In this document: one piece after another, positions 1-64,000 of the stretch | How positions within the stretch are numbered: position 1 is the first letter of the stretch | How the letters are laid out: each line of letters starts with the position of its first letter | From: an uncultured virus (IMG/VR IMGVR_UViG_3300002097_000869) | Taxonomy: Duplodnaviria; Heunggongvirae; Uroviricota; Caudoviricetes | IMG/VR virus record: IMGVR_UViG_3300002097_000869 | Span: 62,001-126,000 of that record | Reading direction: 5' to 3' (one strand) | Length of the DNA stretch: 64,000 bases | Notes under the pieces: generated by a model | What the model saw: only the letters and a program-made list of their open reading frames with translations | Database searches by the model: none | What the model was told of the DNA's origin: nothing | Made by a program: the position numbers and the translations under genes

Positions 1-1
1 T

Positions 2-76
2 TTTCATGGTCAATTTGATGTGTTGTTAAAAGACAGACAGGTTATATTAAGAAAGACAGGAATAAAAGAAGAGTAA
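2..76 (+). CDS. 3' end of a gene entering from the left edge (FHGQFDVLLKDRQVILRKTGIKEE*), product unknown
   Basis: Frame 2 is open from the window start to TAA at 74-76; the stop lies in the first bases of the IscB element. Confidence 0.6.
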   Translation, partial: FHGQFDVLLKDRQVILRKTGIKEE

Positions 77-319
77 GCAACCCCACGCCTAAGGGCGGGG
101 GCTTTCGAGTCCTTGCTTACTAGGGAACAATTCCAAAAAAGGAGTCGTTAATCGTTGAGTAGAAGAAATACATACACACCTACGGATGCTCCTCAAGTTC
201 GTAGCAACTGTGACGCTGAATTAAAAACCCCTAGGGGTAGGGGTGGTGTTCAGCGTTTAAAAACTCTACCCAACCGTCCCGATGAGGATCTAATCTTAGC
301 TTCGGCTAAGAGACAGAAC
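73..319 (+). ncRNA. omegaRNA (HEARO-like) scaffold of IscB copy 1; the guide would come from the 5' flank
   Basis: About 250-nt structured region upstream of the PLMP domain, nearly identical to 15803-16050. Hairpins include CCTACGGATGCTCCTCAAGTTCGTAG, GCTGAA...TTCAGC and CTTAGCTTCGGCTAAG. The 3' boundary is approximate. Confidence 0.8.
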
Positions 320-1569
320 TTGCGAGTCTCTGTCTATGTCTTAAACCAGCGAAGTCAGCCATTGATGCCAACAACACCAAGAAAAGCTGAGAAGCTATTG
401 AAGGAGGGAAAGGCTATAGTTGTTAAGCGAGCGCCTTTCACTATTCAGTTGACCTATTCTACGGGAGAGAACAAACAGCCCATCAGGCTAGGGGTAGATA
501 GTGGTTTCGTACACGTAGGATTATCAGCAGTTTCAAAGAAACAAGAACTTTACTCTGCCGAGGTTCAACTACGAATCGATATAGTGAATTTATTATCGGA
601 ACGTAGGTCTTATAGGAGAAATCGTAGAAATAGAAAGACTCGCTATCGTCAAGCTCGTTTCCTTAATCGAGGTATAAAAAAAGGCTGGCGGGCTCCTTCT
701 ATTCAGCACAAATTGGATAGCCATATTAGGTTGGTAAACAAGGTTAAGCAAATCTTACCCATTACTGAGGTGGTGGTAGAGGTAGCCTCGTTTGATATTC
801 AGAAGATAAAGAACCCAGAGATAAGTGGTAAACAGTATCAAGAGGGGGAACAAAAGGACTTTTGGAACACCAGAGAATACATCCTTCATAGAGATGACCA
901 TAAGTGCTGCCATTGTAAGGGTAAATCAAAGGACCCCATTCTTAGTGTTCACCATTTGGAATCTAGGAAGACTGGTGGTGATAAACCAGCTAATTTGATA
1001 ACGCTGTGTAAGACGTGCCACGATGATTACCATGGTGGAAAAATTGAATTGAAAGCGAAACCTTCCAAAGGGTTCAAAGCTGAAGTTTTTATGACAATGG
1101 TACGATGGCGCTTAGTAGAACAGTTGCAATGTAGGTACATCTATGGCTATGTCACCAAACAAGCTAGGGTATTGTTAGGCTTGCCTAAGAGCCATATCAA
1201 CGACGCATTTGTAATCGTGAGTTCAGGGGCGTGTCCTAGAAGCCAAACCTACTTTATTAAGCAGGTTAGAAAGCAAAATCGTAAGCTCTTTAAGGGACTA
1301 CATAGTGGAATAAGAAACACAGCAACTCGTTATATCCAAGGTTTTCAACGGTATGATAAAGTACTATGGAAGGGACAGGAGTGTTTTGTGTTTGGTAGAC
1401 GAACCACGGGTTACTTTGACCTGAGATTATTAGACGGCACCAAAGTCCATACTTCAGCTAAGGCTAAGGACTGTGTTAGACTAGAAAGCGGTAAAACGTT
1501 ACTAACCCAAATAAGGAGCAGCGCTTCCTCCCCATGGTTAAAACCAAGGGTTTCCGCGCTGGAGATTCA
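73..1569 (+). mobile_element. IS200/IS605-superfamily IscB (OMEGA) element, copy 1; no tnpA
   Basis: Left end GTAAGCAACCCCACGCCTAAGGGCGGGGGCTTT hairpin and right end CTTCCTCCCCATGGTTAAAACCAAGGGTTTCCGCGCTGGAGATTCA; both ends are shared with copies at 15803-17288 and 58778-59034. Confidence 0.9.
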
Positions 1570-1573
1570 ATGA
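320..1573 (+). CDS. iscB: IscB RNA-guided endonuclease (PLMP, RuvC, bridge helix, HNH)
   Basis: VYVLN..PLMP, RuvC-I LGVDSG, RRSYRRNRR helix, RuvC-II VVVEVASFD, HNH VHHLES..NLITLCKTCH, RuvC-III SHINDA. Start placed at TTG 320 because the ORF-track extension from 155 runs through the omegaRNA. Confidence 0.93.
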   Translation: MRVSVYVLNQRSQPLMPTTPRKAEKLLKEGKAIVVKRAPFTIQLTYSTGENKQPIRLGVDSGFVHVGLSAVSKKQELYSAEVQLRIDIVNLLSERRSYRRNRRNRKTRYRQARFLNRGIKKGWRAPSIQHKLDSHIRLVNKVKQILPITEVVVEVASFDIQKIKNPEISGKQYQEGEQKDFWNTREYILHRDDHKCCHCKGKSKDPILSVHHLESRKTGGDKPANLITLCKTCHDDYHGGKIELKAKPSKGFKAEVFMTMVRWRLVEQLQCRYIYGYVTKQARVLLGLPKSHINDAFVIVSSGACPRSQTYFIKQVRKQNRKLFKGLHSGIRNTATRYIQGFQRYDKVLWKGQECFVFGRRTTGYFDLRLLDGTKVHTSAKAKDCVRLESGKTLLTQIRSSASSPWLKPRVSALEIQ

Positions 1574-2229
1574 CTGCTTTAGCTATAGTAGGAGCAGGGG
1601 GCCATGGTAGAGAGGTTTTATTATATTCTCAAGGGGTGCATGATTATAAATTTGAGGACGTATTTTTTCTTGACGATAATGAGAAACTAATAGGTTCTTA
1701 TGTTTGTGATGCTTTGGTATTAGGTACAATAGAGGGGACCGTTGAAAGGCTGGATCCAGAAGATACCCTTTTTGTATGTGCCGTGGGTTCCCCTTATTTA
1801 CGTATGGCCTTTGTTAACAGAGTACTCGCTGTGTGGGGCGACAGGGCTAAGTTCGCAAACATAGTGCATAGTAGTATTTTTTTATCGAAGTTTGTAAGTT
1901 TGGGTGTCGGGAGTATGGTTTGTCCTGGTACCTTAGTGACTACCAATGTAAAGATAGGTAACCATGTGAGTGTAAATTTGAATTGCACTCTAAGTCACGA
2001 TGTTGTTATCGAGGACTTTGTGAATTTATCCCCCGCTGTACATTTATGTGGCGGTAGTATTCTTCGGGAGGGGTGCGACATAGGGGCGGCTGTAACTGTA
2101 ATACCTAAGGTAGAAATTGGGGAGGGGGCTGTAGTAGGTGCCGGTGCTTGTGTTATTTCTGATATTCCACCACATAGTCTGGCTGTTGGTGTTCCTGCCA
2201 GAATTGTTCGTCACAATTTAAATAAGTGA
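1570..2229 (+). CDS. NeuD/PglD-type sugar N/O-acetyltransferase (left-handed beta-helix)
   Basis: AIVGAGGHGREV Rossmann N-terminus, NIVH, SHD and hexapeptide repeats, C-terminal VGVPAR; ATG at 1570 after GGAG. Confidence 0.88.
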   Translation: MTALAIVGAGGHGREVLLYSQGVHDYKFEDVFFLDDNEKLIGSYVCDALVLGTIEGTVERLDPEDTLFVCAVGSPYLRMAFVNRVLAVWGDRAKFANIVHSSIFLSKFVSLGVGSMVCPGTLVTTNVKIGNHVSVNLNCTLSHDVVIEDFVNLSPAVHLCGGSILREGCDIGAAVTVIPKVEIGEGAVVGAGACVISDIPPHSLAVGVPARIVRHNLNK

Positions 2230-2236
2230 GGGCCTT

Positions 2237-3262
2237 ATGAAAATATTAGTTTGCTGTCCGGGGTCTTGGCGTCATGGTTTAGATAGCCCAGAAAGAGGGG
2301 AGGGTCGTTGGGCACAAAATTTAGCTCGTTTGCTAGGAAAGCTGGGGCATGATGTATATGCCTGTAGTATGGGTGCTCCTATATGGGGGGAAGGTATAGT
2401 TGCTCAGAACGTGCGTCTTATACAAGAGCACGAGGCTAAGCAATTCCAGCCTTTTGATATATACATAGATACTGCTTGGTGGAATGAGAAGGTTCCCTCT
2501 GCTACAGCAAAGAAAAATTTCCATGTCCACTGGTCATTAGAGCAGCATTTAAGAACAGTTAACTTTCCAAAAGACCACTATATTATTTATCCCTATTATA
2601 GTTCAAAAGAATATTTTATTGGGGATTTTAATCCTATAAATGATAGAACTTTCTTTTTACCCGTTCCTCTATGTGAGACATTTGCTGAGCCTTCTTTTGA
2701 TAAAAAAAGTTTACTTTGTCCTACAAGCGGTAATTCTTGGGACCATGCTCCTTACGAGTTATTTTCTATTTTTTCTAGGGTTTTGAAGGAAATCTTAAAA
2801 GAAAACCCTGATTTATCTACTGATTGGTTGTTTAGTGACGCTCTTGTGCCACCAATATCCAAGCGTAATCTTATTAGCGAGTTGGATAATCGGGCAGGAA
2901 AAGATAGGTTTCATAGAACCTTACCATACCATAAAGTAATGTCTATTATTTCCAGTTGTAAGTTAGCTGTTCCCCTTAGAATACAGGGCTGCCTATTGGA
3001 TTCAACCGCCCTTGGTGTCCCTACTATTGTTTGGGAAGAGTGTTGCTGGTTCCCAAGAATTAAACAAATAGCGGAAAATAACGGTGTTCTTATAGAAAAG
3101 GGAAATGAAACATGTGATAGACTTAAGCATATTGTTTCTTTACTTCTTACAGATAAAGAATTATATATAAAGTATGTTAAGGAGCTTCAAGGTGAACTTG
3201 GTCATCATACAGAGGCCGGTACTGCAGCGTGTTTTAATCATATATTGGAACAGATTTTTTAA
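2237..3262 (+). CDS. Putative GT-B fold glycosyltransferase, paralog A
   Basis: N-terminal G-E-x-x-A-x-N-L-A..GHDV and C-terminal LLDSTALGVPTI resemble GT4; paralog of 5658-6656; sugar-operon context. Confidence 0.55.
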   Translation: MKILVCCPGSWRHGLDSPERGEGRWAQNLARLLGKLGHDVYACSMGAPIWGEGIVAQNVRLIQEHEAKQFQPFDIYIDTAWWNEKVPSATAKKNFHVHWSLEQHLRTVNFPKDHYIIYPYYSSKEYFIGDFNPINDRTFFLPVPLCETFAEPSFDKKSLLCPTSGNSWDHAPYELFSIFSRVLKEILKENPDLSTDWLFSDALVPPISKRNLISELDNRAGKDRFHRTLPYHKVMSIISSCKLAVPLRIQGCLLDSTALGVPTIVWEECCWFPRIKQIAENNGVLIEKGNETCDRLKHIVSLLLTDKELYIKYVKELQGELGHHTEAGTAACFNHILEQIF

Positions 3263-3280
3263 TCGTATTTAGGAGGCACA

Positions 3281-4231
3281 ATGTCTTTCAAAAGATTAAA
3301 TATTTTTATTACAGGTATAAATGGTTTTCTAGGAACTGCTACGGCAGAATATTTTTTAAACTGTGGTGCACATGTTATCGGTTTAGTTAGAGATCAGAAT
3401 AGAAAGACAATGAGGGGGATTCAGGATAGATGTTCCATTGTTTATGGGGATGTTACTGATAAGTCATTGGTTCAGCGTATTATTTCCCATTATGAGGTTG
3501 ACTATGTTATACATCTTGCCTCTCAGCCCATAGTTAAGATTTGTGATAATGACCCCTATACTGCTTATAATACTAATGTTATGGGCGTTGTTAGTGTTTT
3601 GGAGGCGTGCAGAGTAATGAGGCAGGCAGCACCACGGGTCTTGGTAATGTCCTCGGATAAGTTCTATAGTAATGCACAAGAGCTTCCTTATGTAGAGGAT
3701 TTATCCCCTATTGTCTCTGATACATATTGTACGTCCAAGCTATGCCAAGATTTTATTGCCCGTTCATACGCTATTACCTATAACCTACCTATATTTACGG
3801 CTCGTGCGGGTAACATCTACGGTCCAGGGGACTTGAACTTGTCTCGTCTTATACCAAAAAACACCATTAGAATTCTTGAGGGTGATAATCCGGTTTTGTA
3901 TGGTCAGGCGGCTGAGTTTGTTAGGGAATTTTTGTACATAGACGATATAATGACTGCTTTTGACACACTACTTACAAAAGCGGTTCCAGGGGAGGCCTAT
4001 AATATTGGTGGTACCAAGCCGTATAAGATACTAGATGTTTTAGAACTCTTAAGAGACAAGATAAACCCAAATATTAAAATAGATGTAGTTGATGTTGATT
4101 TTTACGAAATAAGCAAGCAGTATTTAGACGCTTCGAAACTCATGTCTTTAGGGTGGTGCCCTAAGGTTTCTTTGGACGAAGGTTTGTCTCGAACTATTTC
4201 TTGGTATAAAGACTATTTAAATAGGGTTTAA
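3281..4231 (+). CDS. NDP-sugar dehydratase/epimerase (extended SDR, CDP-glucose 4,6-dehydratase-like)
   Basis: ITGINGFLG, HLASQP, SSDK, YCTSK, R-x-GNIYGPGD, REFLYIDD. Confidence 0.9.
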   Translation: MSFKRLNIFITGINGFLGTATAEYFLNCGAHVIGLVRDQNRKTMRGIQDRCSIVYGDVTDKSLVQRIISHYEVDYVIHLASQPIVKICDNDPYTAYNTNVMGVVSVLEACRVMRQAAPRVLVMSSDKFYSNAQELPYVEDLSPIVSDTYCTSKLCQDFIARSYAITYNLPIFTARAGNIYGPGDLNLSRLIPKNTIRILEGDNPVLYGQAAEFVREFLYIDDIMTAFDTLLTKAVPGEAYNIGGTKPYKILDVLELLRDKINPNIKIDVVDVDFYEISKQYLDASKLMSLGWCPKVSLDEGLSRTISWYKDYLNRV

Positions 4232-4236
4232 ATAAA

Positions 4237-4884
4237 ATGTACAAAAAATACGAAAAGGTTTTGTTAGAAGAGTGTGGCATAGATTTTAATCGCTATATAA
4301 CCGTTTTGGCTAATAATGGTAACACTACTGGTATATATGCTGACGTTGCTTTGTTACTGTATAGGTTAGTAAGGTTTAGTGGTACTAATAGTGTGTTGGA
4401 GTTTGGTAGTGGCATGAGTACCCTTATACTGTCAAAGGCTTGTATGGATTATGGTAAGAATTTGGTGGTGGGAGAGTCCGGGCGTAAGTGGTATAATATA
4501 ACAAAGGTGTGTTTAGATGCACTGTCTTTAAACAGCAGAGGGTTTGTGTGTACAGATAGCGATGAAAGTAAGTTTCCTGTTTTGGATGGTCCTGTTTCCT
4601 TAGTGTGGGTTGATGGTACTGTTTCCGAAGTACAGGGGCCTGGGTATAATAGGCTGGGGTCTTGTGAGTATTATTGGAATAGTATAAAAGGGGCCTGCCT
4701 TCTTTTTGATGATTCTGAGTCTGCTTATATGTCTGGTATTAAACCAGTACTTGAACAAAACGGCAGAAGTGACGATAGTTATTTTTTATTTAATCCAACC
4801 GGGAGAGGTGATAGGCAGGTCTTGGTTTCTGTACCAGAGTCTGGTGAACAATTTTTAGACGTTGTAAAATCTTGTATTCTTTAA
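4237..4884 (+). CDS. Class I SAM-dependent methyltransferase
   Basis: VLEFGSGMST motif I, LVWVDG, LLFDD. Confidence 0.75.
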   Translation: MYKKYEKVLLEECGIDFNRYITVLANNGNTTGIYADVALLLYRLVRFSGTNSVLEFGSGMSTLILSKACMDYGKNLVVGESGRKWYNITKVCLDALSLNSRGFVCTDSDESKFPVLDGPVSLVWVDGTVSEVQGPGYNRLGSCEYYWNSIKGACLLFDDSESAYMSGIKPVLEQNGRSDDSYFLFNPTGRGDRQVLVSVPESGEQFLDVVKSCIL

Positions 4885-4894
4885 GGGGGGTATC

Positions 4895-5656
4895 ATGAGT
4901 TATAGAATTTCAGAAGAACAAATACGAAAAGATCAGGCAGAATTTAAGAAGGAGTATCCTCCGTTTGTGCCTTTTGCACTAAATTCTAGTGATAAAAATA
5001 AGTTAGCTAATAAGTTTTCTTCCCTACTAGTAACACAAAACGGAATGGACACAGACGACTACTGTGTTAATGATAACAACAAGGTAGAGACGTATTTAAA
5101 GGACGTAAAACCTGGCAGCACTGTTTTACTTTTGGGTACGGGTACAGGAAGAGAGGTGCTGGTGGCTAAAGAGATGGGGTTTTTAGCTATAGGTACGACT
5201 TTGGGTTCACGAAATGTTTATTTTGGTCACAAGTTTTTGCGTTTGGGTCCGAGTGAGTTAGTTGAGTGTGCAAACGAGGTCCTACCTTTTAGAAACAATT
5301 CTTTTGACGTTGTAGCTGGGTTCCAAGTATTTGAACATGCCATAGCTCCGTTTTTATTTTTGATGGAGTTACGAAGGGTTTTGAAGTACGGGGGAAGGGT
5401 TTTAATGGAGTGGCCTCCTGCGTCAGACTACCATATGGGCCAAAATCCCCACCATCAAGTTTGTTACTGTCCTGGACAGGCGGAGTCCTTGTTACAAAAG
5501 GCTTGTTTTGAAAATATAAAGTCCTATTATAGTAATTTGCAGCCCATACCAGACGATGAAGTATGGTCTGCTAGGAATCACGGGCATATGTTGTGTGTTG
5601 AGGGCATAAAAAGTAGGGCCGAACAAGATTTTGTTGGTTTGTATTTAGGAGCTTAG
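4895..5656 (+). CDS. Class I SAM-dependent methyltransferase (type 11-like)
   Basis: VLLLGTGTG, LPFRNNSFDVV, VFEH, ELRRVLKYGG. Confidence 0.85.
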   Translation: MSYRISEEQIRKDQAEFKKEYPPFVPFALNSSDKNKLANKFSSLLVTQNGMDTDDYCVNDNNKVETYLKDVKPGSTVLLLGTGTGREVLVAKEMGFLAIGTTLGSRNVYFGHKFLRLGPSELVECANEVLPFRNNSFDVVAGFQVFEHAIAPFLFLMELRRVLKYGGRVLMEWPPASDYHMGQNPHHQVCYCPGQAESLLQKACFENIKSYYSNLQPIPDDEVWSARNHGHMLCVEGIKSRAEQDFVGLYLGA

Positions 5657-5657
5657 G

Positions 5658-6656
5658 GTGAAGGTACATATTAATTGCCCTGGTATGTGGAGGGCGGACT
5701 TGGAAAGCCCAGAAAGGGGAGAGAGCAGGTGGGCTCAAAACTTAGTTAAGTTGTTGGGCACTGCAGGGCACGAGGTTTATGCTTCTAGTTATGGGTACCC
5801 AGAGTGGGTTAACCCTCCTGTTCCTAATGTTACCCTACTTAATGAGACGATGGATATGAGGGTATTGGGGAAGCTAGACTTACACATAGACGCTTCTTGG
5901 TGGGACGGTAAGGTTTTTCCAATAGATGCTAAGAAGAAGGTAATGGTTAAGTGGTCATTAGAAGACTATTTAAAAAAAGAGCCGTTACCAAAAGACCATT
6001 ACCTATTTTATCCTTATGAGTCTAGGGAAGTTTTATTTATGAATGACCAAAACCCAAGTAGGGATAGAACTTTTTTTATGCCTATACCTTTGTGTGAAAA
6101 GTTTGAAGAACCAAAGTTTAATAACAAAGGTATTTTATGGCCCTCAAAGGGGTTAGACGTAGAGGCAGGCTTTAAGGGGACGGCTGCATTTGTTTTGAAA
6201 GAGGTTTTATATCCCCTCCTTGAGCAAGATAATTCATTATTCGTTATTTGGATGATGTACCATGAACTTATAAAAACTGATTTAGATATACGAGTACGTA
6301 ATGGAATAGATGAAAGATATCCTTCATGTGCTTATAATGTAGTTATTGACCTGTTAAAAAGAAGTAAAATAGCTTTACCAATAAACCATCCCGGATCTAT
6401 ATTAGAATGTGCAGCCTATGGTGTAGCTAGTCTTATATGGGAAGACGCTGGGTTTTTTCCTGAGGTAGCCAAAAATAATGGTTTATTAATTGAGCGTGGG
6501 GCTAAAAAAGAAAGGATTAAAGAAGTTATATTACAACTTCTTAACGATGAATCAGTATACAATAAATACGTAAAAGATTTACAGTACGTATTAAGACATC
6601 ATGAAAACCCAACAGCTCTTTCTATATTTAATGATATAATGAGCAAGATATTTTAG
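5658..6656 (+). CDS. Putative GT-B fold glycosyltransferase, paralog B
   Basis: CPGMW..SPERGESRWAQNL..GHEVYA shared with 2237-3262; ILECAAYGV. Confidence 0.55.
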   Translation: MKVHINCPGMWRADLESPERGESRWAQNLVKLLGTAGHEVYASSYGYPEWVNPPVPNVTLLNETMDMRVLGKLDLHIDASWWDGKVFPIDAKKKVMVKWSLEDYLKKEPLPKDHYLFYPYESREVLFMNDQNPSRDRTFFMPIPLCEKFEEPKFNNKGILWPSKGLDVEAGFKGTAAFVLKEVLYPLLEQDNSLFVIWMMYHELIKTDLDIRVRNGIDERYPSCAYNVVIDLLKRSKIALPINHPGSILECAAYGVASLIWEDAGFFPEVAKNNGLLIERGAKKERIKEVILQLLNDESVYNKYVKDLQYVLRHHENPTALSIFNDIMSKIF

Positions 6657-6676
6657 CTTTCCTAGGAGGATTTAAA

Positions 6677-7558
6677 ATGACCGACCTACCCATCGTTTAT
6701 TGTGCTATGTGTAAAAACAACCTTTTTCAGTTAAATGAGGCTGTTGAATCTGTTCTTCCGTTTGTTGACTATGTTGTATTGGTTGACGGAGGCTCAGACG
6801 ATTGCACGCTATTCCATTTTCATGGAAGGGAGGACGAGGGTATACACCTATTTTTACACCCATGGAAAGACCATTTTTCTGAGCAGAGAAATAATTATAT
6901 AAAGAGGGCCAGGGAGGTTGTGGGTTCGGACTCCTTTTGGATTTTGGTTAGTGACCCAGATGAGCACTTTGATTCACAAACCTTGATGTCTTTGAGGGGG
7001 GTTCAAAGTACCTGTGTTAGCAGGAGACTTAATTCCGCGATGTTCAGGTGTAGGAGTGAGTCTTACATAGGGAACAGGAAGGTGTGGGAAAATTTAGATG
7101 ATTATCGAAAGTTGTTGTTTTTTTCATACGAACCGGGTATGGAGTACAGAGGAAATCCTCACGAGCACCTTGTTTTCCCGTCCGGAAATCCCCGGCCATT
7201 GGTGACTGATCTAATTTATTCACATAAAAAGTGGGAGTCCGTTATCTGGGAGCGCGGATGTCGCAATTATTGGATTCAAGGTGGGGGCGATAACGCCGGC
7301 GTAAAAAATCAACTTTGGGTGGAATTACGCCAACTTACAAAGGACTACTACGGAAGGGACCTATCTTGGGCTGAGTTCCAAAGGGAACTTGTCTATGCAA
7401 CAATACCTGACACGGTAAAGAGTTGGATGATTAATAAAGCTAGGTTGGATACAGGCTGGAGCGGGTCATCTGAATCTAGGGAAAATTACAAATATTTTTT
7501 CCGGTTTTTACATGCAGAATTAGAACCAGAAGAACTTCGTGGAACTTATATAGAATAG
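6677..7558 (+). CDS. Family 2 (GT-A) glycosyltransferase
   Basis: VLVDGGSDDCT, WKDHFSEQRN, WILVSDPDE (DxD), YRGNPHE. Confidence 0.85.
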   Translation: MTDLPIVYCAMCKNNLFQLNEAVESVLPFVDYVVLVDGGSDDCTLFHFHGREDEGIHLFLHPWKDHFSEQRNNYIKRAREVVGSDSFWILVSDPDEHFDSQTLMSLRGVQSTCVSRRLNSAMFRCRSESYIGNRKVWENLDDYRKLLFFSYEPGMEYRGNPHEHLVFPSGNPRPLVTDLIYSHKKWESVIWERGCRNYWIQGGGDNAGVKNQLWVELRQLTKDYYGRDLSWAEFQRELVYATIPDTVKSWMINKARLDTGWSGSSESRENYKYFFRFLHAELEPEELRGTYIE

Positions 7559-7567
7559 GAGAAAAAA

Positions 7568-7861
7568 ATGAAGTACATGCCTGTAAAGGAATTTCTTGAT
7601 AGTGGTTTATTATTCTTAGTAAATAAGGATATATTGCATCCTTTAGGTCTTGCGCTGTCAGTGTCCATAAGTGAAGAGGGAGAATATAGTTTTGTGGGTA
7701 TTTGGGATTGTAGAGAAGATCCAGGCGGGCTTAGTTATGAAGAGGAAACCTATAGAGACGGGCAGGAAAAGTGGCTGAAATATTATGATGAACAAGGTAG
7801 AAATAAAATAAGTGAGAGACACACTATTTTAGGTTATGTAGTACAAGAATTAGACAAGTAG
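7568..7861 (+). CDS. Hypothetical protein
   Basis: ORF with RBS GGAG, in operon. Confidence 0.65.
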   Translation: MKYMPVKEFLDSGLLFLVNKDILHPLGLALSVSISEEGEYSFVGIWDCREDPGGLSYEEETYRDGQEKWLKYYDEQGRNKISERHTILGYVVQELDK

Positions 7862-7864
7862 ATT

Positions 7865-8788
7865 ATGAATATACTTCTTCTTGGTGGCGCTGGTCTTATA
7901 GGTCGGCAACTAGAAAAACTTCTATCAGAAGACGGTCATAAAACTACCGTTATGGACAATTTTATGACTAGTGATGGTAAAGGATACAAACCAGTTGGAA
8001 ATATTATAACAGGTAACACAACAATGTTTTCAAATGTAAAACCTGTTTTTTCTACATTTAGTCCTGATGTTGTTTTTCATTTTTCCGAGTGTTGTACGGA
8101 CAAAAATGGGGATTATGATTTCATACTTGAGTCTCAAAATAAAATAGGTACTTGTTATTCTATATTACAATCTTTAAATTTATATAGTGTAAAATATATT
8201 TTTTATGGTTCATCTTGTGAGGTTTTTTCTTCCCCCGGCCAAAAAAAATTACACGAGAATAGTAAGACAGGGGGGTTTTCATATACTGGAAAAACAAATG
8301 ATTATGTAGAAAAGTTCTTTGAAGAAGCTTCAAAATATTATGGGTTTAAATTTATTCCTATTAGATATTTTAATGTTTGTGGCGAGCGTTTAGTTCCAAA
8401 TCCTAAGTCTGATATAGTAACTTCTTTTGTTGATTTGGTATTGAATAATGTATATTTTGATATTTTTGGTCCAAATTCATTAATTGACGTTTTAGACGTT
8501 GACGATGCTGTAAAAGCAACTTATTTATTATATAAGTCTGTTGTTGAAGGTTCTTTTTGTGGACCAATAAATATTGGTTCTGGTAATCCAATAAAACTTA
8601 TAGAATTGTTCGAGAAGGTAAATTTTTCTATAACGGATGAAAAATTAAAACCAGGTAAAATGAAGTCTAATGGGAATGTAGGTTCTTTTGTGTGTGATAA
8701 TACATTGATGCGCTCTCTTGGGTGGGAGCCTTCTGTGGATATTGAGTCTAGTATAGCTAAGGTTGTAAAATTTCGCCGGGGGAAATAA
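7865..8788 (+). CDS. NAD-dependent epimerase/dehydratase family protein with degenerate catalytic motif
   Basis: LLGGAGLIG, RYFNVCG, NIGSG, LGWEP; the YxxxK region reads SYTGKTNDYVE. Confidence 0.75.
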   Translation: MNILLLGGAGLIGRQLEKLLSEDGHKTTVMDNFMTSDGKGYKPVGNIITGNTTMFSNVKPVFSTFSPDVVFHFSECCTDKNGDYDFILESQNKIGTCYSILQSLNLYSVKYIFYGSSCEVFSSPGQKKLHENSKTGGFSYTGKTNDYVEKFFEEASKYYGFKFIPIRYFNVCGERLVPNPKSDIVTSFVDLVLNNVYFDIFGPNSLIDVLDVDDAVKATYLLYKSVVEGSFCGPINIGSGNPIKLIELFEKVNFSITDEKLKPGKMKSNGNVGSFVCDNTLMRSLGWEPSVDIESSIAKVVKFRRGK

Positions 8789-8795
8789 AAAAAGA

Positions 8796-10661
8796 ATGAA
8801 CAAAGAAGAGCTTGAACAATATAGAGCAGAAAAAGGTTTTGCTCTACCGTACAAACCCAACTATATATTTATAGATACAGAAGAAGAAGCATTAAAAGCA
8901 CTAGAACACCTAAAAACATTTGAAGTATTATCTGTAGATACAGAAACTACAGGTTTATCTCCGTATAATTCAAAACTACTTCTTATACAAATAGCTACAC
9001 CAGAACTATGCTATATTTTAAACTGTACTAAGGTTGATCCTAAAGTATGGTCTCCTATTTTTACTGACCTTAATATATTAAAAATCCTACAAAACGCTAA
9101 ATTCGACTATAAGTTTATAAAGGTATTTTGTGGTGTCTCAATGAGGCCGCTATTCGATACTTTTATTGCTGAGGCTTTAATAACTGCTGGTACAAAACAA
9201 CCGTTAAAATTAAACTTTATTGCTCTAAAATATTTAGGTATAGAAATAAATAAAGGCGTTAGAACGTCATTTATTGGACAATATAAGACTGATTTTTCTT
9301 TGATTGAAAAGTTGTATGCAGCGAATGATGCTTTGATATTGCATAATATCTATAATGATCAAGTTGACATTTTAGAGCGTGATGGCTTATTAAATATAGC
9401 AATGTTAGAATTTAAGACTATAGTTCCTATAGCTGAGATGGAACTTATTGGCAGTAGAGTAGATTCTAATAAATGGCGTTTGTTGGTGGAGGTTGCCAGA
9501 AAACATATGGGGGAATCGGAGATCAAAGTAAAAGATATTTTGGATCCTGTTTCTTCGCAACGAGATTTATTTGGTGGTTGCTCTATAAATCTTGGTAGCC
9601 CTGCTCAGTTATTGGCCCATTTAACAAGGTTGGGAATAAAGGTCCCTGGCCGTCAAGGGGTTTTGGAACCGATACAAAATACACAGGAAGAAACGCTTAA
9701 ACAAATCGCCCATCCAATAGGACCTGCTTTAATAGAGTATCGGGGGTGGGAGAAAATATGTAACGCTTATGGGGAAAAATTCTTAGAAAAGATAGATGCC
9801 AAAACAGGAAGGCTATATGCAGAGTTAAGTCAAATGGGCGCGGGGACAGGAAGGACGGCTTCTAAAAACCCCAATCTGCAACAAGTTCCAGGGTTTAATC
9901 CCGAAGATGAGACTACTTTGGATTTTAGGTCCTGTTTTATAGCTTCTCCGGGGTACAAACTTGTTGTTGGTGACTACCCACAACAGGAATTACGTATTTT
10001 AGCGGAGTTGTCTAAAGATGAAAAGTTTGCTAAGGCGTTTACTTTAGGGGTTGATCTACACACACGGACAGCCATTGACATTTGGGGTGGAACAGAGGAG
10101 GAGGTTAAGCAAAACGGAAATAGAAAAAAGGCAAAATCTATTAATTTTTTAATTTCATACGGCGGTCAAGCGTATACGTTAGCAAAAAGATTGGGTATGG
10201 ACGAAGATGAGGCCCAGAAAATTTTAAATGCCTATTTTTCTACGTATCCTAGAGTTAAAAAATATATAGAAGAGTATGGGGAAAAGGCTATTAGCAATGG
10301 GTATAGTGTTACTTTGGGTGGTAGAAGACGCTATTATGATTTTCCTACTACTGATGATGAGAAATATGATAGTAAGATGAGAGCGATAAGAAGAAAGGGA
10401 GCTAATCATTGCATCCAAGGTACCGCCGCTGATATCGGGAAACAAGCAATTTGCCATTTCTTTTATGAATTAGAAAAGTTAAATCTAGATGCTCATATCT
10501 CGATGTTCATCCATGATGAGATAGTTTGTGAAGCGAAGGTTGAACATGCTACTATGGTAGCCAAACTATTGGAGGAATGCATGGTACGAGCCTTTAAAGA
10601 TTTCTGTAAAAAGATATCAATAACTGTAGAAGCATGTATCGATGATACATGGAGACACTAG
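8796..10661 (+). CDS. polA: Family A DNA polymerase with 3'-5' exonuclease, no 5' nuclease domain
   Basis: DTETTG, QNAKFD, YAAND, TGRTASKNPNLQQVP, motif A DYPQQELR, motif B KAKSINFLISYG, motif C HDE. Confidence 0.95.
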   Translation: MNKEELEQYRAEKGFALPYKPNYIFIDTEEEALKALEHLKTFEVLSVDTETTGLSPYNSKLLLIQIATPELCYILNCTKVDPKVWSPIFTDLNILKILQNAKFDYKFIKVFCGVSMRPLFDTFIAEALITAGTKQPLKLNFIALKYLGIEINKGVRTSFIGQYKTDFSLIEKLYAANDALILHNIYNDQVDILERDGLLNIAMLEFKTIVPIAEMELIGSRVDSNKWRLLVEVARKHMGESEIKVKDILDPVSSQRDLFGGCSINLGSPAQLLAHLTRLGIKVPGRQGVLEPIQNTQEETLKQIAHPIGPALIEYRGWEKICNAYGEKFLEKIDAKTGRLYAELSQMGAGTGRTASKNPNLQQVPGFNPEDETTLDFRSCFIASPGYKLVVGDYPQQELRILAELSKDEKFAKAFTLGVDLHTRTAIDIWGGTEEEVKQNGNRKKAKSINFLISYGGQAYTLAKRLGMDEDEAQKILNAYFSTYPRVKKYIEEYGEKAISNGYSVTLGGRRRYYDFPTTDDEKYDSKMRAIRRKGANHCIQGTAADIGKQAICHFFYELEKLNLDAHISMFIHDEIVCEAKVEHATMVAKLLEECMVRAFKDFCKKISITVEACIDDTWRH

Positions 10662-11268
10662 GTTAATAATGTCATCAAGTTATAGTAGTTTGGTAAAGGA
10701 CATACAAATAGGAAAAATTGAGGGTGAGGACCCCGTGTCTGATTTTATAAGGAGTGAGTTTGGTATAGATACCATAGTGGCAGGGCATGCCAATAAGGCG
10801 TGGGACCTTGAAGTCGTCGGGGTGTATGCCCCTTATGTAGAGGAGAAGCGTATACGTAATAAGGACAGGCTTATAAAAAAGTTTGAGTCAAAATTTGGCC
10901 ATACTTTTGAGATTAAACGGGACATGGTTTCTGACAGGACAGGTAATTTTTTCTTTGAGGTATTTTCCAATATCCGGGTTAACAATCCAGGGTGTATTGC
11001 GGCTTCTAAGGCTGACATGTTAGTTATTGTTACTAGGAAAGAGTTTATATTTATAAATAGGGGTTTATTTTTAAGTTGGATTATATCTAATCTTTATTAT
11101 GATAATGAATTTTCCCGCGGTTGGAAAATGAGAACTTGTAAGAAAGTAAAAGAAGTCGAACTAAAAAGTTCGCTCATATCACCACAGGTGCGGGGAATAT
11201 TAATTCCGCTGGACGATATAAAGAAAGAAGCTAGTGTTGGTGTGTTTAAAAGGGGCGTTATTGTTTAG
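10642..11268 (+). CDS. Putative PD-(D/E)XK nuclease-like phage protein
   Basis: WDL..FEIKRD..TGNFFFE..KAD pattern; the start may be 10669. Confidence 0.5.
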   Translation: MIHGDTRLIMSSSYSSLVKDIQIGKIEGEDPVSDFIRSEFGIDTIVAGHANKAWDLEVVGVYAPYVEEKRIRNKDRLIKKFESKFGHTFEIKRDMVSDRTGNFFFEVFSNIRVNNPGCIAASKADMLVIVTRKEFIFINRGLFLSWIISNLYYDNEFSRGWKMRTCKKVKEVELKSSLISPQVRGILIPLDDIKKEASVGVFKRGVIV

Positions 11269-12153
11269 ATGAGTAGAAAGCGTAATACATTAGAGGAAGT
11301 GAGAAAGGTTTTCGAGTCTAGAAGGTATGAGTTACGAAGTGAGGACTATAAAAATAATAGCACAAAGTTAGACTATAGGTGTCCAAAAGGTCACCTAGGG
11401 TCGATGATTTATGGTAGTTTTTATCAAGGAACGAGCTGTCCTATTTGTAACATAGAGAACCAAAGGCTCCTTTACAAAGAGGTTGAGAGAGCTTTTGATG
11501 CCAGGGGTTATACACTACTTAGTAGGGAGTATAAAAACAACAGTACTAAGTTAGACTATACGTGCCCAAAAGGTCACCTAGGGTCGATGACCTATGGTAA
11601 CTTTTATCAAGGAAGGGGCTGTCCTATGTGTAACATAGAGAATCAAAGGCTCCTTTATGAGGAGGTTGAGAGAGTTTTTGGTGCCAGGGGGTATACATTA
11701 CTTAGTAAAAAGTATGTGAATGCCCATGCAAAGTTAGATTATAAGTGTCCAAAAGGTCATTTGGGGTTTATGACTTATAGTCAGTTTCAACAGGGTAATG
11801 ATTGTCCTATTTGTTCAGAGACTTCCTCTGTTTCTAAAGTGTCACAAAAATGGTTGGATTGTTTAGGTCTGGCTAAGGAAATGGGAATTAGCAGAGAGGC
11901 TAATTTGCAAATAGGGGACCATCGTTTCAAGGTAGATGGTTTCGATTCTAAAACAAGCACTGTTTATGAGTTTCTTGGAGATTACTGGCACGGGAATCCA
12001 GAAAAGTTTAAGCCACAAGAGTTGAATAAAAGGGCGGGTAGAACCTTTGGCCAGCTTTATCAAGAAACCCTTGAACGTATTAAGATTTTAGAAGAAGCAG
12101 GTTATAAAGTAATTTATATTTGGGAACAGGATTTCTTAAATTCTATAAAATAA
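11269..12153 (+). CDS. Vsr/EDxHD-like homing-type endonuclease with 3 tandem 61-aa Cys/His repeats
   Basis: Three CPKGH..CPxC units 183 nt apart; C-terminal KVDGFD..YEFLGDYWHGNP..IWE. Confidence 0.8.
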   Translation: MSRKRNTLEEVRKVFESRRYELRSEDYKNNSTKLDYRCPKGHLGSMIYGSFYQGTSCPICNIENQRLLYKEVERAFDARGYTLLSREYKNNSTKLDYTCPKGHLGSMTYGNFYQGRGCPMCNIENQRLLYEEVERVFGARGYTLLSKKYVNAHAKLDYKCPKGHLGFMTYSQFQQGNDCPICSETSSVSKVSQKWLDCLGLAKEMGISREANLQIGDHRFKVDGFDSKTSTVYEFLGDYWHGNPEKFKPQELNKRAGRTFGQLYQETLERIKILEEAGYKVIYIWEQDFLNSIK

Positions 12154-12167
12154 CATTTAACAATTTG

Positions 12168-12198
12168 TAGCCCTATTTGTGTTTTTTGGGCTATTTTT
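12168..12198 (+). terminator. Possible intrinsic terminator
   Basis: TAGCCC-N14-GGGCTA followed by TTTTT. Confidence 0.45.
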
Positions 12199-12223
12199 CT
12201 TTTGATTTTGGAGATGTATAAAT

Positions 12224-14509
12224 ATGGTAATAAGTCGTTTGTGTGACAATTCTGAAGCCATTCTTCGGGCTCGTTATTATCTTAACGAGAATGAGGACTG
12301 GCCGGTTCTCTGTCACAGGGTTACTGACAGTGTAATTCCTATTTCTTGCAGTAGGTATGATTATACCGAAGAAGAAGTAAGGGAATTAACAAGAAGGATG
12401 TTTGAGCATATAAATAATCTTGAGTTTTTGCCAAATTCTCCTACTATGTTTAATGCTGGAACTGAGTATCCTATGCTAAGCGCGTGTTTCGTAATAGACG
12501 TTCCAGACAATCTGCCCGGTATCTATGAGTCTGTTAAAGAGTCAGCCATGATTCATAAAATGGGTGGGGGTGTTGGTTTTTCTTTAAGTAAGCTAAGATG
12601 TCGAGGGTCAAAAATTGCTACTACACACGGTAATAGCGGTGGAGCGGTTTCTTTTCTGAAGGTATTCGCAAATGGCACTGCTGAAATAACGGCGGCGGGT
12701 AAGCGTAAAGGGGCCAACATGGCCATGCTTAGAATAGACCATGCAGATATTGAAGAATTTATAAATTGTAAGTCTGTAGAGGGGGAGTTGGCTAATTTTA
12801 ATATTTCACTACAATTTACTGACTCTTTTTTATCCGCCTGCTTAAATGACACTGAAATTAGTTTGATCGATCCAAAGGATGGGTCGGTAGTGAGAGTTGT
12901 GCAAGCTAGGAGTTTGATGAGAAAGGCAGCAGAAGGGGCGTGGAATAATGGCGAGCCTGGGGCATGTTATATAGATGCAGTAAACAGGGATAACCCCACA
13001 CCGCACCTGGGGGAAATAAACTCATCAAACCCTTGTGGGGAGTACTATTCTTCTCCATCTTATAATTCGTGTACATTAGGATCTATAAATCTAACAAGGT
13101 ATGTTATGGTTAAAAATATCGAAAGTTCGATTGTTTTTGATTGGGAAAAATTCCGTAAAGATATTTTTGATTATGTTTTTTATTTAGATTGTATCATAGA
13201 TGCAAATAGTTTTCCTTTAGAGAAAATAAAAGAAGTAACTTGCAAAACCAGACCTATAGGTTTGGGTGTTATGGGTTTTGCGGACATTCTTATTATGATG
13301 GGTATTAAATATAATTCTGAGGAAGGTCTTTCTTTTGCTCGCGAACTTTCTGAGAATCTTAGCTACTATTCATTAGTAGCTAGTAAAGAGTTAGCTAAGA
13401 AAAGAGGCCATTACGCAGAATTTAGGGTAGAAAATCATGGGTATGAAAAGGCTAGGGGCTTAGGTGTTCTGGATTGGGAAGCCTTGGTTAAAGAAATAAA
13501 AATACATGGACTTAGAAATTCGCATACTGTGGTAATAGCCCCAACTGGTACTATTGCCAGGATTGCTAATGAGTGTTCTTTTGGGATAGAGCCCATATTT
13601 TCAAAGAGTTTTGAAAGTAATATATTAGATGGAGCTAAGCAAGAAACCAAGAATGGTTTGTACCAAAAGTTTTTAGATGGTGAGTTAAAGGTAGGTGAGG
13701 ACGTCTTTGTTTGTGCTAAGGATATTTCTTGGCAAGACCATATCAAAATGCAGGCTGAGTGGCAAAAGTTCGTACACAATGGTATAAGTAAGACCATAGG
13801 AATGCCTAATAGTGCTACTACCCAGGACGTGTACGCTGCATATATGATGGCGTATGAACTGGGCCTAAAGGGTATCACGGTGTATAGGGAGGGGAGTAGA
13901 AAACAAGAGGTTCTTGTTGAGAAGTCAAAGAAAGAAGAGTGGCATGGGGTGGGTGATACGTTTGAGCATGCTTCCCCTATAAAACGACCTTTAGAGCTAG
14001 AATGCGACATACATCATACACAGGTTGGTGGAGAAAAGTGGGTAGTTCTTGTAGGGCTCTTAGATGGCAAGCCATATGAAATTTTTGGCGGGCTACAAAA
14101 ATTCATAGAATTACCTAGGAAATATACTAAGGGCCTGATAGTAAAGAAACCAAACAAAAAAAGTAGAAGTAAGTATGATTTAATCCTAGATAAAGGAACC
14201 CCTGATGAATTAGTTGTTAAAGATATAGTATCTGTATTTGAAAATAAAGAACATGGTGTTGTTGGTAGGTTGATTAGTTTATCTTTGCGTCATCAGGCTC
14301 GCCCAAGTTTTCTTTGTGAGCAGTTAATAAAAGATGACGATTTCGATTTTCAAACGTACAGTAAAGTTATAGCACGTATTTTGAAGAGGTATATAGTAGA
14401 TGGTGAAAACCCTGAAAGTTCAAAAGTTTGCCCTGAGTGTGGCGGGGAGCTTTATTATATGGAGGGGTGTGTTTTATGCCATTCGTGTGCATGGTCGAAG
14501 TGCTCATAA
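12224..14509 (+). CDS. nrdJ: Class II (adenosylcobalamin-dependent) ribonucleotide reductase with C-terminal Zn ribbon
   Basis: FLPNSPTMFNAG, LSACFV, GGGVG, SNPCGE, SCTLGSINL, RPIGLGVMG, IAPTGT, ISKT, KGITVYREGS, terminal CPEC..CHSCAWSKC; no nrdB nearby. Confidence 0.93.
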   Translation: MVISRLCDNSEAILRARYYLNENEDWPVLCHRVTDSVIPISCSRYDYTEEEVRELTRRMFEHINNLEFLPNSPTMFNAGTEYPMLSACFVIDVPDNLPGIYESVKESAMIHKMGGGVGFSLSKLRCRGSKIATTHGNSGGAVSFLKVFANGTAEITAAGKRKGANMAMLRIDHADIEEFINCKSVEGELANFNISLQFTDSFLSACLNDTEISLIDPKDGSVVRVVQARSLMRKAAEGAWNNGEPGACYIDAVNRDNPTPHLGEINSSNPCGEYYSSPSYNSCTLGSINLTRYVMVKNIESSIVFDWEKFRKDIFDYVFYLDCIIDANSFPLEKIKEVTCKTRPIGLGVMGFADILIMMGIKYNSEEGLSFARELSENLSYYSLVASKELAKKRGHYAEFRVENHGYEKARGLGVLDWEALVKEIKIHGLRNSHTVVIAPTGTIARIANECSFGIEPIFSKSFESNILDGAKQETKNGLYQKFLDGELKVGEDVFVCAKDISWQDHIKMQAEWQKFVHNGISKTIGMPNSATTQDVYAAYMMAYELGLKGITVYREGSRKQEVLVEKSKKEEWHGVGDTFEHASPIKRPLELECDIHHTQVGGEKWVVLVGLLDGKPYEIFGGLQKFIELPRKYTKGLIVKKPNKKSRSKYDLILDKGTPDELVVKDIVSVFENKEHGVVGRLISLSLRHQARPSFLCEQLIKDDDFDFQTYSKVIARILKRYIVDGENPESSKVCPECGGELYYMEGCVLCHSCAWSKCS

Positions 14510-14510
14510 T

Positions 14511-14603
14511 GTTTATGAAACTTTTAAACGTTTTGACCTTATAAAAGAGGCCGGTTATAATTTGGTGTATATTTGGGAATATGACTTTTTAAACTTACTA
14601 TAA
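14511..14603 (+). pseudogene. C-terminal remnant of a Vsr-like homing endonuclease
   Basis: VYETFKRFDLIKEAGYNLVYIWEYDFLNLL* matches the tail of 11269-12153 (YQETLERIKILEEAGYKVIYIWEQDFLN); no start of its own. Confidence 0.7.
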
Positions 14604-14611
14604 TTTTTTCC

Positions 14612-14640
14612 TTGTCATTTTTCTCATGTTTTTCTATTAT
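14612..14640 (+). promoter_or_regulatory. sigma70-like promoter
   Basis: TTGTCA-17 nt-TATTAT in intergenic DNA. Confidence 0.7.
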
Positions 14641-14666
14641 TAGTAGTAAGAAAGGAAAGGTGATTC

Positions 14667-14963
14667 ATGTCGTCAGTTAAATGCAAGCTTTGTTCTAAGT
14701 ATGAGGCTGGTTATTGTTCTGTGAAAAACCAGGGAGGGAAGCCCCAACACGTACTTCCTAATAAGGACAGGCAGTGTAGTAAGTTTATGGTAAATGCAGA
14801 AGCTTTTGCTCACGAAGCAGACAAGATTTATGAGAAGAGCCAGATTCCCCTTTTCGCTCCCACCTGGAGATATTGGGCGGATAAAAAAGAATTGAAAGAG
14901 ACAGGGGAGGAAAAGGGACCTAAATTTATTCAAATCAATCCAGGGGTAAACAAACATGTATAA
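14667..14963 (+). CDS. Small Cys-containing hypothetical protein
   Basis: CKLC..C..C; RBS AGGTGA. Confidence 0.6.
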   Translation: MSSVKCKLCSKYEAGYCSVKNQGGKPQHVLPNKDRQCSKFMVNAEAFAHEADKIYEKSQIPLFAPTWRYWADKKELKETGEEKGPKFIQINPGVNKHV

Positions 14964-15141
14964 AGTTATATATCAAGACAACCAAACTGGTTCTTGTCTT
15001 TTTTGTCATGGGACTGGTCTTTTAGTAATAAAGAATGCTTATGATCCTAATTTAGAAGAGTATATTACATGTGATTATTGTAGGGGAACTGGTTTGGTAA
15101 ATGGGTCTGGTAATTTTTTTGGCGCCGGCCAAAAAAATTAA
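14956..15141 (+). CDS. Small protein with DnaJ-type CxxCxGxG zinc-finger motifs
   Basis: CLFCHGTG and CDYCRGTG. Confidence 0.65.
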   Translation: MYKVIYQDNQTGSCLFCHGTGLLVIKNAYDPNLEEYITCDYCRGTGLVNGSGNFFGAGQKN

Positions 15142-15171
15142 GACCATTTTAGGGAGGGTGGATAAATCTTG

Positions 15172-15822
15172 ATGTTTGATATAGAAGAAACACTACGGGA
15201 TTCAGGAATTAATTTAATCTTAGGTGTGGATGAGGTAGGTAGGGGTGCTTTAATATCTGATGTTGTTGTTTCATGTGTAATTTTGCCGGCGGGCCATAAA
15301 ATAGAAGGTATAAAAGACTCAAAAAAATTTACAGGTCCTAAAGCGCATGAAAATAGAATAAAGATATCAAAATTAATACATGAAAGAGCTTTGGAAGTTC
15401 ATATAATTTCTGCACCAGCAGAAGTTATAGATAAAATAAATATATTAGAAGCAACAAAACTGTGTATAATAACAGCTATATCAAAATGTAAAATAAAACC
15501 AGGTATGGTTATAATAGATGGTGATATGGAATTTGAAGATGGTGAAATTATGTATCCATATATGTGTGTAGAAAAGGCGGACTCTAGGAGTGAAAACGTA
15601 GCGGCTGCCTCTATTGTAGCTAAGGTACACAGAGATAATCATATGTTATTGTTGGATAAAGTTTATCCACAATATGGTTTAGCACAGCACAAAGGCTATG
15701 GAACAAAAGAGCATATGGAGGCCATATTAAAATATGGTCCTTGTGAACTTCATAGGAAGTCTTTTAGTGTAAAAGGAAGAAAAATAGGGAGTATTAAACC
15801 TAGTAAGCAGCCCCACGCCTAA
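15172..15822 (+). CDS. rnhB: Ribonuclease HII
   Basis: GVDEVGRG, IKDSKK, IIDG, KAD..VAAASIVAKVHRD, HKGYGT, HRKSF; the last codons read into the IscB left end. Confidence 0.95.
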   Translation: MFDIEETLRDSGINLILGVDEVGRGALISDVVVSCVILPAGHKIEGIKDSKKFTGPKAHENRIKISKLIHERALEVHIISAPAEVIDKINILEATKLCIITAISKCKIKPGMVIIDGDMEFEDGEIMYPYMCVEKADSRSENVAAASIVAKVHRDNHMLLLDKVYPQYGLAQHKGYGTKEHMEAILKYGPCELHRKSFSVKGRKIGSIKPSKQPHA

Positions 15823-16050
15823 AGGTGGGGGCTTTTAGGAGCCCTTACTTACTAGGGAGCGATCCCAGAAAGGAGTCGTTAATCGTTGAGTAGAAGAGAT
15901 ACATACACACCTACGAATGCTCCTCAAGTTCATAGCAACTGTGGCGCTGAATTAAAAACCCCTAGGGGTAGGGGTGGTGTTCAGCGTTTAAAAACTCTAC
16001 CCAACAATCCCGATGAGGACCTAACCCGTGGACAGGGGGTACATTTAACA
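15803..16050 (+). ncRNA. omegaRNA scaffold of IscB copy 2
   Basis: Near-identical to 73-300, with compensatory-looking changes (CCTACGAATG..GTTCATAG versus CCTACGGATG..GTTCGTAG); 3' end approximate. Confidence 0.8.
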
Positions 16051-17288
16051 TTAGTGTACGTACTGAACAATCGTGGTGAGCCGTTGATGCCTTGTAGTCC
16101 AAAGAAAGCCAAAGCATTGCTAAAGGAGGGAAAAGCCAAGGTAAGGACTAGAACACCTTTTACGATACAATTGCTTTATGGTAGCTCAGGTTACAAACAA
16201 CCTATTAGGTTGGGAGTAGACAGTGGTTTTAAGCACGTAGGACTATCTGCTGTTTCTGACAAGCAGGAACTTTACTCTGTTGAAGTCCAGCTTAGAATCG
16301 ACATAGTGAATTTATTATCGGAACGTAGGTCTTATAGGAGAAATCGTAGAAATAGAAAGACTCGCTATCGTCAAGCTCGTTTCCTTAATCGAGGAATAAA
16401 AAAAGGCTGGCTAGCCCCCAGTATTCAACACAAACTAGATAGCCATGTTAGGTTAGTAAACAAGGTTAAGCAAATCTTACCCGTTATTGAGGTGGTGGTA
16501 GAGGTAGCCTTGTTTGATATTCAGAAGATAAAGAATCCAGAGACGGGTGGTAAACAGTACCAAGAAGGGGAACAAAAGGGTTTTTGGAACACCAGAGAAT
16601 ACATACTCCACAGGGACAACCACAAGTGTTGCCACTGTAAGGGTAAATCAAACGACACTGTTCTTAATGTTCACCATTTGGAGTCTAGAAAAATTGGTGG
16701 CGATAGACCGGAGAATTTAATAACACTTTGTAAGACGTGTCATGATACTTATCATAATGGAGGGATTAAATTGAAAGCAAAGCCTTCTAAAGGGTTCAAA
16801 GCTGAAACTTTTATGACAATGGTACGATGGCGTTTAGTAGAACAATTGAGCTGCAGCTACACTTATGGTTACGTTACCAAGCATAATAGAACCTTGATAG
16901 GACTACCCAAGAGTCACGCAAACGATGCATTTGTAATCGCGAGCAAAATAGACCGACCTAGATGTCAGTCTTATCAGATCAAACAAGTTAGGAAGCAAAA
17001 TCGTAAGCTGTTCAAAGGACCACATAGTGGAGTAAGAAACACAGCCGCTAGATATATTCAAGGTTTTCAACGGTACGATAAAGTAAAGTGGAAATCTCAG
17101 GAGTGTTTTGTGTTTGGGCGAAGGACTAGGGGTACTTTTGATCTAAGGCTACTAGATAGGACTAAACTTTGTGGTGATGCTAAAGCTAAAGACTGTGTTA
17201 GGCTAGAAAGCGGTAGAACGTTCTTAACTCAAAGGAGCAGCGTTTCTTCCCCGGGGCTAAAGCTCGGGGTACCCGCGCTGAAGATTTG
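15803..17288 (+). mobile_element. IscB (OMEGA) element, copy 2; no tnpA
   Basis: Left end GTAAGCAGCCCCACGCCTAAAGGTGGGGGCTTT; right end CTTCCCCGGGGCTAAAGCTCGGGGTACCCGCGCTGAAGATTTG. Confidence 0.9.
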
Positions 17289-17289
17289 A
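16054..17289 (+). CDS. iscB: IscB RNA-guided endonuclease, copy 2
   Basis: VYVLNNRGEPLMPC, LGVDSG, RRSYRRNRR, VVVEV, VHHLES..NLITLCKTCH, SHANDA; start codon uncertain (GTG 16054 chosen). Confidence 0.92.
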   Translation: MYVLNNRGEPLMPCSPKKAKALLKEGKAKVRTRTPFTIQLLYGSSGYKQPIRLGVDSGFKHVGLSAVSDKQELYSVEVQLRIDIVNLLSERRSYRRNRRNRKTRYRQARFLNRGIKKGWLAPSIQHKLDSHVRLVNKVKQILPVIEVVVEVALFDIQKIKNPETGGKQYQEGEQKGFWNTREYILHRDNHKCCHCKGKSNDTVLNVHHLESRKIGGDRPENLITLCKTCHDTYHNGGIKLKAKPSKGFKAETFMTMVRWRLVEQLSCSYTYGYVTKHNRTLIGLPKSHANDAFVIASKIDRPRCQSYQIKQVRKQNRKLFKGPHSGVRNTAARYIQGFQRYDKVKWKSQECFVFGRRTRGTFDLRLLDRTKLCGDAKAKDCVRLESGRTFLTQRSSVSSPGLKLGVPALKI

Positions 17290-18344
17290 TGGCTAGTTTT
17301 GATTTAGATAAAGAATATTTAAGTCTTGATGATGTTCTTTTGGTACCTGCCTATTCAGAAATAGCAAGCAGGTTGGATACAGATATATCTACAACATTGG
17401 TTGGTAATATAAAGATAAAAATACCTGTTGTTTCAGCTGCCATGGATACAATTTCTGGGAAGGATATGGGTATCAAGTTGGGTCGTTTAGGTGGGGCCGC
17501 TTTTCTTCACAGGTTTGCTTCAGATGAAGAAATTGTGTCCATGGTAAAAGATATAAAAGAGGCAGGTCAGTTAGCTATACCTTCTATAGGAATAAGGAAG
17601 GACATAGTTCAATGGGTAGATGTATTATTGGGCGCCGGTGCTGACGTAATATCTATTGATATAGCACACGGGCACAGTAAAGAGGTTTTAACAACAATAG
17701 GTTTGTTGAAGGGCGTTTATAAAGAGGCGTGCAAAGTAGTGGCTGGTAATGTTGCCACAAAAGAGGGTGTTCATGACCTAATTGAGGCGGGTGCAGACGC
17801 TGTAAAGGTTTTTGTAGGCCCGGGGGCTGCGTGTTCTACTCGTGTAGTAACTGGTTTTGGCGTCCCTACCTTCTCATGTTTAGTAGAGTGTCTTGGTGAG
17901 GCATCTAGACACAATATTCCTATAATAGCTGATGGTGGGCTAAAAGCCCCCGGTGATTTTACTAAATGCTTGGCAGTGGGTGCTAGTGCCTGTATGTCAG
18001 GATCAATGCTCTCTGCTACGGATGAGACTCCTGGTAAGTATGTAAAGATACGGGACAAATTTTATAAAGAATACAGGGGGATGGCGTCTGAGGCTAGCCA
18101 GAAGGACTTCAAGAGGGGGTTGAAATTAGGTACTGCGTCAGAGGGTGAGGCTATGCTTTTTGAATCTAAGGGACCTGTAAAGGATGTTATAGATAGGATA
18201 ACCGGAGGCATTAGAAGCGGCCTTACCTATTGTGGGGCTAAAAACCTGCAAGAGCTTAGGGAAAAAGCCCGCTTTATAAGAATAACCCAAAGTGCGGCAG
18301 CGGAAGGTTTGCCACACGGCCTGAATAACAAGGGGGCCCTTTGA
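17289..18344 (+). CDS. IMP dehydrogenase / GMP reductase family protein without CBS domains
   Basis: DDVLLVP, SAAMDT, IDIAHGHS, AGNVAT, VGPGAACSTR (catalytic Cys), IIADGG, YRGMAS, EG. Confidence 0.9.
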   Translation: MASFDLDKEYLSLDDVLLVPAYSEIASRLDTDISTTLVGNIKIKIPVVSAAMDTISGKDMGIKLGRLGGAAFLHRFASDEEIVSMVKDIKEAGQLAIPSIGIRKDIVQWVDVLLGAGADVISIDIAHGHSKEVLTTIGLLKGVYKEACKVVAGNVATKEGVHDLIEAGADAVKVFVGPGAACSTRVVTGFGVPTFSCLVECLGEASRHNIPIIADGGLKAPGDFTKCLAVGASACMSGSMLSATDETPGKYVKIRDKFYKEYRGMASEASQKDFKRGLKLGTASEGEAMLFESKGPVKDVIDRITGGIRSGLTYCGAKNLQELREKARFIRITQSAAAEGLPHGLNNKGAL

Positions 18345-18721
18345 GTCTATTAAATGATAGATTAAACAGGCGGAAAGAAAAGATACAGTCAGAACAACTC
18401 GACAAGTTTGATGGTGTTTTGTTTTGTCATGTGACTGGGGCATCTTTTGGTAGCAGGCAGGAAATAATAAAACAAATAGGGGGGTCAACACTATTAAGAT
18501 TAGACAGAGATAGGCGTAATGAATTTGATTTTCATGCGGTTTTAGTTATGGCGTTTGTAAACGATGAATGGCAAGAAGCAGGGTTTGTGCCTTCCACAGT
18601 AAATAAATCGGTGGCTCAATCTTTGGATGCAGGGGATAGTTTAAAGGTAGGCCTGTGGAGAAAGAACGGTGGAGAGGATGGGTTTCTCTATGGTTTGTCA
18701 ATAACAATTAGCAAGGATTAG
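18341..18721 (+). CDS. HIRAN domain protein
   Basis: HVTGASF..RQ, LDRDRRNEFDFHAVLV, GFVP. Confidence 0.8.
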   Translation: MSLLNDRLNRRKEKIQSEQLDKFDGVLFCHVTGASFGSRQEIIKQIGGSTLLRLDRDRRNEFDFHAVLVMAFVNDEWQEAGFVPSTVNKSVAQSLDAGDSLKVGLWRKNGGEDGFLYGLSITISKD

Positions 18722-18733
18722 GAGATTTAGAAG

Positions 18734-18997
18734 ATGGCAAAGAAACAAGAAAACGATTATTTGGGTGGGTTTTATTCTGACATGCTTTTAGATGAATTAA
18801 AAAACGAGATTATAAAGAATCTAAAGAGGATTGCCACACTAGAAGCAGAGAGGAAAGACTATATGGACAGCGCCAAAGATACTTTAAAGGATATGGACGA
18901 AAGAATTCGTGCCCTAATCCACTGGGTGGGTGTAAAAGAAACAGAGGCTGAACAAGCCCGGATGGCTGTTTTGGTATCTAAAGAGTTTTCAAAATAA
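18734..18997 (+). CDS. Hypothetical coiled-coil protein
   Basis: ORF with RBS AGGAG. Confidence 0.6.
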   Translation: MAKKQENDYLGGFYSDMLLDELKNEIIKNLKRIATLEAERKDYMDSAKDTLKDMDERIRALIHWVGVKETEAEQARMAVLVSKEFSK

Positions 18998-19012
18998 TTA
19001 GGAGGAATAAAT

Positions 19013-19171
19013 ATGCCTTTAGACAATTTGTACAAAGTAAACCAATCACTTATAGATCTTCAGAAATGTATGGAGAAACACAACGAAAGTTTGGTAAAAG
19101 AACTAAAGGACTTAAACTCTAATGTTAGGGAATTAGTTAAGGTCCTTGGAAAGAAGAAGGTTGAGAAGTAA
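19013..19171 (+). CDS. Small hypothetical protein (52 aa, below the ORF-track cutoff)
   Basis: AGGAGG RBS, ATG at 19013, MPLDNLYKVN..KKKVEK*. Confidence 0.65.
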   Translation: MPLDNLYKVNQSLIDLQKCMEKHNESLVKELKDLNSNVRELVKVLGKKKVEK

Positions 19172-19829
19172 AGACGCAATAAGGAAATGGGTAAAAAGAC
19201 ACACAAATAAATATGTGTGTTTTTGTGGTTGTGGTGAATTTATAGAGATAAAACCTATACATAAAAAACGTGGAATTCCCAAATTTATACAGGGGCATAA
19301 CATGAACGGAAAATTCAATCCCAAGTCGGGAGAAGAGTTTGAGTTTATTGTTAAGAGCCCTTCTTGGGAGGTTTTATCAGAGGAAGAAAGGCAGCGTAGG
19401 TTATCAAATTTACGGATGTTTGGAAAGGGAAAAGACCACCCACAGTGGAAGGGCGGAAGGATAAGAACTGAAGATGGCTACATCTTAGCCCACGCTCCAA
19501 ATCACCCATTTCATAATAACGGATATGTGTTTGAGCACCGGCTTGTCATGGAAAAATTCTTAGTAGAAAATTTTCCAGATAGTGATTTTTTAGTAGGGGT
19601 AAATGGAAAGAGGTATTTAAATCCTGTTGTTGTTGTTCATCATAAAATACACGAGCAAAAAGACAACAATGATGTAGAGAACCTTTTTCCTTTTCCTTGT
19701 GCCGATGCTCATATTTTTTGGCATAATAGCCCATTATCTGACGATGAAAAAATAAAATTAATAAAATTAGGTATTTACAAAACAAACCAGGAGGAGGGAA
19801 CAACCCCCAATGGTGAAAAGAAAACATAA
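19146..19829 (+). CDS. HNH homing endonuclease
   Basis: CFCGCG, HPQWKGG..DGY, YVFEHRLVME, VHH..KDNNDVENL; start uncertain. Confidence 0.8.
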   Translation: MERRRLRSKDAIRKWVKRHTNKYVCFCGCGEFIEIKPIHKKRGIPKFIQGHNMNGKFNPKSGEEFEFIVKSPSWEVLSEEERQRRLSNLRMFGKGKDHPQWKGGRIRTEDGYILAHAPNHPFHNNGYVFEHRLVMEKFLVENFPDSDFLVGVNGKRYLNPVVVVHHKIHEQKDNNDVENLFPFPCADAHIFWHNSPLSDDEKIKLIKLGIYKTNQEEGTTPNGEKKT

Positions 19830-21156
19830 AATAGTTGTGCTAGATACTTCCGTCCTTCTTTATGACGCAAGAAGTATATATGGTTTTAGGGGAAGTGACA
19901 TAGTAATTCCATTGGTTGTTTTGAGTGAAATTGATAAGTATAAGAACGTAGATGACGAGGTAGGTAGAAATGCTAGGTTGTTTGCTCGTAGTATAAAGGG
20001 GTTCCTGTCTAATGGTGCGGATTTGCGCACGGGGGCAAAAAGACTCCCAACAGATGAATTATTAATAGTTAAAAATCTAGAGAACGTTTCATTAATAAAT
20101 CCGTTAGTAATAGATATAAATAAAAATGATGATGTAATATTAGCAGTTTGTTTAGAAGTGGATTTATTCTCTGATATTAAAGTAAAGTTAGTAACTAGAG
20201 ATACAAATATGCACATAAAAGCAAGTTATTTAGGTATAGCTTGTGAAGATTATGTGGATAATACTGGGTATGTTGAAAAGGAAGACTTGTATTCCGGTAT
20301 AAAGAATTACTCTGTTCCAACTGATTACATAGAGCAGCTATATTTAGATAGTAAAATAGATCTTTGTATTGGTGGGATAGAAGAATTCATAAAGGTTTCT
20401 GATTTTGATGGTCTAGAAAATGTGGGTGTTGTCTTAAATAGTTTGGATCAGAGCAATCAGTCTGCCCTCGCTGTGTATAAGTCTGGTGTTCTGCACAAAT
20501 TAAAGTATACCGGCAAGGCTGTTAGCAGGGTAACCCCCAAGTGTGCAGAGCAACATTTGGCAATGGAGTTTTTGTTGGATAGAAGCATTGATCTAGTGAC
20601 ACTTACTGGGGGGGCCGGGGTTGGTAAGACTTTGTTGGCCCTAGCTTGTGGGCTGAAGATGATAGAGCAGAATATGTATAGAAAATTTGTTGTTAGTAGA
20701 CCTATACAGCCTTTGGGAAGGGATTTGGGTTTCTTACCGGGTGACACTATGGATAAATTACAGCCTTGGTTAGCTCCAATAAGGGATAGTGTTGAATTTA
20801 TTTATGGTGGTTCCGAGAAGCAGCAGTTTGAGGATCTAGTTGCTTTTGGTACATTAGAGATAGAGCCTCTTACTTATATTAGGGGGCGTTCTATGCCAAA
20901 TACCTTGTTTCTAGTTGATGAAGGTCAGCAATTGACCAAGCATGAAATGAAGACCATAATCAGTCGTATGGGAAAGGGAAGTAAAATTATTTTAACAGGG
21001 GATATTTTCCAGATAGATAATCCATATTTGGATACATGTACCAATGGTTTAACTAGGGTCGTAGAGTTATTCAAACCTTATTCTTTATCTGCTCATGTAT
21101 CTTTAACGAAAGGTCAAAGGAGTGATTTGGCAACTTTGGCGGCAAATATTCTTTAA
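19810..21156 (+). CDS. phoH: PIN-domain plus PhoH ATPase (PhoH2 type)
   Basis: VLDTSVL, NDD.IL, LVTRD (PIN); GGAGVGKT, LGFLPG, YIRGRS, DEGQ, GDIFQID. Confidence 0.92.
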   Translation: MVKRKHKIVVLDTSVLLYDARSIYGFRGSDIVIPLVVLSEIDKYKNVDDEVGRNARLFARSIKGFLSNGADLRTGAKRLPTDELLIVKNLENVSLINPLVIDINKNDDVILAVCLEVDLFSDIKVKLVTRDTNMHIKASYLGIACEDYVDNTGYVEKEDLYSGIKNYSVPTDYIEQLYLDSKIDLCIGGIEEFIKVSDFDGLENVGVVLNSLDQSNQSALAVYKSGVLHKLKYTGKAVSRVTPKCAEQHLAMEFLLDRSIDLVTLTGGAGVGKTLLALACGLKMIEQNMYRKFVVSRPIQPLGRDLGFLPGDTMDKLQPWLAPIRDSVEFIYGGSEKQQFEDLVAFGTLEIEPLTYIRGRSMPNTLFLVDEGQQLTKHEMKTIISRMGKGSKIILTGDIFQIDNPYLDTCTNGLTRVVELFKPYSLSAHVSLTKGQRSDLATLAANIL

Positions 21157-21162
21157 TTTTCC

Positions 21163-21191
21163 TTAACATTAATTTAGATTTAACCTATAAT
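21163..21191 (+). promoter_or_regulatory. sigma70-like promoter
   Basis: TTAACA-17 nt-TATAAT. Confidence 0.7.
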
Positions 21192-21333
21192 TATGTGTGG
21201 AGGTGAGGATAGTTACAGAAGGGTAACGAAACTACTGTGGGTTTTGATAAAATGGAAGATTACTCTAAGTGTGTTACTAAGGGTAGCTTGTTAACTTTAA
21301 GAGTGTACTACCTTAATAATTAGGAGGTATTTT

Positions 21334-21690
21334 ATGTTTAAATTTAAGAGTATCATTGGTTCTTTTTTGGCCTCGTTTTTAATTTTTTCCGCCTGTACTC
21401 CATCTACTACGCAAATTAACACGGCAAAAGATGCTATGAGCAAGATAAATATGAGTGTTGTTTTTGCTGAAGCTTATATTACGGTTGCTCAGGCTCAGTA
21501 TGCTACTAATCCAAAGGTTTTTGCTGCCTTAGAGGCAACTAAACTAGCACTTTCTACAGTTAAGTCTGTACTTACTTCTGTAGAGGCAGGGCTGAGTAAG
21601 GATTATGCTGCTCTGTATTCTGCTTCTGTGGTTTTGTTACAGAGAACTTTTGAGTTGGCACTTGCTATAAAAGAAGCTTCTTCTAAGTAA
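21334..21690 (+). CDS. Predicted lipoprotein
   Basis: MFKFK + hydrophobic stretch + FSAC lipobox; AGGAGG RBS. Confidence 0.7.
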   Translation: MFKFKSIIGSFLASFLIFSACTPSTTQINTAKDAMSKINMSVVFAEAYITVAQAQYATNPKVFAALEATKLALSTVKSVLTSVEAGLSKDYAALYSASVVLLQRTFELALAIKEASSK

Positions 21691-21738
21691 TATTTAGGGC
21701 CCATTTTTGGGCCACAAGACCTAAAAGGAGGTTGGCTA

Positions 21739-22776
21739 ATGAGAGATCTAGAACATGATGAAACCGAGACTCGCAAGGAAGATATAACAAATATATACAA
21801 AGAAATATTAGGAAGGGAACCGGATGTAAGTGGGTTAAACGCGTATATGCTTTCTACCTTGTCTGTAGCTCAAATAAAGGAAGCTATATCAAGGTCGGTA
21901 GAGGCACAGGAAAAGTTTCAGGCAAAAAACTTTGGTGAAATACTAAAGAAGTCGGGTAGTTCCGAACTATTAGTTGTAGGGTCTTCCCCTAAAGATAGTA
22001 AAAATGTAGAGGAATTGATATCTTTCGGAATAAAATATGCATTAGATTTAAACGACACAGAAGATTATGCGTTTGATAAATCATCTTTCGAGGGCTATCT
22101 TAGAGTACCAATTAGTAAGTATTCCCCCCTCACTAAGCTACAAATAGATAGTTGTTTTAAGTTTATATATGACTGTGTTTTAGTAAAGAATAAAAAATTA
22201 TTTGTGCATAGTAAGATGGGCTTTGAAAGGCCCCCAGTTATCATGGCTTTGTTCTTGGTGGCAGATAAGGATCTCTCTTTTAAAACTGCTATTTCCGTAT
22301 TGATGAGTAAGCATGAGGCGATTCGACCGAACAGGGACTTGATAACTGCTGAGGTTCTTGATTATGTATATTCCCTTCGTGGGAAGTTGAAGGAAAAGTA
22401 TGGCGGAAGTATAGCACAGGATAAGGGTATAGGGGAGGAGGTTCGACTATTAGGGAAGCAGCCTGTTTCTCCTATTAATATTCTTGGCAATTTGTACGTA
22501 TGTTGCAATCTAAATACTGATGTAGTGTCATATTTAAAAAACAATTCTATAGATACAATTATAGATTTAAATATGAAACCAATAAAGATGACTCAAGAAA
22601 CTTCTTGGTTCAAGAAATTGCACTTACCTGTGTTTTTGGACCAGGTTGATTATATATTGCCAACTGTATTAAAATCAGTGAATAAGTATATAAATAAAGG
22701 TAAAGTTATGCTTGTTTGTGAGGATGAGGGTGTCTTATCTCTGGTTGTTGAAAAAATATCTATTCACGTATCATAA
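21739..22776 (+). CDS. DUF4214-like N-terminus plus tandem dual-specificity-phosphatase-like domains (catalytically degenerate); possible frameshift near the 3' end
   Basis: YKEILGREPD..G; DLN; LFVHSKMGFERP in place of VHCxxGxxR; second DSP-like half NLYV..IDLN..VMLVC. Confidence 0.6.
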   Translation: MRDLEHDETETRKEDITNIYKEILGREPDVSGLNAYMLSTLSVAQIKEAISRSVEAQEKFQAKNFGEILKKSGSSELLVVGSSPKDSKNVEELISFGIKYALDLNDTEDYAFDKSSFEGYLRVPISKYSPLTKLQIDSCFKFIYDCVLVKNKKLFVHSKMGFERPPVIMALFLVADKDLSFKTAISVLMSKHEAIRPNRDLITAEVLDYVYSLRGKLKEKYGGSIAQDKGIGEEVRLLGKQPVSPINILGNLYVCCNLNTDVVSYLKNNSIDTIIDLNMKPIKMTQETSWFKKLHLPVFLDQVDYILPTVLKSVNKYINKGKVMLVCEDEGVLSLVVEKISIHVS

Positions 22777-22825
22777 AGAAGAGCAGGAGGTTTTTGATAT
22801 TGTTCTTTTTAAGCGGGTGTTTGTG

Positions 22826-22945
22826 TAAGTCCCTACACCGGCTACGGCCGGATAAAATCCCGTTCCCTGTAGGGGAAGAGGGGCGGGTTGACTATACACC
22901 GCCTGCACGTTTTTTGCAGGCACAAGGCTAGGGTATATATACCCA
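22826..22945. ncRNA. Candidate structured RNA or regulatory element, family not identified
   Basis: GC-rich island with CCGGC-TACG-GCCGG, CCCTACA/TGTAGGG, TTCCC/GGGAA, GCCTGCA/TGCAGGC and palindrome GGGTATATATACCC. Confidence 0.4.
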
Positions 22946-22961
22946 AGAAAGGAGTTTTTAA

Positions 22962-23315
22962 ATGCACATTTTAGTTTTGGATAATACACCAGACCTGCAG
23001 TTTAGGGAGGTTTTTGATCACTTATTGGGATCAAAACATGAAATAATTACTGTCAATACTGTAGAAACGGCAATAAGTAATATCCGTGCACGAGTATACG
23101 GAGCTATTTTTATTACGAATATTAAGGGTAGACATCTGTCTATTTATGAATTTATAGAGGCGTTAAAAACATCTAGTGTTAATAGACAGGCGAATGTGAT
23201 TGTACTAAATGATATGTCTTCGATTTCACAAAGAATTAAAGCCTCGTTTGGAGGGAGAGTAGTACATTTTATTGCTAAGGAATATTTAGAAGAGCTTCTT
23301 AAAGGAGTAACCTAA
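22962..23315 (+). CDS. Degenerate receiver (CheY-like) domain protein
   Basis: MHILVLDN..HEIITVNTVETAI..YGAIFITN; the phosphoacceptor Asp is not evident. Confidence 0.45.
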   Translation: MHILVLDNTPDLQFREVFDHLLGSKHEIITVNTVETAISNIRARVYGAIFITNIKGRHLSIYEFIEALKTSSVNRQANVIVLNDMSSISQRIKASFGGRVVHFIAKEYLEELLKGVT

Positions 23316-23887
23316 TGTGTTATGTTGCGATTGATACAGAGACCACGGGTTTAATGCCAAGCATGAATGAGGTTGTCGAAGTAGCCTTGATTGTTTGCAA
23401 CGATAGGTTAATCGAGACAGGTAGGGTATCGTTTAGGATGGATATAGAAAGGCCACAGAACGCAGAAGCTCGTGCACTTGAAATTTGTGGTTATGATAAA
23501 CATACGTGGAATCCTAAGTTTAAATCACATGCAGATGGTCTTAATTATCTTAATAAGTTTATAGATTTTGCTATTTCTGAGTTTTCTTCCGCTCCTATTT
23601 TAGTAGGGCAGAACGTTAAGTTTGATCTTGGTTTTATGAATGAAGAATATAAAAGGGCGGGTATAGTCAACCCCTTTTCTAAAATGAGTCTTCTAGATTT
23701 ACAAGAGGTGGCTCAGGTCTGGGCTGCCTACAAAGGTGTTCGTTTAAAATATAGGAGACTTTCTTATTTTTGTGAACTAGCTAATATTGTTAATGAAAGG
23801 GCCCATTCAGCAGAGGGTGATGTAGAAGCTACTTTAGCTTCAATGAGGGTCTTTTTGCTGGATTTGAAGGGGGTTGTAGGTGATTAG
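23315..23887 (+). CDS. DEDDh 3'-5' exonuclease (DnaQ-like)
   Basis: IDTETTG, VGQNVKFD, HSAEGD. Confidence 0.9.
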   Translation: MCYVAIDTETTGLMPSMNEVVEVALIVCNDRLIETGRVSFRMDIERPQNAEARALEICGYDKHTWNPKFKSHADGLNYLNKFIDFAISEFSSAPILVGQNVKFDLGFMNEEYKRAGIVNPFSKMSLLDLQEVAQVWAAYKGVRLKYRRLSYFCELANIVNERAHSAEGDVEATLASMRVFLLDLKGVVGD

Positions 23888-24173
23888 TTCTAAAGAAATA
23901 CATTTTAAGTTTAAGAGTGTACATATGGTGGTAACTGAAATGCTAGGAAAAGACGGTCTGGTTGAAGCTGTTTATCCGTCTGGTATTATTCCTAAAACAG
24001 AAGACGGGGAGTCTTTAAAATTGGCATTAAGTAGGCTTAATAACCTTTTAGCTACAGGGTTAAGAAGCAAGGAAACAATTACTCAATTGTTAAATAGGAC
24101 AAGTAGAATAAATAGTTATGTGTTGGGTGTTGTTGGAAACCTCATAAATAATGACCTATTACTCAACAAGTAG
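23880..24173 (+). CDS. Hypothetical protein
   Basis: Overlapping operon ORF. Confidence 0.5.
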   Translation: MISSKEIHFKFKSVHMVVTEMLGKDGLVEAVYPSGIIPKTEDGESLKLALSRLNNLLATGLRSKETITQLLNRTSRINSYVLGVVGNLINNDLLLNK

Positions 24174-24375
24174 TTTTAGGATTGGGGACTGTATTGGGTA
24201 TTGCAGACGAGGCGGGGCTAAAGGTTCCATAGTTTTGGTAGTTGTGTTTTCAGACTATGAAATTGATGAGTATTATGAATTGCCATTTTTAGCAACTACG
24301 GATATTCCTATAGGGTTCCCTGTGTGTTTTGGCGGAAACGGAACCATATACCATAAAAATTCTTCCGGCGGGTGA
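24151..24375 (+). CDS. Hypothetical protein
   Basis: Fills a gap in the operon. Confidence 0.4.
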   Translation: MTYYSTSSFRIGDCIGYCRRGGAKGSIVLVVVFSDYEIDEYYELPFLATTDIPIGFPVCFGGNGTIYHKNSSGG

Positions 24376-24382
24376 AAAAAAT

Positions 24383-25312
24383 ATGTTAAAATTACTAGAT
24401 ATACTAAAACTAATCCTGTCTAAAATATTGGTGCTTTTTAGTAAAAAAGATATAGTACAACCTAAACAACCAGAACAAGCGGAAAAAGAACCAAAAGTTG
24501 AACCAGAACCAGAAGTAATTATAGAAGAAAAAGAAAGGGAGCTTCTTTCCCCTATACTACATAAAAGATATATTAGTCTTTATTGTATTGCTGATATGGT
24601 TTCTGGAAGTGTAAAATTGTTGGACAAACAAGATAATATAGTTGCGCTACTAACCAGCTATTCGAAGTCTAGGTTAGACATGGAAGGTACTGGTCTACTC
24701 CCAGACGGGCGGGTTATAAATGTTGATGGTATGGCTTTGGGGGAAATGCGCTATAAGATAATGGATTCTACTCGGCCATATGGGGTAGGTATATATGGTA
24801 AGGCATTAGAACCTTGGGTATCTCTTGCTCATCAGCTAAGCCAACTACTACAGTATAGCTTGTTTGGTAGGACTGTGGTAATACCCTCTATGCGGGGGTA
24901 TGTTTTGCCAGACGGGAAGGTTCACACAGGAATTTTTAGGGTCGATGACACCGGGGGTGGCTTACATAAATGTCCGTATTCTAATGGTTTATGGCGCACG
25001 GGTAGCTCCAAGTCTGAATATGGGCAGTTTGACGTGTTCATTGGTGGACCAGAAAGCGTTTATAAGAAATTGTTAGGAAAGTGGGATAGTTATAAAGAAG
25101 TTTTTGTTATGCCTCGCGATTTAGACTCTCCTGATGGTATTCAAGAGTCCCTTAACTTACTTCTTGACGCTGGCTTGAAGGTGGACGGTATAATAGGGCT
25201 CGCTTCAATGGCAGCCATAAATAGAATAAAGGCGATATTAGATCTTCCTCAAGATGGTTTTTGGTCTGACGATGTGAAACAGTATGTTTCAGACTGTTTA
25301 AATAGCTGGTAG
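24383..25312 (+). CDS. Putative cell-wall hydrolase: 3D (MltA-like) domain plus peptidoglycan-binding domain
   Basis: MEGTG.L.DGR.IN, L.PW.S.A, VDDTGGG, FDVFIG; C-terminal LKVDGIIG..QDG; amphipathic N-terminus from ATG 24383. Confidence 0.7.
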   Translation: MLKLLDILKLILSKILVLFSKKDIVQPKQPEQAEKEPKVEPEPEVIIEEKERELLSPILHKRYISLYCIADMVSGSVKLLDKQDNIVALLTSYSKSRLDMEGTGLLPDGRVINVDGMALGEMRYKIMDSTRPYGVGIYGKALEPWVSLAHQLSQLLQYSLFGRTVVIPSMRGYVLPDGKVHTGIFRVDDTGGGLHKCPYSNGLWRTGSSKSEYGQFDVFIGGPESVYKKLLGKWDSYKEVFVMPRDLDSPDGIQESLNLLLDAGLKVDGIIGLASMAAINRIKAILDLPQDGFWSDDVKQYVSDCLNSW

Positions 25313-25338
25313 TGTTTATGTTTTTGACTAGTTGAGGT

Positions 25339-26601
25339 TTGGATATGTTAAAAAAGTTTTTCTATGAAAATGTTAAACAAGTTTTTAAGGATAGGGGTTA
25401 TACACTAATTAGCAAAGAGTATATAAATAGTCGTACAAAGTTGGGCTATGAATGCCCGAAAGGCCATTTAGGATCTATGACTTATAGTCATTTTCAACAG
25501 GGAAGTAGTTGCCCTGTTTGTTCTATTGAGAATAGCAAGCTTTCCTATGAAGAAGTTAAGAGGGCCTTTGATGATAGGAGCTATACGTTACTTAGTAAAG
25601 AGTATACAAATAAAACTATTAAGTTAGACTATGAGTGCCCAAAAGGTCACTTGGGGTCTATGACTTATGGTAATTTTCAACAGGGAAATAGTTGCCCTGT
25701 TTGTTCTATTGAGAATAGCAAGCTTTCTTACGACGATGTTAAGAAAGTTTTTAGAGATAGGGGCTATATCTTACGCAGTAAGGAGTATGTAAATAGCCAA
25801 ACTAAATTAGACTATGAGTGCCCAAAAGGTCACTTGGGGTCTATGACTTATGGTAATTTTTATCAGAAACACGCCTGCCTTGTTTGTTTTATTGAGAATA
25901 GCAGGCTTTCCTATGAAGAAGTTAAGAGGGCCTTTGATGATAGAGGTTATACACTACTTAGTAAAGAGTATGTGAATGTCCAAACTAAGTTAGACTATAT
26001 ATGCCCAAAAGGTCACCTAGGATCGATGACCTATGGTAACTTTCATCAAGGAAAGGGCTGCCCTATTTGTAACATAGAGAATAGCAAGCTTTCCTATGAA
26101 GAAGTTAAGAGAGCCTTTGACGGTAGAGGTTATACCTTGCTTAGCAAGGAGTATGTAAATGCTGGCGCTAAGTTAGACTATAGGTGCCCTAAGGGTCATT
26201 TGGGGTCTATGATTTATAGTCATTTTCAACAGGGAAGTGACTGTCCTATTTGTTCAGATAGCTCTCCTGTTTCTAAAATTTCCCAAAAATGGCTAGCTTC
26301 CTTAGGGCTATCGTCGGAGATGGGAATTAGTAGGGAAGTTAGTTTGAAAATAGGGGATAACAGGTTTAAGGTAGATGGTTTTGATCTTTCAACAAATACA
26401 GTTTATGAGTTTCTTGGGGACTATTGGCATGGGAACCCTAGTGTATTTGATCCTAATGAAGTGAACAAAAATAATAAAAAGACTTTTGGCCGGCTTTACC
26501 AAGAAACCTTGGAAAGAATTCACCTCTTAGAAGAAGCAGAGTACAATGTGGTTTATATTTGGGAGAAAGATTTTTTAGAAGGAAAGGGGTGTTGTAGTTA
26601 A
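25339..26601 (+). CDS. Vsr/EDxHD-like endonuclease with 5 tandem 61-aa Cys/His repeats
   Basis: Five CPKGH units; same C-terminal domain as 11269-12153; the start may be ATG 25345. Confidence 0.8.
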   Translation: MDMLKKFFYENVKQVFKDRGYTLISKEYINSRTKLGYECPKGHLGSMTYSHFQQGSSCPVCSIENSKLSYEEVKRAFDDRSYTLLSKEYTNKTIKLDYECPKGHLGSMTYGNFQQGNSCPVCSIENSKLSYDDVKKVFRDRGYILRSKEYVNSQTKLDYECPKGHLGSMTYGNFYQKHACLVCFIENSRLSYEEVKRAFDDRGYTLLSKEYVNVQTKLDYICPKGHLGSMTYGNFHQGKGCPICNIENSKLSYEEVKRAFDGRGYTLLSKEYVNAGAKLDYRCPKGHLGSMIYSHFQQGSDCPICSDSSPVSKISQKWLASLGLSSEMGISREVSLKIGDNRFKVDGFDLSTNTVYEFLGDYWHGNPSVFDPNEVNKNNKKTFGRLYQETLERIHLLEEAEYNVVYIWEKDFLEGKGCCS

Positions 26602-26602
26602 A

Positions 26603-27037
26603 ATGGCCCGTGATATAAGAACGTATTTAGAAAATTATCTGGATAGCTATCCGGGTATGCTGGAGTGGTACACCAAAGTAGAAAGTGAGGCAGAGTTTGG
26701 CTATAGAGAAGTTTTAGTTGTGCAGCTTTTTAACGGTATAAGGGCTTTGGCAATATTGGAACACGATTCTCCCATTGGTAAGCTGTGCCATGTATCTGTA
26801 GTGCCTATGTATAGGAGGCTGGGTCTTGGGATGTGTTTAGTTAGTAAGGCATTCGATAGGTTAATTGCTCGTGGTTCTGAGGAGATTGTTTTAACCACTG
26901 ATTGGAGTACCTATTTAAATTATGGCCCATTTTTTCTAGGTTGTGGGTTTAACCCTGTTGGTGCTTTTATTCGTAAGGATATTTCGGGTGCTTTAGAGGT
27001 TATTTGGAAAATTAAGTTTAAAACTGCTATTAGATAA
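26603..27037 (+). CDS. GNAT acetyltransferase
   Basis: VSVVPMYRRLGLG, FFLGCGF. Confidence 0.8.
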   Translation: MARDIRTYLENYLDSYPGMLEWYTKVESEAEFGYREVLVVQLFNGIRALAILEHDSPIGKLCHVSVVPMYRRLGLGMCLVSKAFDRLIARGSEEIVLTTDWSTYLNYGPFFLGCGFNPVGAFIRKDISGALEVIWKIKFKTAIR

Positions 27038-27121
27038 GATAATCCTTCAGTGTTTGGGGGTTTTCCCAACCCTTCCTATAGTAAAATCCATACAAAAATA
27101 ATATATATTAAAAATTTTCTC

Positions 27122-27150
27122 TTTACAGAGTTAAGCTATTTTTCTATTTA
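27122..27150 (+). promoter_or_regulatory. sigma70-like promoter
   Basis: TTTACA-17 nt-TATTTA followed by TATAG, as at 32048. Confidence 0.6.
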
Positions 27151-27168
27151 TATAGGTGAACGGGGACG

Positions 27169-28053
27169 ATGATCCTCAAGGAGAGAAGCATGGACGAGAA
27201 AACAATTGCTAGATTGAAGCAGCCGTTAAAAATTTATAGTTTGCCAGGTCCTAAGGGAAAAGAGTATAAGTATGTAAAGGGTGAGGACGTGATATCGGCT
27301 CTGAACGAGGCTTTTCAACACAATTGGTGTTCGGAGGTAAAAAATGTTATAACTATTGACGGGCATGTTGTGGTACATGTTGCCATAACTGCTCAAGGGA
27401 TCACTCATGAAGCTTTTGGTGGTGCTGATGTAGCTGTACACAAATATGGGGAAAGTCAGGGGAAACCAGTCAATATGTCTAACACATATAAGAGTGCTTT
27501 GACTAATTCTATAAAGAAGGCCAGTGAACAGTTTGGTCTTGGTCTTAATGTAGAGGATTATGTTGATACAAATGATACCGAATATGGTGACCCCAGACCA
27601 AAGAATGAGATACCTAAAAATTTTGGCGGGCCACAAAAAACTCAACCAAAAACAACAGGTGAAACTACAGTATCAATAAAAAAACGAGAAGAGGTAAAAG
27701 AAGAACTACCAATAGATGTAGAACAACTTAAAAGGCTTGTATCAGCAGTAATTGCTAACTCTGACCCGATAAAAGAAGAACCAAAAAAACCGGATTCTTT
27801 AGTTAAATTATACACAGAAGAGCAAAAGACAGCTCAAGATACATTTCCTAAGTCAAATACTGGTAAAATAAATGCTATTCAATTGGGAGCTATAACAGGC
27901 ATGTGTAAGTTGCGAGGTATTTCTGTTACTGAGGTTGTGGTAGAGGCATTGGGACCCTTAGAATCTTCAGGTGACATAGATATTAATGATTTATCCTATA
28001 ATGAGGGTGTCAAGATAATCGGCCATTTAAATGGAAAGAAGAAACTGAGTTAG
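27169..28053 (+). CDS. Rad52/Rad22 (Sak)-family single-strand annealing protein
   Basis: YVKGEDVISALNEAF..W, KSALTNSIKKASEQFGLG; the start may be 27190. Confidence 0.8.
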   Translation: MILKERSMDEKTIARLKQPLKIYSLPGPKGKEYKYVKGEDVISALNEAFQHNWCSEVKNVITIDGHVVVHVAITAQGITHEAFGGADVAVHKYGESQGKPVNMSNTYKSALTNSIKKASEQFGLGLNVEDYVDTNDTEYGDPRPKNEIPKNFGGPQKTQPKTTGETTVSIKKREEVKEELPIDVEQLKRLVSAVIANSDPIKEEPKKPDSLVKLYTEEQKTAQDTFPKSNTGKINAIQLGAITGMCKLRGISVTEVVVEALGPLESSGDIDINDLSYNEGVKIIGHLNGKKKLS

Positions 28054-28055
28054 TT

Positions 28056-29987
28056 ATGTCAAAATACGAGGTCGTTGAACGTCTTTGGGAATCTGCTGGA
28101 TTTAATATCACAATACTACAAGTACCGCCAGACAAAATAGACGACAAACTGGCAATATTGTCAGATGGAAGTGGTTTATTAACTTCTTTTATGTATAACA
28201 GATTCTTGTTTAATACTTGTATTGTTGATCCCAGTAAGGTGTGGCCTTTCATGGGCAGCTTATCTGAAAATACTGACCTTGTTGTTAGTGCAGTTATGGA
28301 TTTAAAGTCTCTGATTATTGAAGCTAATCCCTTACTTGATCCAAGAATATTGATAATAAATGATGAAAATATAATAAGACTCCCAAATCAAGGTGACACG
28401 ACCTCGACAGCTCGGCTACTAATAAACAATCCTCGTTGGGATGATACGAACGTAGAATCAGATGATGAGGAAGATATTGATAATTTCTTTTCTAATGCCG
28501 AGCCACCGAGGCTGCCTTTAAATGTAAATCCCAGTATTCCTTGGGCAGAAAAATTGGAACTCAAGGAGTGGTCAACTACTGGTCTGGTTGTGTTAGTACT
28601 TAAATGTTCTGTTGACGATATTCCTGAAGTTTTTAAGGATAAGTATTCCTTTGCTAATGATGATGGTGGTTATGAGGCATACAGATTATTCATTGTGGCA
28701 AAGACAGTAGCAGATTTTGCTGCTATGTTTCAACATTTGGATGAAATGGGTATAACAAAGAAAAACTCGCCCAAAGAATTAGTACGACAACTATATGAAC
28801 TAGTTATAGAAGAAAATCCATTTCTAGCCTGGGAAAGTGTAGATTTGGATAAGGTAAAGAGGGCGGTAATAGCTAAATATGGTAAGCAGCAAAAACCGCA
28901 TCTGAACAAGTTTAGTAAGGATAGTGTAAAAGGGGATAAGAATACTGAAACAAAGAAACAAGCAAGGTTAAGTAAAGATTTTTATAGGGAATTTTCCGAT
29001 GTATCAGAAGAAGAGGTAAATACTTTAGCGGAAAGAATAAAACAAGAAGTAATAGGACAGGACCCTGTTATAGAAGAAATAGTAGATTCTATAAAACTAG
29101 CCAAATGTGGGTTTAAAGAAGAAGGTACACCTATTGCTACTTTCTTGTTAACTGGTGAATCCGGTGTTGGTAAAACTCATTGTGCCAAAATGTTGGCTAA
29201 ATATTTAACAGGTGATGAACATAATTTAGTTAGGGTGGATTGTTCCGAATATAGTCATAGCCACGAGATTTCAAAGCTTATAGGAAGTCCCAATGGTTAT
29301 ATCGGGTCTTCCGACACTACCAAGTTTTTTGAAATGATGACGAAAAGTCCATTTAGCGTGGTTTTATTTGATGAACTGGAAAAAAGTCATTCCAAACTCC
29401 ATGACCTGCTGCTTCAAGCTATAGATGAGGGTCATCTCACAAACGGTAAGTCAGAAACGGTGTCCTTTGGTCAGGCTATTTTCTTGTTCACTTCTAATAT
29501 AGGGGTTCAAGAAGTAAAGAGTGTTGGGAGCAGAATCGGTATAGGGGATGGTGCCGTAGTAACAAGGGATAAGAGGGCGGCTGCTATAACTGAAGCGGTA
29601 AAAGATAAATTTAAACCGGAATTCATTGGTAGGTTAGACGGTGTTCTTACCTTTGACGTTCTAAATAAGGATTCTTGTATGAGAATAGTAGACCTTCAGT
29701 TTAATAGGGTAAATGAGTTATTAGCAAAAAAGGACATAAGGATAGAGTATGACGAAGCTGTGAAGGAGTACATTTATAGTAGAGGATTCAAGAAGGGTTA
29801 TGGTGCCCGTCCTCTGAAGAGGGTGGTGCGAAAAGAAGTGTTTCTTCCTGTTTCTAAACTGTTGTTGGAACAAAAGTTGTCTTCTAAGGTAGTTGTAAAG
29901 GTAGGTATTAGCGAAGACAAGTTAACCTTTAGTGTAGAAGGGAAAAAATCTAAGAAGAAAAAGAAGGAGGCTGCAAAAATAGAGTAA
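28056..29987 (+). CDS. ClpA/B-type AAA+ ATPase with only the D2 module and an unrecognised N-terminal half
   Basis: VIGQD, GESGVGKT, RVDCSEY, KLIGSPNGYIG, LFDELEK, TSNIG, FKPEFIGRLD, GYGARPL. Confidence 0.88.
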   Translation: MSKYEVVERLWESAGFNITILQVPPDKIDDKLAILSDGSGLLTSFMYNRFLFNTCIVDPSKVWPFMGSLSENTDLVVSAVMDLKSLIIEANPLLDPRILIINDENIIRLPNQGDTTSTARLLINNPRWDDTNVESDDEEDIDNFFSNAEPPRLPLNVNPSIPWAEKLELKEWSTTGLVVLVLKCSVDDIPEVFKDKYSFANDDGGYEAYRLFIVAKTVADFAAMFQHLDEMGITKKNSPKELVRQLYELVIEENPFLAWESVDLDKVKRAVIAKYGKQQKPHLNKFSKDSVKGDKNTETKKQARLSKDFYREFSDVSEEEVNTLAERIKQEVIGQDPVIEEIVDSIKLAKCGFKEEGTPIATFLLTGESGVGKTHCAKMLAKYLTGDEHNLVRVDCSEYSHSHEISKLIGSPNGYIGSSDTTKFFEMMTKSPFSVVLFDELEKSHSKLHDLLLQAIDEGHLTNGKSETVSFGQAIFLFTSNIGVQEVKSVGSRIGIGDGAVVTRDKRAAAITEAVKDKFKPEFIGRLDGVLTFDVLNKDSCMRIVDLQFNRVNELLAKKDIRIEYDEAVKEYIYSRGFKKGYGARPLKRVVRKEVFLPVSKLLLEQKLSSKVVVKVGISEDKLTFSVEGKKSKKKKKEAAKIE

Positions 29988-29996
29988 AAAACGAAG

Positions 29997-31382
29997 ATGG
30001 CAGTAAAAAATATAAGTAAAAACCACTTAATATTTGAAGTATTTCCTTGGCTTAGGAAATGGGTAGACTGGGAAGCCAACAAAGAGGGGCTAGAAGACCT
30101 ATCGTGTAGAAGTAAATACAGAATTTCTTTAAGATGCCCTGTGTGTGGCTACAGACTTAAATATACAGTGTCAATGCTGAAAGAGTTGGTCCATAATTTA
30201 GAGTGTAGACGATGTAATAGTTTAGGTATAAAAAGGCCAGACCTTCTTAAATATTGGGATTATAAAGCTAATATGTTAGACCCTTTTATAATTTCTCCTG
30301 GGTCTCATAAGACGGCTAATTGGAAATGTGAAAAATGTGGGTACAGTTGGACAAAAATAATTAGGTATATGTCTTCCTTTACGTATTGCCCACGGTGTGA
30401 GTTTCCTGGTCATCATAGCAACCTGTTTGTAAACAGCGGTTCTGAAAATATAAGATTATGGGACTTGGAAAATAATAATATTGATATAGGTAGCGTAACA
30501 AAAAGGAATAAAGATAAACGGTACTGGAGGTGTCCTGATTGCAACCATAGGTGGGGGGCTTCCATAAGTACAATGTGCCTGCTCCCAGGATGCCCTTATT
30601 GTAAGGGGTTAAGTAAGCGTATTAGTAGGCTGGGCAATAAGACTAATAATAGTCTAGCATTTTGTTTTCCGGATATAGCAGAGGAATTTTTAAGCGAGGA
30701 AAACGGTATAACACCAGACAGGGTATCCAAGTATTCGAATAAAAAGTATATGTGGCGGTGTAGAGTTTGTGGGGGTAAGTGGGAATCTTTTGTTTATAAT
30801 AGAATAAGAAACCATGGGTGTCCCTATTGTAATAACCAGCTTCCTACAGAGACGAATAATTTGGCCGTTCTTAAACCTGAATTGTTGTTGGAATTTAGTA
30901 GTAAAAACAATAAAAGACCCGAAGAATATATGGCACACACAAATAAAAAAGTTTGGTGGGAATGCCCCGTGTGCGATTTTGAATATTTAATGCGTGTTCA
31001 TGACAAGACGAGAATAGACGGTAAGGCCTGTGGGTGCCCTCGTTGTGCTATAGGCATACACGTTTCTAAGTCAGGAGCCACTTGGTTAGATAGTCTGAAT
31101 ATTAGTAAAGAATATAGAGAAAAGAAAATATATTATCAAGAAGGTACTTTAAAGTTCTATAGGGTTGACGCTTTAGTAGGTAATACTGTGTATGAGTTTT
31201 TGGGTGACTTTTGGCATGGTAATCCTTCTATATATGCCGAAAATAGACCTAATAAAAAACTGGGGGTGTCTTTTGGGGAATTATACGGCGAGTGGTTAAA
31301 GAGAAAAGAAATTTTAGAAAATTTAGGCTATATGGTTGTTTATGTATGGGAATCTGACTTCAAAAAGGGACAAGAACTATGA
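29997..31382 (+). CDS. Zinc-ribbon repeat protein with C-terminal Vsr-like endonuclease
   Basis: Repeated W.C..CG..W..GCP.C units; VDAL..YEFLGDFWHGNP..VWE. Confidence 0.8.
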   Translation: MAVKNISKNHLIFEVFPWLRKWVDWEANKEGLEDLSCRSKYRISLRCPVCGYRLKYTVSMLKELVHNLECRRCNSLGIKRPDLLKYWDYKANMLDPFIISPGSHKTANWKCEKCGYSWTKIIRYMSSFTYCPRCEFPGHHSNLFVNSGSENIRLWDLENNNIDIGSVTKRNKDKRYWRCPDCNHRWGASISTMCLLPGCPYCKGLSKRISRLGNKTNNSLAFCFPDIAEEFLSEENGITPDRVSKYSNKKYMWRCRVCGGKWESFVYNRIRNHGCPYCNNQLPTETNNLAVLKPELLLEFSSKNNKRPEEYMAHTNKKVWWECPVCDFEYLMRVHDKTRIDGKACGCPRCAIGIHVSKSGATWLDSLNISKEYREKKIYYQEGTLKFYRVDALVGNTVYEFLGDFWHGNPSIYAENRPNKKLGVSFGELYGEWLKRKEILENLGYMVVYVWESDFKKGQEL

Positions 31383-31717
31383 GAACAGGCCTTAAAGGTT
31401 TAAATGAAGTACGCTTTTCTTTTACTGCTGTTTTTGTTCGCTATGGACATAAGCCAGGGTGGTTTGGTGCAGAAAGAACCCTCTTGTTTAAAAACGTTAC
31501 TAATGTAGAAACCAATAAAATAGTAGCCGACCATGTGTGGTTTACTGGTAATAAAAGTTTTAGTAAGTATTTTTTCAAGGAAGGTGACCTGGTATCTTTT
31601 TGTGCTAGAGTTTCTACTTATGTAAAGGGCTATGTAAATAATAGGGAATATGTAGATGAAAGAACCCTAGATTATAGGTTAACCTACCCAACAAAAATAG
31701 TTTTAGTACGACAATAG
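31379..31717 (+). CDS. Hypothetical phage protein (OB-fold-like)
   Basis: DHVWF, GD.VSF.ARV..Y.KGY..DYRL. Confidence 0.6.
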   Translation: MRTGLKGLNEVRFSFTAVFVRYGHKPGWFGAERTLLFKNVTNVETNKIVADHVWFTGNKSFSKYFFKEGDLVSFCARVSTYVKGYVNNREYVDERTLDYRLTYPTKIVLVRQ

Positions 31718-31757
31718 TTTTGGTATAGTTTTATTTTTTAACCCGGGAGAAAAAACA

Positions 31758-32021
31758 ATGAAGTTCATAATCTCTGCAGCATCAAATAAGATTCCCATTT
31801 CTATAAGAAATAGGGTACAGGACATAAAAATAAGTAGTCGTAATAATGAATATGGCACAATAGATATTGTTGATTTAGAGGACCTTTTGAGACTGTCTTC
31901 TTCACTTGGGGCTAGTTTAGTTGTAGGTAGATATATAGGGTTTGATGAAGAGACGGATAGAGTGAATGGTGGAATAGTTAGCACTATAGTAATCTATGAC
32001 GACTATTTGGAGTTGGAGTAG
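31758..32021 (+). CDS. Hypothetical protein
   Basis: RBS GGAG; ends IYDDYLE. Confidence 0.6.
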   Translation: MKFIISAASNKIPISIRNRVQDIKISSRNNEYGTIDIVDLEDLLRLSSSLGASLVVGRYIGFDEETDRVNGGIVSTIVIYDDYLELE

Positions 32022-32047
32022 GAATACATCGAAATAGAAAATAATAA

Positions 32048-32076
32048 TTGTCATTTTTTGTGGATTATTGTATTTA
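32048..32076 (+). promoter_or_regulatory. sigma70-like promoter
   Basis: TTGTCA-17 nt-TATTTA followed by TATAG. Confidence 0.6.
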
Positions 32077-32139
32077 TATAGTGTGTGGGGATGATGCTGG
32101 GTTGGTACCTTGTTCTTGTTGTAATTTTAGGGAGGTTTT

Positions 32140-32820
32140 ATGGACATAGAAAGAAAACAGGGCGTTTATATAACTGAGCACAAAAAATGGAATACTAAGA
32201 AAATTTTTAATAATGGTTGTAGAATGTGTACGTATAGGCACCAGCCCAAAGTCGTTGATTTTAACTATCCATTCATAAATGATAGGAACCAAGATTACTG
32301 TGGTGGATGGAGCATACATGGGGTTGATTATTCTAAAGAGGCCCAACTTATGCGTGTCATTGAGGGTTTAAAACCATTCATATCTATTGCTATTGTGGCA
32401 GACTCAATAAAGGACCCATCAGGAAATGGCTATAAGGCTGTTTGGACGGATAAAAATGAAGCAGAAAAACAAAAACTATTTGATATAGCAGAAAAATATA
32501 ACCATATAAAGTATGTAGGTAAAATGGGGGGAGGTTCTTCTAGCCTAGGTTTTTGGTATTTTTTTGAGGCTTGTTTTGATACAACCCTTGGTGAATTGGT
32601 AGGCCTACAAAAGTTAGAACAAGTTTATAGATCAAGCGGGATATTAGTCGAATGTGTGCAGAAGAAGGATAAGCCTCTTTCGGACTATTTCGACGAGTTT
32701 GATTGCCAGGGAAGCAATGGTTACATCGAGCCCTGGGAAACAGGTCTTGTACTTGGGTATCCTATTGAAAATACTATATCTTGGTATTTAGAGTCCATAC
32801 AATCTTTTGGAAGATATTAA
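32140..32820 (+). CDS. Hypothetical protein
   Basis: GGGAGG RBS; ends with GLVLGYP. Confidence 0.65.
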   Translation: MDIERKQGVYITEHKKWNTKKIFNNGCRMCTYRHQPKVVDFNYPFINDRNQDYCGGWSIHGVDYSKEAQLMRVIEGLKPFISIAIVADSIKDPSGNGYKAVWTDKNEAEKQKLFDIAEKYNHIKYVGKMGGGSSSLGFWYFFEACFDTTLGELVGLQKLEQVYRSSGILVECVQKKDKPLSDYFDEFDCQGSNGYIEPWETGLVLGYPIENTISWYLESIQSFGRY

Positions 32821-32905
32821 AATAAGAAAGCTGTCTTGTAATAGAGTTTAATTTTTTTGGTCGGTGAAAAAAATAGAGGTTAAAAACAACAAGAAGAGGT
32901 GTTTT

Positions 32906-33508
32906 ATGTTTCAACCAGGTGAAAACATTTCAGTCCCTTATGTATTAGATAATAAAGGACAAGATAGAGTTTTTGACCTCTGGTCAAGACTTAATCAGGA
33001 TAGAATAATTTTTCTGGGAGACAGAATAAATGACCATGTAGCTAATATTGTCGTAGCTCAAATGCTATATTTAGAGTCACAAAACCACGATGCTCCTATT
33101 TACCTTTATATAAATAGTCCCGGAGGTATTGTTACGAGTGGTTACGCTATTTTAGATGCTATGAATTACATTACTCCAGAGGTGCACTGTACTTGTGTGG
33201 GACAAGCCTGTTCAATGGGGGCGGTTCTATTGGCTGCGGGGTCAAAAAGGTTTGCGCTTCCTAATAGTACAATTATGATACATCAGCCCTCCGGCGGTTT
33301 TTCCGGTCAAAGTACTGATATGCAAATACATGCAAATTATATACAAAAAATGAAAGAAACCTTAACCAAGATAATGGCAGAAAATACAGGCCAATCATAT
33401 GAAAAGGTCTATGCTGATATGGAACGAGACAACTTTATGAGTGCAGAAGAAGCTAAAGAGTATGGGATCGTTGATGAGGTCGTCTATAAGAGGCCGGTTA
33501 TAGATTAA
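32906..33508 (+). CDS. clpP: ATP-dependent Clp protease proteolytic subunit
   Basis: [23 protein letters not shown] (Ser), MIHQP (His), ERDNFM (Asp); ATG at 32906 after GAGG. Confidence 0.95.
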
Positions 33509-33511
33509 TAA

Positions 33512-33673
33512 ATGTATAAATTGACTTTAAAAGATCTACCACTACCTACTACAGAATATTATTATGACTCAATAAGGGAATTAATGGATGACATCAACAA
33601 TATACTATTGTTAAATGTTCCCTTTATAAATAATAGTTCTGAAATTATAATATCATGGGAAGAGGGTTTTTAG
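33512..33673 (+). CDS. Small hypothetical protein (53 aa)
   Basis: ATG three bases after the clpP stop; open to TAG at 33673. Confidence 0.4.
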   Translation: MYKLTLKDLPLPTTEYYYDSIRELMDDINNILLLNVPFINNSSEIIISWEEGF

Positions 33674-33693
33674 GGGACGTCTTTTAGCGCGCA

Positions 33694-33728
33694 AAAAATT
33701 CTAGGTATGTCATACAGGCTCGTTCCTT
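33694..33728 (+). repeat. Conserved intergenic motif, copy 1 (AAAAATTyTAGGTATGyCA..GGmTCGTTCCTT)
   Basis: Second copy at 38843-38877; partial copy at 39680-39694. Confidence 0.6.
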
Positions 33729-33748
33729 GTTGCTTTTTAGGAGAAAAT

Positions 33749-34189
33749 ATGGAGTGTACAAAAGGGTTGATTATTTCAGGTATAGAAGTAAAAGAACCTC
33801 TTGTATGGTGGGGTGGTACAGACTTACTTTTTGTCGGAAGTTTTTCTGGCGGGCCGAAAAAACTGTTCTACCAAATAAGTAAAGAGGTTTATAGTTTTGA
33901 ACCAGAAAAACTATTTATGCTTAATGTAGTTGAACCTTTGGAGACCTTAGAAAATATTTCCTGTATTGAAGTATACCACTACCTTCTTTCAGATATAACA
34001 GAAGAAGAGGTAGACGAATTAATAGGTAATGAAATAACTCTATACGAAATCATGAGCAAACCCAATAGTAAGAAACTAGTTATTGATGATCTCGGTTGTG
34101 TTTTTTCATTTGATAAGTTTAAGTTTGAGGACTTGCCCGAAAAACTAAAAATCAGATCCGATGTGTATTTGACGGGGTTGGTAAATTAG
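33749..34189 (+). CDS. Hypothetical protein
   Basis: AGGAG RBS before ATG 33749. Confidence 0.6.
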   Translation: MECTKGLIISGIEVKEPLVWWGGTDLLFVGSFSGGPKKLFYQISKEVYSFEPEKLFMLNVVEPLETLENISCIEVYHYLLSDITEEEVDELIGNEITLYEIMSKPNSKKLVIDDLGCVFSFDKFKFEDLPEKLKIRSDVYLTGLVN

Positions 34190-34200
34190 GGGTAAGAAAT

Positions 34201-35016
34201 ATGGAATCTGATATAGTTTATAAAACGTGTAGTAAATGTAAAGAGACAAAACCAGTAGGGGAGTTTCATAAAAATAGGAGTAGGGTTGACGGGTATGCTC
34301 ATAGGTGTAAACTATGTGTGAAACAGTATCAAATAGATAATGCAAAGGCTATAGCGAAGTATAATAAGCAATACCAAATAGATAATGCAAAGGTTATAGC
34401 GGAGAATAAGAAGCAATATAGAATAGATAATGCAAAAGCTATTAAGCAATACAGAATAGATAATGCAAAGGCTATAGCGGAGAATAAGAAGCAATATAGA
34501 ATAGATAATGCAAAGGCTATAGCAGAGTATAAGAAGCAATACCAAATAGATAATGCAAAGGCTATAGCGGAGAATAATAAGCAATATAGAATAGATAATG
34601 CAACAGCTATAGCAGAGTATAAAAAGCAATACCAAATAGATAATGCAAAGGCTATAGCGGAACGTGAGAAGCAATATTTTAAGTCTCCTTCGGGTAGAAA
34701 AGCAGGCAAAGCTGCGCGTCAGAATCGTAGGGCTAGGAAAAAGAAAGCAGAGGGTAGGATTACGAAAATAGTAATACAACAGATAGAAGAAAGTAATATT
34801 TTGAAGTATGGGGAATTAACTTGTGTTTACTGCGGTGTGGTTGTGCACAATAATTACCATCTAGAACATAAAATCCCTCTTGCACGAGGTGGAGATAATA
34901 CGATAGAGAACTTAACTATAACATGTCCAACATGTAATATGAGGAAGCACACAAGAACAGACGAGGAATTTTTGGTTCTTCTACAAGAAGAAAATACAAA
35001 AGGAGATAAAAAATAA
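34201..35016 (+). CDS. HNH endonuclease with N-terminal Zn finger and internal helical tandem repeats
   Basis: KTCSKC..K...EF..CKLC; CVYCG..YHLEHKIPLARGGDN..NL..CPTCN..K. Confidence 0.88.
   Translation: MESDIVYKTCSKCKETKPVGEFHKNRSRVDGYAHRCKLCVKQYQIDNAKAIAKYNKQYQIDNAKVIAENKKQYRIDNAKAIKQYRIDNAKAIAENKKQYRIDNAKAIAEYKKQYQIDNAKAIAENNKQYRIDNATAIAEYKKQYQIDNAKAIAEREKQYFKSPSGRKAGKAARQNRRARKKKAEGRITKIVIQQIEESNILKYGELTCVYCGVVVHNNYHLEHKIPLARGGDNTIENLTITCPTCNMRKHTRTDEEFLVLLQEENTKGDKK
34321..34668 (+). repeat. Coding tandem repeat, 8 units (seven of 45 nt, one of 33 nt), KQYxIDNAKAIAxxx
   Basis: Recurrent ATAGATAATGCAAAGGCTATAGC. Confidence 0.9.
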
Positions 35017-35285
35017 TGGTAAAGACACCTTGGCGATATTCCGAAGTTGAGCTTTTGATAGAGAACTATGAAACAAAAACAACAGACGAGCTAATGGAGT
35101 TGATTCCTAATAAAACAAGAAAGGCTATCAATAGGAAAGTTGAGGAGCTTAGAGCAGAAGGTACTATTGGGTATAGAGATAGCCGTACAGTTAAGAGGGC
35201 GTATCGTCAGAGAGGTAAGTCTGGTAGGCCTACTAAGGACAACGGTGGGGGCCTATCGTCACCATTAGATTATGAGGAAGTATAG
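35016..35285 (+). CDS. Small HTH/SANT-like DNA-binding protein
   Basis: W..SEVELLIENY..ELMELIPNKT.KAI..K. Confidence 0.55.
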   Translation: MVKTPWRYSEVELLIENYETKTTDELMELIPNKTRKAINRKVEELRAEGTIGYRDSRTVKRAYRQRGKSGRPTKDNGGGLSSPLDYEEV

Positions 35286-35804
35286 TTGGATCAAAAACAG
35301 ATAGATAAATGGCTAACAAAAAAGAAAGCCTCTTCTCAATACTGGCAGATTAAGAATTTATTTAAGGGTTTACGTTTAAAGTACAAAGAAGAAGGAAAAA
35401 ATACTGAGTTTTATGCCCTAACTGTTCCTTTATTTGGTCTAAAAGTTAGATTTTCGGGTGTGTCGTTACCGAATGAATTAGGATGGGAGGTATTTTTTGT
35501 GCCGCCAGAGAAATTAGAGAATAGGGGCGAAGTGGAAGGGATACGTGAGAGTATATTTTGGTTTTTAGTTCAAGCTGGTTACTTCGCATATATAAGAGAA
35601 ATAGAAGGGGGCGCTTATACCAATATATTTACTTCCTTATTAATAACACAGGGATGGGCTGAGAAAATTATGCGTAAAAGGGTCGAGTTGTGCGGTAAAG
35701 AGCCCTGTAAAAATTTTATGAAGGTACGGACCGAAGAATTTTTGGGCATGTCTGTTAATAAAATACTTGCGTATTCTCCTGGTTTTTTTGATTATCTAAT
35801 GTAG
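35286..35804 (+). CDS. Hypothetical protein
   Basis: Operon ORF. Confidence 0.55.
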   Translation: MDQKQIDKWLTKKKASSQYWQIKNLFKGLRLKYKEEGKNTEFYALTVPLFGLKVRFSGVSLPNELGWEVFFVPPEKLENRGEVEGIRESIFWFLVQAGYFAYIREIEGGAYTNIFTSLLITQGWAEKIMRKRVELCGKEPCKNFMKVRTEEFLGMSVNKILAYSPGFFDYLM

Positions 35805-35812
35805 GAGGGCAC

Positions 35813-36364
35813 ATGGCGTTTTTAGTTGTAGGTTTATGTTTAGTTTTAGTTTTTGTTATTAATATGTTTTTTTCCGCGCGAAAAAAACTAATCACTACAA
35901 CAAACAAGCTATCCAATATGCAGTCTACAATAGATGAACTAAGAAGTGGGAATGAGTTAAATAATAAGATGATGGTACAGCTTAGCTATACTTTAGGAAA
36001 AAGTAGAGAGGCTTTCGACGAGTTGGAGAGTTCGGCCAGTAAAACCACACAAGAAAGAAACGTATTGGATGAATTATATAGGAAAGAAAGAGGTAGAAAT
36101 AAATCCATAGAGGTTAGAACCGGCCAGATTATGGAAAAAATGGTTCCATTATTAGATATATTTGAGGAGGACCACGAAAATGCATATTTTATGGGTCAAC
36201 CTATTGATTATATTATATATTCCGAAGATAAAGTAGTATTTTTAGAGGTAAAAACAGGAGGGGCACAACTTACCACAAAACAAAGAAAAATTCGGGATTT
36301 GATAAATGATAAGAAGGTAGAGTTTAGGGTAGTTAGGATTAAACCAGAGGAGGAGGAAAGCTAG
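35813..36364 (+). CDS. Archaeal-type Holliday junction resolvase-like endonuclease with N-terminal TM helix and coiled coil
   Basis: Hydrophobic N-terminus; GQIMEKMVP, FMGQPIDYI, VFLEVKTG..L...Q. Confidence 0.8.
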   Translation: MAFLVVGLCLVLVFVINMFFSARKKLITTTNKLSNMQSTIDELRSGNELNNKMMVQLSYTLGKSREAFDELESSASKTTQERNVLDELYRKERGRNKSIEVRTGQIMEKMVPLLDIFEEDHENAYFMGQPIDYIIYSEDKVVFLEVKTGGAQLTTKQRKIRDLINDKKVEFRVVRIKPEEEES

Positions 36365-36365
36365 G

Positions 36366-36770
36366 ATGTGGGTACCAGAAGATATAAAGGGAACATTAGA
36401 ATCTACGGGGGAATTAAATAAAAGGATAATAGAGTTAGAACAAAAGGTAGCTGAGTTAGAAGTCAAACTAGCTAGTAAGGATACTCTTGTACTAAGAAAA
36501 CAAGAGATAGATAAAACGACGATACCAATAGATTCTAGTTTAAAGGTAAACAGCAAAAAGGAACTTATGGAGCAAGCTAGTCAGGAGTTAACAATAACTT
36601 CTTCAGGCGAGCAGCCAAGCTATGGTTCAGAGGACGAGTGGTTTGGGCAGGGTAGGAGGACTTCTTACCGTCCTTATCAAGAATCTGAAGCTAGGACTAG
36701 GACATTGTGTGATATAGTAGAAGACCCGGGGGGTTGGCCCGATGACATAGCTGATTTTTTAGGTTTTTAA
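36366..36770 (+). CDS. Hypothetical coiled-coil protein
   Basis: Operon ORF. Confidence 0.55.
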   Translation: MWVPEDIKGTLESTGELNKRIIELEQKVAELEVKLASKDTLVLRKQEIDKTTIPIDSSLKVNSKKELMEQASQELTITSSGEQPSYGSEDEWFGQGRRTSYRPYQESEARTRTLCDIVEDPGGWPDDIADFLGF

Positions 36771-36798
36771 GTAACAAGATTAAGGAGTATTAATAACT

Positions 36799-37494
36799 AT
36801 GAATTCTAGGATAAAACTTTTGTGGGCAACTCCCGATTGTGAGTATCAGATTGTGAGAAGCACTCGTATTTGTTGGGACAGTGGGGAGGAGTCAGACAGC
36901 CGTTGGGTACAAACAGATGACTATAGAAAGCTAATGGTGGAGAAGCAAATGACCCTTGGGGTTCCCTTATTTGAAGTAAAATTGGGCTCAAAGGACGAAG
37001 CTCTCCTTAGAAAGATTATGTCAAACCAACACAACACTTGCCTTCGTTTTGCTAGTGCAGCTTTTCATATAGAGGGTATTTCTCGTGTGTGTTCACACCA
37101 ATTGGTTAGAATAGCAAACTTTGGTTTACTACAAAGGTCTCAACGTTATTGTTTAGAAGACGGGACAGGGTTTATTTTGCCAACTTCCTTAGAGTTCGAC
37201 GACGAAGTTTTGGAATTTAATAAGGCGGCAGAAAACCTGTATAGGAAATTAATAGCTAATGGTGTTAAGGAGGAGGACGCCAGGTATGTTTTACCATCCT
37301 CATCTTCTACACAACTAGATATGACCTCAAATTTCCAGGGATGGAAACACTTTTTGAGTATTCGCCTTGCAAAGAAGGTTCAGTATGAGACACGCTTGGT
37401 GGCTGCAAAACTATGTCAAGAGTTATATAAGCTAGCCCCCATAGTGTTTGAAGAAGACTATAACAAACTTGACAAGATAAGTTTAGGAGACTAA
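36799..37494 (+). CDS. thyX: Flavin-dependent thymidylate synthase (variant motif)
   Basis: H.T.L.F..A.F.IEGISRVCSHQLVR..SQRY, EDARYVLP, N..W.HF..RL..Q.E.R; RHR motif reads RIA. Confidence 0.85.
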   Translation: MNSRIKLLWATPDCEYQIVRSTRICWDSGEESDSRWVQTDDYRKLMVEKQMTLGVPLFEVKLGSKDEALLRKIMSNQHNTCLRFASAAFHIEGISRVCSHQLVRIANFGLLQRSQRYCLEDGTGFILPTSLEFDDEVLEFNKAAENLYRKLIANGVKEEDARYVLPSSSSTQLDMTSNFQGWKHFLSIRLAKKVQYETRLVAAKLCQELYKLAPIVFEEDYNKLDKISLGD

Positions 37495-37560
37495 AAATGG
37501 ATACTAATGAGAGGGTGGAATTCAACATTAGTCGTGTACGTACACTCGCGTAGGTGATTT

Positions 37561-37776
37561 TTGTTCTCCGAAAAAAAATATGAAATAGAGTATTATGCAG
37601 AACCATTATGTGAATGTTTTAAATGTTCAAATATACACTTACGTAAAGATAGAACTAAAAAGGCTCTAAATAGCGGTAAGTTCTTATGTATTTATTTGTG
37701 CCCAAAATGTGGTGCTGAGAAGTACCTTTGGGTAGGGGATAAAATTCTTAAGAGGAGGGCGCAAAGTGGAGACTAG
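37561..37776 (+). CDS. Small zinc-ribbon protein
   Basis: CFKC..CPKCG. Confidence 0.55.
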   Translation: MFSEKKYEIEYYAEPLCECFKCSNIHLRKDRTKKALNSGKFLCIYLCPKCGAEKYLWVGDKILKRRAQSGD

Positions 37777-38218
37777 GCCGGTATTTAAGGTGTGGAAGCT
37801 ATCTGAGGGTTCTAAAATACCCATTCAAGCACATGATACAGATACAGGATGGGATGTTTGTGCTGAGGTGGATTTTATTTTGCCGCCGAAAAAACTTTCT
37901 GCCGTTCCTTTGGGTATTGTTGTTAAGGCTCCAGAGGGATATTATATAGAACTATACCCAAGAAGTTCTCTATTTAAGAAACATAAATGTGTTTTAGCTA
38001 ATTCTGTAGGAATAGTAGATGGTTCTTTTTCTGGACCTAATGATAAGTTGATGGCTCTATTGTATAATACATCTTCTGAGCTCCAACATATAGAGGCTGG
38101 AGAGCGCATTCTTCAGATGGTCCCCAGAAAAAGGTTGGACATTGATTTGTGGGACATGACAGGACAACCCTTTGAGACCGGGGACCGTGGGGGTCTTGGT
38201 TCGACAGGAGAGAAATAA
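37766..38218 (+). CDS. dut: Trimeric dUTPase
   Basis: GWD, PRSS, NSVGIVD, GERILQ, RGGLGSTG. Confidence 0.9.
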   Translation: METRPVFKVWKLSEGSKIPIQAHDTDTGWDVCAEVDFILPPKKLSAVPLGIVVKAPEGYYIELYPRSSLFKKHKCVLANSVGIVDGSFSGPNDKLMALLYNTSSELQHIEAGERILQMVPRKRLDIDLWDMTGQPFETGDRGGLGSTGEK

Positions 38219-38598
38219 TGACTATAGAAACACTGAATAAGCTGTTGGACGCAATGACAGATTTAAGTGCTATAAATGTAAGATTGAAAGATGAGGAGCT
38301 AACTCTTGTCCTTCTTGATTTGTCCTCCATTATGATTGAGGAATTAAAGGCCTATGTTCCTGGTAAGTTGGAGACTGCTTTAACTGAGCCAGGGCAATGT
38401 TGGCAGTGCGGCCCGTATAAGATTTTCAATACGGCTGAGCCCCAAAACCAGGACCCTTGTCGTTATATTCCTACTGTGTGGAGTGAAGCTGCCGGAGGTT
38501 GGCTCAGTACCTTACGGTATGTTGATAACACGGAAAAGGTCGAGGGTACAGACCTATTAGACTATACTCATACGGAAACAAAGTCCGATGGCAAATAA
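38218..38598 (+). CDS. Hypothetical protein
   Basis: Overlapping operon ORF. Confidence 0.55.
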   Translation: MTIETLNKLLDAMTDLSAINVRLKDEELTLVLLDLSSIMIEELKAYVPGKLETALTEPGQCWQCGPYKIFNTAEPQNQDPCRYIPTVWSEAAGGWLSTLRYVDNTEKVEGTDLLDYTHTETKSDGK

Positions 38599-38827
38599 GC
38601 CTGTTCGTGTTTCAAATTCTGTAGCTATTAATATAGTTCCCCCAAAGGGGTTTTCTTTGAGTGGTGATACTAAAGTAGTATCAGAAGAACAAAAAAGCCC
38701 GCCAGAAGAAGAAATACTTACTCAACTATACAACCATTTAGAGCGACTAGAAAATTTAAAACAAGATACAATAAAATTAATTGGTATGGTAAAGAAAAAA
38801 TTTGGTTGTTCTAATTGTGATAAATAG
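38588..38827 (+). CDS. Hypothetical protein
   Basis: Overlapping operon ORF. Confidence 0.5.
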   Translation: MANKPVRVSNSVAINIVPPKGFSLSGDTKVVSEEQKSPPEEEILTQLYNHLERLENLKQDTIKLIGMVKKKFGCSNCDK

Positions 38828-38842
38828 ATTTTTAGAGGCCTG

Positions 38843-38877
38843 AAAAATTTTAGGTATGCCACGAGGGATCGTTCCTT
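38843..38877 (+). repeat. Conserved intergenic motif, copy 2
   Basis: AAAAATTTTAGGTATGCCACGAGGGATCGTTCCTT versus AAAAATTCTAGGTATGTCATACAGGCTCGTTCCTT. Confidence 0.6.
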
Positions 38878-38935
38878 AGTCGTCGAAAGGCTGTTTCAAA
38901 GGGCACGATGTTAGGTTAGCTAGGAGATATAGATA

Positions 38936-39664
38936 GTGGAATCTGGTATAGTTTATAAAAAATGTAGTAAGTGTAAGGAAGTAAAGCCTATCGAGGAGTT
39001 TCATAATGATAAGACTCGCGCTGATGGGCATAGGAACTGGTGTAGAATATGCGCTGTGAAACATAGAAGACAGTATTACAAAGATAATAAAGATGCCATA
39101 GCCCAATATTACGAAGATAATAAAGAGGCTATAGCTAAGTATGGTAGGCAATATCGCAAAGATAATAAAGATATCGTAGCAGAGCGGAACAAGCAATATT
39201 ACGAAGGTAATAAAGATACCATAGCAGAGAAGCATAAGCAATATTACGAAGGTAATAAAGATACCATAGCAGAACGGAAAAAGCAATATTACGAAGGTAA
39301 TAAAGATACCATAGCAGAGAAGCATAAGCGGTATTATAAAACTTTTTTAGGTAGGAAAGCGATAAAAGCAGGCAGCCAAAATCGTAGAGCCAGGAAAAAG
39401 AAAGCTGAAGGTAAGATTACTAAAACAGTAGTGCTGCAGGTGGAAGAAAATAATAGACAAGAGTATGGTAAGTTAGCTTGTGTTTATTGTGGAGCGGCTG
39501 TTTCCGATGATTACCATTTAGATCATAGAGTGCCTCTAGCACGGGGCGGGGATAATACAATAGAAAACCTGGCTATAGCTTGTCCAACATGTAATCTTAG
39601 AAAACATACAAAAACAGATGAGGAATTTTTAGAAGAACTCCAAAAATATCCCCCAAATAATTAG
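38936..39664 (+). CDS. HNH endonuclease, paralog of 34201-35016
   Basis: Same N-terminal Zn finger; CVYCG..HLDHRVPLARGGDN..CPTCN; GTG start after AGGAG. Confidence 0.88.
   Translation: MESGIVYKKCSKCKEVKPIEEFHNDKTRADGHRNWCRICAVKHRRQYYKDNKDAIAQYYEDNKEAIAKYGRQYRKDNKDIVAERNKQYYEGNKDTIAEKHKQYYEGNKDTIAERKKQYYEGNKDTIAEKHKRYYKTFLGRKAIKAGSQNRRARKKKAEGKITKTVVLQVEENNRQEYGKLACVYCGAAVSDDYHLDHRVPLARGGDNTIENLAIACPTCNLRKHTKTDEEFLEELQKYPPNN
39068..39325 (+). repeat. Coding tandem repeat, 6 units (one of 33 nt, five of 45 nt), KQYYEGNKDTIAExx
   Basis: Recurrent GCAATATTACGAAGGTAATAAAGATACCATAGCAGA. Confidence 0.88.
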
Positions 39665-39865
39665 GGCGGGGTTTTCTGGAAAATTTCTAGGTATCATTCG
39701 TTGGCGAGGGTTTCTTTCGTGCGCGCAGGAAAGGTTTTTTATTGGACCAACCATAAAACGAGAACAACAAGTAGAAAAATCCAGAGGGTCTTTCGACGGT
39801 CGGTTTGGAAAAAAAGAAGAGGAACGAGGTGTTCTATCTACTGTTTTTCAGATAAGGAGGGCATA

Positions 39866-40225
39866 ATGCAGGATATTGAGATTAGACCAAAGAAAAGGGC
39901 ACTAAGAAGACAACAGAAAAAACGTATGAAAGGAAGAGCTAAGAAGGTAGGGAAGCTGTGGGGTATAAAAGAAGACGAACTAGACGAATTTGCAGGCAAA
40001 TTCTGTAACAATATAAAAAGGTGTTCTTGTTGGGCATGTGGGAATTTGAGAAAGTATCTAGGTGAGGAAACTAAGCAGGAGAGACTAGCAAGGTTGAAAG
40101 AAGCAGAAGAATTACCAGACAAAGAAGAGGACAATAGATTGGAGGAGTGGTATTGGCTACTAGATCTAGAAAAATTCGAGGATGATGATCTTATGGGGGT
40201 TTTTAATTGGGAAAAAGTCTTGTAG
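39866..40225 (+). CDS. Hypothetical protein (basic N-terminus, CSCWACGN motif)
   Basis: AGGAGG RBS before ATG 39866; the ORF-track extension from 39701 is probably non-coding. Confidence 0.65.
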   Translation: MQDIEIRPKKRALRRQQKKRMKGRAKKVGKLWGIKEDELDEFAGKFCNNIKRCSCWACGNLRKYLGEETKQERLARLKEAEELPDKEEDNRLEEWYWLLDLEKFEDDDLMGVFNWEKVL

Positions 40226-40346
40226 ATAGGTAGATACTAAGGGGATTTATGAGGGGCATACAAAGAAGGACAAGCGGAATAATTAGTTAGGTAAGTCTAT
40301 TTGTTCAGTGGTTTTTTTGTCTCCACAGGCATGTATAATTTTTGTT

Positions 40347-41285
40347 TCACAGTTCCTCACTATGGAAAGCACACAGCCAGTTATCCTTGCTTTGCTTTCT
40401 TGTATCTTGGGTTTTTGCATTAATATAGCTGAGGTATCCCTCCATATCAGAATAACAATCTTCATAAGGATCTATATATTCAGTTTCCTTCTCTCCTTTT
40501 GGGGTCTCCTTTATGAGAGGGGGTTTCTCAGAAGTCTCTATTTTGGTTTTTGTATCTTGTAAGTTAAGATCTTTAATGTTTGTTGCCCAGGTTCTACCTA
40601 TTATATGTTGGTCTTCTACCTTGTCAACATCCAGACCATTAAGATTACAATGTTCGAAACCTATAGGTGTTATAGCTTGCGTCTTTTCGAATACTGTGCT
40701 TATGGCATTCAAAACATTAGTTACATAGGTATAGGTGGGGGTTGTACGTCTATTGAAAATACATTTTAGAAATTTTGTATCATCAAATATACAATTTACG
40801 AATCTTACCTGTGTGGTTCTATCTTCTTCTGAACTTCTGGGATCTACGATTCCGTCGAATACACATTTAAGAAAGGTGCACCTACGAAATATGCACCCAT
40901 CAAATCTTGTATGTTCAAATAAGCATTCCTCAAAAACACAATCTATAAATTGTGTGTCCGACCATATGGTGTTTAGGCCTATTTCGTTTTCCTTAAATAC
41001 ACACTTGTTAAAGAGAGTTTTGTTCGTAGTAAAACCCTCAAAATTTATTAAGAATAGTTCATTTGCCACCATATTTATGTCAGAAAAGTGGGTATCTCTT
41101 ATAGTAAGACTGGATAGCGTAGTTTTTTCCATACAGCTATTTGACAATAGACACGACTCTATAGTGAGTAATTCTATCTCGCTGTCTTCTAAATCTATAT
41201 CAGTTAATGTTTTCCCTACTATTAGATTGCCGGTAATATAAGCTTTCTTAGCAGTTAATCCTGAGAAGAGTTGGTTAATTTTCAT
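40347..41285 (-). CDS. Pentapeptide-repeat protein
   Basis: Five-residue periodicity (FIDCV FEECL FEHTR FDGCI FRRCT FLKCV). Confidence 0.8.
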   Translation of the reverse strand: MKINQLFSGLTAKKAYITGNLIVGKTLTDIDLEDSEIELLTIESCLLSNSCMEKTTLSSLTIRDTHFSDINMVANELFLINFEGFTTNKTLFNKCVFKENEIGLNTIWSDTQFIDCVFEECLFEHTRFDGCIFRRCTFLKCVFDGIVDPRSSEEDRTTQVRFVNCIFDDTKFLKCIFNRRTTPTYTYVTNVLNAISTVFEKTQAITPIGFEHCNLNGLDVDKVEDQHIIGRTWATNIKDLNLQDTKTKIETSEKPPLIKETPKGEKETEYIDPYEDCYSDMEGYLSYINAKTQDTRKQSKDNWLCAFHSEEL

Positions 41286-41977
41286 ATCAGGCCCCTGGAA
41301 CAGAATGAAACCATACCACGGTTTTCTATCTTGGGTATCGTTTTATTTATGACCGGTACTTTTTCATTATAAGTAGGGATGAGCCCATGAGTACTTAAAC
41401 AATGCTGTACAGTAAATGGAAGAGACCCATCTATGAAGTTATATTTGTTCTGCCTTGTTCTTACCTGGTTATATTCTGGGTATGTTTTACTAATTCTACT
41501 AAACCTACCTAGAGCAGTGTTAGGTAGGAAATCACAGAATTTGAATGCTGGCTTGTCCTTTTCTACCCATCGAGACATAGAAAAGTTGGTTCCAGATAGG
41601 GACGAATTTTTTATCTGGGTTTCTATGAATGAACATTTATTAAATAGACTATTTATAAAGGCACAGAGGTCGAAAACACACCTTATAAAGGTTATATTAT
41701 TGAATATACAGTCGTATATAATGGAGTTTTCTATGTGTGTATCTAAGATAACTCCATTTTGTATTCCAGAGTTTTTTGCATGTAAGCCTGAGATAATAGT
41801 ATCTTTTATAGCTATTTTATAAGCTAGGCTATTTGTAATATATGGAATATATATTTTACAGCTGCCTGCTTCTAGATCGCCTAACTGTTTTTTATCTGCC
41901 TCTAAAGCTTCGATTATCTTGCCTTTAATGACCTGTTTGTTTATCGTGATAGCTGTGGCTGTAGGATTTGTTCTCAT
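41282..41977 (-). CDS. Pentapeptide-repeat protein
   Basis: IENSI IYDCI FNNIT FIRCV FDLCA FINSL FNKCS. Confidence 0.8.
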   Translation of the reverse strand: MRTNPTATAITINKQVIKGKIIEALEADKKQLGDLEAGSCKIYIPYITNSLAYKIAIKDTIISGLHAKNSGIQNGVILDTHIENSIIYDCIFNNITFIRCVFDLCAFINSLFNKCSFIETQIKNSSLSGTNFSMSRWVEKDKPAFKFCDFLPNTALGRFSRISKTYPEYNQVRTRQNKYNFIDGSLPFTVQHCLSTHGLIPTYNEKVPVINKTIPKIENRGMVSFCSRGLI

Positions 41978-42008
41978 TGAATTCGTCTTGGGGTCTTTTA
42001 GATTGGGG

Positions 42009-42830
42009 TTAGTTGGACATCAATCTTAGAAGGCTATCAGCATAGATAGTCGCTGTTGTGGAGCTTTCATCTGTGAGACAAGGAGTAGTGTTTATTTCTA
42101 AAACATAGGCTTGTTTGTTATCTTTTGAGTAAACAATATCTACTGCTCCATAATGTAGCTCAAATTTTTGTAGTGTTAATATGGATACCCTATTTATTAG
42201 GTCGATAACCTTAGGATCACTATATGAAGGGGCTAGAAAACTATAGCCATTGTCATGATTTTTTATAATAGAAGACTCCGTCTTTGTTGTGACTTTTTTT
42301 TCTGATAGTTTTGCTATGTAATAATCCTCAATTCTCTTAGGATTTAGTATGTTACTAAATACATGAGCCCTGAATTCCCTTGTATTTTTTATAAACTTTA
42401 TAAAATGAGTGGCCCCTTGTAGTTCGGCACTTCTAGCTTCTTTCATATTTTCGCAAAACCAGAATCCAGAGGCTTTCATATGATAGGTTGTTCTTCCTAT
42501 AACAGGGAACTCTGCTTTAGATATTTCTTTTGCACTAAGCCATAGTATAGGAGCAGGGATTCCCTTTGCTTTGAATCGTATTCTTGCTAGTCGTTTATTG
42601 GCACTAATTGCTATTTTAGAGGGATGGTTTATTATTGTAGGTTTACCTATAATAATAAATATGGAAGAATTTCCCACATTTACTATATAATCGAACTCCC
42701 TCCCTTTTATTCTTTTTCCATCAGGTATCCCCTGTAGAACTTCATTGTTTTTATCTGTTCCTTGTAAGGCAGTTACTAGGGCATTAGCAGACTGTGCTCC
42801 CTTTGCATTATGTAACACTAATATTTTCAT
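42009..42830 (-). CDS. ATP-grasp peptide ligase (phage/RimK-like)
   Basis: NK..A...F...GIPAP, FPVIGR, REFRAHVF, NHDNG, YGAVDIV, YVLEINTTP. Confidence 0.85.
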   Translation of the reverse strand: MKILVLHNAKGAQSANALVTALQGTDKNNEVLQGIPDGKRIKGREFDYIVNVGNSSIFIIIGKPTIINHPSKIAISANKRLARIRFKAKGIPAPILWLSAKEISKAEFPVIGRTTYHMKASGFWFCENMKEARSAELQGATHFIKFIKNTREFRAHVFSNILNPKRIEDYYIAKLSEKKVTTKTESSIIKNHDNGYSFLAPSYSDPKVIDLINRVSILTLQKFELHYGAVDIVYSKDNKQAYVLEINTTPCLTDESSTTATIYADSLLRLMSN

Positions 42831-42839
42831 TATCTCTCC

Positions 42840-43568
42840 TTAGCTAAGTTTACAATATATTCCTTGTGTATTAAAACTCCAGCGTAGTCTCTGTTCACAA
42901 TTACTACAGCGTGTATATATATTATTTTTCTTAGTACAAGAAAAATTATAAAATAGTTTATCTATGGTGTCTATGTGGGAGTCACATGAAGGACAATATC
43001 CAAAAAATATTCCCGGAGAGACACTATAATAGGTATCTTGTGTTCCCCCTTCTATATTAGGGGAGGCAGTGTTGAATCTTGTTACAACAAAAGCCTGAAA
43101 TAGAGCTTTTTGTATAGAATTAGGTGTAGAATCTGGATTTATAAATAGGGGCATAACACTAGAGTATATCTTTTCTAATATGAGGCCTATTTTGGAATCC
43201 TCTTCTTCATTTAGAGAGGATAGACTATAACTGTTGGGTATTTGTTCAGTATTTATTGCATAATGCTTATATCCAGAAGGGAATTCTCTTACATCAATAA
43301 TTCTCTTTTCTGTTTCTTTTAGCAGTTCTGTAAAAATACTACCACAAAAATCAGAATTTTTAACAACCACACTATTATAGTGGGTGTCTTTCTCTATACA
43401 GATAACTTCAGAGTTAAGAACCTTTGTAGGTATCTGACAGGTTTGGTATTTTTCTGCTTTTATTATACATAAGGTATCTTTATTAAGAGGACTTATTTTT
43501 ATATTTAGGTTAGTTTCTTCCAGTTCTCTTCTAGATACTACTTTGTATATCATTCCGGGTTTACTCAT
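42840..43568 (-). CDS. Hypothetical protein with C-terminal Zn ribbon
   Basis: CPSC..CSNC; similar layout to 43561-44367. Confidence 0.6.
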   Translation of the reverse strand: MSKPGMIYKVVSRRELEETNLNIKISPLNKDTLCIIKAEKYQTCQIPTKVLNSEVICIEKDTHYNSVVVKNSDFCGSIFTELLKETEKRIIDVREFPSGYKHYAINTEQIPNSYSLSSLNEEEDSKIGLILEKIYSSVMPLFINPDSTPNSIQKALFQAFVVTRFNTASPNIEGGTQDTYYSVSPGIFFGYCPSCDSHIDTIDKLFYNFSCTKKNNIYTRCSNCEQRLRWSFNTQGIYCKLS

Positions 43569-44367
43569 TTGAAATAAGTCTGCATATTCTCGGATAAGCT
43601 AGGGGTGAGTTAGAATAAGTGCTATTATTGTAGGGAAGTAGGTCAGTTGTGCACATGCAAAAATTTAGTTCAAACGTACTCTTGTGGTCACAGTCAGAAC
43701 ATACTATGGTAAACTTATTTTCGTTTGTTACAGCTACTTCCACGTCTGATCTAAAAGTTAGAGTACTCCCACAATGGCTACATAGAGTATAAGCAGCACT
43801 AATTATAGAAGATACTATAAATTTGTGTTCTACTCCTTCCACAAAGGGTATTTCAGGAGGAGTAGTGTCCCAATTTGTGGCACAGTGGCCTCCAGCTTTT
43901 TTGTGATATTGATAGCCCACAAGCCTTTTTTGTATAAAATATTTTTGTATATAAATAGGAAATTTGCTAATATTTATTTCTCTTCTTATTGTTTCAAATC
44001 CACTTAAAATTTCCAATGGAACCACTATTGGAATAGTATTAAAACGCAGTAGGGATGGTGTTAATGAATAGTTAAGAGGGTATAAGAATATTTTTTCTTT
44101 ATACTCTTTTATAGGGCGAAATTCTTCCGGTAGAACGACAAAGATAATATGTTTCAGATTTTCTATTTCGGATTCTGCTAGGGTCATGACGAAGGAATCC
44201 AAAAGAGAGATAAGCTTTATATTTCCCTGGTTTTCTCGTATTGTTTCACCAAACTTTAATTCTTCTGATTTTATCTTGAGTATGGTTCCACTAAAAGGTC
44301 TAGCTATTTTTGTCACTTTTGTTACCACCTTTTTTATAGTCTGTAGTATACCAACCAGTACCGACAA
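43561..44367 (-). CDS. Hypothetical protein with C-terminal Zn ribbon
   Basis: CSHC..CSDC; start uncertain (overlaps the FmdB-like gene). Confidence 0.6.
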   Translation of the reverse strand: MSVLVGILQTIKKVVTKVTKIARPFSGTILKIKSEELKFGETIRENQGNIKLISLLDSFVMTLAESEIENLKHIIFVVLPEEFRPIKEYKEKIFLYPLNYSLTPSLLRFNTIPIVVPLEILSGFETIRREINISKFPIYIQKYFIQKRLVGYQYHKKAGGHCATNWDTTPPEIPFVEGVEHKFIVSSIISAAYTLCSHCGSTLTFRSDVEVAVTNENKFTIVCSDCDHKSTFELNFCMCTTDLLPYNNSTYSNSPLAYPRICRLISNE

Positions 44368-44509
44368 GATGAAATGAGGTCGCCTGTATTTGAATTCGCA
44401 TTTTTGACTTGCATTTAGGACAAACCTTGTCGTTTCTTTTATCTGATGCCTTTTGCTCTATTTCTCGTTCTCTACCACAATTTTCACACTTGAAAAGATA
44501 GAAAGGCAT
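44300..44509 (-). CDS. FmdB-family zinc-ribbon protein
   Basis: MPFYLFKCENCG..CPKC..F.L.GTGWY.TDY. Confidence 0.85.
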   Translation of the reverse strand: MPFYLFKCENCGREREIEQKASDKRNDKVCPKCKSKMRIQIQATSFHLVGTGWYTTDYKKGGNKSDKNS

Positions 44510-45582
44510 TAAATATCCTCCGAAAAGAAAACTCGTATAAACCTGTCTTTTTTCAAGGCGACTTCAAGAACTGGTTTTATATGTGACGGTAAAGGAATCG
44601 TAGTTTTACTTTCTAATCCAAAGCCTGAGTACGATACAGCCGATGCAATGTCTTTTTGGCAGGCTCTTATTTTCGTTGTTACACCACTAAATTTATAAGG
44701 ACATATTATAAGTTTAGCTTTCTCCGTATCTTCTATAATATTTCCCTCGCTACAAATAAGTTCTGATATAATAAAGTCTTTAAACACTGCTTCTTTCCCT
44801 ATTGTAGTACGAATAAGACTACAGGACACCGCCTTTACGTCCAGGATTTCACAGCCAACTATACCTGAGTCTACTATTTTGGTAAGTAAAAGCATACATT
44901 CCGATAAAGTAGACCCTACAAAAGATACTTTTGACAGGGTACAAAAAAAGAAGTCACACTCGTGTATCTCCACCTCATTGAGACTGAGATCGTCTATTGT
45001 GGACTTAAAAAATGTACAATCATAGAATATTATCTTACCGTTATATTTGTGTCTAGCATCATAGATTCTTTCACTAAATTCACAGGCTATAAATTTGCAA
45101 CCAGAAAAGGAAATAAACTCTATGTATTCAAAATCTGTAAAGGTACAATTAGCAAAGCTACAATTTATAAATTCTAATCCTGTGTTTGGGGAACATACTT
45201 GTGTAAACTCACAGTGGTCAAAATAGCAATCTCTATATTTACCCATAGTAGCCTGATGAGCACTAAGATAACAATCTGAGAACAGACAATTATAAAAATC
45301 TTCTTCTAAACTTGATAATAAACTAAAATCACATTTATCAAACGCTGTGTTCTCCTTACCATAATCAGACCAATTGTGTACACTTTTTTTACTTATGGTT
45401 TCATTCGTAATTATAAAGTCTTTTGTTAACTTTAATTTTTTATAGATATAGCCTTGCATGTGTGTTCTTGTTAACCTCTTTCTTGTGCTCCCATATAATA
45501 TAGCGTTTTGCTGTCCAGCAGCAATAGCGAACATACTAACCAAGCCATAGATAAGTTTCCTATAACATAAGAGCATCACCAA
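44509..45582 (-). CDS. Pentapeptide-repeat protein
   Basis: FINCS FANCT F.., FSGCK FIACE, FYDCT FFKST; the true start may be the internal Met of MQGYIY. Confidence 0.8.
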   Translation of the reverse strand: MVMLLCYRKLIYGLVSMFAIAAGQQNAILYGSTRKRLTRTHMQGYIYKKLKLTKDFIITNETISKKSVHNWSDYGKENTAFDKCDFSLLSSLEEDFYNCLFSDCYLSAHQATMGKYRDCYFDHCEFTQVCSPNTGLEFINCSFANCTFTDFEYIEFISFSGCKFIACEFSERIYDARHKYNGKIIFYDCTFFKSTIDDLSLNEVEIHECDFFFCTLSKVSFVGSTLSECMLLLTKIVDSGIVGCEILDVKAVSCSLIRTTIGKEAVFKDFIISELICSEGNIIEDTEKAKLIICPYKFSGVTTKIRACQKDIASAVSYSGFGLESKTTIPLPSHIKPVLEVALKKDRFIRVFFSEDI

Positions 45583-45585
45583 TTT

Positions 45586-45718
45586 AAAAAGAGGTACAGC
45601 TCTAGTACCTACCCAAACGTAGGAACCACGTTGTGGTATCGTGGTGTGTTCAGGACGTGCTTTTTACACCATATAGGTCTTTTTCCTATGCACCGGGGTT
45701 TCTATTCTAGCTATTATA
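45586..45718 (-). promoter_or_regulatory. Candidate structured leader ending in an intrinsic terminator
   Basis: On the minus strand: TATAAT, four hairpins, then AGGTAC-N7-GTACCT-CTTTTT. Confidence 0.4.
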
Positions 45719-45734
45719 TATAGGAGCGTAATAA

Positions 45735-46808
45735 TCAATTTTGTGATTTCTGGCTTCTGGAGGCCACAACCGTTTGAATTCTATTTTCGAAATCCCTCTG
45801 TTTTTGTGTTATCGGAGCCACTTCCCTACCAAGTCTATCAGCCTGCCTAAGAATAAATAGTGGAAACAAACTCAAATTATTCATGTCTTCCAACTTTAGA
45901 TTCACCCTCTCAACAAAGCGCATAACCGTAGAATCTTTCCATTTTCTATCATATTGATACATATGATTAGATACCAGATGATATATAATTTTTCCTTCGT
46001 CAGAGTTGTGCAATTCAAGTCTATTTAAGATATTGGCTACTAATTTAGATCCCAAGACTTCGTGTTTATGAAAGGTGGCCCCTTTTTCATTTTTCCCCTT
46101 TGTACCTGGTTTTCCAACATCGTGTACTAGAGCAGCAAATTTTATAGTGTAATCGTTCGTAGGGCACAAGTCACAGGCCATAAGACAATGGTCATATACA
46201 GTGAACTTGTGGTACAGTTCATTTTGTGTAATGCCAAAGCAATTAGATAATTCAGGGAGAATAATATCTAGAGCCCCCACAAGCCTTAAAAACTCTATTC
46301 CTGTCGAGGGTTTTGTTGATTTTATTAGTCTCTTTAGTTCTCTCCATATAAATCTACCAGGAGTCTGTGCTAACTTTGCTACATTCTTACTTATAGAGAG
46401 GAGTAGCCTTTCTGATATAGAGAAACCGGTTTCCGCTTTCAAAGCTGCGGCTCTGATTATAAGTTGTGGTTTCTCAGCTAACTCCTGTTCTGGTTCGTGT
46501 ACTGTTGTTATTCTTTTTTTCTCTATATCTTTCATAGCTCCATAAGGGTCTATTATCTCCTTGGTTGAGGAGTTCAAGAGAAGGCCATCTAGTTTAAACG
46601 GCTGTATGGGTAGATACTTTGTTGGAGTACAGTGAGTTACGTGTTTTACTTTTATCCCTTTTGCAATTATTTGTTCCGAGGTGTCAAAAGAAACTAGGTA
46701 GACTTCTTCTGGAGTGAGGTCCATAATTAGCAAACATGCAGTGGTATAACTGAAATACAGGTTCTTGTTTCGGTATCCTTGTACCAGAGGTATAAGGCTA
46801 TTTGTCAT
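45735..46808 (-). CDS. CCA/poly(A) polymerase-like body with HD phosphohydrolase; nucleotidyltransferase head degenerate
   Basis: IIDPYG..KDI, RFIWRELKRL, QNELYH..TVYDH, AALVHDVGK, FHKHE, NHM, QAD; no DxD or RRD motifs. Confidence 0.75.
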   Translation of the reverse strand: MTNSLIPLVQGYRNKNLYFSYTTACLLIMDLTPEEVYLVSFDTSEQIIAKGIKVKHVTHCTPTKYLPIQPFKLDGLLLNSSTKEIIDPYGAMKDIEKKRITTVHEPEQELAEKPQLIIRAAALKAETGFSISERLLLSISKNVAKLAQTPGRFIWRELKRLIKSTKPSTGIEFLRLVGALDIILPELSNCFGITQNELYHKFTVYDHCLMACDLCPTNDYTIKFAALVHDVGKPGTKGKNEKGATFHKHEVLGSKLVANILNRLELHNSDEGKIIYHLVSNHMYQYDRKWKDSTVMRFVERVNLKLEDMNNLSLFPLFILRQADRLGREVAPITQKQRDFENRIQTVVASRSQKSQN

Positions 46809-47637
46809 CTTTGACTTTTTTCTCCGCTGATTTTAGGAGACCCCAAATAGCTTGGCGCGAAACTCTTCTAGGAGTAATACCTTCTGAAAAGACTACGTCC
46901 GCGATGTCTTCATTGTTGAGGCCTTGTTGATGAAGGACTAGTATAGAAGCCTTTTTCTTGCCCATATTTTCTCTTAGTTTTTCAACTAATTCATTTGCAG
47001 CAACATTATTTATTATGCTATCTTCACTAGTTATATGGTGTGACATTGCTGACTCGTCGTCTGGAACTTCTATAGTTATACTTTCGTAGGCAAGGCTGAC
47101 TATTGTTTCATAAGTGGTCTTCGAGTTCTTTGCCAGCTTATCTACCATTGCCTTTATACATCTTAACTTATCTAATGAACCGATAGAAAGTAGTAATTCT
47201 GCTTCGTGCTGCCAAACTCCTATTATTTCTCTAGGTTCTATATGACGACAGAATAATGTATGTTCCTGTTCCAAGAGCCTAGTCATTCTATCTATATAGA
47301 CCCTTGTTTTACTTATATAAATGGGGACAGATATAGATGTAGTATTTTTTATGCAGTATTCATATAAACGACCTTTTATTCTTGTTATAGCATGTATATC
47401 AAAATTGGATGAACGTGTAGGATCAAAATGCCTTGAAGCTTCTATAAGCCCTATTATTCCACACATTACAAGATCTTCATACTCTACCCCGGGTCTTACG
47501 TATTTTTCAGCCATAGTTAATACCAATTTTATATATTTTTTTATATCCTTTTCCTCTTTATTCTTTGGTATGTATCCATTAATTATATATGATATGTGTC
47601 TAAAAAATTCGGGTGACATTCTTTTGCTTCCAGACAT
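46798..47637 (-). CDS. sigma70-family sigma factor
   Basis: Region 2 EDLVMCGIIGLIEASRHFDPTR..F..A..RI; region 4 EDIAD..VSRQAI. Confidence 0.85.
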   Translation of the reverse strand: MSGSKRMSPEFFRHISYIINGYIPKNKEEKDIKKYIKLVLTMAEKYVRPGVEYEDLVMCGIIGLIEASRHFDPTRSSNFDIHAITRIKGRLYEYCIKNTTSISVPIYISKTRVYIDRMTRLLEQEHTLFCRHIEPREIIGVWQHEAELLLSIGSLDKLRCIKAMVDKLAKNSKTTYETIVSLAYESITIEVPDDESAMSHHITSEDSIINNVAANELVEKLRENMGKKKASILVLHQQGLNNEDIADVVFSEGITPRRVSRQAIWGLLKSAEKKVKDDK

Positions 47638-47649
47638 TTTGGATCCTAT

Positions 47650-48636
47650 TTAGTGTGGGGCAAATTTTCTGCCTATTTCTATATAACCATTTTCTTTTAA
47701 GTATTCTACTCCTTTTTTGGATATTATCCTCCCTCTGCTAGTTCTTATAAGTAGACCTTGCTGTATAAGATACGGTTCTGTGCTATTTTGTATAGTTTCG
47801 GGGGATTCATTTAGCAATATAGATGTTGTATCAAGTCCTAGTGGAACCCCTGTTTCATACATAGTTTTTAAATATTTTATGTCAGTATATAATAGCCCAT
47901 TTTTGTCTATTCCTATAATATTAAAAACTGAGGAACATTCATCCATAGTTATAGTGTCTCTTTTTAACACCACAACAGCATCCCAAACACGATATAATAG
48001 GTTTACGACTATGCGAGGGACACCTCTTGCTCGAGAAGCGATAGCTTCCGCGGCATCTTGTGTTATCTGCATTTTATTTATTTCTGCATGTTTTATAGCT
48101 ATTTGTGTAGTTTCTTCTAGGTTATAGGTTTTGAAGTGAAAACCCATTCTAAATCTGTCCCTAAAAGGCTTTGATAGTTTACCGGCTAGCGTTGTAGCTC
48201 CTATGATAGTAAATTGTGGAACCCACATTTCCCAGTTTTCACCTGTGTATTGATTTTTTGTAACAATATAGTGTTCTTCCATTGCTATACCAAGAGACTC
48301 TTGTCCATTTGTTGGAAGCCTGTGTATTTCGTCCAAAAATATTATTGTTGGTTTGATTTTACTTACCTTTAATCCTTCTTTTGTGTATCCCTCTACAGAC
48401 AGTTTTTCTATGAGCTCATACACATCTTTAGATGTTTTTAGGCTCTCCGACGGAACCTTCAACATCCCTGCTCCTTGGTGTATAGCAAGAGCCTTCGACA
48501 TAGTGGTTTTTCCACATCCAGAGGCACCTGTAAATAGAGTATGCGGTATAGCCTCATTATTTATTCTTGCTGCCTCACTGGCTATTGTTAATTGTAGCTT
48601 TATATTATTATTCCCTATTATATCATTAAATCTCAA
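47650..48636 (-). CDS. ruvB: Holliday junction branch migration helicase RuvB
   Basis: HTLFTGASGCGKTT, FLDEIHRL, FTIIGATT.AG.LS.P.RDRF, RGVPR, EPYLIQ.G...RT.RGR. Confidence 0.93.
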   Translation of the reverse strand: MRFNDIIGNNNIKLQLTIASEAARINNEAIPHTLFTGASGCGKTTMSKALAIHQGAGMLKVPSESLKTSKDVYELIEKLSVEGYTKEGLKVSKIKPTIIFLDEIHRLPTNGQESLGIAMEEHYIVTKNQYTGENWEMWVPQFTIIGATTLAGKLSKPFRDRFRMGFHFKTYNLEETTQIAIKHAEINKMQITQDAAEAIASRARGVPRIVVNLLYRVWDAVVVLKRDTITMDECSSVFNIIGIDKNGLLYTDIKYLKTMYETGVPLGLDTTSILLNESPETIQNSTEPYLIQQGLLIRTSRGRIISKKGVEYLKENGYIEIGRKFAPH

Positions 48637-48645
48637 AATTTCCTC

Positions 48646-49098
48646 CTACTGATTTTGAACATTAACATTTGGTACCCACTTTGGGGCCGTTTTAATTAAG
48701 CAGAGAATTATTTTTTCATCCGTTTGGTATCCCCCCACTATCTTAAATCCAGCAGACCCAAATGTTTTTATCGACCCTTCGTTATCCCTTCTTACCATGG
48801 CATATATTAAGGGAGTCTGCGAGGACTTTATTCCGGCTTCCACTAATGTCTTCGCTATGCCTTGTTTTCTTAGCAACTCGGTTACACATAGGTGTTTCAA
48901 CTCGGTAATATTGTAAGATTGTTTATTTACTCTTATACATCCCACGACAATATTCTTGAATGTCTCTATTATGTATTCGTTTGAATTGCTTAGAATTTCG
49001 TCTATATCGTGGACGGTGCCCAGTTGGTTGTATTTATTTATTAGGGCAGTTATTTGTACGGCTATTTTTGTATCTGTTAGTATTCGTCTAAAGCTCAC
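48646..49098 (-). CDS. GNAT acetyltransferase
   Basis: ELKHLCV..RKQGIA, N.GS..F..AGF. Confidence 0.85.
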   Translation of the reverse strand: MSFRRILTDTKIAVQITALINKYNQLGTVHDIDEILSNSNEYIIETFKNIVVGCIRVNKQSYNITELKHLCVTELLRKQGIAKTLVEAGIKSSQTPLIYAMVRRDNEGSIKTFGSAGFKIVGGYQTDEKIILCLIKTAPKWVPNVNVQNQ

Positions 49099-50098
49099 TT
49101 AAACTTCCTAGATTGATAAGGCCGGCTTCTTTTAGTAGATCTGCTGCTTTCTTAGCATTGTCATCGGAAATATTACCTATCAGATTTAACAAAGATTCCT
49201 TGGAAAACTTACGACCAAATCTCAATATATTTCTAAAGTAATCTGACACAGTAAACAAAACCTCGCTATCTTGTAGGGAGGGTGAACACGTAGCATTCAT
49301 AATAAATACCCTGCCATCCTTGTCAGATACCAAATCGACAGCGGCGAAATCTAATCTGTATTTATTCTGTAAGATTTTTGCTATATTCATTATAGTAGTA
49401 TCTATACCTTCTTTTACAAATTGTTGTTCCGACCATGCAACAATGGCTTTTGTAGTGTCTTCTGTTATGAGTCCTTTTTCAAACATTTCGGTCAAGGCAG
49501 TCTTTACTTCTTCGCTTCTATTTAACATAAGAGTCTCTTTGTGGGAGAGTAATTTCTTAGATGAGGAGATTCTACCAAGTATATTGTTCCCCATTATATC
49601 ATGGCCGACGAATACTCGGTCAAAACCAGCCCTGTCAATGTGGTTGCAAGCAAAGGTAGCAGAGGGAATAGTCGTAGCTTGATTATAGTCGGTAGCATTT
49701 TTTATAACAGCTAACAAATCTCCTGACTTGGCTAGTATATCGAATTTTGTGCTACCAAAAAAGTCTCTCATACTAGTGTAGTTTCTATTAACTATCTTTC
49801 TATAATTACCGGTTAGTAATTCATGTTGAGTGCTTACGTCTGTTAGAAAAGCCTGTCTATGTGCAAGTAAGTCTGCCGAGCTTGGTAGATTGAACATCCT
49901 TGTTTCGTCTATTTCTACTCCCTCTGTATCCACCAATCCGTAAAAGATTATTTTAGTTTCCGGCTCTCGTATGATATTGCGAAGTTCCTCCGTTAATTCC
50001 GCGAAGGAACCAACGGCTATCTCGGCATCTACAGCCTGAGCTAAAAATATAGCAGAAGTGTCTACGGAGTGGGTACACCAAACTATTGTTGTTGACAT
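49088..50098 (-). CDS. Degenerate ATP-grasp-like protein
   Basis: LDFAAVDLV..DGRVFIMNATCSPSL resembles the ATP-grasp C-terminus but lacks the ExN motif. Confidence 0.55.
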   Translation of the reverse strand: MSTTIVWCTHSVDTSAIFLAQAVDAEIAVGSFAELTEELRNIIREPETKIIFYGLVDTEGVEIDETRMFNLPSSADLLAHRQAFLTDVSTQHELLTGNYRKIVNRNYTSMRDFFGSTKFDILAKSGDLLAVIKNATDYNQATTIPSATFACNHIDRAGFDRVFVGHDIMGNNILGRISSSKKLLSHKETLMLNRSEEVKTALTEMFEKGLITEDTTKAIVAWSEQQFVKEGIDTTIMNIAKILQNKYRLDFAAVDLVSDKDGRVFIMNATCSPSLQDSEVLFTVSDYFRNILRFGRKFSKESLLNLIGNISDDNAKKAADLLKEAGLINLGSLSEL

Positions 50099-50108
50099 CT
50101 CTTTGCTC

Positions 50109-51338
50109 CTAAAGGGATTTTCCGGCTAACCAACCGCGTTTAAGGTCTAATTGAGAGGCCTTTAATGGTACTTGTTTCCTGCAGCATATCTTTATAAACC
50201 CATCTATTTCACTCTTATATAAAGGATAGGTAGACATTTGTTTTAGTTTATTGTGTATGGATAAAACTAGGGAAGTTGGAACATCTGATATGGAAGAGTT
50301 ATTTACTATATTTCGTACATATTCTGTATCCATACAATCAAAGTATCTCTGTATATTGTTCTTATTGTCAACTAGCATTAAAAAATCTTTATTGTAATTG
50401 TTGTCTTCATATTTTTTCCATATTTCTTCAACCACTGCTTTTGTGGTTGCTATGGTAACCAAAGCAAGTGTTGGATGCACAAACCAGATTCCACTTGGAA
50501 CTCGCCATTCAAATTTTATGTCACCACTTCTCATTGCTCCAAAACAACCGTAGTCCTTTTCTTTTAGTCTGCGTTCCGAGGCTACTGGGGTATCCAATCT
50601 TACGAGAGGAAGAGCTACAAACTCGTCTAATATTCTTACTATTCTAGCTTGTATCATTTTATCCGGATGCTTTGCCCCACCTTCTATGTTTGGCAGGCCT
50701 AAATGAATGTGCCCTCCTATGTAATAACGACGGTCCATGTCTGGGTGCCAGAAACTAGCCCCACCCACCCAATCATAGTTTTCTATTTTGTGCCCCTCTG
50801 TTTCAAATATATTTTTCATGTTTTCTACTAGTTGCTTAGAGTTGTTACTAGGAGGCGGCCTCATTTCAGCGCAAGGACCATCACTACCCAGAACAGCCTG
50901 TTTTTTAGCCGGGTCATCAAATTCATATCCTAGACCATCATCTCCATATTCTGCCGTACCGTCTTTATTAACTAGAATGAACTCTGGGTCACATCCTATC
51001 ATTATTTTTTCAACTTGTTCAGAGACCCATATTTTTTTATATTTATCTATTTTTCCCATTATTTTATTATAGGTTTTTGTGGTCACAAACCCTATAGTTT
51101 TAGTATTTTCCATCCCTTCATTAGCAAGGTCTTCATTAATAGCTTGACCTATTTTTAATTTTATGTTTTCTAATACGCCTTCTACTTTTATATATGTAGT
51201 ATCTCCCCCTGATGGTCTATAATGTAATCGTGCTCTTTTAGAAAGTCTTATAAAATCATGCTCCAGTCTATTTCTTTCTGCTCGTAGATTCATTATTTCT
51301 GATGGTTTCAAAAATAATTGCATTTTTGTTTCCCGCAT
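50109..51338 (-). CDS. phiEco32-like COOH.NH2 ligase type 2
   Basis: IGCDPEF, GSDG..AEMRP, GGHIHLG, RR..YG..G..R, FEWRVPS. Confidence 0.85.
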   Translation of the reverse strand: MRETKMQLFLKPSEIMNLRAERNRLEHDFIRLSKRARLHYRPSGGDTTYIKVEGVLENIKLKIGQAINEDLANEGMENTKTIGFVTTKTYNKIMGKIDKYKKIWVSEQVEKIMIGCDPEFILVNKDGTAEYGDDGLGYEFDDPAKKQAVLGSDGPCAEMRPPPSNNSKQLVENMKNIFETEGHKIENYDWVGGASFWHPDMDRRYYIGGHIHLGLPNIEGGAKHPDKMIQARIVRILDEFVALPLVRLDTPVASERRLKEKDYGCFGAMRSGDIKFEWRVPSGIWFVHPTLALVTIATTKAVVEEIWKKYEDNNYNKDFLMLVDNKNNIQRYFDCMDTEYVRNIVNNSSISDVPTSLVLSIHNKLKQMSTYPLYKSEIDGFIKICCRKQVPLKASQLDLKRGWLAGKSL

Positions 51339-51355
51339 TATAAGTCTCCCAAAGA

Positions 51356-53215
51356 TTAGTTCATAGTTTTATTAGTTGGGGTCTTAAATACACTAAGATT
51401 CAATTCCTTAGCGGCACTAATTTCGTCTATGTCAAGGACGTCTGCTAGTTTATTCTCGTCAATTTGTCCAGTCTCTGCAAACAAATTTTGCTTAGATAAC
51501 AAAGCAGACAAAACTAATCGTAGATTCCGCACCAATTTAGTTGCGGATTCCAACTTGATATTTAATGATATTCTGTCTTCCGTATTTTTGAAGAAGGTCT
51601 TTTCCATACTGACTACTTTTATTTTGAGGTCTTCAACCTTCTTTTTCTCCTCAAGGGCTTCGTCTGCAGACACTGTTTCATATTCACTGGTGCCTTGTTC
51701 ATAACCTGCACTATAACCATATGCGTATCCTTCGGGAAAGATCTTTTCATAGCAAGCAACCAAAATCTTTAAGGCCTCTGTTTCATCTTCAATATCTACT
51801 AACCAGGACTTTAATAATTCTTTTACATCTACCTCGCCAATTTTCGCTATAGTAGCCTTACCTTCAGTTTCTATAGCAACACTATGTAAACACTCTAATC
51901 CAAAGGCTATTCGTTCATCCCAAGAATAGGAGCACGAAGGGTCGTCTTCCACTATTTCAGTTTCTATTTCTATATCCTCGTAAACATCCTCATTGTCTGC
52001 ACATATACCAGGCAAAGTTATCTCTAACAAACTTCCTTCCTCGTCTTTAGACTTATCTTCTATTGTGTTATTTCCACTAGGATAGGATGCATTAGTTTCG
52101 CTAGGAAAGGAGGTACTAAATTTTTCTGTAGCAGCCCTGGTATCCTTAGTTGCATTAGTTTTTACTCCATTGTCATATTTTGTGATAGTCTGTGGGGTAC
52201 CCCTAGCACAGCTGTATATTTTTTCTACTTTTATTAGATCCTCTGGTATTGTTTTGGAGTTTACTTCTGTATCCAAATCCAGTATGAAGACTCCTGATTC
52301 TATAGAGGAGGGACTGCTTACTGTCTTACCATACCAAGTCTTACTAAGGTAGGGAAAGACCTCCCCCACATTTCCTAGTTCTATTTTGGTACCCTCTTTA
52401 GTATTTACTATCATGCTAGTCTTGTATTCTCTATTACGCCAGCGGTCATAATTTTCCATGGCTGCTACTAAGTATTTTCTTTCCGATACCATAACCAAGC
52501 AACCTAATTCAGGGATATAGGCACCCTCCATGGGTTTTTGACCCTCCCTCAGGCAACCTACTTTGGATGGGTTCCCTGTTGTATAGGACATTACGGCAAA
52601 TTCCCCAATAAGTTCGTTGTGTGTAGTTTTTAAGTTTTCTATTGTAAAGTTGTTTTTATATTCTGCTATGAGTTGGAAAATAATTTCACTATCTACTTTT
52701 CCTATTCTTTCGATTCCATGTTTTGCAAATAAGGCATCATCATTGGATATACTACCGTTATGAACACCGACTATGGTATCTTGGGTTAATCTTTTGTTTT
52801 CTTTATCTAGATTTTTTGAAGTAATTATTACTGGGTGGTTGTTATGCGGATTATGTGGGTCCCCCTTCGTACTTTTTCTTACGTGTCCGAGGATTTGCTT
52901 TATTCTTTTCTCCCCAATTTTTCTAAACCACATATCCATAAACCAAGAAAAATTAGTTTCTTTATCCGTCGGATTTATATACTCGTCTCCCCAGCTACTA
53001 GGATCTCTAGCAAAGAAAGAGGAGGCTACTGGTTGTTTTACTATCAATGTTTTCTTATCTTCCCATAACAAAGCTACCCCAGTAGCGTCTGCTCCACGAG
53101 GTTCCATTGCTACCAAGGTTTCCAATAGTAGAAATCTTTGTATCAAGACCTCTACAATTGGGTCTATAGATTTTTCCGTATTGTTATATGAAAAAAGACC
53201 AAATATTCCGCACAT
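51356..53215 (-). CDS. Class II (Ntn) glutamine amidotransferase with acidic/coiled-coil C-terminal extension
   Basis: MCGIFG, RGADATG, GHVRKST, NNHP, HNGSI, VDSE. Confidence 0.88.
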   Translation of the reverse strand: MCGIFGLFSYNNTEKSIDPIVEVLIQRFLLLETLVAMEPRGADATGVALLWEDKKTLIVKQPVASSFFARDPSSWGDEYINPTDKETNFSWFMDMWFRKIGEKRIKQILGHVRKSTKGDPHNPHNNHPVIITSKNLDKENKRLTQDTIVGVHNGSISNDDALFAKHGIERIGKVDSEIIFQLIAEYKNNFTIENLKTTHNELIGEFAVMSYTTGNPSKVGCLREGQKPMEGAYIPELGCLVMVSERKYLVAAMENYDRWRNREYKTSMIVNTKEGTKIELGNVGEVFPYLSKTWYGKTVSSPSSIESGVFILDLDTEVNSKTIPEDLIKVEKIYSCARGTPQTITKYDNGVKTNATKDTRAATEKFSTSFPSETNASYPSGNNTIEDKSKDEEGSLLEITLPGICADNEDVYEDIEIETEIVEDDPSCSYSWDERIAFGLECLHSVAIETEGKATIAKIGEVDVKELLKSWLVDIEDETEALKILVACYEKIFPEGYAYGYSAGYEQGTSEYETVSADEALEEKKKVEDLKIKVVSMEKTFFKNTEDRISLNIKLESATKLVRNLRLVLSALLSKQNLFAETGQIDENKLADVLDIDEISAAKELNLSVFKTPTNKTMN

Positions 53216-53230
53216 GTACGAGGGACTCCT

Positions 53231-53905
53231 TTATCCGAGGTCCAAGGGGATTTCTGTAGAATATTCTGGGCAAAAAGATTCGACCCAAAAAAATTCTTTT
53301 AATCCGTGGTTTGTAAATATGATATCACCTAGAGAAAGGGAAGTTGAATTTTTACGGTATAGTTTAGCCCATATGCCTTCGCATTTTTGCCATTCTTCAC
53401 AAAGTACGTCCTCTGTTCTGGATAGAGATAACAAAATATTAATTGGATCCTTTACAGAATTAAGCCCCTCTTTGTCCCAAAAAAGTACGTAGGTATTTCT
53501 ATACTTTTTTCTTAGAGTCGGCAGTATCATTTTTTTTATTTTTGCAAGGTCTTTCACTATCGTGTAGTCTTTATATAGGGGTAAAATAGCCTCTATGTCG
53601 GTGTATTCTACTAGATAACATGTAAACTTTTTGTAGCTGACCTTTTGTAATTCTTCAGTCTTAATTGTCTGGTATACGTATTTATTGTGGGGAACTTTAG
53701 TGGCAATAGGTAAAGAATGAGGAAAGAATACCAATGTTTCAGATTGTTTTTTATAGTCCGTAGTAAAACCCAAAGGTGAAGCTATACAGGAGTTAGTCAG
53801 TGCACTATTATCATAGACAGCAATTATATCTATATTATTAAACGGAAATGGGTATGGATATATTAGTTTGGTCCCTAATTTTAGATTTGGCAGTAGGGAA
53901 GGCAT
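53231..53905 (-). CDS. Hypothetical protein
   Basis: Operon ORF between the amidotransferase genes. Confidence 0.55.
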   Translation of the reverse strand: MPSLLPNLKLGTKLIYPYPFPFNNIDIIAVYDNSALTNSCIASPLGFTTDYKKQSETLVFFPHSLPIATKVPHNKYVYQTIKTEELQKVSYKKFTCYLVEYTDIEAILPLYKDYTIVKDLAKIKKMILPTLRKKYRNTYVLFWDKEGLNSVKDPINILLSLSRTEDVLCEEWQKCEGIWAKLYRKNSTSLSLGDIIFTNHGLKEFFWVESFCPEYSTEIPLDLG

Positions 53906-54747
53906 TTTTCAACCCAATCGGATGAATAGCCTTTGGTAGTCATAGGCTCAAGAATAAGGGCCTCATTTTTCTTTAGGAGGATTTCTTGAGCATCTAAGAA
54001 TATATGCCCCGCTTTATTAGTGTCTATGCCTATAATAGTGTCATTTAATAGTTGTTCATTGTTTGATATGAAGACTAAGTCCTGCCATTTCTTTGTTTTT
54101 ATTGTCAGATTATCCGATTTTTTTGCGATAAATAGTCTAATTGTGTCTGTAGCAAACACTATATAAAAATAGTTACCATGACATATAGAGGCAGCCTTCT
54201 TAAAGGCTTCTTTTATAGGTGCTCCTTCTACAATGAACTTTCCTGTCAAAGCGAGAACCAAATCAACTTTGCTGGGTAATGTTTGTAGGTTTATACGATA
54301 TTGCTTGGCTATTTTTTCTACGGATTTAATATTACCCATGCCAAACCCTATCATATTACCCATTTTTATAGGGGCTGTTTCTTTGTGGGTTTCTTTTGTT
54401 AGTATTCCGGCTATCAATGCAGTTGGGTTAATTATATCATTGTTTATTATATTTAAGAACTTGAGGTTATCTACTAGTTTTCCTTTAGAAAGAATTTCTT
54501 TTATAGTAATTAGTCCTGTTTTGTATGGTCTGACAGAGTTGGCATTTTGAAAGATGGAATTAGTACTATGGAGAGTAGAATTAAATACAGATAAGGAGCA
54601 TAGTGGATTTTCCATGCCAAGTAAAGCAATGTTAAAGAAGGTTTTTATCACAGTTTGCTTATCAGTAGCTGGGGAAGATTGAACAGCATGGGTATATTCT
54701 TTGGGCTTAGACAAACAAATGAGTAGGGTGGTGTTATGGTCGTACAT
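53881..54747 (-). CDS. Probable degenerate class II amidotransferase-fold protein
   Basis: PI..GFGMGNI, AA..CHGNY..VF..RLFIAK..L, LVFIS..L follow the Ntn layout; no N-terminal Cys. Confidence 0.4.
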   Translation of the reverse strand: MYDHNTTLLICLSKPKEYTHAVQSSPATDKQTVIKTFFNIALLGMENPLCSLSVFNSTLHSTNSIFQNANSVRPYKTGLITIKEILSKGKLVDNLKFLNIINNDIINPTALIAGILTKETHKETAPIKMGNMIGFGMGNIKSVEKIAKQYRINLQTLPSKVDLVLALTGKFIVEGAPIKEAFKKAASICHGNYFYIVFATDTIRLFIAKKSDNLTIKTKKWQDLVFISNNEQLLNDTIIGIDTNKAGHIFLDAQEILLKKNEALILEPMTTKGYSSDWVEKCLPYCQI

Positions 54748-56338
54748 ATGTACCTGACTCTTTATCCCAAATTACGCCGTTGGTTGTTTGTAAATATAAA
54801 ATCCCAAGTTTTACTTGTTCTGTTTTAGCTCCTATAATTTCACTAACAGTGCTTATCCACTCTAGTTCGTTAGAACACTCATCAATAAGGGCGGTATCTA
54901 TTGTTTCTGAGATTTTATCAAGAACTATCTTACTTATTTTGTTTTTGTTCTTCACTAAATCTTTTTCTATCTTGTCCCAAGAGTCGCCTTCACTTAACCT
55001 ATACGAACAAGGTCGCTCGGCTAATTCTAGTAGTATGTTAAAGGAATTTCCGTGTCCTCTAAGTTCCGGCTTTAATAGATTAACCATCTCTTTTGCTTGT
55101 AATCTAACCTTTTCCACGTAGGGTTCAAAGTTCTTGGTATTACTATGTCTAGGTCCCCCATAGTCTCCATAATTGTTTAAAAGTTTTTCTTGTATTTCAC
55201 TTGCCTCATCCATATAGTCTGTATCGCCACTATGTAAAATACCATAGGTACTGAAAGACACGGCCTTTATAAGTAGCGAATATACAAGGAGGGATATTGC
55301 TGTTATAGCGGAAGGGGACAGCAGGCCATCACAGAAGCGGGCTTCTAGGTGTAGTTTTTCTATAGCTTCTTTGGAATCAAATTCTATATTGGAGTAGTTT
55401 ATAAAAGAATATCTGCCCTTGGTGCCATCTGACTCGCTTATTTCTTTTATAATAGATTTCATATTTCTACGTAGAGCGGAAAACTTTAGTATTGTGTGTC
55501 TGAATTTTGCCCATCTAGTAAGAGTATCCTTGGAAGTACCCGCAGAGGAGATCCAAACTAGGGCATTATGGTAACGTCTGATAAGTTGGTGAAAGTTTGT
55601 CAATATAATTTCCGGCATAGCTCTTTCGAGTTCTATTATATTATGTTTATTATTGACTCCCTTTTTGTATATTGGTATCACTTCCCCCCTATCGTTGAAA
55701 CCAATATTATAGTATCCTGATAAAAGATGTATGTGGGTGCTAGCTCTTTCATCTACGTAAGCACCCTTAGCTATACATTTGTCTATAATATTCTTTGTTT
55801 GTTCTAATAACATATCGTAGCTTACTCTCCTACCCACCGTTGTAACTTCAACGCCTCCGTCTCCCTTTAAGCTGCCATCTTTTACGATTTGGAATACTCC
55901 GTTATCGCCAATCTTAAGAAGGTTTTCCGATGGAGTCAGTTCCTTAACAAGCTTAGCTCGTACATGGGAGGGATTTTTATTCTCGTCCAGAAAGAGGGCA
56001 CATTTGGTACAGTCCCTTATGGCATCCTTGCATGTAAAGCAAGGAGAGTAAAATTCCACGCAGTATATTCCTGGGCATTCATATTTTTGTCTTAGAGTAC
56101 AATGCTTATAGGAAGCACATTTGGTGAAACACTTGGAGTTTTCTTTTTGGGGATGAGAGCACGGGCATAGAAAGCTCTTACCATTACAGTTGCCTGTTTT
56201 TTCTAGCAGGTTTAGTTCGTGTTCGAGCCCTATTTTTAGAGTAGCTTCCAATATTCTTTTCCAATAATTAGCTTCCTCCGATAGCAAACAGGGCCTGTTC
56301 TTTTTCTTTGTGAATACTAACTTCTGATTTTGTTTCAT
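54734..56338 (-). CDS. Putative amidoligase (glutamine synthetase/GCS-like fold) with Cys-rich insert
   Basis: KIGLEHE, DGSL..GVEVTT, STHIHL, RY..IN, LEARF.DG. Confidence 0.8.
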   Translation of the reverse strand: MKQNQKLVFTKKKNRPCLLSEEANYWKRILEATLKIGLEHELNLLEKTGNCNGKSFLCPCSHPQKENSKCFTKCASYKHCTLRQKYECPGIYCVEFYSPCFTCKDAIRDCTKCALFLDENKNPSHVRAKLVKELTPSENLLKIGDNGVFQIVKDGSLKGDGGVEVTTVGRRVSYDMLLEQTKNIIDKCIAKGAYVDERASTHIHLLSGYYNIGFNDRGEVIPIYKKGVNNKHNIIELERAMPEIILTNFHQLIRRYHNALVWISSAGTSKDTLTRWAKFRHTILKFSALRRNMKSIIKEISESDGTKGRYSFINYSNIEFDSKEAIEKLHLEARFCDGLLSPSAITAISLLVYSLLIKAVSFSTYGILHSGDTDYMDEASEIQEKLLNNYGDYGGPRHSNTKNFEPYVEKVRLQAKEMVNLLKPELRGHGNSFNILLELAERPCSYRLSEGDSWDKIEKDLVKNKNKISKIVLDKISETIDTALIDECSNELEWISTVSEIIGAKTEQVKLGILYLQTTNGVIWDKESGTYVRP

Positions 56339-57392
56339 GTTTCAACCATTTAAGTATGAGTGGTGCCTCGTGCTCCTCGGGTTTATAACTTATGTTTTGC
56401 ATATATTCACCAGCTAGGTTGCCAATATTTTCTTCTATTTTTTTCATTTCTTCTTTCATCTTATTCTTATTTCTACTGTAGTACATATCTTGTACTTTAG
56501 TTGTATCTGGTAATTTATATAGTTTAGCTATGTAATCTTTGTCAGATATTTTTTCTGTTCTTTTCCAAGCAAGGCTTTCTTTATAAACTGTGTTTAGGAT
56601 GTTTTCCATAAGGACAAAAGAAGTTGTTAGTAGGCTTAGTGCAAGTCGTGGGGACTTCAAATAATATCCCCCTGGGGTTCTATACTCCAAAGTTCTTCTA
56701 CTTAAGCGGTAGTCTCCTAACTTGCCATAATCTTTTGACAATCTTCTACTATCATTGCTATCTATAAAAGCACTTGGAATACCAATATAGTAATCTAATA
56801 TGGACACCATATTCTTTATTATTTTATCAGTGTTATTTGGGGCAAATAGAAGAAGGTCTTCAGGAAGACCAAGGTGAACGTGAAAACCACATACACGATT
56901 ATACAGACAAGACCCCGCAATGGGAAACAAGCCTTTCGGTAGTGTAGTATAAATTTTTAATACTTGGTTTTTTAGATTTTCCAGGTGCTGCTCCGGAGAT
57001 AAAGCAAAATCTGGACGTAATTCCCCTAATTCGCCATCACACCCTATTTGGCTGTCGAATGGAAGGACGGAAGAGGCATCTACTAATGTTCCTTTACGAT
57101 TTACAATAAAGAATTCAGGGTCGGACCCTATTGTTAGATCGTGCTTCTCTATATATATGTTTTTTCCTGGATTGTATATTATAGGGGATAATACGTTGAC
57201 AAATATATTCTTATTCCCGTGAGAGACAATATCTTCTTTTATAGCAGGGCAAACTAATAAACTAAATTTTCCAACCGCGGTATCAAATATTAACCAATCA
57301 CCATGGTCGATACCATAAGATAGCATTATTTCTCTTGGTACTCTAACCTGGTGCATTGCGCATGAAGTAGACGGAACAGCAGTAAGAAACAT
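56268..57392 (-). CDS. phiEco32-like COOH.NH2 ligase type 2, second paralog
   Basis: IGSDPEF, GCDG..GELRP, GFHVHLG, RR..YGK.GDYR, LEYRTP. Confidence 0.87.
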   Translation of the reverse strand: MFLTAVPSTSCAMHQVRVPREIMLSYGIDHGDWLIFDTAVGKFSLLVCPAIKEDIVSHGNKNIFVNVLSPIIYNPGKNIYIEKHDLTIGSDPEFFIVNRKGTLVDASSVLPFDSQIGCDGELGELRPDFALSPEQHLENLKNQVLKIYTTLPKGLFPIAGSCLYNRVCGFHVHLGLPEDLLLFAPNNTDKIIKNMVSILDYYIGIPSAFIDSNDSRRLSKDYGKLGDYRLSRRTLEYRTPGGYYLKSPRLALSLLTTSFVLMENILNTVYKESLAWKRTEKISDKDYIAKLYKLPDTTKVQDMYYSRNKNKMKEEMKKIEENIGNLAGEYMQNISYKPEEHEAPLILKWLKHETKSEVSIHKEKEQALFAIGGS

Positions 57393-57409
57393 GCACCACC
57401 TCTTATGAA

Positions 57410-58777
57410 TTAATGATAACGAATTAACATATTTTTCTGTTCGTAAGCAGCTTTCCTTTTCCAGAATTGATTTTTAAACATTTTTATATTGTCTACATAA
57501 TCGTAGACAATAGCATTTTCTTTTCCTTCCAACGGTCTCTCAATCCTGCCAGTTGACTGAACTATTAGGCTAGAACTCTTTAGGGGGGCGGCGAGAAATA
57601 AGCGACTTGAAGGTTTATAATTAAAACCCTCAGCTAGAAGGCCATAGGTTACTATAAGTATTTTTGTTTCTCCAGAGAGAAACCCTTCTATCTGTTTATC
57701 CCTAATCTTATTTGTCTGTTTGGAATGCGGAGAAGCAACAGTTATCCCCAAACTATTAAAGATATCTGTTAGAATATCTATATGTTTAGTGGTAACAGTT
57801 AATACCATACAGGTATTTTCTAGACCATACTCATATAGTATATCTGATACTATGAGATTGTTTCTTCTTTCATTAGTAGAAATATATTCTATTAGATCTG
57901 CATAGTTGGCTCCCCATAACTTCTTCGTAGCGGTAATTTCAGTATAGTGTACTAAGACAGAAGAATTTATTATTCTATTTGCATCTACTGCATCCTTATG
58001 CTTTATTGTTGTTACTACTGGTCCTATGTAATTAAACATCAAAGGATCTAATCCATCTTCTCTATACGGGGTAGCTGTAATTCCATATAAAAATCTAGGA
58101 GAAAATCCACAGATAACCTTTAAGAAAGTAGAGGAAGGAACATGTTGGCATTCATCAACAAGTATTAATCCAAAAGAATATTTAAGTTCTTTTATTAGTT
58201 CTTTGTTACGAACTAGTGTGGGAACCATACCTATAGTAAGTATATCCCCAAGTGCCTTCTTACTCTCTCCTATAATTCCTATTTTTCCTACTTCTATAAA
58301 TTTCTCTATCTCTTTCTTAACTTGTTTAACAAGGGGCCCCCTATGAGTTAGCCATAGTGTGGGTAACCCTAGTCTGGCTATGACTTCCAAAGCCATTACA
58401 GTTTTTCCACTTCCTGCGGGGGCTATGCCAATACCCTGTCGGTGGGAAACTAAACTCTCAACCCAGGGTATTTGTATAGGTTCCAACTTTATGTTATTAT
58501 TTATTAATCTTTTACTGAAATTGGCGGTAGTGTCTTCTATAACATTTATACTATTAGTTATTTCTGTAGCCCTATAGAGATAGCCTCTAGGAACTATTAT
58601 GCCTTCGGTTATTTCTGAATATTGTTTTATGAATTTTGGTATACCGAAGGTTCGTCTGCCAAATTGTATAGCAGATTTCCACGCAGGATTCGGGAAGGTT
58701 AGGTCTTTTCTAAATTGGTCTAGTTCAGTTTTTGATATGTTTGTTATAGTTAAGTCTTTGTCAATTTTGACATCCAT
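57410..58777 (-). CDS. SF2 DEAD/DEAH-box helicase (UvsW-like)
   Basis: APAGSGKT, DECQH, TATPYREDG, LAEGFN, QSTGRIER, YDYVD; ATG at 58777. Confidence 0.92.
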   Translation of the reverse strand: MDVKIDKDLTITNISKTELDQFRKDLTFPNPAWKSAIQFGRRTFGIPKFIKQYSEITEGIIVPRGYLYRATEITNSINVIEDTTANFSKRLINNNIKLEPIQIPWVESLVSHRQGIGIAPAGSGKTVMALEVIARLGLPTLWLTHRGPLVKQVKKEIEKFIEVGKIGIIGESKKALGDILTIGMVPTLVRNKELIKELKYSFGLILVDECQHVPSSTFLKVICGFSPRFLYGITATPYREDGLDPLMFNYIGPVVTTIKHKDAVDANRIINSSVLVHYTEITATKKLWGANYADLIEYISTNERRNNLIVSDILYEYGLENTCMVLTVTTKHIDILTDIFNSLGITVASPHSKQTNKIRDKQIEGFLSGETKILIVTYGLLAEGFNYKPSSRLFLAAPLKSSSLIVQSTGRIERPLEGKENAIVYDYVDNIKMFKNQFWKRKAAYEQKNMLIRYH

Positions 58778-59034
58778 CAAATCTTCAACGCGAGTACCCC
58801 GAGCTTTAGCTCTGGGGAGGAAGCGCTCCTCCTTGTTGTATTAGTAAAGTTTTACGACCTTTTAACCAAACAGTAGTCATGGCTTTAGGTCACTTATGAT
58901 TCGTAATTAGCTGGTTTGTTATCCCCAGTCTTCCTAGATTTTACTTGAGTAATGCTTTGGCTTTCCTTTTTTGGAATTATTTCCTAGTAAGCAAGGACTT
59001 GAAAGCCCCCGTTTTTAGGCGGGGGGTTATTTAT
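58778..59034 (-). mobile_element. Non-autonomous 257-bp internally deleted derivative (MITE-like) of the IscB element
   Basis: Minus strand keeps the left end (ATAAATAACCCCCCGCCTAAAAACGGGGGCTTTCAAGTCCTTGCTTACTAGG), three short iscB fragments and the right end (CTTCCTCCCCAGAGCTAAAGCTCGGGGTACTCGCGTTGAAGATTTG). Confidence 0.88.
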
Positions 59035-59041
59035 AGTCCTC

Positions 59042-59251
59042 TTACAAGGTCGTAGAACCCATCTCTTTAGGGGTGGGATATAAGGCCTTTTGATAGTCCT
59101 CACTTTCTTTTTTTACTATATTTGTAACTTCTACTTCGTATCCTCCTTCTTCTAAGTTTTTTCTATGTCTGTCTCTAAGTTTCATAAATTCATAGTATTC
59201 TTTCATGGATTCAAATGTTCTTCCTGGAAATAGGGGAACAGTGAAAGCCAC
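59042..59251 (-). CDS. Hypothetical protein
   Basis: Operon ORF. Confidence 0.55.
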   Translation of the reverse strand: MAFTVPLFPGRTFESMKEYYEFMKLRDRHRKNLEEGGYEVEVTNIVKKESEDYQKALYPTPKEMGSTTL

Positions 59252-59706
59252 TATAAACCTTTTACTAAGGACAAGATCTTATCTTGAGCTTCCTGTGAAA
59301 CTCCAGAAGGAAGACGAGGATCCGTGTTTGCAATAGTTTCTGATGGGTCCGAGGGTGCTTCTGAGCGTACTGTTGAAACAAAGCGAACATCATTAGCTAC
59401 TATATTTACGAACCTCTTTACTCCGGCTTCGGTCTCTATGCGCCTATTTTCTAAACGTCCTTCTACTATTACTGGAGTACCTTTTGAACAATACTTCATG
59501 ACGGCTTCACCCTGGGGTCCCCAACATACTATTGACATATATGTGGTTTCTTCCTGTTTTACTCCGTCTCTAGTCTTATACCGCCTGTTGGAAGCGAGAT
59601 CAAAACGGCACCCTTTGGTACCGTCCCCTATTGGGCTAGGATCCGAAGTAAGCCTACCACCAAATACCACCAAATTAATGTCTACTGACATAAAAACCTC
59701 CCACAC
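59251..59706 (-). CDS. ssb: Single-stranded DNA-binding protein
   Basis: INLVVFGGRLTSDP, IVCWG.Q.E, KG..V.VEGRL; no acidic DIPF tail. Confidence 0.9.
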   Translation of the reverse strand: MWEVFMSVDINLVVFGGRLTSDPSPIGDGTKGCRFDLASNRRYKTRDGVKQEETTYMSIVCWGPQGEAVMKYCSKGTPVIVEGRLENRRIETEAGVKRFVNIVANDVRFVSTVRSEAPSDPSETIANTDPRLPSGVSQEAQDKILSLVKGL

Positions 59707-59712
59707 TTTCTT

Positions 59713-60063
59713 CTAGTGTTTGCGTCCTCTACACCCACTGCCACAACTATGTGACTTATCGGTGTCGAGATTATTATTACAGTTTTTGCTACTATCACAA
59801 CCACACCCCTTTTTTACATTGCTGTTCTGGTTATTCTCCCATTCGCTATCCCCTAAACACATACAATTTCTCATATCATTCTTTTTATAAACCAATCTGT
59901 CTAGGGTCTCCCATATTTTTATTTCTTCAATATTCCAAGGGTTTTTTTTGAACCCACAGCTTGTACAAACGAATACTCTAAACCGTTCGTCTCCAAAACC
60001 GTGTTGGGTTTCCATATCGGCCAACATATCTTTTCCACAAACTTTACATTTGAGATTATCCAT
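59713..60063 (-). CDS. Cys-rich hypothetical protein
   Basis: CKVC..CTSC and a Cys-rich tail. Confidence 0.55.
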   Translation of the reverse strand: MDNLKCKVCGKDMLADMETQHGFGDERFRVFVCTSCGFKKNPWNIEEIKIWETLDRLVYKKNDMRNCMCLGDSEWENNQNSNVKKGCGCDSSKNCNNNLDTDKSHSCGSGCRGRKH

Positions 60064-60289
60064 TAGTGTTCTCCTTTTTTGCGGGTATAAGACGTATTAA
60101 AGCTGAGTATGAAATCCAAGAAAAGACCAGAACTATGAAGTAACCTAATAATTTAGACCTTATTCTAAATTCTAAACCCTCCTTTATAGCATATTTTTCT
60201 AGCTTTACATATTTTCTATATTCATATAGTGCACATACTGCTCCTACTAAATGTAGTAATAAGACAGAAGTGACTAAAATGTCAAGCAT
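60056..60289 (-). CDS. Small two-TM membrane protein
   Basis: Two hydrophobic segments. Confidence 0.55.
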   Translation of the reverse strand: MLDILVTSVLLLHLVGAVCALYEYRKYVKLEKYAIKEGLEFRIRSKLLGYFIVLVFSWISYSALIRLIPAKKENTNG

Positions 60290-60290
60290 T

Positions 60291-60644
60291 TTAGTTAACT
60301 TTTGCCGATCTTAGTACGTATTTTGAATTACAAGGGCCACCTTCAAAATATATAAGCTCCCCTTCTTTTACTATTGCTCTACATCCCTCCAAATATAGAA
60401 TTCCAAACTGCATTACTCCGAATAAACTAGTGTAGTGTATTTTAAATTGACTCCCTTCTTTTGGAATATCGTTTTCTATAACTAGACCTCGTATTGGTTC
60501 TCCTCTTAATTTTATATCCGCCACTTTACGCCCTCTATTTGGAAAGAACTTTTCATCTATAGTAAATAAGTCGTACATTGTTCCTTCCGCTTCTAGAGGT
60601 ATTTCGGAATATACTATACTATGTTCAAAGGCATCCTTGTCCAT
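60291..60644 (-). CDS. Hypothetical protein
   Basis: Operon ORF. Confidence 0.5.
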   Translation of the reverse strand: MDKDAFEHSIVYSEIPLEAEGTMYDLFTIDEKFFPNRGRKVADIKLRGEPIRGLVIENDIPKEGSQFKIHYTSLFGVMQFGILYLEGCRAIVKEGELIYFEGGPCNSKYVLRSAKVN

Positions 60645-60686
60645 GTTTTTTAACGCAACCCTTTTCTTTAAAGGAGAGAAAAGACA

Positions 60687-60941
60687 CTATTCCCTTTCAC
60701 CAAAGGGATTAAATCTAGTATGGTTAGGGAGTTCAGGAATAGGTAACCCCGGCCTCCAATTTGGATCTACTTCGCGAATACGACAAATCCAGCATATCTT
60801 GCCCTCACCAGGTACATTCATAGATGAAATACGTTTGTTGTACCACTCGTTGGCTCGCAACCACATCTTACGTATTTTACCACAACGAGGACACCGACTA
60901 TGGGCCGATCGCGTTTTATGGTTGTACACTTTGGTTGTCAT
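60687..60941 (-). CDS. Small zinc-finger protein
   Basis: CPRC..CWIC. Confidence 0.5.
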   Translation of the reverse strand: MTTKVYNHKTRSAHSRCPRCGKIRKMWLRANEWYNKRISSMNVPGEGKICWICRIREVDPNWRPGLPIPELPNHTRFNPFGERE

Positions 60942-60969
60942 TTTCGTTCTCTTTTAACCATCATTGTAT

Positions 60970-61662
60970 TCACTCATATTTGTCTATCCATTTAAGAAGG
61001 CGTATTGTTCCATAGTTATATCTATTATACCTTCCCTCCCGTTTCTGACTTTCGATAATGTTTCTACACACAGATATGTTCGCGCCGTGTTCTAATAGCG
61101 CTTCTATTACTTCAGTATGGCCGCAGGCTAAGGCATATTTGAGGGCCCGATCATAGTCTGCATGTACGTTCGCCCCATGCCTAAGTAGTACTTTTACAAT
61201 AGCAAGATGCCCTGTTCTACAAGCTTTCCTAAGAGCTAAATCATTATACATATGAACATCAGCTCCTTCGGTAATAACTCTACTCAATACTTTGGGTGTA
61301 ATCTTCTCTTTTTCACCCATAATTACTTTGTTGGCGTGCCATACTTGTGGCTTATTTTCAAGGTGTCCGAAAAACCCTGCAAAAGTATCTTTTACCACGT
61401 GGGTATTACTAGGTATGGTAACTTTTCGTAGCCACGGTCCACAATCTAAAAAGGCTAGAGTGTCTTCCTTGGTAAAATAGATATCGAATGATGGCTTAGC
61501 TACATTGAGCCCAGTCTTGAGTTTTAGTCCGTCATAAATTCTATTCAGCATTATAATTTTGTAGAAACCCATTTGGGTATCGTTTTTTATTTCGTGTGGG
61601 TCGTAGCTACAATGAGCCTGGGCATGGTAGTACTTAGACATTGTTCTTTCTTCTGATGTCAA
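60970..61662 (-). CDS. Ankyrin-repeat protein
   Basis: GADVH..ALRKACRTGHLAIVKVLLRHGANVH..AL.YA..GHTEVIEALLEHGAN. Confidence 0.85.
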   Translation of the reverse strand: MTSEERTMSKYYHAQAHCSYDPHEIKNDTQMGFYKIIMLNRIYDGLKLKTGLNVAKPSFDIYFTKEDTLAFLDCGPWLRKVTIPSNTHVVKDTFAGFFGHLENKPQVWHANKVIMGEKEKITPKVLSRVITEGADVHMYNDLALRKACRTGHLAIVKVLLRHGANVHADYDRALKYALACGHTEVIEALLEHGANISVCRNIIESQKREGRYNRYNYGTIRLLKWIDKYE

Positions 61663-64000
61663 CTTCTCATTTTTTCTTTGGCGTGTTTAAACATCCAACC
61701 AGTCAGGTCTTTTGGTTCAGTATTTATGTTCTTTATCATTACAATTGGGTGCAGATTAGACCTAGTGGTAAACCAAAACTTGTGAAATTTTCTAACTATT
61801 ATATTAACAATGGAGGACCTACCTTCTAACTCTGCCTTTTTATAATATTCCTCCAAACTTTCGGGACGAAATCCACAAAGGGCGGCCTTTTTTCTTATTA
61901 TGTCAGTTAATTTTATGCTGGTAGATTTATCAAATCCTAATTCCACCATCTTATCAACTCGGGCTGTACATATCGCTTCTTTACATTCTTTTTCCAGGCT
62001 TCTTCCAGCATGCTTTCTACTAAATACACTATTAGCAACTTTGTCTAGTAGAATTTCCATTGCTATTGTAGTATCAGGGTCATTATAGTCCAATTCACCC
62101 TCTAAGATCCTCATTATATTATAGCACAAGGCAATTATTGTTCCGGTACCTCGTTTTATTCCCGTCAAACCCTCTACTATTTCTGCATTTTCTTTGGCAT
62201 TTAGTAGCCCAAATCTTTGTATGTTGTATTCATCCAATACTAGCTCCCTAAATCCAGGTATTTTCTTTAATCTGGCTTTTTCATACGCAGCCAGCCTCGC
62301 CGGGTGTGGATTATTGAACTCTGTTTCTAGGGCTACTCTGGATTCCTTACTGTGAAAGCTCATTATATATATAACATCCCCATCGAAATCTAGGGTGAGT
62401 GAAGAAAGACTACTCCCACTTACTTTGACTACATACTTAGCAAGGGGCTCATCGGTTATTTTTACTTTCTGGGCTCGTACGGACATGAATCCTAGACAAG
62501 GAAACCTTTCTACTAAAACTATGTCTCCTTCTAATATTCTTAAGTCATTAGCCATTTCTCTGTGAAGCTCTATTTGGTTAGGTTCCAGTATATCACTAAC
62601 ACCGGCTGTGGCTTTAATTGTGTAAGGATACCGAATTGAAAGACAGTAATTACTTATCTTGCCATTTTTAGAACTTAAGGTGCCTGCTATAGTGTGAAAA
62701 TATAAAAACACAGCCCTACCTACTTGTGACACACTGACTTCTTCGTTTTTATACTTATGAATAGCACTTACTATGGCATTTGCTAAGGCGGATATGTCTG
62801 ACAAACCAAACTGCCCGCTTTGATGTTTCCAAGGCTTTCTAAATTTACTGGAAGGAATTAGTATTTTGTCTAATATATAGGTGTCATTTTCATTATCCAT
62901 GTGTTTGTTGGTAAACTCTTCAGAAAATTCTGAAAACATGGCCTTCTTTAATATATATTTATAATCGTCGGGTAACTTTAGATAGAAGCCATTTGGGCAT
63001 AAGGTTTCATCAGAAACTGTCCCACTAAAATCAATAAGGTGGTGAAAGAATCCCCCTGTCTGATTAACTGGGTTTATCTTATCCCACTCTATTGTTGGTA
63101 TATCCTTTTCCTCTCTGTTGATAGATTCTAATACACGGATATATTCAAATACCTGGTCCTCGCCTTGGGAGTGTTTTAATATTTCTTTTATGATAGGATT
63201 TTTCTTTCCAAACGTGGTTAGTAGGGCTCTGAATTCTATGTGACTGAGTTTATTACCCGCTTGTCGTACACCCCTACCGTCTACTACATCAGTATCGTAT
63301 TTTGTCCATAGCTGGTCCTCAGGTGTCTTGGTGTAACCCCAGAATATCCACCCAGCGACCCCCCTAAAGTCTCCCCATTGGGTGGCAGCCGTTACCGTTC
63401 CATCTTCTGAATACCCTATATTAGAGAGTTTATCTTTTATTGATTCCATACTGGTAACGAACTCATCTTCTACTATTGTCTCTTTATCGGAGCCATGTAT
63501 CAAACTACTGAGAGCTTCTAATAGCTGCCCAAAATTCTTTCTTTTTTGTACAGAACTAGCTGAAACTATAACGTCTATGGGTACATCCCCACGAACGGGG
63601 TCATGAATTACCCCCGTATCTTGTAAGGTAATAACACCTTTATTTCCATGCCTATTGGTAATCTTTACACCCTCCTTGAAGGTTCTCTTATAAATTATGG
63701 TTATTCGTCGTATTTTAGTTGGTGCATTATTGAAATTTATTACCGATTCGATAACGGAGGATACTATAGCACTTTCGGCTCTTAAATTGAAACGAATGAA
63801 ACTACCGTCAGGTTCTATTGCTAAGGGATACAAAAAGTTTAGCGAGTCTCCTTCTCGTACCAAAGTCGTACCAAAAGTTGTATAGCTTTTGGTTTCCATG
63901 GTAAAGAGATGTTCAAGCCTATTACTAACTATTATTTGGTCTTCAAAATTTAGGGGCATATCTACAAATAGGGTCATTAAGTTCCACCCTGTTCTATTGA
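61659..64000 (-). CDS. Two-barrel RNA polymerase, beta C-terminal region fused to beta' catalytic region; 5' end lies outside the window
   Basis: beta motifs GWNL..NFEDQIIVS, NRHGNKGV, PIDVIV..R.NFGQLLE, GNKLSHIE..AL; beta' motifs VLVERFPCL and DFDGD; frame stays open to the window edge. Confidence 0.85.
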   Translation of the reverse strand, partial: NRTGWNLMTLFVDMPLNFEDQIIVSNRLEHLFTMETKSYTTFGTTLVREGDSLNFLYPLAIEPDGSFIRFNLRAESAIVSSVIESVINFNNAPTKIRRITIIYKRTFKEGVKITNRHGNKGVITLQDTGVIHDPVRGDVPIDVIVSASSVQKRKNFGQLLEALSSLIHGSDKETIVEDEFVTSMESIKDKLSNIGYSEDGTVTAATQWGDFRGVAGWIFWGYTKTPEDQLWTKYDTDVVDGRGVRQAGNKLSHIEFRALLTTFGKKNPIIKEILKHSQGEDQVFEYIRVLESINREEKDIPTIEWDKINPVNQTGGFFHHLIDFSGTVSDETLCPNGFYLKLPDDYKYILKKAMFSEFSEEFTNKHMDNENDTYILDKILIPSSKFRKPWKHQSGQFGLSDISALANAIVSAIHKYKNEEVSVSQVGRAVFLYFHTIAGTLSSKNGKISNYCLSIRYPYTIKATAGVSDILEPNQIELHREMANDLRILEGDIVLVERFPCLGFMSVRAQKVKITDEPLAKYVVKVSGSSLSSLTLDFDGDVIYIMSFHSKESRVALETEFNNPHPARLAAYEKARLKKIPGFRELVLDEYNIQRFGLLNAKENAEIVEGLTGIKRGTGTIIALCYNIMRILEGELDYNDPDTTIAMEILLDKVANSVFSRKHAGRSLEKECKEAICTARVDKMVELGFDKSTSIKLTDIIRKKAALCGFRPESLEEYYKKAELEGRSSIVNIIVRKFHKFWFTTRSNLHPIVMIKNINTEPKDLTGWMFKHAKEKMRS

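Follow-up and report, generated by a model that had tools for sequence, protein, structure and literature searches.

The ISC transposons are the closest described relatives of the elements reported here. The available text of Kapitonov, Makarova and Koonin (2016; PMC4810608) gives them 5'-GT termini and an N|ATGA target, empty sites having shown ATGA to belong to the target rather than to the terminus. According to the available text of Meers (2023; 10.1101/2023.03.14.532601), GstIscB recognizes the TAM TTCAT, situated 5' of the LE and reading ATGAA on the iscB strand; the IscB guide sits just 5' of the scaffold, outside the transposon, and IscB elements show an orientation bias matching the upstream gene. 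The element type, the target and the TAM are already published. As for gene starts, the terms “start codon” and “initiation codon” have no occurrence in the available text of Kapitonov et al. (2016; PMC4810608), and a start-codon statement was not found in that of Meers (2023), where the single occurrence of the phrase is a plot axis. Across the accessible literature we found no statement that IscB/HEARO elements sit at start codons. Weinberg and colleagues, writing in 2009, reportedly observed that integration of HEARO elements takes place directly 5' of ATGA or GTGA; should this be right, the core finding has been in print since that year.

The window analyzed here is a stretch of 64,000 nucleotides, 95% coding, from a large groundwater phage. 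It holds three IscB/HEARO elements (Table 1), and no further copy was found in the whole 133,010-bp phage record.

IscB elements and their junctions in the phage window

Both full copies have the IscB hallmark domains (PLMP/RRXRR, split RuvC and an HNH insert), and the catalytic-type columns D60, E154, H211, H212 and D295 are invariant. Directly upstream of iscB in each of them lies an omega RNA (HEARO) scaffold beginning at the transposon end; the two scaffolds match the Rfam model end to end, and the matches open at model position 1 at 73 and 15803, the very 5' boundaries assumed in the original prediction. Copy 3 consists of ~65 nt of 5' scaffold (a remnant below the Rfam gathering threshold), a 36-nt scrap of the HNH region and ~76 nt of LE; it aligns as three pieces (89%, 89% and 77% identity), and the same internal joint was recovered in contigs. 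Instead of terminal inverted repeats, all three copies have a subterminal, imperfect, nested LE hairpin, also present in 57 script-parsed relatives; a perfect-stem parser missed most ends, those of copies 1 and 2 included, and a tolerant parser was used instead. No target-site duplication is visible at the flanks of the three copies. A Y1 transposase (PF01797) was not found in the phage record, which is estimated to be 58% complete; TnpA (Y1) was found in four of the five cellular genomes holding relatives. Judged jointly with the overall explanation given below, the three elements are probably non-autonomous ISC transposons of the IS200/IS605 superfamily, carrying, or having once carried, IscB and a HEARO-type omega RNA.

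Table 1. Positions of the IscB elements, their parts and the neighboring genes in the window.
Feature	Position	Strand	Remarks
Predicted 16-nt guide source for the copy-1 omega RNA	57..72	+	Flank is the 3' end of the upstream methyltransferase gene; predicted from published IscB architecture; scaffold begins at 73
IscB element copy 1, probable non-autonomous ISC / IS200-IS605 type	73..1569	+	1497 bp; 5' end at HEARO model position 1
Omega RNA scaffold, copy 1 (HEARO, RF02033)	73..294	+	113.9 bits (gathering score 83); model positions 1-211
iscB, copy 1	320..1573	+	RRXRR 1.2e-65, HNH 4.6e-6; start codon approximate; stop in flank
3' (LE) end of copy 1	1519..1569	+	Outer arms 1519-1524 / 1556-1561 around an inner hairpin, then 8-nt spacer GAGATTCA
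PglD-like hexapeptide acetyltransferase gene	1570..2229	+	Start codon adjoins copy 1; PglD_N over residues 4-85, profile positions 2-78
RNase HII gene	15169..15822	+	Last 6-7 codons and stop (15820-15822) within copy 2
IscB element copy 2	15803..17288	+	1486 bp; 79% identity with copy 1
Omega RNA scaffold, copy 2 (HEARO, RF02033)	15803..16025	+	116.3 bits (gathering score 83); model positions 1-211
iscB, copy 2	16045..17289	+	RRXRR 1.6e-65, HNH 2.7e-6; start approximate
IMPDH/GMP-reductase family gene	17289..18344	+	Start codon adjoins copy 2; IMPDH 4.8e-101, residues 11-343, profile positions 2-345
ResIII/DEAD-type helicase gene	57410..58777	-	Predicted start codon adjoins copy 3
IscB element copy 3, gutted 257-nt derivative	58778..59034	-	Both ends kept, without iscB
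69-aa ORF, then GAGGACT	59035..59251	-	ORF stop 59044-59042; GAGGACT is the presumed native helicase SD

As originally predicted, the last base of each element directly precedes the ATG of the co-oriented gene that follows: copy 1 closes with GGAGATTCA and copy 2 with GAAGATTTG, followed by ATG at 1570 and 17289, respectively, and copy 3, on the minus strand, closes with GAAGATTTG followed by ATG at 58777. The GGAG or GAAG said to lie 5 nt before each ATG is present in all three, a real GGAG being found in copy 1 only and the GAAG type in copies 2 and 3. The overlap claimed between the iscB stop and the ATG is likewise there in both full copies, TGA 1571-1573 sitting within ATGA in copy 1 and TGA 17287-17289 having its A in common with the IMPDH ATG in copy 2. 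Two of the three sites read ATGG. The ATGs at 1570 and 17289 are real starts, since PglD_N is matched from residue 4 and IMPDH from residue 11, at profile position 2. All three copies are co-oriented with both flanking genes. The copy-1 insertion had also been called silent for the upstream protein, which holds, the methyltransferase reading K-E-E-stop with and without the element, and does not carry over to the others: the reconstructed empty allele of copy 2 would give RNase HII a different, shorter tail, and at copy 3 the upstream ORF stops 7 nt short of the element. Contigs of three runs bridge both 72/73 and 1569/1570, ruling out an assembly artefact at copy 1.

Phage records, an IMG/VR relative, a metagenome contig and Logan contigs yielded no empty allele for any of the three sites in the phage itself, and the boundaries of the window copies therefore rest on homology; the 3' end of copy 1 is put at the base preceding ATG 1570 from the alignment of the copies and from homology with an empty-site pair, L154/L254. 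Megablast found nothing among phage records. The IMG/VR relative (L006/L088) proved to be this very phage, carrying the insertion as well (99.96% identity), and the 247.6-kb metagenome contig L261, at 100% identity, likewise contains it. A joint of 72 to 1570 is absent from the Logan contigs of four groundwater runs, contigs that drop rare variants and so give no measure of absence; the joints listed in Logan contigs are cross-mapping of copies 2 and 3. No syntenic phage usable for the junctions was found, the methyltransferase having relatives of at most 44% identity, IMPDH two distant ones and the helicase none. The same check was informative in a relative. The Sutterella genome L254 has an empty site that retains the ATG and the same downstream codons as the occupied L154, whose element spans GTCAAT to AATTCT; insertion next to a specific target, exactly 5' of a start ATG and without duplication, is seen directly in this pair.

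Start codons across the IscB family

The survey comprised 96 non-redundant relatives, with the 3' boundary assigned in 85 (28 of them by eye) and 11 left out as unassignable. The boundary was taken as the ATG nearest 7 nt past the outer arm, a rule that presupposes an ATG, and all 85 adjoin one by construction. The fourth target base is A in 75 relatives and G in 10, and the fifth is A in 67; together with the published target and TAM and the ATG kept in the empty site of L254, these counts uphold the predicted ATGR-type flanking motif as a genuine target and TAM. Most copies do not stand before non-start ATGs: an ORF of 60 codons or more starts at the boundary ATG in 41/63 cellular and 13/22 viral relatives, 54/85 overall. 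The other 31 precede short ORFs, mostly at intergenic ATGA, so that start codons are favored as landing places without being the universal one.

Of all ATGA sites in the flanks, 2.4% and 3.4% are start codons, and of the non-disruptive ones 22% (cellular) and 28% (viral); the excess over the non-disruptive sites has P values of 1e-13 (cellular) and 0.002 (viral), under a null model with crude gene calls (longest ORF) and with insertions that are not phylogenetically independent. Pfam searches of 52 downstream ORFs gave matches in 32, none of them N-terminally truncated, and the first domain of 17 ORFs begins at profile position 4 or lower inside the first 38 residues. The genes behind elements include usually essential ones, such as those for RRF and signal peptidase, and expression evidently survives the insertion. 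An enrichment of IscB family elements at true gene starts, beyond avoidance of gene disruption, is thus supported, and the survey puts figures to the start-codon concentration of an RNA-guided transposon family over about 85 bacterial, archaeal and phage insertions.

The original prediction held that the motif biases insertion, or survival of insertions, towards gene junctions. Enrichment in the family speaks for this; the three of three in the window do not exceed a null of TAM plus non-disruption. Random ATGR targeting would give 3/3 with a probability no higher than the cube of 78 genes / 1040 ATGR sites, ~4e-4; if only insertions at non-disruptive ATGR sites survive, 36 gene starts compare with 45 intergenic ATGR sites (24 co-oriented) and P(3/3) is 0.09-0.22. 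By itself, the window fits TAM plus purifying selection.

Mechanism and translation of the downstream gene

The observations are probably best explained by trans-mobilized ISC insertions on an ATGA(A)/ATGG target, kept at gene starts. A Y1 TnpA, supplied in trans, would insert the single-stranded element without duplication, the landing point being flush with the 5' side of the 4-5-nt family target ATGA(A)/ATGG, as read on the iscB strand, and IscB would read the same motif as its 3' TAM. ATGA, which a start codon forms with any next codon beginning in A, is the commonest gene beginning, so that in a dense genome a large share of the harmless targets are start codons. Insertions would persist where no ORF is broken, where the element lies in sense orientation inside a transcribed operon, which IscB would need, transcription of the upstream flank being what supplies its guide, and where the downstream gene is still translated. 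Such translation may depend, in copies 1 and 2, on the overlap of the iscB stop with the start codon, in copy 1 also on the GGAG 5 nt upstream, and in copy 3 and many relatives on some non-SD initiation. With its upstream 16-nt guide, IscB would cut element-free alleles, in which the guide match is followed by ATGA, and recombination would then copy the element in, which would amount to RNA-guided homing during phage co-infection.

The suggestion that an RBS-like end is a general trait of these elements is not supported by the survey, in which an SD core (GGAG or GAGG) falls within the last 15 nt of only 15-16 of the 85 relatives. GAAG is not used as an SD by the phage, preceding 5/78 of its genes against a background of 4.8%; the SD core precedes 33/78 against 8%. 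The iscB stop overlaps the ATG in 20/85 relatives, and the TGA of ATGA terminates iscB in 17/85, copy 1 among them. The insertion parts the native SD from its ATG, both at copy 3 and in the L154/L254 pair. Ahead of the helicase, copy 3 offers neither an iscB ORF nor a spacer SD core, and the native GAGGA has been moved away, the presumed SD GAGGACT now being ~260 nt from the ATG. Host genes tolerate the shift of their native ribosome-binding site to a distance of 1.5 kb, and the hypothesis of a translation hand-off becomes concrete. For annotation, an iscB ORF running into ATGA shows exactly where the transposon ends and where the following gene truly begins.

Pure survivorship, in which TnpA hits any ATGA, starts are merely non-disruptive and the element end is irrelevant to downstream translation, is in our judgment rather unlikely. 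It would accommodate the window figures for gene starts and intergenic sites, the 31/85 relatives at non-start ATGA and the scarcity of SD cores at element ends, but cellular starts, 22% of the non-disruptive ATGA sites, receive 41/63 insertions (P 1e-13), for which we estimate an expectation below 50% even allowing for undercounted starts and co-orientation. Moreover, the native SD is split from the ATG and yet RRF and signal peptidase persist behind elements, so that some hand-off of translation must exist. That the LE end has itself been adapted to re-start translation, by the ATGA/TGATG overlap, by a GGAG in the spacer or by a GGAG at the base of the LE stem, on its 5' side, which folding would place ~7-8 nt from the ATG, can be advanced tentatively. 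Among 51 short-spacer elements, with a modal spacer of 7 nt (23/51), the SD core occurs in the 10 nt on the 5' side of the outer arm in 37 and in the spacer in none, while seven of eight long-spacer elements have it inside the spacer; the GGAGAUUCA-AUG stretch of copy 1 is unpaired in the predicted fold, and the stop/start overlaps in 20/85 relatives point the same way. However, the GGAGG ahead of the arm is at once part of the coding sequence for the IscB C-terminus and the complement of TTCCTCC after the arm, and may thus be kept for the protein or for a TnpA-bound DNA hairpin; RNA folds of the ends of copies 1 and 2 are no more stable than shuffles (z -0.7 and -1.0), and the motif is missing in 14/51 short-spacer elements.

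Two further readings were rejected. The transposon might carry a terminal ATG(A) and import the start codons, the ATG standing in the same register in all copies and occupied sites alone being unable to separate a TAM from a terminal nucleotide; this is very improbable, since the L254 empty site contradicts it for a relative by keeping the ATG and downstream codons, the downstream products begin at family profile position 1-4, and ATGA was assigned to the target from empty sites in the available text of Kapitonov et al. (2016; PMC4810608). Removal of the insertion from mRNA by self-splicing, which would make its position relative to ORFs irrelevant, has a precedent in IscB/TnpB-bearing IStrons (available text of PMC13565253) and is less credible still: an Rfam scan of the whole window at gathering thresholds gave two HEARO matches only and no group I intron, and the elements lie between ORFs, not within them.

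Returning to trans-mobilized insertion at ATGA(A)/ATGG, it is conceivable, if doubtful, that the ATGA target reflects an evolved strategy of “start-codon parking”, in which the element lands on a gene's first base. If true, such parking would supply read-through transcription for an externally encoded guide and a stop codon for an open-ended iscB ORF, would pass ribosomes to the host gene through the stop/start overlap or a GGAG brought to ~7-8 nt from the ATG via the folded LE stem, and would allow harmless residence before essential genes and in phage operons; it would also account for the roughly three-fold excess of start codons among non-disruptive ATGA sites.

Comparison with known mobile elements

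The elements ISC1-1_MA, ISC2-1_HM and ISC2-1_MS share with those of the window a non-autonomous organization with IscB as the sole product, a 5'-GT(C/A)A terminus, subterminal hairpins and duplication-free insertion directly upstream of ATGA (available text of Kapitonov, Makarova and Koonin, 2016; PMC4810608). They reside in cyanobacterial and proteobacterial chromosomes, whereas the window elements are in a large groundwater phage, two of the three at ATGG. ISGst5 of Geobacillus stearothermophilus likewise has a HEARO-type omega RNA that the transposon end delimits and a guide from the upstream flank, and its TnpA and IscB use one motif; its nuclease activity, excision and TAM have been assayed, whereas the window elements are known from sequence (available text of Meers, 2023; 10.1101/2023.03.14.532601).

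With these elements, IscB is documented between conserved genes of a jumbo-size phage, where it could act as an RNA-guided homing endonuclease. T-even phages offer a close parallel in their free-standing homing endonucleases Seg and Mob, whose selfish genes are likewise wedged between conserved phage genes and are expected to spread through cutting the element-free allele in co-infection (available text of PMC13565253). The target of Seg and Mob is read by protein; the window IscB would read its own through RNA and a 4-5-nt TAM, and with its transposon ends the element, besides any homing, can reach new sites.

Element copies and their junctions with phage genes

The IMG/VR virus record from which the window is taken (bases 62001-126000) comprises 133,010 bp with a CheckV completeness of 58%; the sequence of the window is also present on a 247.6-kb metagenome contig, and the runs containing the phage sequence are groundwater or soil metagenomes. 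The window is ~95% coding according to a crude ORF model. Searching the complete record at the DNA level, with copy 1 of the IscB/HEARO element as query, returned three related places, all within the window; copy 2 is 79% identical to copy 1 over nearly the full length, and copy 3 was found as three short minus-strand pieces near 58.8-59.0 kb. The long ORFs of copies 1 and 2 both encode IscB (Pfam: RRXRR at 1e-65, plus HNH) with the usual catalytic columns kept, and the 5' ends of these copies are fixed by the match to HEARO, the omega RNA scaffold, which begins at model position 1 (Rfam RF02033; model positions 1-211). Copy 3 is a gutted derivative retaining both transposon ends.

Positions in the window of the element copies and of the genes that abut them
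Feature	Position	Strand	Remark
Copy 1	73-1569	+	HEARO match 73-294
Copy 2	15803-17288	+	HEARO match 15803-16025
Copy 3	58778-59034	minus	~65 nt of 5' end, 36-nt HNH-region scrap, ~76 nt of 3' end
PglD-like acetyltransferase	start ATG 1570	+	abuts copy 1
IMPDH/GMP-reductase	start ATG 17289	+	abuts copy 2
ResIII helicase	start ATG 58777	minus	abuts copy 3

The original prediction placed all three element ends immediately before the start of the next gene, and agrees with the sequence at every statement: the 3' ends read GGAGATTCA in copy 1 and GAAGATTTG in copies 2 and 3, with the ATG of a co-oriented gene directly next. The iscB stop does overlap this ATG, as ATGA in copy 1 and as TGATG in copy 2. 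The Pfam domains of the acetyltransferase and IMPDH/GMP-reductase products begin at residues 4 and 11, respectively, at profile position 2, and by homology both ATGs are true starts. As the original prediction stated, the insertion of copy 1 is silent at the protein level; those of copies 2 and 3 do not follow this pattern. With copy 1 removed (5' end 73 by HEARO), the methyltransferase in the upstream flank of the phage record (L001:849-1517) still ends K-E-E-stop, via the TGA of ATGA. Copy 2 contains the stop of RNase HII, the C-terminal tail of which was therefore altered. Before copy 3, the upstream ORF ends 7 nt short of the element; behind it comes GAGGACT, probably the native Shine-Dalgarno (SD) sequence of the helicase, now ~260 nt from its ATG.

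Copy 1 sits within an apparent sugar/nucleotide-sugar modification cluster (L001:2-1517 and window 1570-8800); upstream of it are a class-I methyltransferase-like gene and an ORF that, by eye, resembles a radical-SAM enzyme, and downstream of it is the PglD-like acetyltransferase gene. An in-frame ATG at 1534, in the hairpin of the 3' element end (LE) of copy 1 (window 1534-1572), lengthens the acetyltransferase ORF by 12 codons, and an ORF caller would place the start of this gene inside the transposon. A contig from groundwater run X8 matches the element from ~base 69 on, with a different, GC-rich upstream flank (window 1-80); a related element is therefore present elsewhere in this community, either at a different locus or in a different organism.

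Element boundaries and target motif

An occupied locus in Sutterella (L154) has an empty counterpart in a congeneric genome (L254), the flanks of which are 83% and 81% identical and carry no element. In the occupied locus, ...GACAAGAAGAG is followed by the element, which runs from GTCAAT... to ...CAATTCT, and this in turn by ATGGACAGCG; in the empty locus, ...GAAAGAGAAG is joined directly to ATGGACAGCG. The element thus starts at HEARO position 1 and its last base is the base preceding the ATG, the ATG is part of the target, and the insertion displaced a native leader rich in purines.

IscB relatives were gathered at 48-78% protein identity, using the best 80 of 346 confirmed in a one-genome-per-species set of bacteria and archaea and another 80 of 255 confirmed in IMG/VR. 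Removal of short matches and duplicates gave 100 distinct 3' regions, reduced to 96 by subtracting the window copies and L173, from the same phage. The recurrent order at these 3' ends is usually GGAGG, outer arm, TTCCTCC, inner hairpin, TTTCC, outer arm complement, spacer (most commonly 7 nt) and ATG. Parsing with a tolerant script succeeded for 58 of the 96 ends, 57 of which had an ATG 2-22 nt past the arm, and 28 further boundaries were placed by eye, so that 85 of 96 ends were assigned, all abutting ATG by construction. The 11 unassigned ends were left out (L102, L133, L134, L136, L179, L182, L187, L188, L221, L246 and L248), L134 and L187 because of an apparent tnpA-type continuation; at least two of the 11 are organised differently, tnpA lying downstream. 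The fourth base, after ATG, is A in 75/85 and G in 10/85, and the fifth is A in 67/85; the motif is therefore ATGA(A), and a minority, copies 2 and 3 among them, has ATGG instead. The closest relatives, two copies on another viral contig (L089, L090), end directly before an ATG opening a long frame, with the iscB stop of each located in the loop of the hairpin.

Three relatives (L124, L134 and L187) lack the usual LE, and an ORF continues just downstream of iscB; by its motifs, this ORF looks like the N-terminus of an IS200/IS605 Y1 transposase, in which case these would be autonomous iscB-tnpA elements. In the viral relative L177, the IscB element is immediately followed by a gene (3732-4256) with a NUMOD3 motif, as is typical for homing endonucleases; two selfish nucleases would then be adjacent there.

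Translation of the genes behind the elements

The claim heading the original prediction, that the elements supply a ribosome-binding-like end, is weak. SD sequences are in use in this phage: a core (GGAG, GAGG or AGGA) lies at -16 to -4 of 33/78 crude starts, against a background of 8%, and GAAG precedes 5/78, against 4.8%. The claim holds for copy 1, in which GGAG stands at 5-nt spacing and is unpaired in the fold, but not for copies 2 and 3, which have no SD by the phage's usage; it is not a family trait, with an SD core in the last 15 nt of only 15/85 ends (16 with AGGA/AAGG). In 20/85 relatives iscB ends in a stop that overlaps the ATG (17 as ATGA, three as TGATG/TAATG), and in 49/85 the stop lies at least 12 nt upstream of it. 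Neither an SD end nor a stop/start overlap is general, and the genes behind the elements are evidently still in use.

A pattern in the position of the SD core may be relevant to this. Ends with a short spacer have an SD core just 5' of the outer arm in 37/51 and in the spacer of none; among long-spacer ends it lies in the spacer in 7/8. An LE stem folded in the mRNA would bring the GGAG 5' of the arm to ~7-8 nt from the ATG, a reading we regard as rather unlikely. This GGAGG also codes for the tail of IscB, and its sequence is complementary to that of the TTCCTCC after it. This complementarity, across the outer arm, is present in most LEs of the family (e.g., window 1514-1530), and an alternative GGAGG/TTCCTCC hairpin could mask the SD-like motif. 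The TTCCTCC resembles the anti-SD end of 16S rRNA.

Start codons as insertion sites

From the boundary ATG, the reading frame stays open for 60 codons or more, or for 40 or more before running off the locus, in 41/63 cellular and 13/22 viral relatives; at a threshold of 100 codons these numbers are 40/63 and 7/22, and random ATGR (ATGA or ATGG) sites in the same loci open at least 100 codons in 18% of cases (710/3935). Pfam matches were obtained for 32 of 52 ORFs of at least 60 codons behind elements, the first domain beginning at profile position ≤4 within the first 38 residues in 17 of the 32; none of the matches shows a domain cut off at the N-terminus of the ORF. The genes concerned include isocitrate/isopropylmalate dehydrogenase, LigD-type ligase, RlmN, RRF, signal peptidase, CopA-type ATPases (twice), RpiA and TraG. 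Short frames follow 31/85 relatives, mostly at intergenic ATGA: the association with start codons is an enrichment, not a rule. Two relatives from different Sutterellaceae genomes (L141, L169) share the same kind of site, the start codon of a CopA-type copper ATPase whose HMA domain spans residues 6-68, either through an inherited insertion or through a repeated strike on the same gene start.

The window has 78 crude genes and, not counting the elements, 1040 ATGR sites; random hitting would give three out of three at starts with a probability of at most 4e-4. Among non-disruptive ATGR sites, 36 are gene starts and 45 intergenic (24 of the latter behind a co-oriented gene), giving P(3/3) of 0.09-0.22, and the window on its own therefore needs only the target-adjacent motif and purifying selection. 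In the sequence flanking the relatives, gene starts account for 63/2618 ATGA sites in cellular and 33/981 in viral loci, or 22% and 28% of the non-disruptive ones. The observed start-codon shares are 65% and 59% (P 1e-13 and 0.002 against the non-disruptive null), an excess of uncertain size because genes were called crudely and the insertions are not independent; by our own estimate a two- to three-fold surplus is left after generous corrections. The core of the original prediction, that the target motif biases insertion or survival towards gene junctions, is right and generalises.

The elements, their target and the motif 3' of them are of a known kind. Weinberg and colleagues reportedly described, in 2009, integration just upstream of ATGA or GTGA. 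A full-text literature search returned no accessible statement that IscB/HEARO elements occupy start codons, and the points of interest are the start-codon surplus beyond non-disruption and the mode of translation of the downstream gene. ISC transposons were defined by Kapitonov, Makarova and Koonin (2016; PMC4810608), who used empty sites to show, for some families, 5'-GT ends and insertion at N|ATGA; the phrase “start codon” is absent from that paper. Meers et al. (2023; 10.1101/2023.03.14.532601) showed that GstIscB and its TnpA both require TTCAT 5' of LE (ATGAA when read on the iscB strand), and they also reported an orientation bias, which they proposed to explain by the guide lying outside the element, which hence needs transcription from upstream. 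This need would be the most economical extra factor behind the surplus: a start codon is by definition a transcribed, sense-oriented place.

Follow-up and report, generated by a model that had tools for sequence, protein, structure and literature searches.

The PF14395 family ("Phage phiEco32-like COOH.NH2 ligase-type 2") takes its prototype from phiEco32 (Kuravirus), a 77-kb podovirus. A computational analysis of the phiEco32 ligase neighbourhood was reportedly carried out by Iyer, Abhiman, Burroughs and Aravind and is said to have appeared in 2009 as Mol Biosyst 5:1636. The neighbourhood (gp80-gp88) encodes the type-2 ligase gp86, the amidoligase-type glutamine synthetase (GS)-fold ligase gp84 (PF12224), a long class II glutamine amidotransferase (GATase; gp83, 676 aa) and the RimK-like ATP-grasp gp80. 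These genes share one strand amid early/replication genes, the phage encodes a sigma factor, and the GGACT protein gp77 (63.8 bits) is encoded close by. As the initial annotation had stated, the product is uncharacterised in the literature; a full-text search gave no experimental product for phiEco32-type clusters. Pairs of a GS-like ligase and a glutamine-type amidohydrolase are also known from EgtA/EgtC (ergothioneine), PuuA/PuuD (putrescine) and IpuC/IpuF (isopropylamine), and GmaS with N-methylglutamate synthase forms another gamma-glutamylation/deglutamylation pair; all act on small amines in catabolic or cofactor pathways of bacteria.

The window analysed here is a 64,000-nucleotide stretch of DNA from an uncultured virus. 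Eight genes occupy positions 48646-57392 of its minus strand, each abutting or overlapping the next (overlaps of 71, 14, 25 and 11 nt; gaps of 15, 17 and 10 nt), and 9 nt separate them from the following gene. This agrees gene for gene with the initial annotation. The features are:

56268..57392, minus strand: lig374, a type-2 COOH-NH2 ligase (GS/GCS2 superfamily) with an N-terminal double-psi beta-barrel
57141..57392, minus strand: the double-psi beta-barrel (Cdc48/p97/VAT N-domain type), lig374 residues 1-84
54734..56338, minus strand: amd534, a 534-aa predicted GS-fold carboxylate-amine ligase with a helical, possibly winged-helix-like C-terminal part
56030..56161, minus strand: Cys-rich insert of amd534, residues 60-103, with eight invariant Cys
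53881..54747, minus strand: u288, a class II GATase-like (Ntn) pseudoenzyme, catalytically dead
53231..53905, minus strand: u224, an ORFan at a variable cluster position
51356..53215, minus strand: gat619, a class II (Ntn) GATase domain (about residues 1-290) with an acidic C-terminal half
50109..51338, minus strand: lig409, a second type-2 COOH-NH2 ligase with an N-terminal barrel (about residues 2-108)
49088..50098, minus strand: u336, a degenerate ATP-grasp
48646..49098, minus strand: gnat150, a GNAT acetyltransferase
42009..42830, minus strand: grasp273, an intact RimK-like ATP-grasp

No terminator-like site was found between the cluster genes on the minus strand; those detected sit within coding sequence, at a count close to that of shuffled sequence. 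The cluster is a real, probably co-transcribed enzyme module. Its order in related loci was counted after removal of 6 duplicates from 88 loci, with loci having enough flank as the denominator. Despite identities of just 32-52%, the order was preserved wherever the flank sufficed: lig374 was in place in 60/60 loci, an ORF occupied the site of a stand-alone class II GATase (position X) in 64/64, the GATase corresponding to gat619 was present in 42/42 and the second ligase in 38/38, the ATP-grasp position was filled in 35/35, and 32/34 testable loci had a GNAT. In all 11 IMG/VR loci the order helicase, lig374, amd534, GATase, lig409, GNAT, RuvB was identical. The co-occurrence in other genomes on which the initial annotation had staked its proposal was thus observed in every testable locus, and the arrangement is far beyond chance. 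Part of this conservation could nonetheless reflect clade-wide synteny instead of a functional link, because the helicase and RuvB are conserved as neighbours to an equal degree.

Profile comparisons show the cluster to be related to, but larger than, the phiEco32 gp80-gp86 neighbourhood, with a homologous core, which upholds the kinship proposed earlier: gp86, gp83 and gp80 match families found here (hhalign 97-99%). The type-2 ligase gp86 aligns with both lig374 and lig409 (97-98%) and gp80 with the in-cluster ATP-grasp family (99.4%); gat619 (619 aa) resembles gp83 as a long class II GATase, and amd534, like gp84, is an amidoligase-type GS-fold ligase. The two systems differ in that two type-2 ligases with a double-psi barrel are present here, whereas gp86 lacks a barrel and begins at the ligase core. 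Furthermore, amd534 belongs to a non-Pfam family distinct from that of gp84, and a stand-alone GATase-like gene (dead in the present phage) and a GNAT have been added.

The cluster's function, by a slight preference on our part, would be serial ATP-dependent amide ligation, accompanied by glutamine-dependent amidation or trimming and by capping with acetyl groups; a protein or peptide may be the acceptor. Identities, folds, motifs, order and phiEco32 homology are observed and the chemistry is drawn from superfamily knowledge; what the acceptor is and what biological purpose the module serves are matters of speculation. In such a pathway, the three intact GS-fold ligases (lig374, amd534 and lig409) and grasp273 would each activate a carboxylate with ATP as an acyl-phosphate and couple it to an amine. 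Together they would build or attach a short group held by amide bonds, in which glutamyl or gamma-glutamyl units are most likely abundant. With glutamine-derived ammonia, gat619 could amidate a carboxylate, or it could trim gamma-glutamyl amides, and the GNAT (Acetyltransf_1, 31.3 bits against a cut-off of 20.7), with an R-K-Q-G-I-A stretch that we take to be the acetyl-CoA motif, would cap a free amine. Gamma-glutamyl chemistry is suggested by the GGACT genes near the phiEco32 cluster (gp77) and near a short amd534-type ligase in locus L101, a single case in which GGACT lies two genes 3' of the ligase (35.8 bits against a cut-off of 22.8); no GGACT was found in the 133-kb record containing the window, a record only 58% complete. 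Counting against the proposed pathway, the cluster contains no tag-like small ORF, its intergenic gaps being at most 17 nt.

Both PF14395 ligases are well supported. lig374 matches the family at 1.4e-20 (74 bits against a cut-off of 25) and also phrog_3815, and residues D91-P92-E93, D119/E124/R126, H171/H173 and E236/R238 are invariant across 34 relatives. lig409 matches at 5.1e-24 (85.3 bits, same cut-off), again with invariant catalytic residues, and at its N-terminus it has a homologue of the lig374 barrel (hhalign 98.4%, E 4.8e-15). A Cdc48-N-like double-psi beta-barrel at the N-terminus of both ligases is a new finding. By analogy, its presence suggests that the acceptor is a protein or peptide and not a free metabolite, and hints at a modest shift of the odds in that direction. 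Protein binding does not follow from the barrel fold by itself: double-psi barrels also occur in RNA polymerases, molybdoenzymes, aspartate decarboxylase and expansins.

The third ligase, amd534, had no match in Pfam, PHROG or NCBIfam. Its AF2 model (pLDDT 85) indicates a glutamine-synthetase/PafA/YbdK-type ligase fold, with Foldseek matches to GS (5.5e-5), PafA (4bjr_A, 1.6e-4), Dop (9cku_G, 1.2e-3), YbdK (TMt 0.50), gamma-glutamylmethylamide synthetase and 1-naphthylamine GS; the best viral structural matches in BFVD carry the name amidoligase. Residues E39/E41, D154/E164/R171, H202/H204 and E332/R334 are invariant, and large additional domains are present. The protein also has an insert (pLDDT <50) in which C60, C70, C74, C80, C88, C93, C100 and C103 are invariant among 26 sequences and which presumably binds metal; an amd534-type subfamily of roughly 430 aa lacks it. 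The protein founds a small, new non-Pfam family with an eight-Cys insert. Its fold is shared with the pupylation enzymes PafA and Dop, which likewise place paralogous ligase-type enzymes in one locus with a plausible glutamine/glutamate amide step. The resemblance does not extend to sequence, the cluster has no Pup-like gene, no proteasome or Mpa-type partner for it was identified, and here an Ntn amidotransferase, not a paralogue of the Dop type, would carry out deamidation.

Modification of a nucleotide, DNA or RNA, such as an amino-acid or amide adduct on a base, was also considered and appears quite improbable. The Cys-rich insert, the weak winged-helix similarity of the amd534 C-terminus (TM 0.37-0.44) and the replication-gene setting would fit a nucleic-acid target equally well: the cluster is consistently flanked by an XPB/RadD-like helicase on one side and a RuvB homologue on the other, with SSB, a sigma factor and a CCA-adding-type enzyme nearby, and nucleic-acid enzymes also contain double-psi barrels. 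However, the winged-helix similarity falls under the tool's own bar, we know of no GS-fold ligase that acts on DNA, and none of the glycosylases, transglycosylases, base hydroxymethylases or kinases of known hypermodification pathways was seen in the window. It does encode a ThyX-type thymidylate synthase and a dUTPase, which suggest ordinary thymidine in the DNA.

The only intact Ntn amidotransferase of the cluster, as judged from its motifs, is gat619 (GATase_6, 36.4 bits against a cut-off of 27). Its N-terminal Cys (C2), R113, N126-H127-P128, H152-N153-G154 and D175/E177 show no variation across 43 sequences; the C-terminal part is poorly conserved with a net charge of -27, and profile and conservation analysis revealed no recognisable synthase domain. 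The gene described earlier as amidotransferase-like, u288, is homologous to the family of stand-alone class II GATases at the same position in relatives (hhalign 94%, E 1.4e-7, 160 residues) but is catalytically dead: Cys1 and the H-x-R-x-x-T-x-G, NNHP, HNG-x-I-x-N and D-S-E motifs are all substituted, and Pfam gave no match. Adjacent u224 matched only itself among 5.8 billion clusters; tblastn and phmmer searches of related loci were negative, comparison with the Y proteins gave hhalign 7%, and its atlas score of 0.80 is at chance level.

The juxtaposition of amd534 with position X and of gat619 with lig409 recalls the ligase-amidohydrolase pairs named above and raises the possibility that the module makes or inactivates a free small molecule, such as an amine or polyamine bearing gamma-glutamyl, or a short peptide amide in free form. 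An amine would receive glutamate from GS-like ligases and lose it again to Ntn enzymes, in a protecting-group or detoxification logic, with acetylation left to the GNAT. The small-molecule ligases among the amd534 structural matches (gamma-glutamylmethylamide synthetase, 1-naphthylamine GS and YbdK), the GGACT genes near relatives and the lack of a tag gene are in its favour. We nevertheless regard it as rather unlikely: two of the three ligases bear the Cdc48-N-like barrel, a domain best known for protein binding, amd534 carries large extra domains, the ligases as a group bear additional domains of a macromolecule type, the remaining enzymes of those pathways are absent, and the stand-alone Ntn partner is dispensable or dead in 6/70 distinct sequences, u288 among them.

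The in-cluster ATP-grasp-like gene likewise proved to be a diverged homologue. u336 aligns with the in-cluster ATP-grasp family (hhalign 96.7%, E 3.8e-10, 263 residues), yet its Mg site reads Asn-x-Thr in place of Glu-x-Asn, and its sole Pfam match is ATPgrasp_YheCD (E 0.088). The intact ATP-grasp noted at 42009, grasp273, was confirmed (phrog_2599, 3.1e-29; hhalign 99.2% to the in-cluster family) with a complete ExN motif (L-E-I-N). Given the loss in u336, grasp273 is probably the working partner of the cluster despite its distance. The Mg-binding Glu is missing from 8/38 distinct in-cluster ATP-grasps (u336 and seven others), and all five testable degenerate lineages (the window, L019, L008, L009 and L013) have a separate canonical grasp273 orthologue, with E-values from 1e-48 to 1e-51 in the IMG/VR genomes of L008, L009 and L013. 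Where the in-cluster ATP-grasp was itself canonical (two genomes), it was the only strong match. Because both u288 and u336 are degenerate, the pathway of the present phage may depart from the clade consensus. grasp273 and the in-cluster ATP-grasps match the rimK_fam, MptN and RimK models, and canonical members retain the Glu-x-Asn Mg site of the RimK/LysX/MptN alpha-L-glutamate ligases, although scores fall under curated cut-offs. The LysW C-terminal tail is acidic, whereas that of a zinc-ribbon protein neighbouring the cluster is basic.

The ATP-grasps also have weak D-Ala-D-Ala ligase-type matches, and MurT/GatD is a ligase-amidotransferase pair able to amidate lipid II. Peptidoglycan precursors or another envelope component might be modified, for example by amidation or extra stem-peptide amino acids, so that superinfecting phages are excluded. 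In L101 the short amd534-type ligase is preceded by an Amidase_3 endolysin and an M14 carboxypeptidase, and a passage in PMC10580990 credits the envelope-modification idea for phiEco32 to Iyer et al. 2009. This outcome seems improbable: searches of the cluster turned up no Mur ligase, no transporter, no signal peptide and no domain for wall binding, the module lies in a replication/transcription block instead of a lysis/structural block, and host assignments from MAGs spread over unrelated phyla.

Amidoligase and GATase genes are often labelled auxiliary metabolic genes in phage genome papers, according to part of PMC10580990, and the GS-fold and glutaminase domains could in principle simply serve the infected cell by producing glutamine or using it up. 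Such a role in nitrogen metabolism is highly improbable, as no cluster ligase matches glutamine synthetase families at the sequence level, gat619 has no recognisable synthase domain, and glutamine turnover needs no three paralogous ligases with extra binding domains, ATP-grasp and GNAT. Whereas phiEco32 is a podovirus, the contigs with the present cluster derive from jumbo phages known only from metagenomes, three of them represented by complete genomes of 269-298 kb; the contigs closest to the present phage reach 248-259 kb.

The initial annotation placed a cluster of ligase, amidotransferase and ATP-grasp genes at 48646-57392, and its genes were confirmed. Between the eight minus-strand genes there are overlaps of 71, 14, 25 and 11 nt or otherwise gaps of 10-17 nt, and a separate ATP-grasp gene, grasp273, is found farther along the same strand.

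Genes of the cluster and its surroundings, in transcription order:
57410-58780 (-), XPB/RadD-like helicase, first in transcription order
56268-57392 (-), lig374, type-2 COOH-NH2 ligase (PF14395)
54734-56338 (-), amd534, ligase with a GS-like fold
53881-54747 (-), u288, GATase-like predicted pseudoenzyme
53231-53905 (-), u224, ORFan
51356-53215 (-), gat619, class II GATase
50109-51338 (-), lig409, type-2 COOH-NH2 ligase (PF14395)
49088-50098 (-), u336, diverged ATP-grasp
48646-49098 (-), gnat150, GNAT
47650-48636 (-), near-full-length RuvB homologue, 250 bits against NF000868, slightly below its cut-off of 282
then (-), sigma factor, CCA-adding/HD enzyme, pentapeptide-repeat proteins, zinc-ribbon protein and two unknowns
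42009-42830 (-), grasp273, ATP-grasp, probably RimK-like

Related loci were collected by a pattern search with the amd534 alignment, which yielded 11 IMG/VR loci, 183 metagenome loci of which the best 80 were used, and 6 MAG contigs. In the combined viral and metagenome set, an amd534-labelled ORF was present in 88 of 91 tblastn-positive loci, and six duplicates were dropped. The helicase, lig374, amd534, the amidotransferase, lig409, the GNAT and RuvB follow one order in all 11 IMG/VR loci. Counted over those loci of the 11 IMG/VR and best 80 of 183 metagenome sequences that have enough flank, lig374 is present in 60/60, an ORF at the position of u288 in 64/64, the large amidotransferase in 42/42, lig409 in 38/38, a gene at the ATP-grasp position in 35/35, the GNAT in 32/34 (missing in loci L019 and L023) and the variable gene at the position of u224 in 36/42. 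The co-occurrence of the genes in other genomes is therefore upheld, and the arrangement goes beyond chance, its order being kept across loci. Because amd534 is only 32-52% identical to its relatives at these loci, the conserved order does not come from recent common descent; such invariance at this divergence argues for strong selection and for a coherent pathway. An additional conserved gene of ~250 aa (up to 417) separates the GNAT from RuvB at 30 of the 33 loci that could be tested among the same 11 IMG/VR and best 80 of 183 metagenome loci (for example, L003:18234-18986) and is missing from the window's phage. No Pfam or NCBIfam family was found for proteins from this position (0/6) or from the variable position (0/10).

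The 133-kb IMG/VR record, of which the window spans bases 62001-126000, was judged 58% complete; a 247.6-kb metagenome contig (L014) is 100% identical across the cluster, and contigs as long as 258.5 kb have been recorded with u224. Complete genomes of three relatives, one of them bearing terminal repeats, measure 268.8, 295.8 and 297.7 kb, and the lineage is one of jumbo phages. No similar deposited phage was found among 50,697 phage records by megablast of the region or by tblastn of lig409, amd534 and the short amd534 relative of contig L101. A host search in genomes returned six matches (L095-L100), all of them MAG contigs. The MAGs belong to unrelated phyla (Stahlbacteria, Muribaculaceae, Woesearchaeota, Altiarchaeales and Deltaproteobacteria); inference of a host from them was rejected, and the six are most likely mis-binned phage contigs.

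lig374 and lig409 score 74 and 85.3 bits against PF14395 (Pfam cut-off 25), and a search of the whole record also recovered both. With the window's proteins as reference, the catalytic positions of the superfamily are invariant among 34 relatives of lig374 and 39 of lig409; we take these to be the GS/GCS2-type motifs, namely the acidic strand-1 motif, D...E-x-R-P, H-x-H and E-x-R.

amd534 has no match in Pfam, PHROGs or NCBIfam, and a PDB sequence-profile search with its family gave chance-level matches only. PF12224 (Amidoligase_2) does not match amd534 even at E up to 10; within the family it matches 2 of 26 members, at E 0.035 or weaker, and none of 18 remote relatives. An AlphaFold model built with 26 homologues (pLDDT 85) was compared by Foldseek with the PDB, where it matched GS, PafA, GmaS (gamma-glutamylmethylamide synthetase) and YbdK at E 5.5e-5 to 2e-3, and with BFVD, where most of the best-scoring proteins (E as low as 4.9e-6) bear the name "amidoligase enzyme". 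The protein has a GS-like fold and resembles viral amidoligases, with low TM-scores (0.25-0.35 by query) that are expected of a multi-domain model. It retains E-x-E, D...E...R, H-x-H and E-x-R as invariant positions, and an insert carries eight invariant cysteines. With 268 representative clusters at E up to 0.001 in a set of 1.84 billion, the family is small; it includes a ~430-aa form lacking the insert. One such 433-aa relative lies in the region 8926-10937 (+) of L101, a 44.8-kb viral small-phage contig, unaccompanied by the other cluster genes. It directly follows an Amidase_3 endolysin gene, with an M14 carboxypeptidase gene farther upstream, and is itself followed by a 71-aa ORF and a gene of the GGACT gamma-glutamyl cyclotransferase type.

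gat619 belongs to the class II (Ntn) GATases (GATase_6, 36.4 bits against a cut-off of 27) and begins M-C-G-I-F-G. Among 43 sequences, C2, R113, N126-H127-P128, H152-N153-G154 and D175/E177 are invariant; these comprise the Cys nucleophile at the N-terminus and the motifs of the glutamine site, so that every class II amidotransferase position is kept. The remaining 330 residues, toward the C-terminus, are acidic, show little conservation and match no family, and the idea that this half is a synthase domain was not supported. At the position of u288, relatives have a stand-alone amidotransferase to which u288 is homologous (hhalign 94%). Among these relatives, 64 of 70 distinct sequences from the 11 IMG/VR and best 80 of 183 metagenome loci start with M-C-x-I, and five of five tested are class II amidotransferase domains by Pfam. 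In u288, Cys1 and every motif are replaced and Pfam gives no match; judged from these replacements, it is a pseudoenzyme and not a working member of the family. gnat150 is a small, ordinary GNAT (Acetyltransf_1, 31.3 bits against 20.7; Acetyltransf_10, 28.7 against 23.6) with an R-K-Q-G-I-A stretch that we take to be the acetyl-CoA loop. u224 showed no relatives by phmmer and tblastn in the related loci, and a search of 5.8 billion clusters returned u224 alone; against the position-equivalent proteins hhalign gave 7%, and its ESM Atlas value of 0.80 is at chance level.

The two ATP-grasps differ in their metal site. u336 is a diverged member (hhalign 96.7%) that has lost the Glu-x-Asn Mg-binding site, whereas grasp273 retains it as L-E-I-N. 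grasp273 matches phrog_2599 at 3.1e-29; its Pfam RimK score of 15.3 bits is below the cut-off of 21, and its NCBIfam scores are far below theirs. Among 38 distinct in-cluster ATP-grasps from the 11 IMG/VR and best 80 of 183 metagenome loci, Glu-x-Asn is kept in 30 and lost in 8. A separate, canonical grasp273 orthologue was present in all five testable lineages among those eight (the window, L019 and the genomes of L008, L009 and L013). These orthologues are ~290 aa, lie a few kb downstream and match at E 1e-48 to 1e-51 in three IMG/VR genomes. In two genomes with a canonical in-cluster ATP-grasp, that enzyme is the sole strong match. This pattern of compensation, small as the numbers are, links the gene at 42009 to the cluster and suggests that the cluster requires an ATP-grasp activity. 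A LysW/LysX-type arrangement was also considered. LysW has an acidic C-terminal tail; the zinc-ribbon protein at 44300-44509, next to the ATP-grasp region, has a basic one and matches the FmdB-type Zn_ribbon_8 family, and the idea was discarded.

Kinship with the phiEco32 neighbourhood, as proposed in the initial annotation, was substantiated. In EU330206 (phiEco32), one strand carries gp88 and gp87 (both without a family), gp86 (PF14395), gp85, gp84 (PF12224), gp83 (a class II amidotransferase of 676 aa), two small ORFs, the ATP-grasp gp80 and gp77, a GGACT of the gamma-glutamylamine cyclotransferase type, with a primase/helicase a few genes on. gp86, gp83 and gp80 match the families described here at 97-99% hhalign probability, and the cluster is of the phiEco32 type in that a type-2 ligase, an amidoligase-type ligase, a class II GATase and an ATP-grasp co-occur on one strand. 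Unlike lig374 and lig409, gp86 has no N-terminal barrel. No GGACT was found within the 133-kb, 58% complete record. Such phage amidoligase, amidotransferase and ATP-grasp neighbourhoods, which many phages have among their annotated genes, were reportedly predicted by Iyer et al. in 2009. The product was likewise correctly described as uncharacterised: full-text literature searches turned up genome papers listing the genes and Aravind-lab papers citing the 2009 analysis, but no experimentally identified product or target. The passages retrieved from the jumbo-phage review PMC7824862 contain no description of this cluster.

Residues 1-84 of lig374, in a separate model built with 34 sequences (pLDDT 91.2), form a double-psi beta-barrel that matches the Cdc48/VAT N-terminal barrel over the whole domain. 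The nearest folds by Foldseek are the N domains of VAT, CDC48/p97, Pex1 and a mycobacterial AAA ATPase (TMq 0.70-0.74), and the N-terminus of lig409 is homologous to the lig374 barrel (hhalign 98.4%, E 4.8e-15). Further down the match list, the fold is shared by RNA polymerases, molybdoenzymes, aspartate decarboxylase and expansins, so that protein binding by these barrels is inferred by analogy with the AAA N domains.

GS-fold ligases and ATP-grasps form acyl phosphates and join a carboxylate to an amine; class II amidotransferase domains hydrolyze the amide of glutamine or N5-substituted glutamines, and GNATs move acyl groups onto amines. Given three GS-fold ligases, one ATP-grasp and one Ntn enzyme, all intact, together with a GNAT, the cluster is most simply read as a multi-step amide-ligation pathway, in which the three ligases and the ATP-grasp would perform the ligations, the Ntn enzyme would amidate or trim, and the GNAT would add an acetyl cap. 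Glutamyl or gamma-glutamyl units are suggested by the RimK-type ATP-grasp and by the GGACT genes of relatives. According to a passage of PMC4431377, linked ATP-grasp, COOH-NH2 ligase and GNAT genes usually catalyze successive peptide ligations. The barrels, by analogy, tilt the choice of acceptor toward a protein or peptide. The acceptor may instead be a free metabolite, a nucleic-acid target or a wall precursor; a passage of PMC10580990 relates the suggestion that the amidoligase and GATase of phiEco32 alter the cell wall and so keep out superinfecting phages.

A more far-reaching reading, which we regard as rather unlikely, is that the phage encodes a machine for protein conjugation, comparable to pupylation or polyglutamylation but of viral origin. 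The Cdc48-N-like barrels would let the two ligases fused to them hold host or phage proteins and add a tag of glutamyl or gamma-glutamyl peptide; the ATP-grasp would lengthen this tag, the amidotransferase would amidate or edit it, capping would fall to the GNAT, and the function of host or phage proteins would be rewired early in infection. Tagging of the pupylation kind involves a small tag protein with a C-terminal Gln/Glu, a ligase and a deamidase. The amd534 fold resembles PafA and Dop of pupylation; there is no room for a small tag ORF inside the cluster, where gaps are at most 17 nt. Protein as the acceptor would make this a new kind of virus-encoded post-translational modification system. 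The kind of gene system is already known, though uncharacterised; new are the barrel-fused type-2 ligases, the Cys-insert GS-fold family outside Pfam, the uncultivated jumbo-phage lineage and the internal evidence that tells catalytic components from the others. Among the loci compared, this lineage has the largest version of such a neighbourhood, and the barrel fusion, the amd534 family and the ATP-grasp compensation indicate a catalytic core, an acceptor-bait domain and the proteins worth purifying.

A strong GC-rich hairpin (59006-59025; 8 pairs, 6 of them G-C) lies upstream of the helicase gene, within a gap of 260 nt, and with a terminator-like site at 45610-45592 (-) it may delimit a 13-gene transcription unit running from the helicase to the CCA-adding enzyme. 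A promoter scan was uninformative (69 observed, 67 expected). The RuvB homologue directly 3' of the ligase cluster is kept in 38 of the loci searched (11 IMG/VR and best 80 of 183 metagenome), and no RuvA was noticed near 47650-48636. Three pentapeptide-repeat proteins are encoded downstream on the cluster's strand (40347-41285, 41282-41977 and 44509-45582, -), and L019 has homologues.

The coding strand switches at ~40.3 kb, and on the plus-strand half of the window lie genes for DNA polymerase I, ribonucleotide reductase, a ThyX-like thymidylate synthase, dUTPase, PhoH, a prohead protease, many HNH homing endonucleases and a Lon-like ATP-dependent protease (28056-29987, +; phrog_4871, 3.4e-95), the last of which might matter should the ligase cluster act by tagging proteins. 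A sugar-modification pathway may account for two nucleotide-sugar epimerase-like genes and a dehydrogenase gene situated among the replication genes (3281-4231, 7865-8788 and 17286-18344, +; phrog_540, phrog_9582). The load of homing endonucleases is unusually dense, with at least eight genes of the HNH/endonuclease VII type amid those for replication and nucleotide metabolism (155-1573, 11269-12153, 15886-17289, 19146-19829, 25339-26601, 29997-31382, 34201-35016 and 38936-39664, all +). Several are paralogous (phrog_119, phrog_559/681 and phrog_1035), and some may split host genes such as that for DNA polymerase (8796-10661, with an exonuclease subunit at 23315-23887).

What the first reader, a model, noticed from the sequence alone, without database searches (positions are those of the whole stretch)
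61659..64000. Compact single-chain beta/beta' RNA polymerase in a genome that also encodes a sigma factor
Seen: one frame carries beta motifs (NFED, RHGNKG, R.NFGQ..E, switch-like GNKLSHIE..AL), then beta' motifs (VLVERFPCL, LDFDGD), and ends about 240 aa later. The flap region between NFED and RHGNKG is short, the beta' Zn-binding region is not evident, and NADFDGD reads TLDFDGD. A sigma70-like gene lies at 46798. Established: cellular enzymes usually split these motifs over two subunits, phiKZ-like phages split them further, and YonO and crAss-like enzymes are single-chain. Inference: a distinct minimal two-barrel RNAP lineage with bacterial-like beta motifs, possibly working with its own sigma.
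Basis: partly seen in the sequence, partly recalled or inferred. Interest (0 to 1): 0.75.

Follow-up and report, generated by a model that had tools for sequence, protein, structure and literature searches.

The report
Compact fused RNA polymerase, jumbo phage
An uncultivated giant bacteriophage encodes a single 1,039-residue protein that packs shrunken versions of both large subunits of a cell-type RNA polymerase into one chain, a little-known way for a virus to carry its own transcription enzyme.

Summary
On the minus strand, window 61659 to 64778 (778 nt past the window edge), lies a 1,039-aa ORF. It carries a beta-type barrel (KITNRHGNKG), then a beta'-type barrel (ERFPCLG, LDFDGD).

The window comes from a 133-kb viral record, about 58% of a jumbo phage. 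The fusion is not an artefact. 120 homologues of 930-1,176 aa exist in metagenomes, and contigs from four sequencing runs carry the ORF unbroken.

An AlphaFold2 model (pLDDT 91) shows residues 3-538 aligning along the whole of Rpb2/beta (Z about 21). Residues 535-1039 align along the whole of Rpb1/beta' (Z 10-12). These scores exceed those for the phage single-chain enzymes P74-26 gp62 and QDE-1 (Z 6-7).

Three complete related genomes hold no other Pfam-detectable polymerase piece, apart from weak beta' motif matches inside giant proteins in two of them.

My reading is a self-sufficient phage transcriptase of the cell-type clade. It is a phage counterpart of the yeast killer-plasmid Orf6 Rpb2::Rpb1 fusion.

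A sigma-70-family gene is real and occurs in 10 of 12 related records. Whether it serves this enzyme or the host polymerase is unresolved.

Novelty: new variant of a known kind.

The parts
61659..64000 (-). 3' 2,342 nt of the 3,120-nt gene for the 1,039-aa fused RNA polymerase. The window holds residues 261-1039 and the stop. The start codon lies at window coordinate 64778, outside the window (G000:C1:123659-126778).
63174..64000 (-). Beta/Rpb2-like half. The whole half is residues 1-535; residues 261-535 lie in the window.
   Evidence: VIA alignment of model residues 3-538 along Rpb2 44-1106 (Z 21.8, 495 aligned, rmsd 4.9) and bacterial beta 42-1079 (Z 20.8, 483 aligned, rmsd 5.2); Pfam PF00562
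63681..63923 (-). All-beta insert of about 80 aa inside the beta-type barrel (residues 286-366). It sits where the flap/SBHM insert lies. The model shows no helix here.
   Evidence: secondary structure of the model; this stretch is the gap in the A1-A3 profile alignment
63636..63665 (-). KITNRHGNKG, with the two lysines K372 and K380 invariant in the 44 aligned sequences (beta active-site motif).
61662..63173 (-). Beta'/Rpb1-like half (residues 536-1039).
   Evidence: VIA wide search: Pol I A190 Z 12.2 (372 aligned, rmsd 3.9, chain 19-1704), vaccinia Rpo147 Z 11.8 (389, rmsd 4.4), M. tuberculosis beta' Z 9.8 (396, rmsd 4.2, chain 12-1256); Foldseek
62604..62798 (-). Helical hairpin (residues 661-701) followed by a K-G...R-Y-P stretch (702-725). 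Read as clamp-helices plus switch-2 equivalents.
   Evidence: model helices H661-677 and H683-701. hhalign places 635-745 on E. coli beta' 238-375, but at only 9.8% probability. This is inference.
62361..62639 (-). Beta'-type double-psi barrel (residues 714-806) with ERFPCLG (R758, P760) and LDFDGD (D797, D799, D801). These residues are invariant in the 44 aligned sequences.
   Evidence: the barrel alone matches P23-45 gp96 at Z 9.2 (85 aligned, rmsd 2.5)
62094..62198 (-). 35-residue helix (861-895), read as the bridge helix.
   Evidence: (H861-895). The assignment rests on its position after the barrel and on the end-to-end alignment to beta'. This is inference.
61968..62078 (-). Helix-loop-helix (901-937) with invariant K922 and H923 in the loop. 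Read as a trigger-loop-like element.
   Evidence: This is inference; no residue-level alignment was obtained.
46798..47637 (-). Sigma-70-family gene (279 aa, regions 2 to 4), 14 kb downstream on the same strand.
57410..58780 (-). SF2 helicase gene, the nearest neighbour conserved with the polymerase gene (11 of 11 related loci).

Best explanation
The ORF encodes a complete, miniaturised, single-chain DNA-dependent RNA polymerase of the cell-type (beta/beta') branch of the two-barrel superfamily.

Residues 1-535 are a shrunken beta/Rpb2. Residues 536-1039 are a shrunken beta'/Rpb1. They are joined in the beta-then-beta' order.

The two double-psi barrels face each other. K372 and K380 come from the beta barrel. 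The Mg-binding D797, D799 and D801 come from the beta' barrel. A long bridge helix and a loop carrying an invariant Lys-His follow.

The enzyme is a core gene of a clade of uncultivated jumbo phages. It most likely transcribes a class of phage genes independently of the host polymerase, as a non-virion enzyme made after infection. It needs no alpha or omega assembly subunits because the two halves are covalently joined.

Shown: the sequence motifs, the conservation, the predicted fold, and the absence of other cell-type polymerase pieces. Inferred: catalytic activity, DNA template, timing, and which genes it reads.
For: ORF and motifs
- A full 1,039-aa ORF carries all catalytic motifs. In the 44-sequence alignment K372, N375, N379, K380, G381, R413, N415, Q418, R758, P760, D797, D799, G800, D801, K922 and H923 are invariant.
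- Pfam finds Rpb2_6 and Rpb1_2.

Conservation
- 121 proteins match at E <= 1e-3, of which 120 are listed. All are 930-1,176 aa, 35-58% identical, and cover 82-99% of the query. Their contigs reach 314 kb.
- An exhaustive HMMER search finds 131 representatives, 51 of them at E <= 1e-30.

Predicted fold
- The AF2 model has pLDDT 91.1 and pTM 0.87.
- The N half aligns end to end with Rpb2/beta at Z 20.6-21.8 with about 495 residues aligned.
- The C half (its own model, pLDDT 80.2) aligns end to end with Rpb1/A190/Rpo147/beta' at Z 9.8-12.3.

Genome context
- The record is viral. It carries phage replication and structural genes.
- In 5 records (3 complete), PF00562 hits only this gene. PF04998 hits nothing. 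RNA_pol_L hits nothing above its cut-off.
- The ORF is unbroken, with 0 differences, in contigs of 4 of 4 runs laid. These may include the source sample.
- The gene sits in a conserved block with an SF2 helicase in 11 of 11 related loci.
Against: - No biochemical or expression data exist.
- The second Pfam domain is just under its cut-off in this protein (23.3 against 25.3 bits).
- The bridge-helix and trigger-loop assignments have no residue-level alignment. The strong profile alignments stop at about residue 820-860.
- The clamp-helix alignment to E. coli beta' has only 9.8% probability.
- The record is 58% complete, so a second polymerase in this phage cannot be excluded.
- In four relatives, giant proteins carry an R-x-P...LDFDGD motif. 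The division of labour between enzymes is therefore unknown.
- No phage-specific promoter motif was found.
Confidence: 0.8

Rival explanations
1. The phage sigma-70-family protein is the initiation factor of this fused polymerase. Together they would form a two-polypeptide holoenzyme.
For: - A sigma homologue is present in 10 of 12 related viral records and in the window's own record. That count includes 3 of 3 complete genomes.
- Exactly one Sigma70_r2 gene was found per positive record among the 5 records searched, 4 of them positive.
- It lies on the same strand, about 14-17 kb from the polymerase gene, in every positive record.
- Sigma homologues sit on contigs of the same lengths as polymerase homologues: 62,032, 46,233, 65,899, 94,075, 41,665 and 258,514 bp.
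- The polymerase keeps a helical hairpin where beta' has the sigma-binding clamp helices.
- Only 2 of 26 sigma homologues keep Q in the 'DLIQ' stretch of region 2.2. That Q is a core-binding residue in canonical sigmas, a point I recall rather than tested, so the docking surface may have changed.
- The phiKZ non-virion enzyme uses a subunit with structural likeness to sigma (PMC13282480, passage).
Against: - Sigma factors are held typical of jumbo phages that lack their own polymerase. They are thought to redirect the host enzyme (PMC7824862 and PMC13282480, passages).
- One relative that is 86% complete has the polymerase but no detectable sigma in two searches.
- The genes are not adjacent.
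- The insert where the flap lies has no helix in the model, so the usual region-4 docking site (flap-tip helix, recalled) seems absent.
Confidence: 0.3
2. The sigma redirects the HOST polymerase to one class of phage promoters, while the fused enzyme reads another class by itself or with an unrecognised factor. This would be a mixed strategy, as in Thermus phage P23-45.
For: - Phage sigma factors acting on host core polymerase are the accepted reading (passages).
- In P23-45, a virion enzyme, a non-virion enzyme and the host polymerase each take a gene class (PMC10770324, passages).
- Several upstream regions in the parent record carry close sigma-70-type matches by eye, for example TTGTCA-17-TATAAT before the clamp-like gene.
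Against: - Sigma-70-type promoter-like sites are not enriched in window 44001-64000: 71 found against 64.9 +/- 7.6 expected.
- The host is unknown, so nothing could be tested against its polymerase.
Confidence: 0.5
3. The protein belongs to an already described single-chain phage family (YonO-like, crAss gp66-like, or P23-45 gp64/gp96-like).
For: - It is a single chain.
- The best BFVD structural neighbours are uncharacterised phage proteins. These are a 'minor tail protein' of Siphoviridae sp. ctnpt50 (E 1e-16, TMq 0.50), a 798-aa protein of Acinetobacter phage ME3 (TMq 0.40, TMt 0.50), and a Microcystis phage MaMV-DC protein.
- The profile hits P23-45 gp96 at E 2e-4 around the barrel.
Against: - Both halves align end to end with the cellular subunits at higher Z than with P74-26 gp62 (Z 7.1, 170 aligned) or QDE-1 (Z 6.3, 168 aligned). 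gp96 matches over the barrel only (85 aligned).
- Pfam detects beta and beta' domains directly.
- PHROGs gives only weak partial hits, E 1e-5 to 2e-4.
- tblastn against 50,697 phage records finds only 2 records, each covering 9% of the query.
Confidence: 0.05
4. The fusion is an assembly or gene-calling artefact, or the protein is an inactive relic.
For: None found. The second Pfam domain is marginal in this one sequence.
Against: - All 120 listed homologues are 930-1,176 aa and come from many sources.
- The ORF is identical and unbroken in 4 of 4 laid runs.
- The catalytic residues are invariant across 44 sequences that are 29-57% identical to the query.
Confidence: 0.02

Closest known systems
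Orf6 of the yeast cytoplasmic killer plasmid pGKL2 (Rpb2::Rpb1 fusion, 982 aa)
   Same: One chain of about 1,000 aa in beta(Rpb2)-then-beta'(Rpb1) order. About half of each subunit is deleted. It is thought to be the transcriptase of an extrachromosomal element (PMC2919709, passages).
   Different: Orf6 belongs to a eukaryotic cytoplasmic plasmid, not a phage. No Orf6 sequence was available here, so kinship beyond the shared superfamily is untested. No sigma gene is involved there.
Bacterial, archaeal and eukaryotic RNA polymerase large subunits (beta/Rpb2 and beta'/Rpb1)
   Same: The fold of both halves matches from end to end. The active-site motifs are the same. The best sequence hits are bacterial beta.
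   Different: 1,039 aa against roughly 2,500-2,750 aa in two chains (size recalled). No alpha- or omega-like genes. No conserved Zn cysteines. LDFDGD replaces NADFDGD. The flap is reduced to an all-beta insert.
phiKZ / AR9 non-virion and virion multisubunit polymerases of jumbo phages
   Same: Phage-encoded enzymes of the cell-type branch. AR9 beta' is a sequence hit (E 2.7e-4) and a structure hit (Z 8.7). phiKZ scores Z 8.1.
   Different: Those enzymes are split into four or five polypeptides, and those phages have no sigma-70-family gene (PMC7824862, passage). Here there is one chain and a sigma gene.
YonO, crAss-like gp66, P23-45 gp64/gp96 and QDE-1 (single-chain two-barrel clade)
   Same: A single polypeptide holds both barrels. 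The phage context is shared.
   Different: Structural similarity is lower (Z 6.3-7.1, or the barrel only) than to the cellular subunits. Passages of PMC7481178 and PMC10770324 describe YonO, the crAss enzyme and gp64 as having very low sequence similarity to cellular or known RNAPs. This protein is Pfam-detectable.
mReC phages (Weinheimer and Aylward 2020)
   Same: Uncultivated large phages with cell-type polymerase genes.
   Different: Those phages have separate beta and beta' genes of at least 800 aa each with NADxDGD (PMC7481178, methods passage).
   Same: A second family of about 990-1,065-aa proteins carries Rpb2_3 + Rpb2_6 + Rpb1_2. It aligns to this family at 99.3% probability over columns 226-833. 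Fused forms of 1,400-2,800 aa also exist and align at 99.8% probability. Vibrio phage D181 has a 1,006-aa beta-C::beta'-N fusion.
   Different: The second family lacks the insert in the beta barrel. It occurs on other contigs, one of 8.08 Mb, and is unnamed. The D181 protein ends about 70 aa after DYDGD, so it is only part of an enzyme.

Membership tests
Two-barrel RNA polymerase, cell-type (beta/beta') branch | Beta-type double-psi barrel with two active-site lysines | tested here: met
   PF00562 E 5e-11. K372 and K380 in KITNRHGNKG are invariant in the 44-sequence alignment.
Two-barrel RNA polymerase, cell-type (beta/beta') branch | Beta'-type barrel with R-x-P and the DxDGD metal triad | tested here: met
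   PF00623 E 8e-5, 23.3 bits against a 25.3-bit cut-off in this protein. It is over the cut-off in 4 of 5 records. R758, P760, D797, D799 and D801 are invariant.
Two-barrel RNA polymerase, cell-type (beta/beta') branch | Fold likeness to the whole of beta/Rpb2 and the whole of beta'/Rpb1, not only the barrels | tested here: met
   N half: Z 20.6-21.8, about 495 aligned, chain span 44-1106. C half: Z 9.8-12.3, 372-396 aligned, chain spans 11-1243 and 12-1256.
Two-barrel RNA polymerase, cell-type (beta/beta') branch | Bridge helix and trigger loop after the beta' barrel | tested here: inconclusive
   The model has a 35-residue helix 861-895, then a helix-loop-helix with invariant K922 and H923. 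No residue-level alignment reached this part.
phiKZ/AR9-type split phage polymerases | Beta and beta' each divided over two or more polypeptides | tested here: not met
   One ORF holds both. PF00562 and PF04998 find no further cell-type pieces in 5 records, 3 of them complete. PF00623 adds only weak motif hits inside giant open frames in 3 of 5 records.
mReC-type phage polymerases | Separate beta and beta' of at least 800 aa; NADxDGD | tested here: not met
   A single 1,039-aa chain with LDFDGD.
YonO / QDE-1 / crAss gp66 / P23-45 single-chain clade | Closer in structure and profile to these than to cellular subunits | tested here: inconclusive
   P74-26 gp62 Z 7.1, QDE-1 Z 6.3, gp96 barrel only at Z 9.2, against 9.8-12.3 for Rpb1/beta'. 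YonO and gp66 were not among the rows shown and no direct comparison was made.
pGKL2 Orf6-type Rpb2::Rpb1 fusion | Specific sequence kinship to Orf6 | not testable with these tools
   No Orf6 sequence could be fetched. The published family alignments (Supplementary Data 3 of PMC10770324, a 7z file) could not be read.
Sigma-70 family (the gene at 46798-47637) | Region 2 and region 4 domains | tested here: met
   PF04542 E 6e-10. TIGR02937 covers residues 29-262 at 59 bits, cut-off 42.9. phrog_351 sigma factor E 1e-15.

The most novel reading that the evidence does not exclude
This clade of jumbo phages runs a bacterial-style, sigma-dependent transcription machine made of only two polypeptides: a 1,039-aa fused beta::beta' core and a 279-aa sigma. 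That would be the smallest sigma-using two-barrel holoenzyme. In several relatives it would work alongside a second polymerase module buried in a giant virion protein of 4,600-7,700 aa that starts infection.
Probability: 0.25. Interest if true: 0.85.

Novelty: new variant of a known kind. Interest (0 to 1): 0.65.

Why it matters
It would be a natural 'minimal' version of the cell-type RNA polymerase. About 40% of the usual mass would be kept, in one chain, with both halves retaining the full domain order. That helps define which parts of beta and beta' are indispensable. It offers a small, easily expressed model for the two-barrel mechanism.

It also bears on current summaries of jumbo phages. 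Those summaries contrast phages with split multisubunit enzymes and no sigma against phages with sigma and no polymerase. This clade has both a polymerase and a sigma gene.

It bears as well on ideas that fused and split forms record early stages of polymerase evolution.

If the sigma pairs with the enzyme, a two-protein promoter-specific transcription system would be of practical use too.

Tried and rejected
Complex prediction. Polymerase residues 535-1039 were folded with the full sigma, each with its own alignment. The verdict was 'no answer' (score 0.00, mark 0.32; controls not run). This is not evidence either way. The whole enzyme plus sigma exceeds the 1,000-residue limit, so the flap-side half was left out.

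Expression. The look-up of sequencing runs listed 13 runs, 11 of them holding at least half of the sampled words. No RNA holder was listed.

Promoters.
- K-mer enrichment over the 35 intergenic gaps of at least 25 nt in the 133-kb record gave no convincing shared motif.
- The sigma-70-type scan of window 44001-64000 found 71 sites against 64.9 +/- 7.6 in shuffles. Terminator-like sites were 24 against 13.8 +/- 3.0.

Residue-level mapping onto E. coli beta and beta'. hhalign against the single sequences gave only the barrel for beta (92% probability, 70 columns) and a 9.8%-probability stretch for beta'.

Giant-protein module.
- phmmer against PDB found nothing relevant; the best hits were apolipoprotein E at E 0.012.
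- hhalign to the family covered only 30 columns around DFDGD at 71% probability.
- It therefore stays a motif-level candidate.

Host. Homologues in species-representative genomes occur only in MAG contigs of 3-43 kb. The seven strong matches fall in six bins: Arcobacteraceae, Stahlbacteria, Altiarchaeales (two contigs), Muribaculaceae, Woesearchaeota and Patescibacteria. Four more matches are weak. I read these as mis-binned phage contigs and draw no host from them.

Earlier findings of this scan returned nothing.

Literature. Searches for a described phage family of this kind found none. The library lacks most subscription journals. Supplementary Table 6 of PMC7162821 and Supplementary Data 3 of PMC10770324 were not seen.

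Conserved immediate neighbours as a specificity factor. The three adjacent genes (ankyrin 230 aa, 324 aa, 179 aa) have no homologue in 0 of 11 related loci.
Full report
WHAT IS THERE

The window is bases 62001-126000 of a 133,010-bp viral record that CheckV rates 58% complete. The flagged frame lies on the minus strand and is cut by the window edge. In the parent record the ORF runs from window coordinate 64778 down to 61659 and encodes 1,039 aa.

The protein ends 238 aa after the last aspartate of LDFDGD. I checked coordinates by translating short stretches.

The record is plainly a large tailed phage. It carries several proteins of 1,071-2,057 aa without known families, two structural-protein matches, a sliding-clamp-like protein, RecA, DnaB, primase, family A DNA polymerase, ribonucleotide reductase, ThyX, dUTPase, ClpP, homing endonucleases and a sigma factor.

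IS THE FUSION REAL

Yes.
- A word-seeded search of 5.8 billion proteins gave 121 hits, of which 120 are listed. They are 930-1,176 aa long, 35-58% identical, and cover 82-99% of the query. None has a functional name. Their contigs reach 314 kb. The identical protein lies on 13 contigs, the longest 258,514 bp.
- An exhaustive HMMER search of 1.84 billion representatives gave 131 hits, 51 of them at E <= 1e-30.
- Contigs of four sequencing runs each cover the whole gene in one piece with no differences. Some of these may be the source sample, so I count this only as agreement among assemblies.
- In an alignment of 44 members that are 29-57% identical to the query, the catalytic residues are invariant.

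WHAT IT IS

Sequence evidence:
- Pfam finds Rpb2 domain 6 (E 5e-11) and Rpb1 domain 2 (E 8e-5, just under its cut-off here but over it in 4 of 5 records).
- The family profile hits bacterial beta best (E 3e-9). For the second barrel it hits P23-45 gp96, AR9 beta' and Rpb1.

Structure evidence:
- The AlphaFold2 model built on the 44-sequence alignment is confident (pLDDT 91.1, pTM 0.87).
- Residues 3-538 align along nearly the whole of Rpb2 or beta. Examples are 9rze_B (Z 21.8, rmsd 4.9, 495 aligned, chain 44-1106) and bacterial 7vpd_C (Z 20.8, rmsd 5.2, 483 aligned, chain 42-1079).
- I folded residues 535-1039 separately (pLDDT 80.2) and searched without Foldseek pre-filtering.
- The best rows are the largest subunits, aligned end to end. 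They are Sulfolobus A' (Z 12.3), human Pol I A190 (Z 12.2, 372 aligned, chain 19-1704), vaccinia Rpo147 (Z 11.8, 389 aligned) and M. tuberculosis beta' (Z 9.8, 396 aligned, chain 12-1256).
- The solved phage and RNAi single-chain enzymes score lower or match only the barrel. P74-26 gp62 scores Z 7.1, QDE-1 Z 6.3, and P23-45 gp96 Z 9.2 over 85 residues.

So each half is a miniature of a whole subunit, not merely a barrel. The protein sits with the cell-type branch. That branch has been said to include 'derivatives with fused DPBB domains' (PMC10770324, passage).

ANATOMY

Positions are from the model and the alignment. E. coli landmarks are recalled, not computed.
- The beta barrel carries K372 and K380.
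- Between NFED and RHGNKG lies an all-beta insert of about 80 aa where the flap sits. The model shows no helix there.
- The junction is near residue 535.
- A helical hairpin (661-701) and a K-G...R-Y-P stretch follow. A weak alignment places these on the clamp helices and switch 2 of E. coli beta' (9.8% probability), so this is an inference.
- The beta' barrel carries R758, P760 and the aspartate triad.
- A 35-residue helix (861-895) comes next, then a helix-loop-helix with invariant K922 and H923. I read these as bridge helix and trigger loop, again by inference.
- No conserved cysteine cluster exists.

WHAT ELSE THE PHAGES CARRY

In five records (three complete):
- PF00562 hits only this gene.
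- PF04998 hits nothing.
- The alpha-type dimerisation domain hits nothing above its cut-off.

PF00623 also gives weak hits (E 0.002-0.016) inside giant open frames of 3,325 (cut by the contig end), 4,651 and 7,674 aa in three relatives. A fourth relative has a 7,488-aa frame with the same module. All four read R-[FY]-P-x-T-G... about 95 aa ...LD[FY]DGD. This recalls the tape-measure-fused and crAss virion polymerases. Profile comparison, however, covers only 30 columns. The window's own incomplete record has no such motif.

THE SIGMA GENE

The sigma gene is genuine.
- Homologues occur in 10 of 12 related viral records: 4 of 5 and 6 of 8, with one record searched twice. They lie about 14-17 kb from the polymerase gene.
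- One relative that is 86% complete and one that is 26% complete show none.
- Twenty-seven closer sigma homologues were found. Six contig lengths, counting the query's own 258,514-bp contig, coincide with those of polymerase homologues.

Published overviews hold that jumbo phages with their own split polymerases lack sigma factors, and that sigma-bearing ones lack polymerases and use the host enzyme (passages). A clade with both is therefore unusual. Co-conservation within a core gene block does not show partnership. I rate 'sigma serves the host enzyme' at 0.5 and 'sigma serves the phage enzyme' at 0.3.

NEIGHBOURS

In 11 of 11 related loci (one near-duplicate locus dropped) the polymerase gene is followed within 10 kb by homologues of five genes. 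These are an SF2 helicase, two COOH-NH2 ligase-type proteins, a 534-aa protein of no known family, and a glutamine amidotransferase-type protein. The genes directly flanking the polymerase are not conserved (0 of 11).

COMPARISON WITH WHAT IS KNOWN

The nearest described architecture is Orf6 of the yeast killer plasmid pGKL2. It is a 982-aa Rpb2::Rpb1 fusion that lost about half of each subunit (PMC2919709, passages). I could not obtain its sequence, so kinship is untested.

Within phages:
- The enzyme differs from the phiKZ/AR9 enzymes, which are split.
- It differs from the mReC enzymes, which have separate full-size subunits.
- It differs from the YonO/crAss/P23-45 kind.
- tblastn against 50,697 phage records found only two Vibrio phages matching 9% of the query. 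Their 1,006-aa protein is a different partial fusion, beta C-half with beta' N-half.

The searches also uncovered a second unnamed family of about 990-1,065-aa fused proteins with strong Pfam matches. It aligns to this family at 99.3% probability. A range of 1,400-2,800-aa fused forms also turned up. Fusion and shrinkage of beta and beta' therefore seem to have happened repeatedly.

One automatic cluster name in the ESM Atlas reads 'putative DNA-directed RNA polymerase', so annotation pipelines have noticed the domains. Five full-text searches found no paper describing the family, within the limits of that library.

VERDICT

I file it as a new variant of a known kind: a compact fused beta::beta' RNA polymerase that is a core gene of an uncultivated jumbo-phage clade.

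Noticed in passing
L043 (G005:C1:154058-157129), L044 (G001:C1:258977-262066), L042/L046 (G004), L045 (G003): Giant open frames of 7,674, 4,651, at least 3,325 and 7,488 aa in four related jumbo phages carry R-[FY]-P-x-T-G, then about 95 aa, then LD[FY]DGD. This is a beta'-barrel-like motif and suggests a virion-packaged polymerase module like those of crAss-like phages or P23-45. None was found in the window's own 58%-complete record.
   Followed up: partly
window 155-1570 (+) and 15886-17286 (+): Two paralogous 467-472-aa proteins carry RRXRR (E 2e-65) plus HNH domains, an IscB-like make-up. Each is preceded by a near-identical upstream leader of about 70 nt. A TnpB-like gene (OrfB_IS605 + Cas12f1-like TNB) lies just upstream of the window at G000:C1:57405-58538.
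   Followed up: no
G000:C1:47480-47668 (L004:12480-12665, +), outside the window: A 62-aa protein matches the TFIIB-type zinc ribbon (PF08271, E 1e-6, 28.6 bits against a cut-off of 29). It is a conceivable initiation factor for a cell-type polymerase, but such ribbons are promiscuous.
   Followed up: no
L052 (Vibrio phage D181, OZ196140.1 146565-149585): An annotated 'hypothetical protein' of 1,006 aa is a fusion of the C-terminal half of beta (Rpb2_6, E 1e-59) with the N-terminal half of beta' (Rpb1_1, Rpb1_2; AADYDGDA). It ends about 70 aa after the motif. This is a different, partial fusion in a cultured 187-kb phage.
   Followed up: partly
proteins P0199-P0236 (alignment A3) and P0188-P0244: An unnamed family of about 990-1,065-aa fused beta::beta' proteins lacks any insert in the beta barrel. 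One member lies on an 8.08-Mb contig. A series of 1,400-2,800-aa fused forms also exists, one of which carries intein and LAGLIDADG matches.
   Followed up: partly
window 50109-57392 (-): A block conserved with the polymerase gene in 11 of 11 related loci holds two phiEco32-like COOH-NH2 ligases, a glutamine amidotransferase-type protein and a 534-aa protein with no family. It looks like a peptide-modification module.
   Followed up: no
window 40347-45582 (-): A run of pentapeptide-repeat proteins (312, 231 and 357 aa) and a ribosomal protein S6 glutaminyl transferase-like gene lies at the point where the two convergent gene blocks meet and the GC skew flips.
   Followed up: no
window 11269-12150, 25339-26598, 29997-31379 (+): Three proteins carry CapR-homology and DUF4379 treble-clef zinc-finger repeats.
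   Followed up: no
L006:6652-6738 (-), i.e. G000:C1:129652-129738, outside the window: A single tRNA-Tyr (GTA anticodon) lies here. No tRNA is found inside the window.
   Followed up: yes
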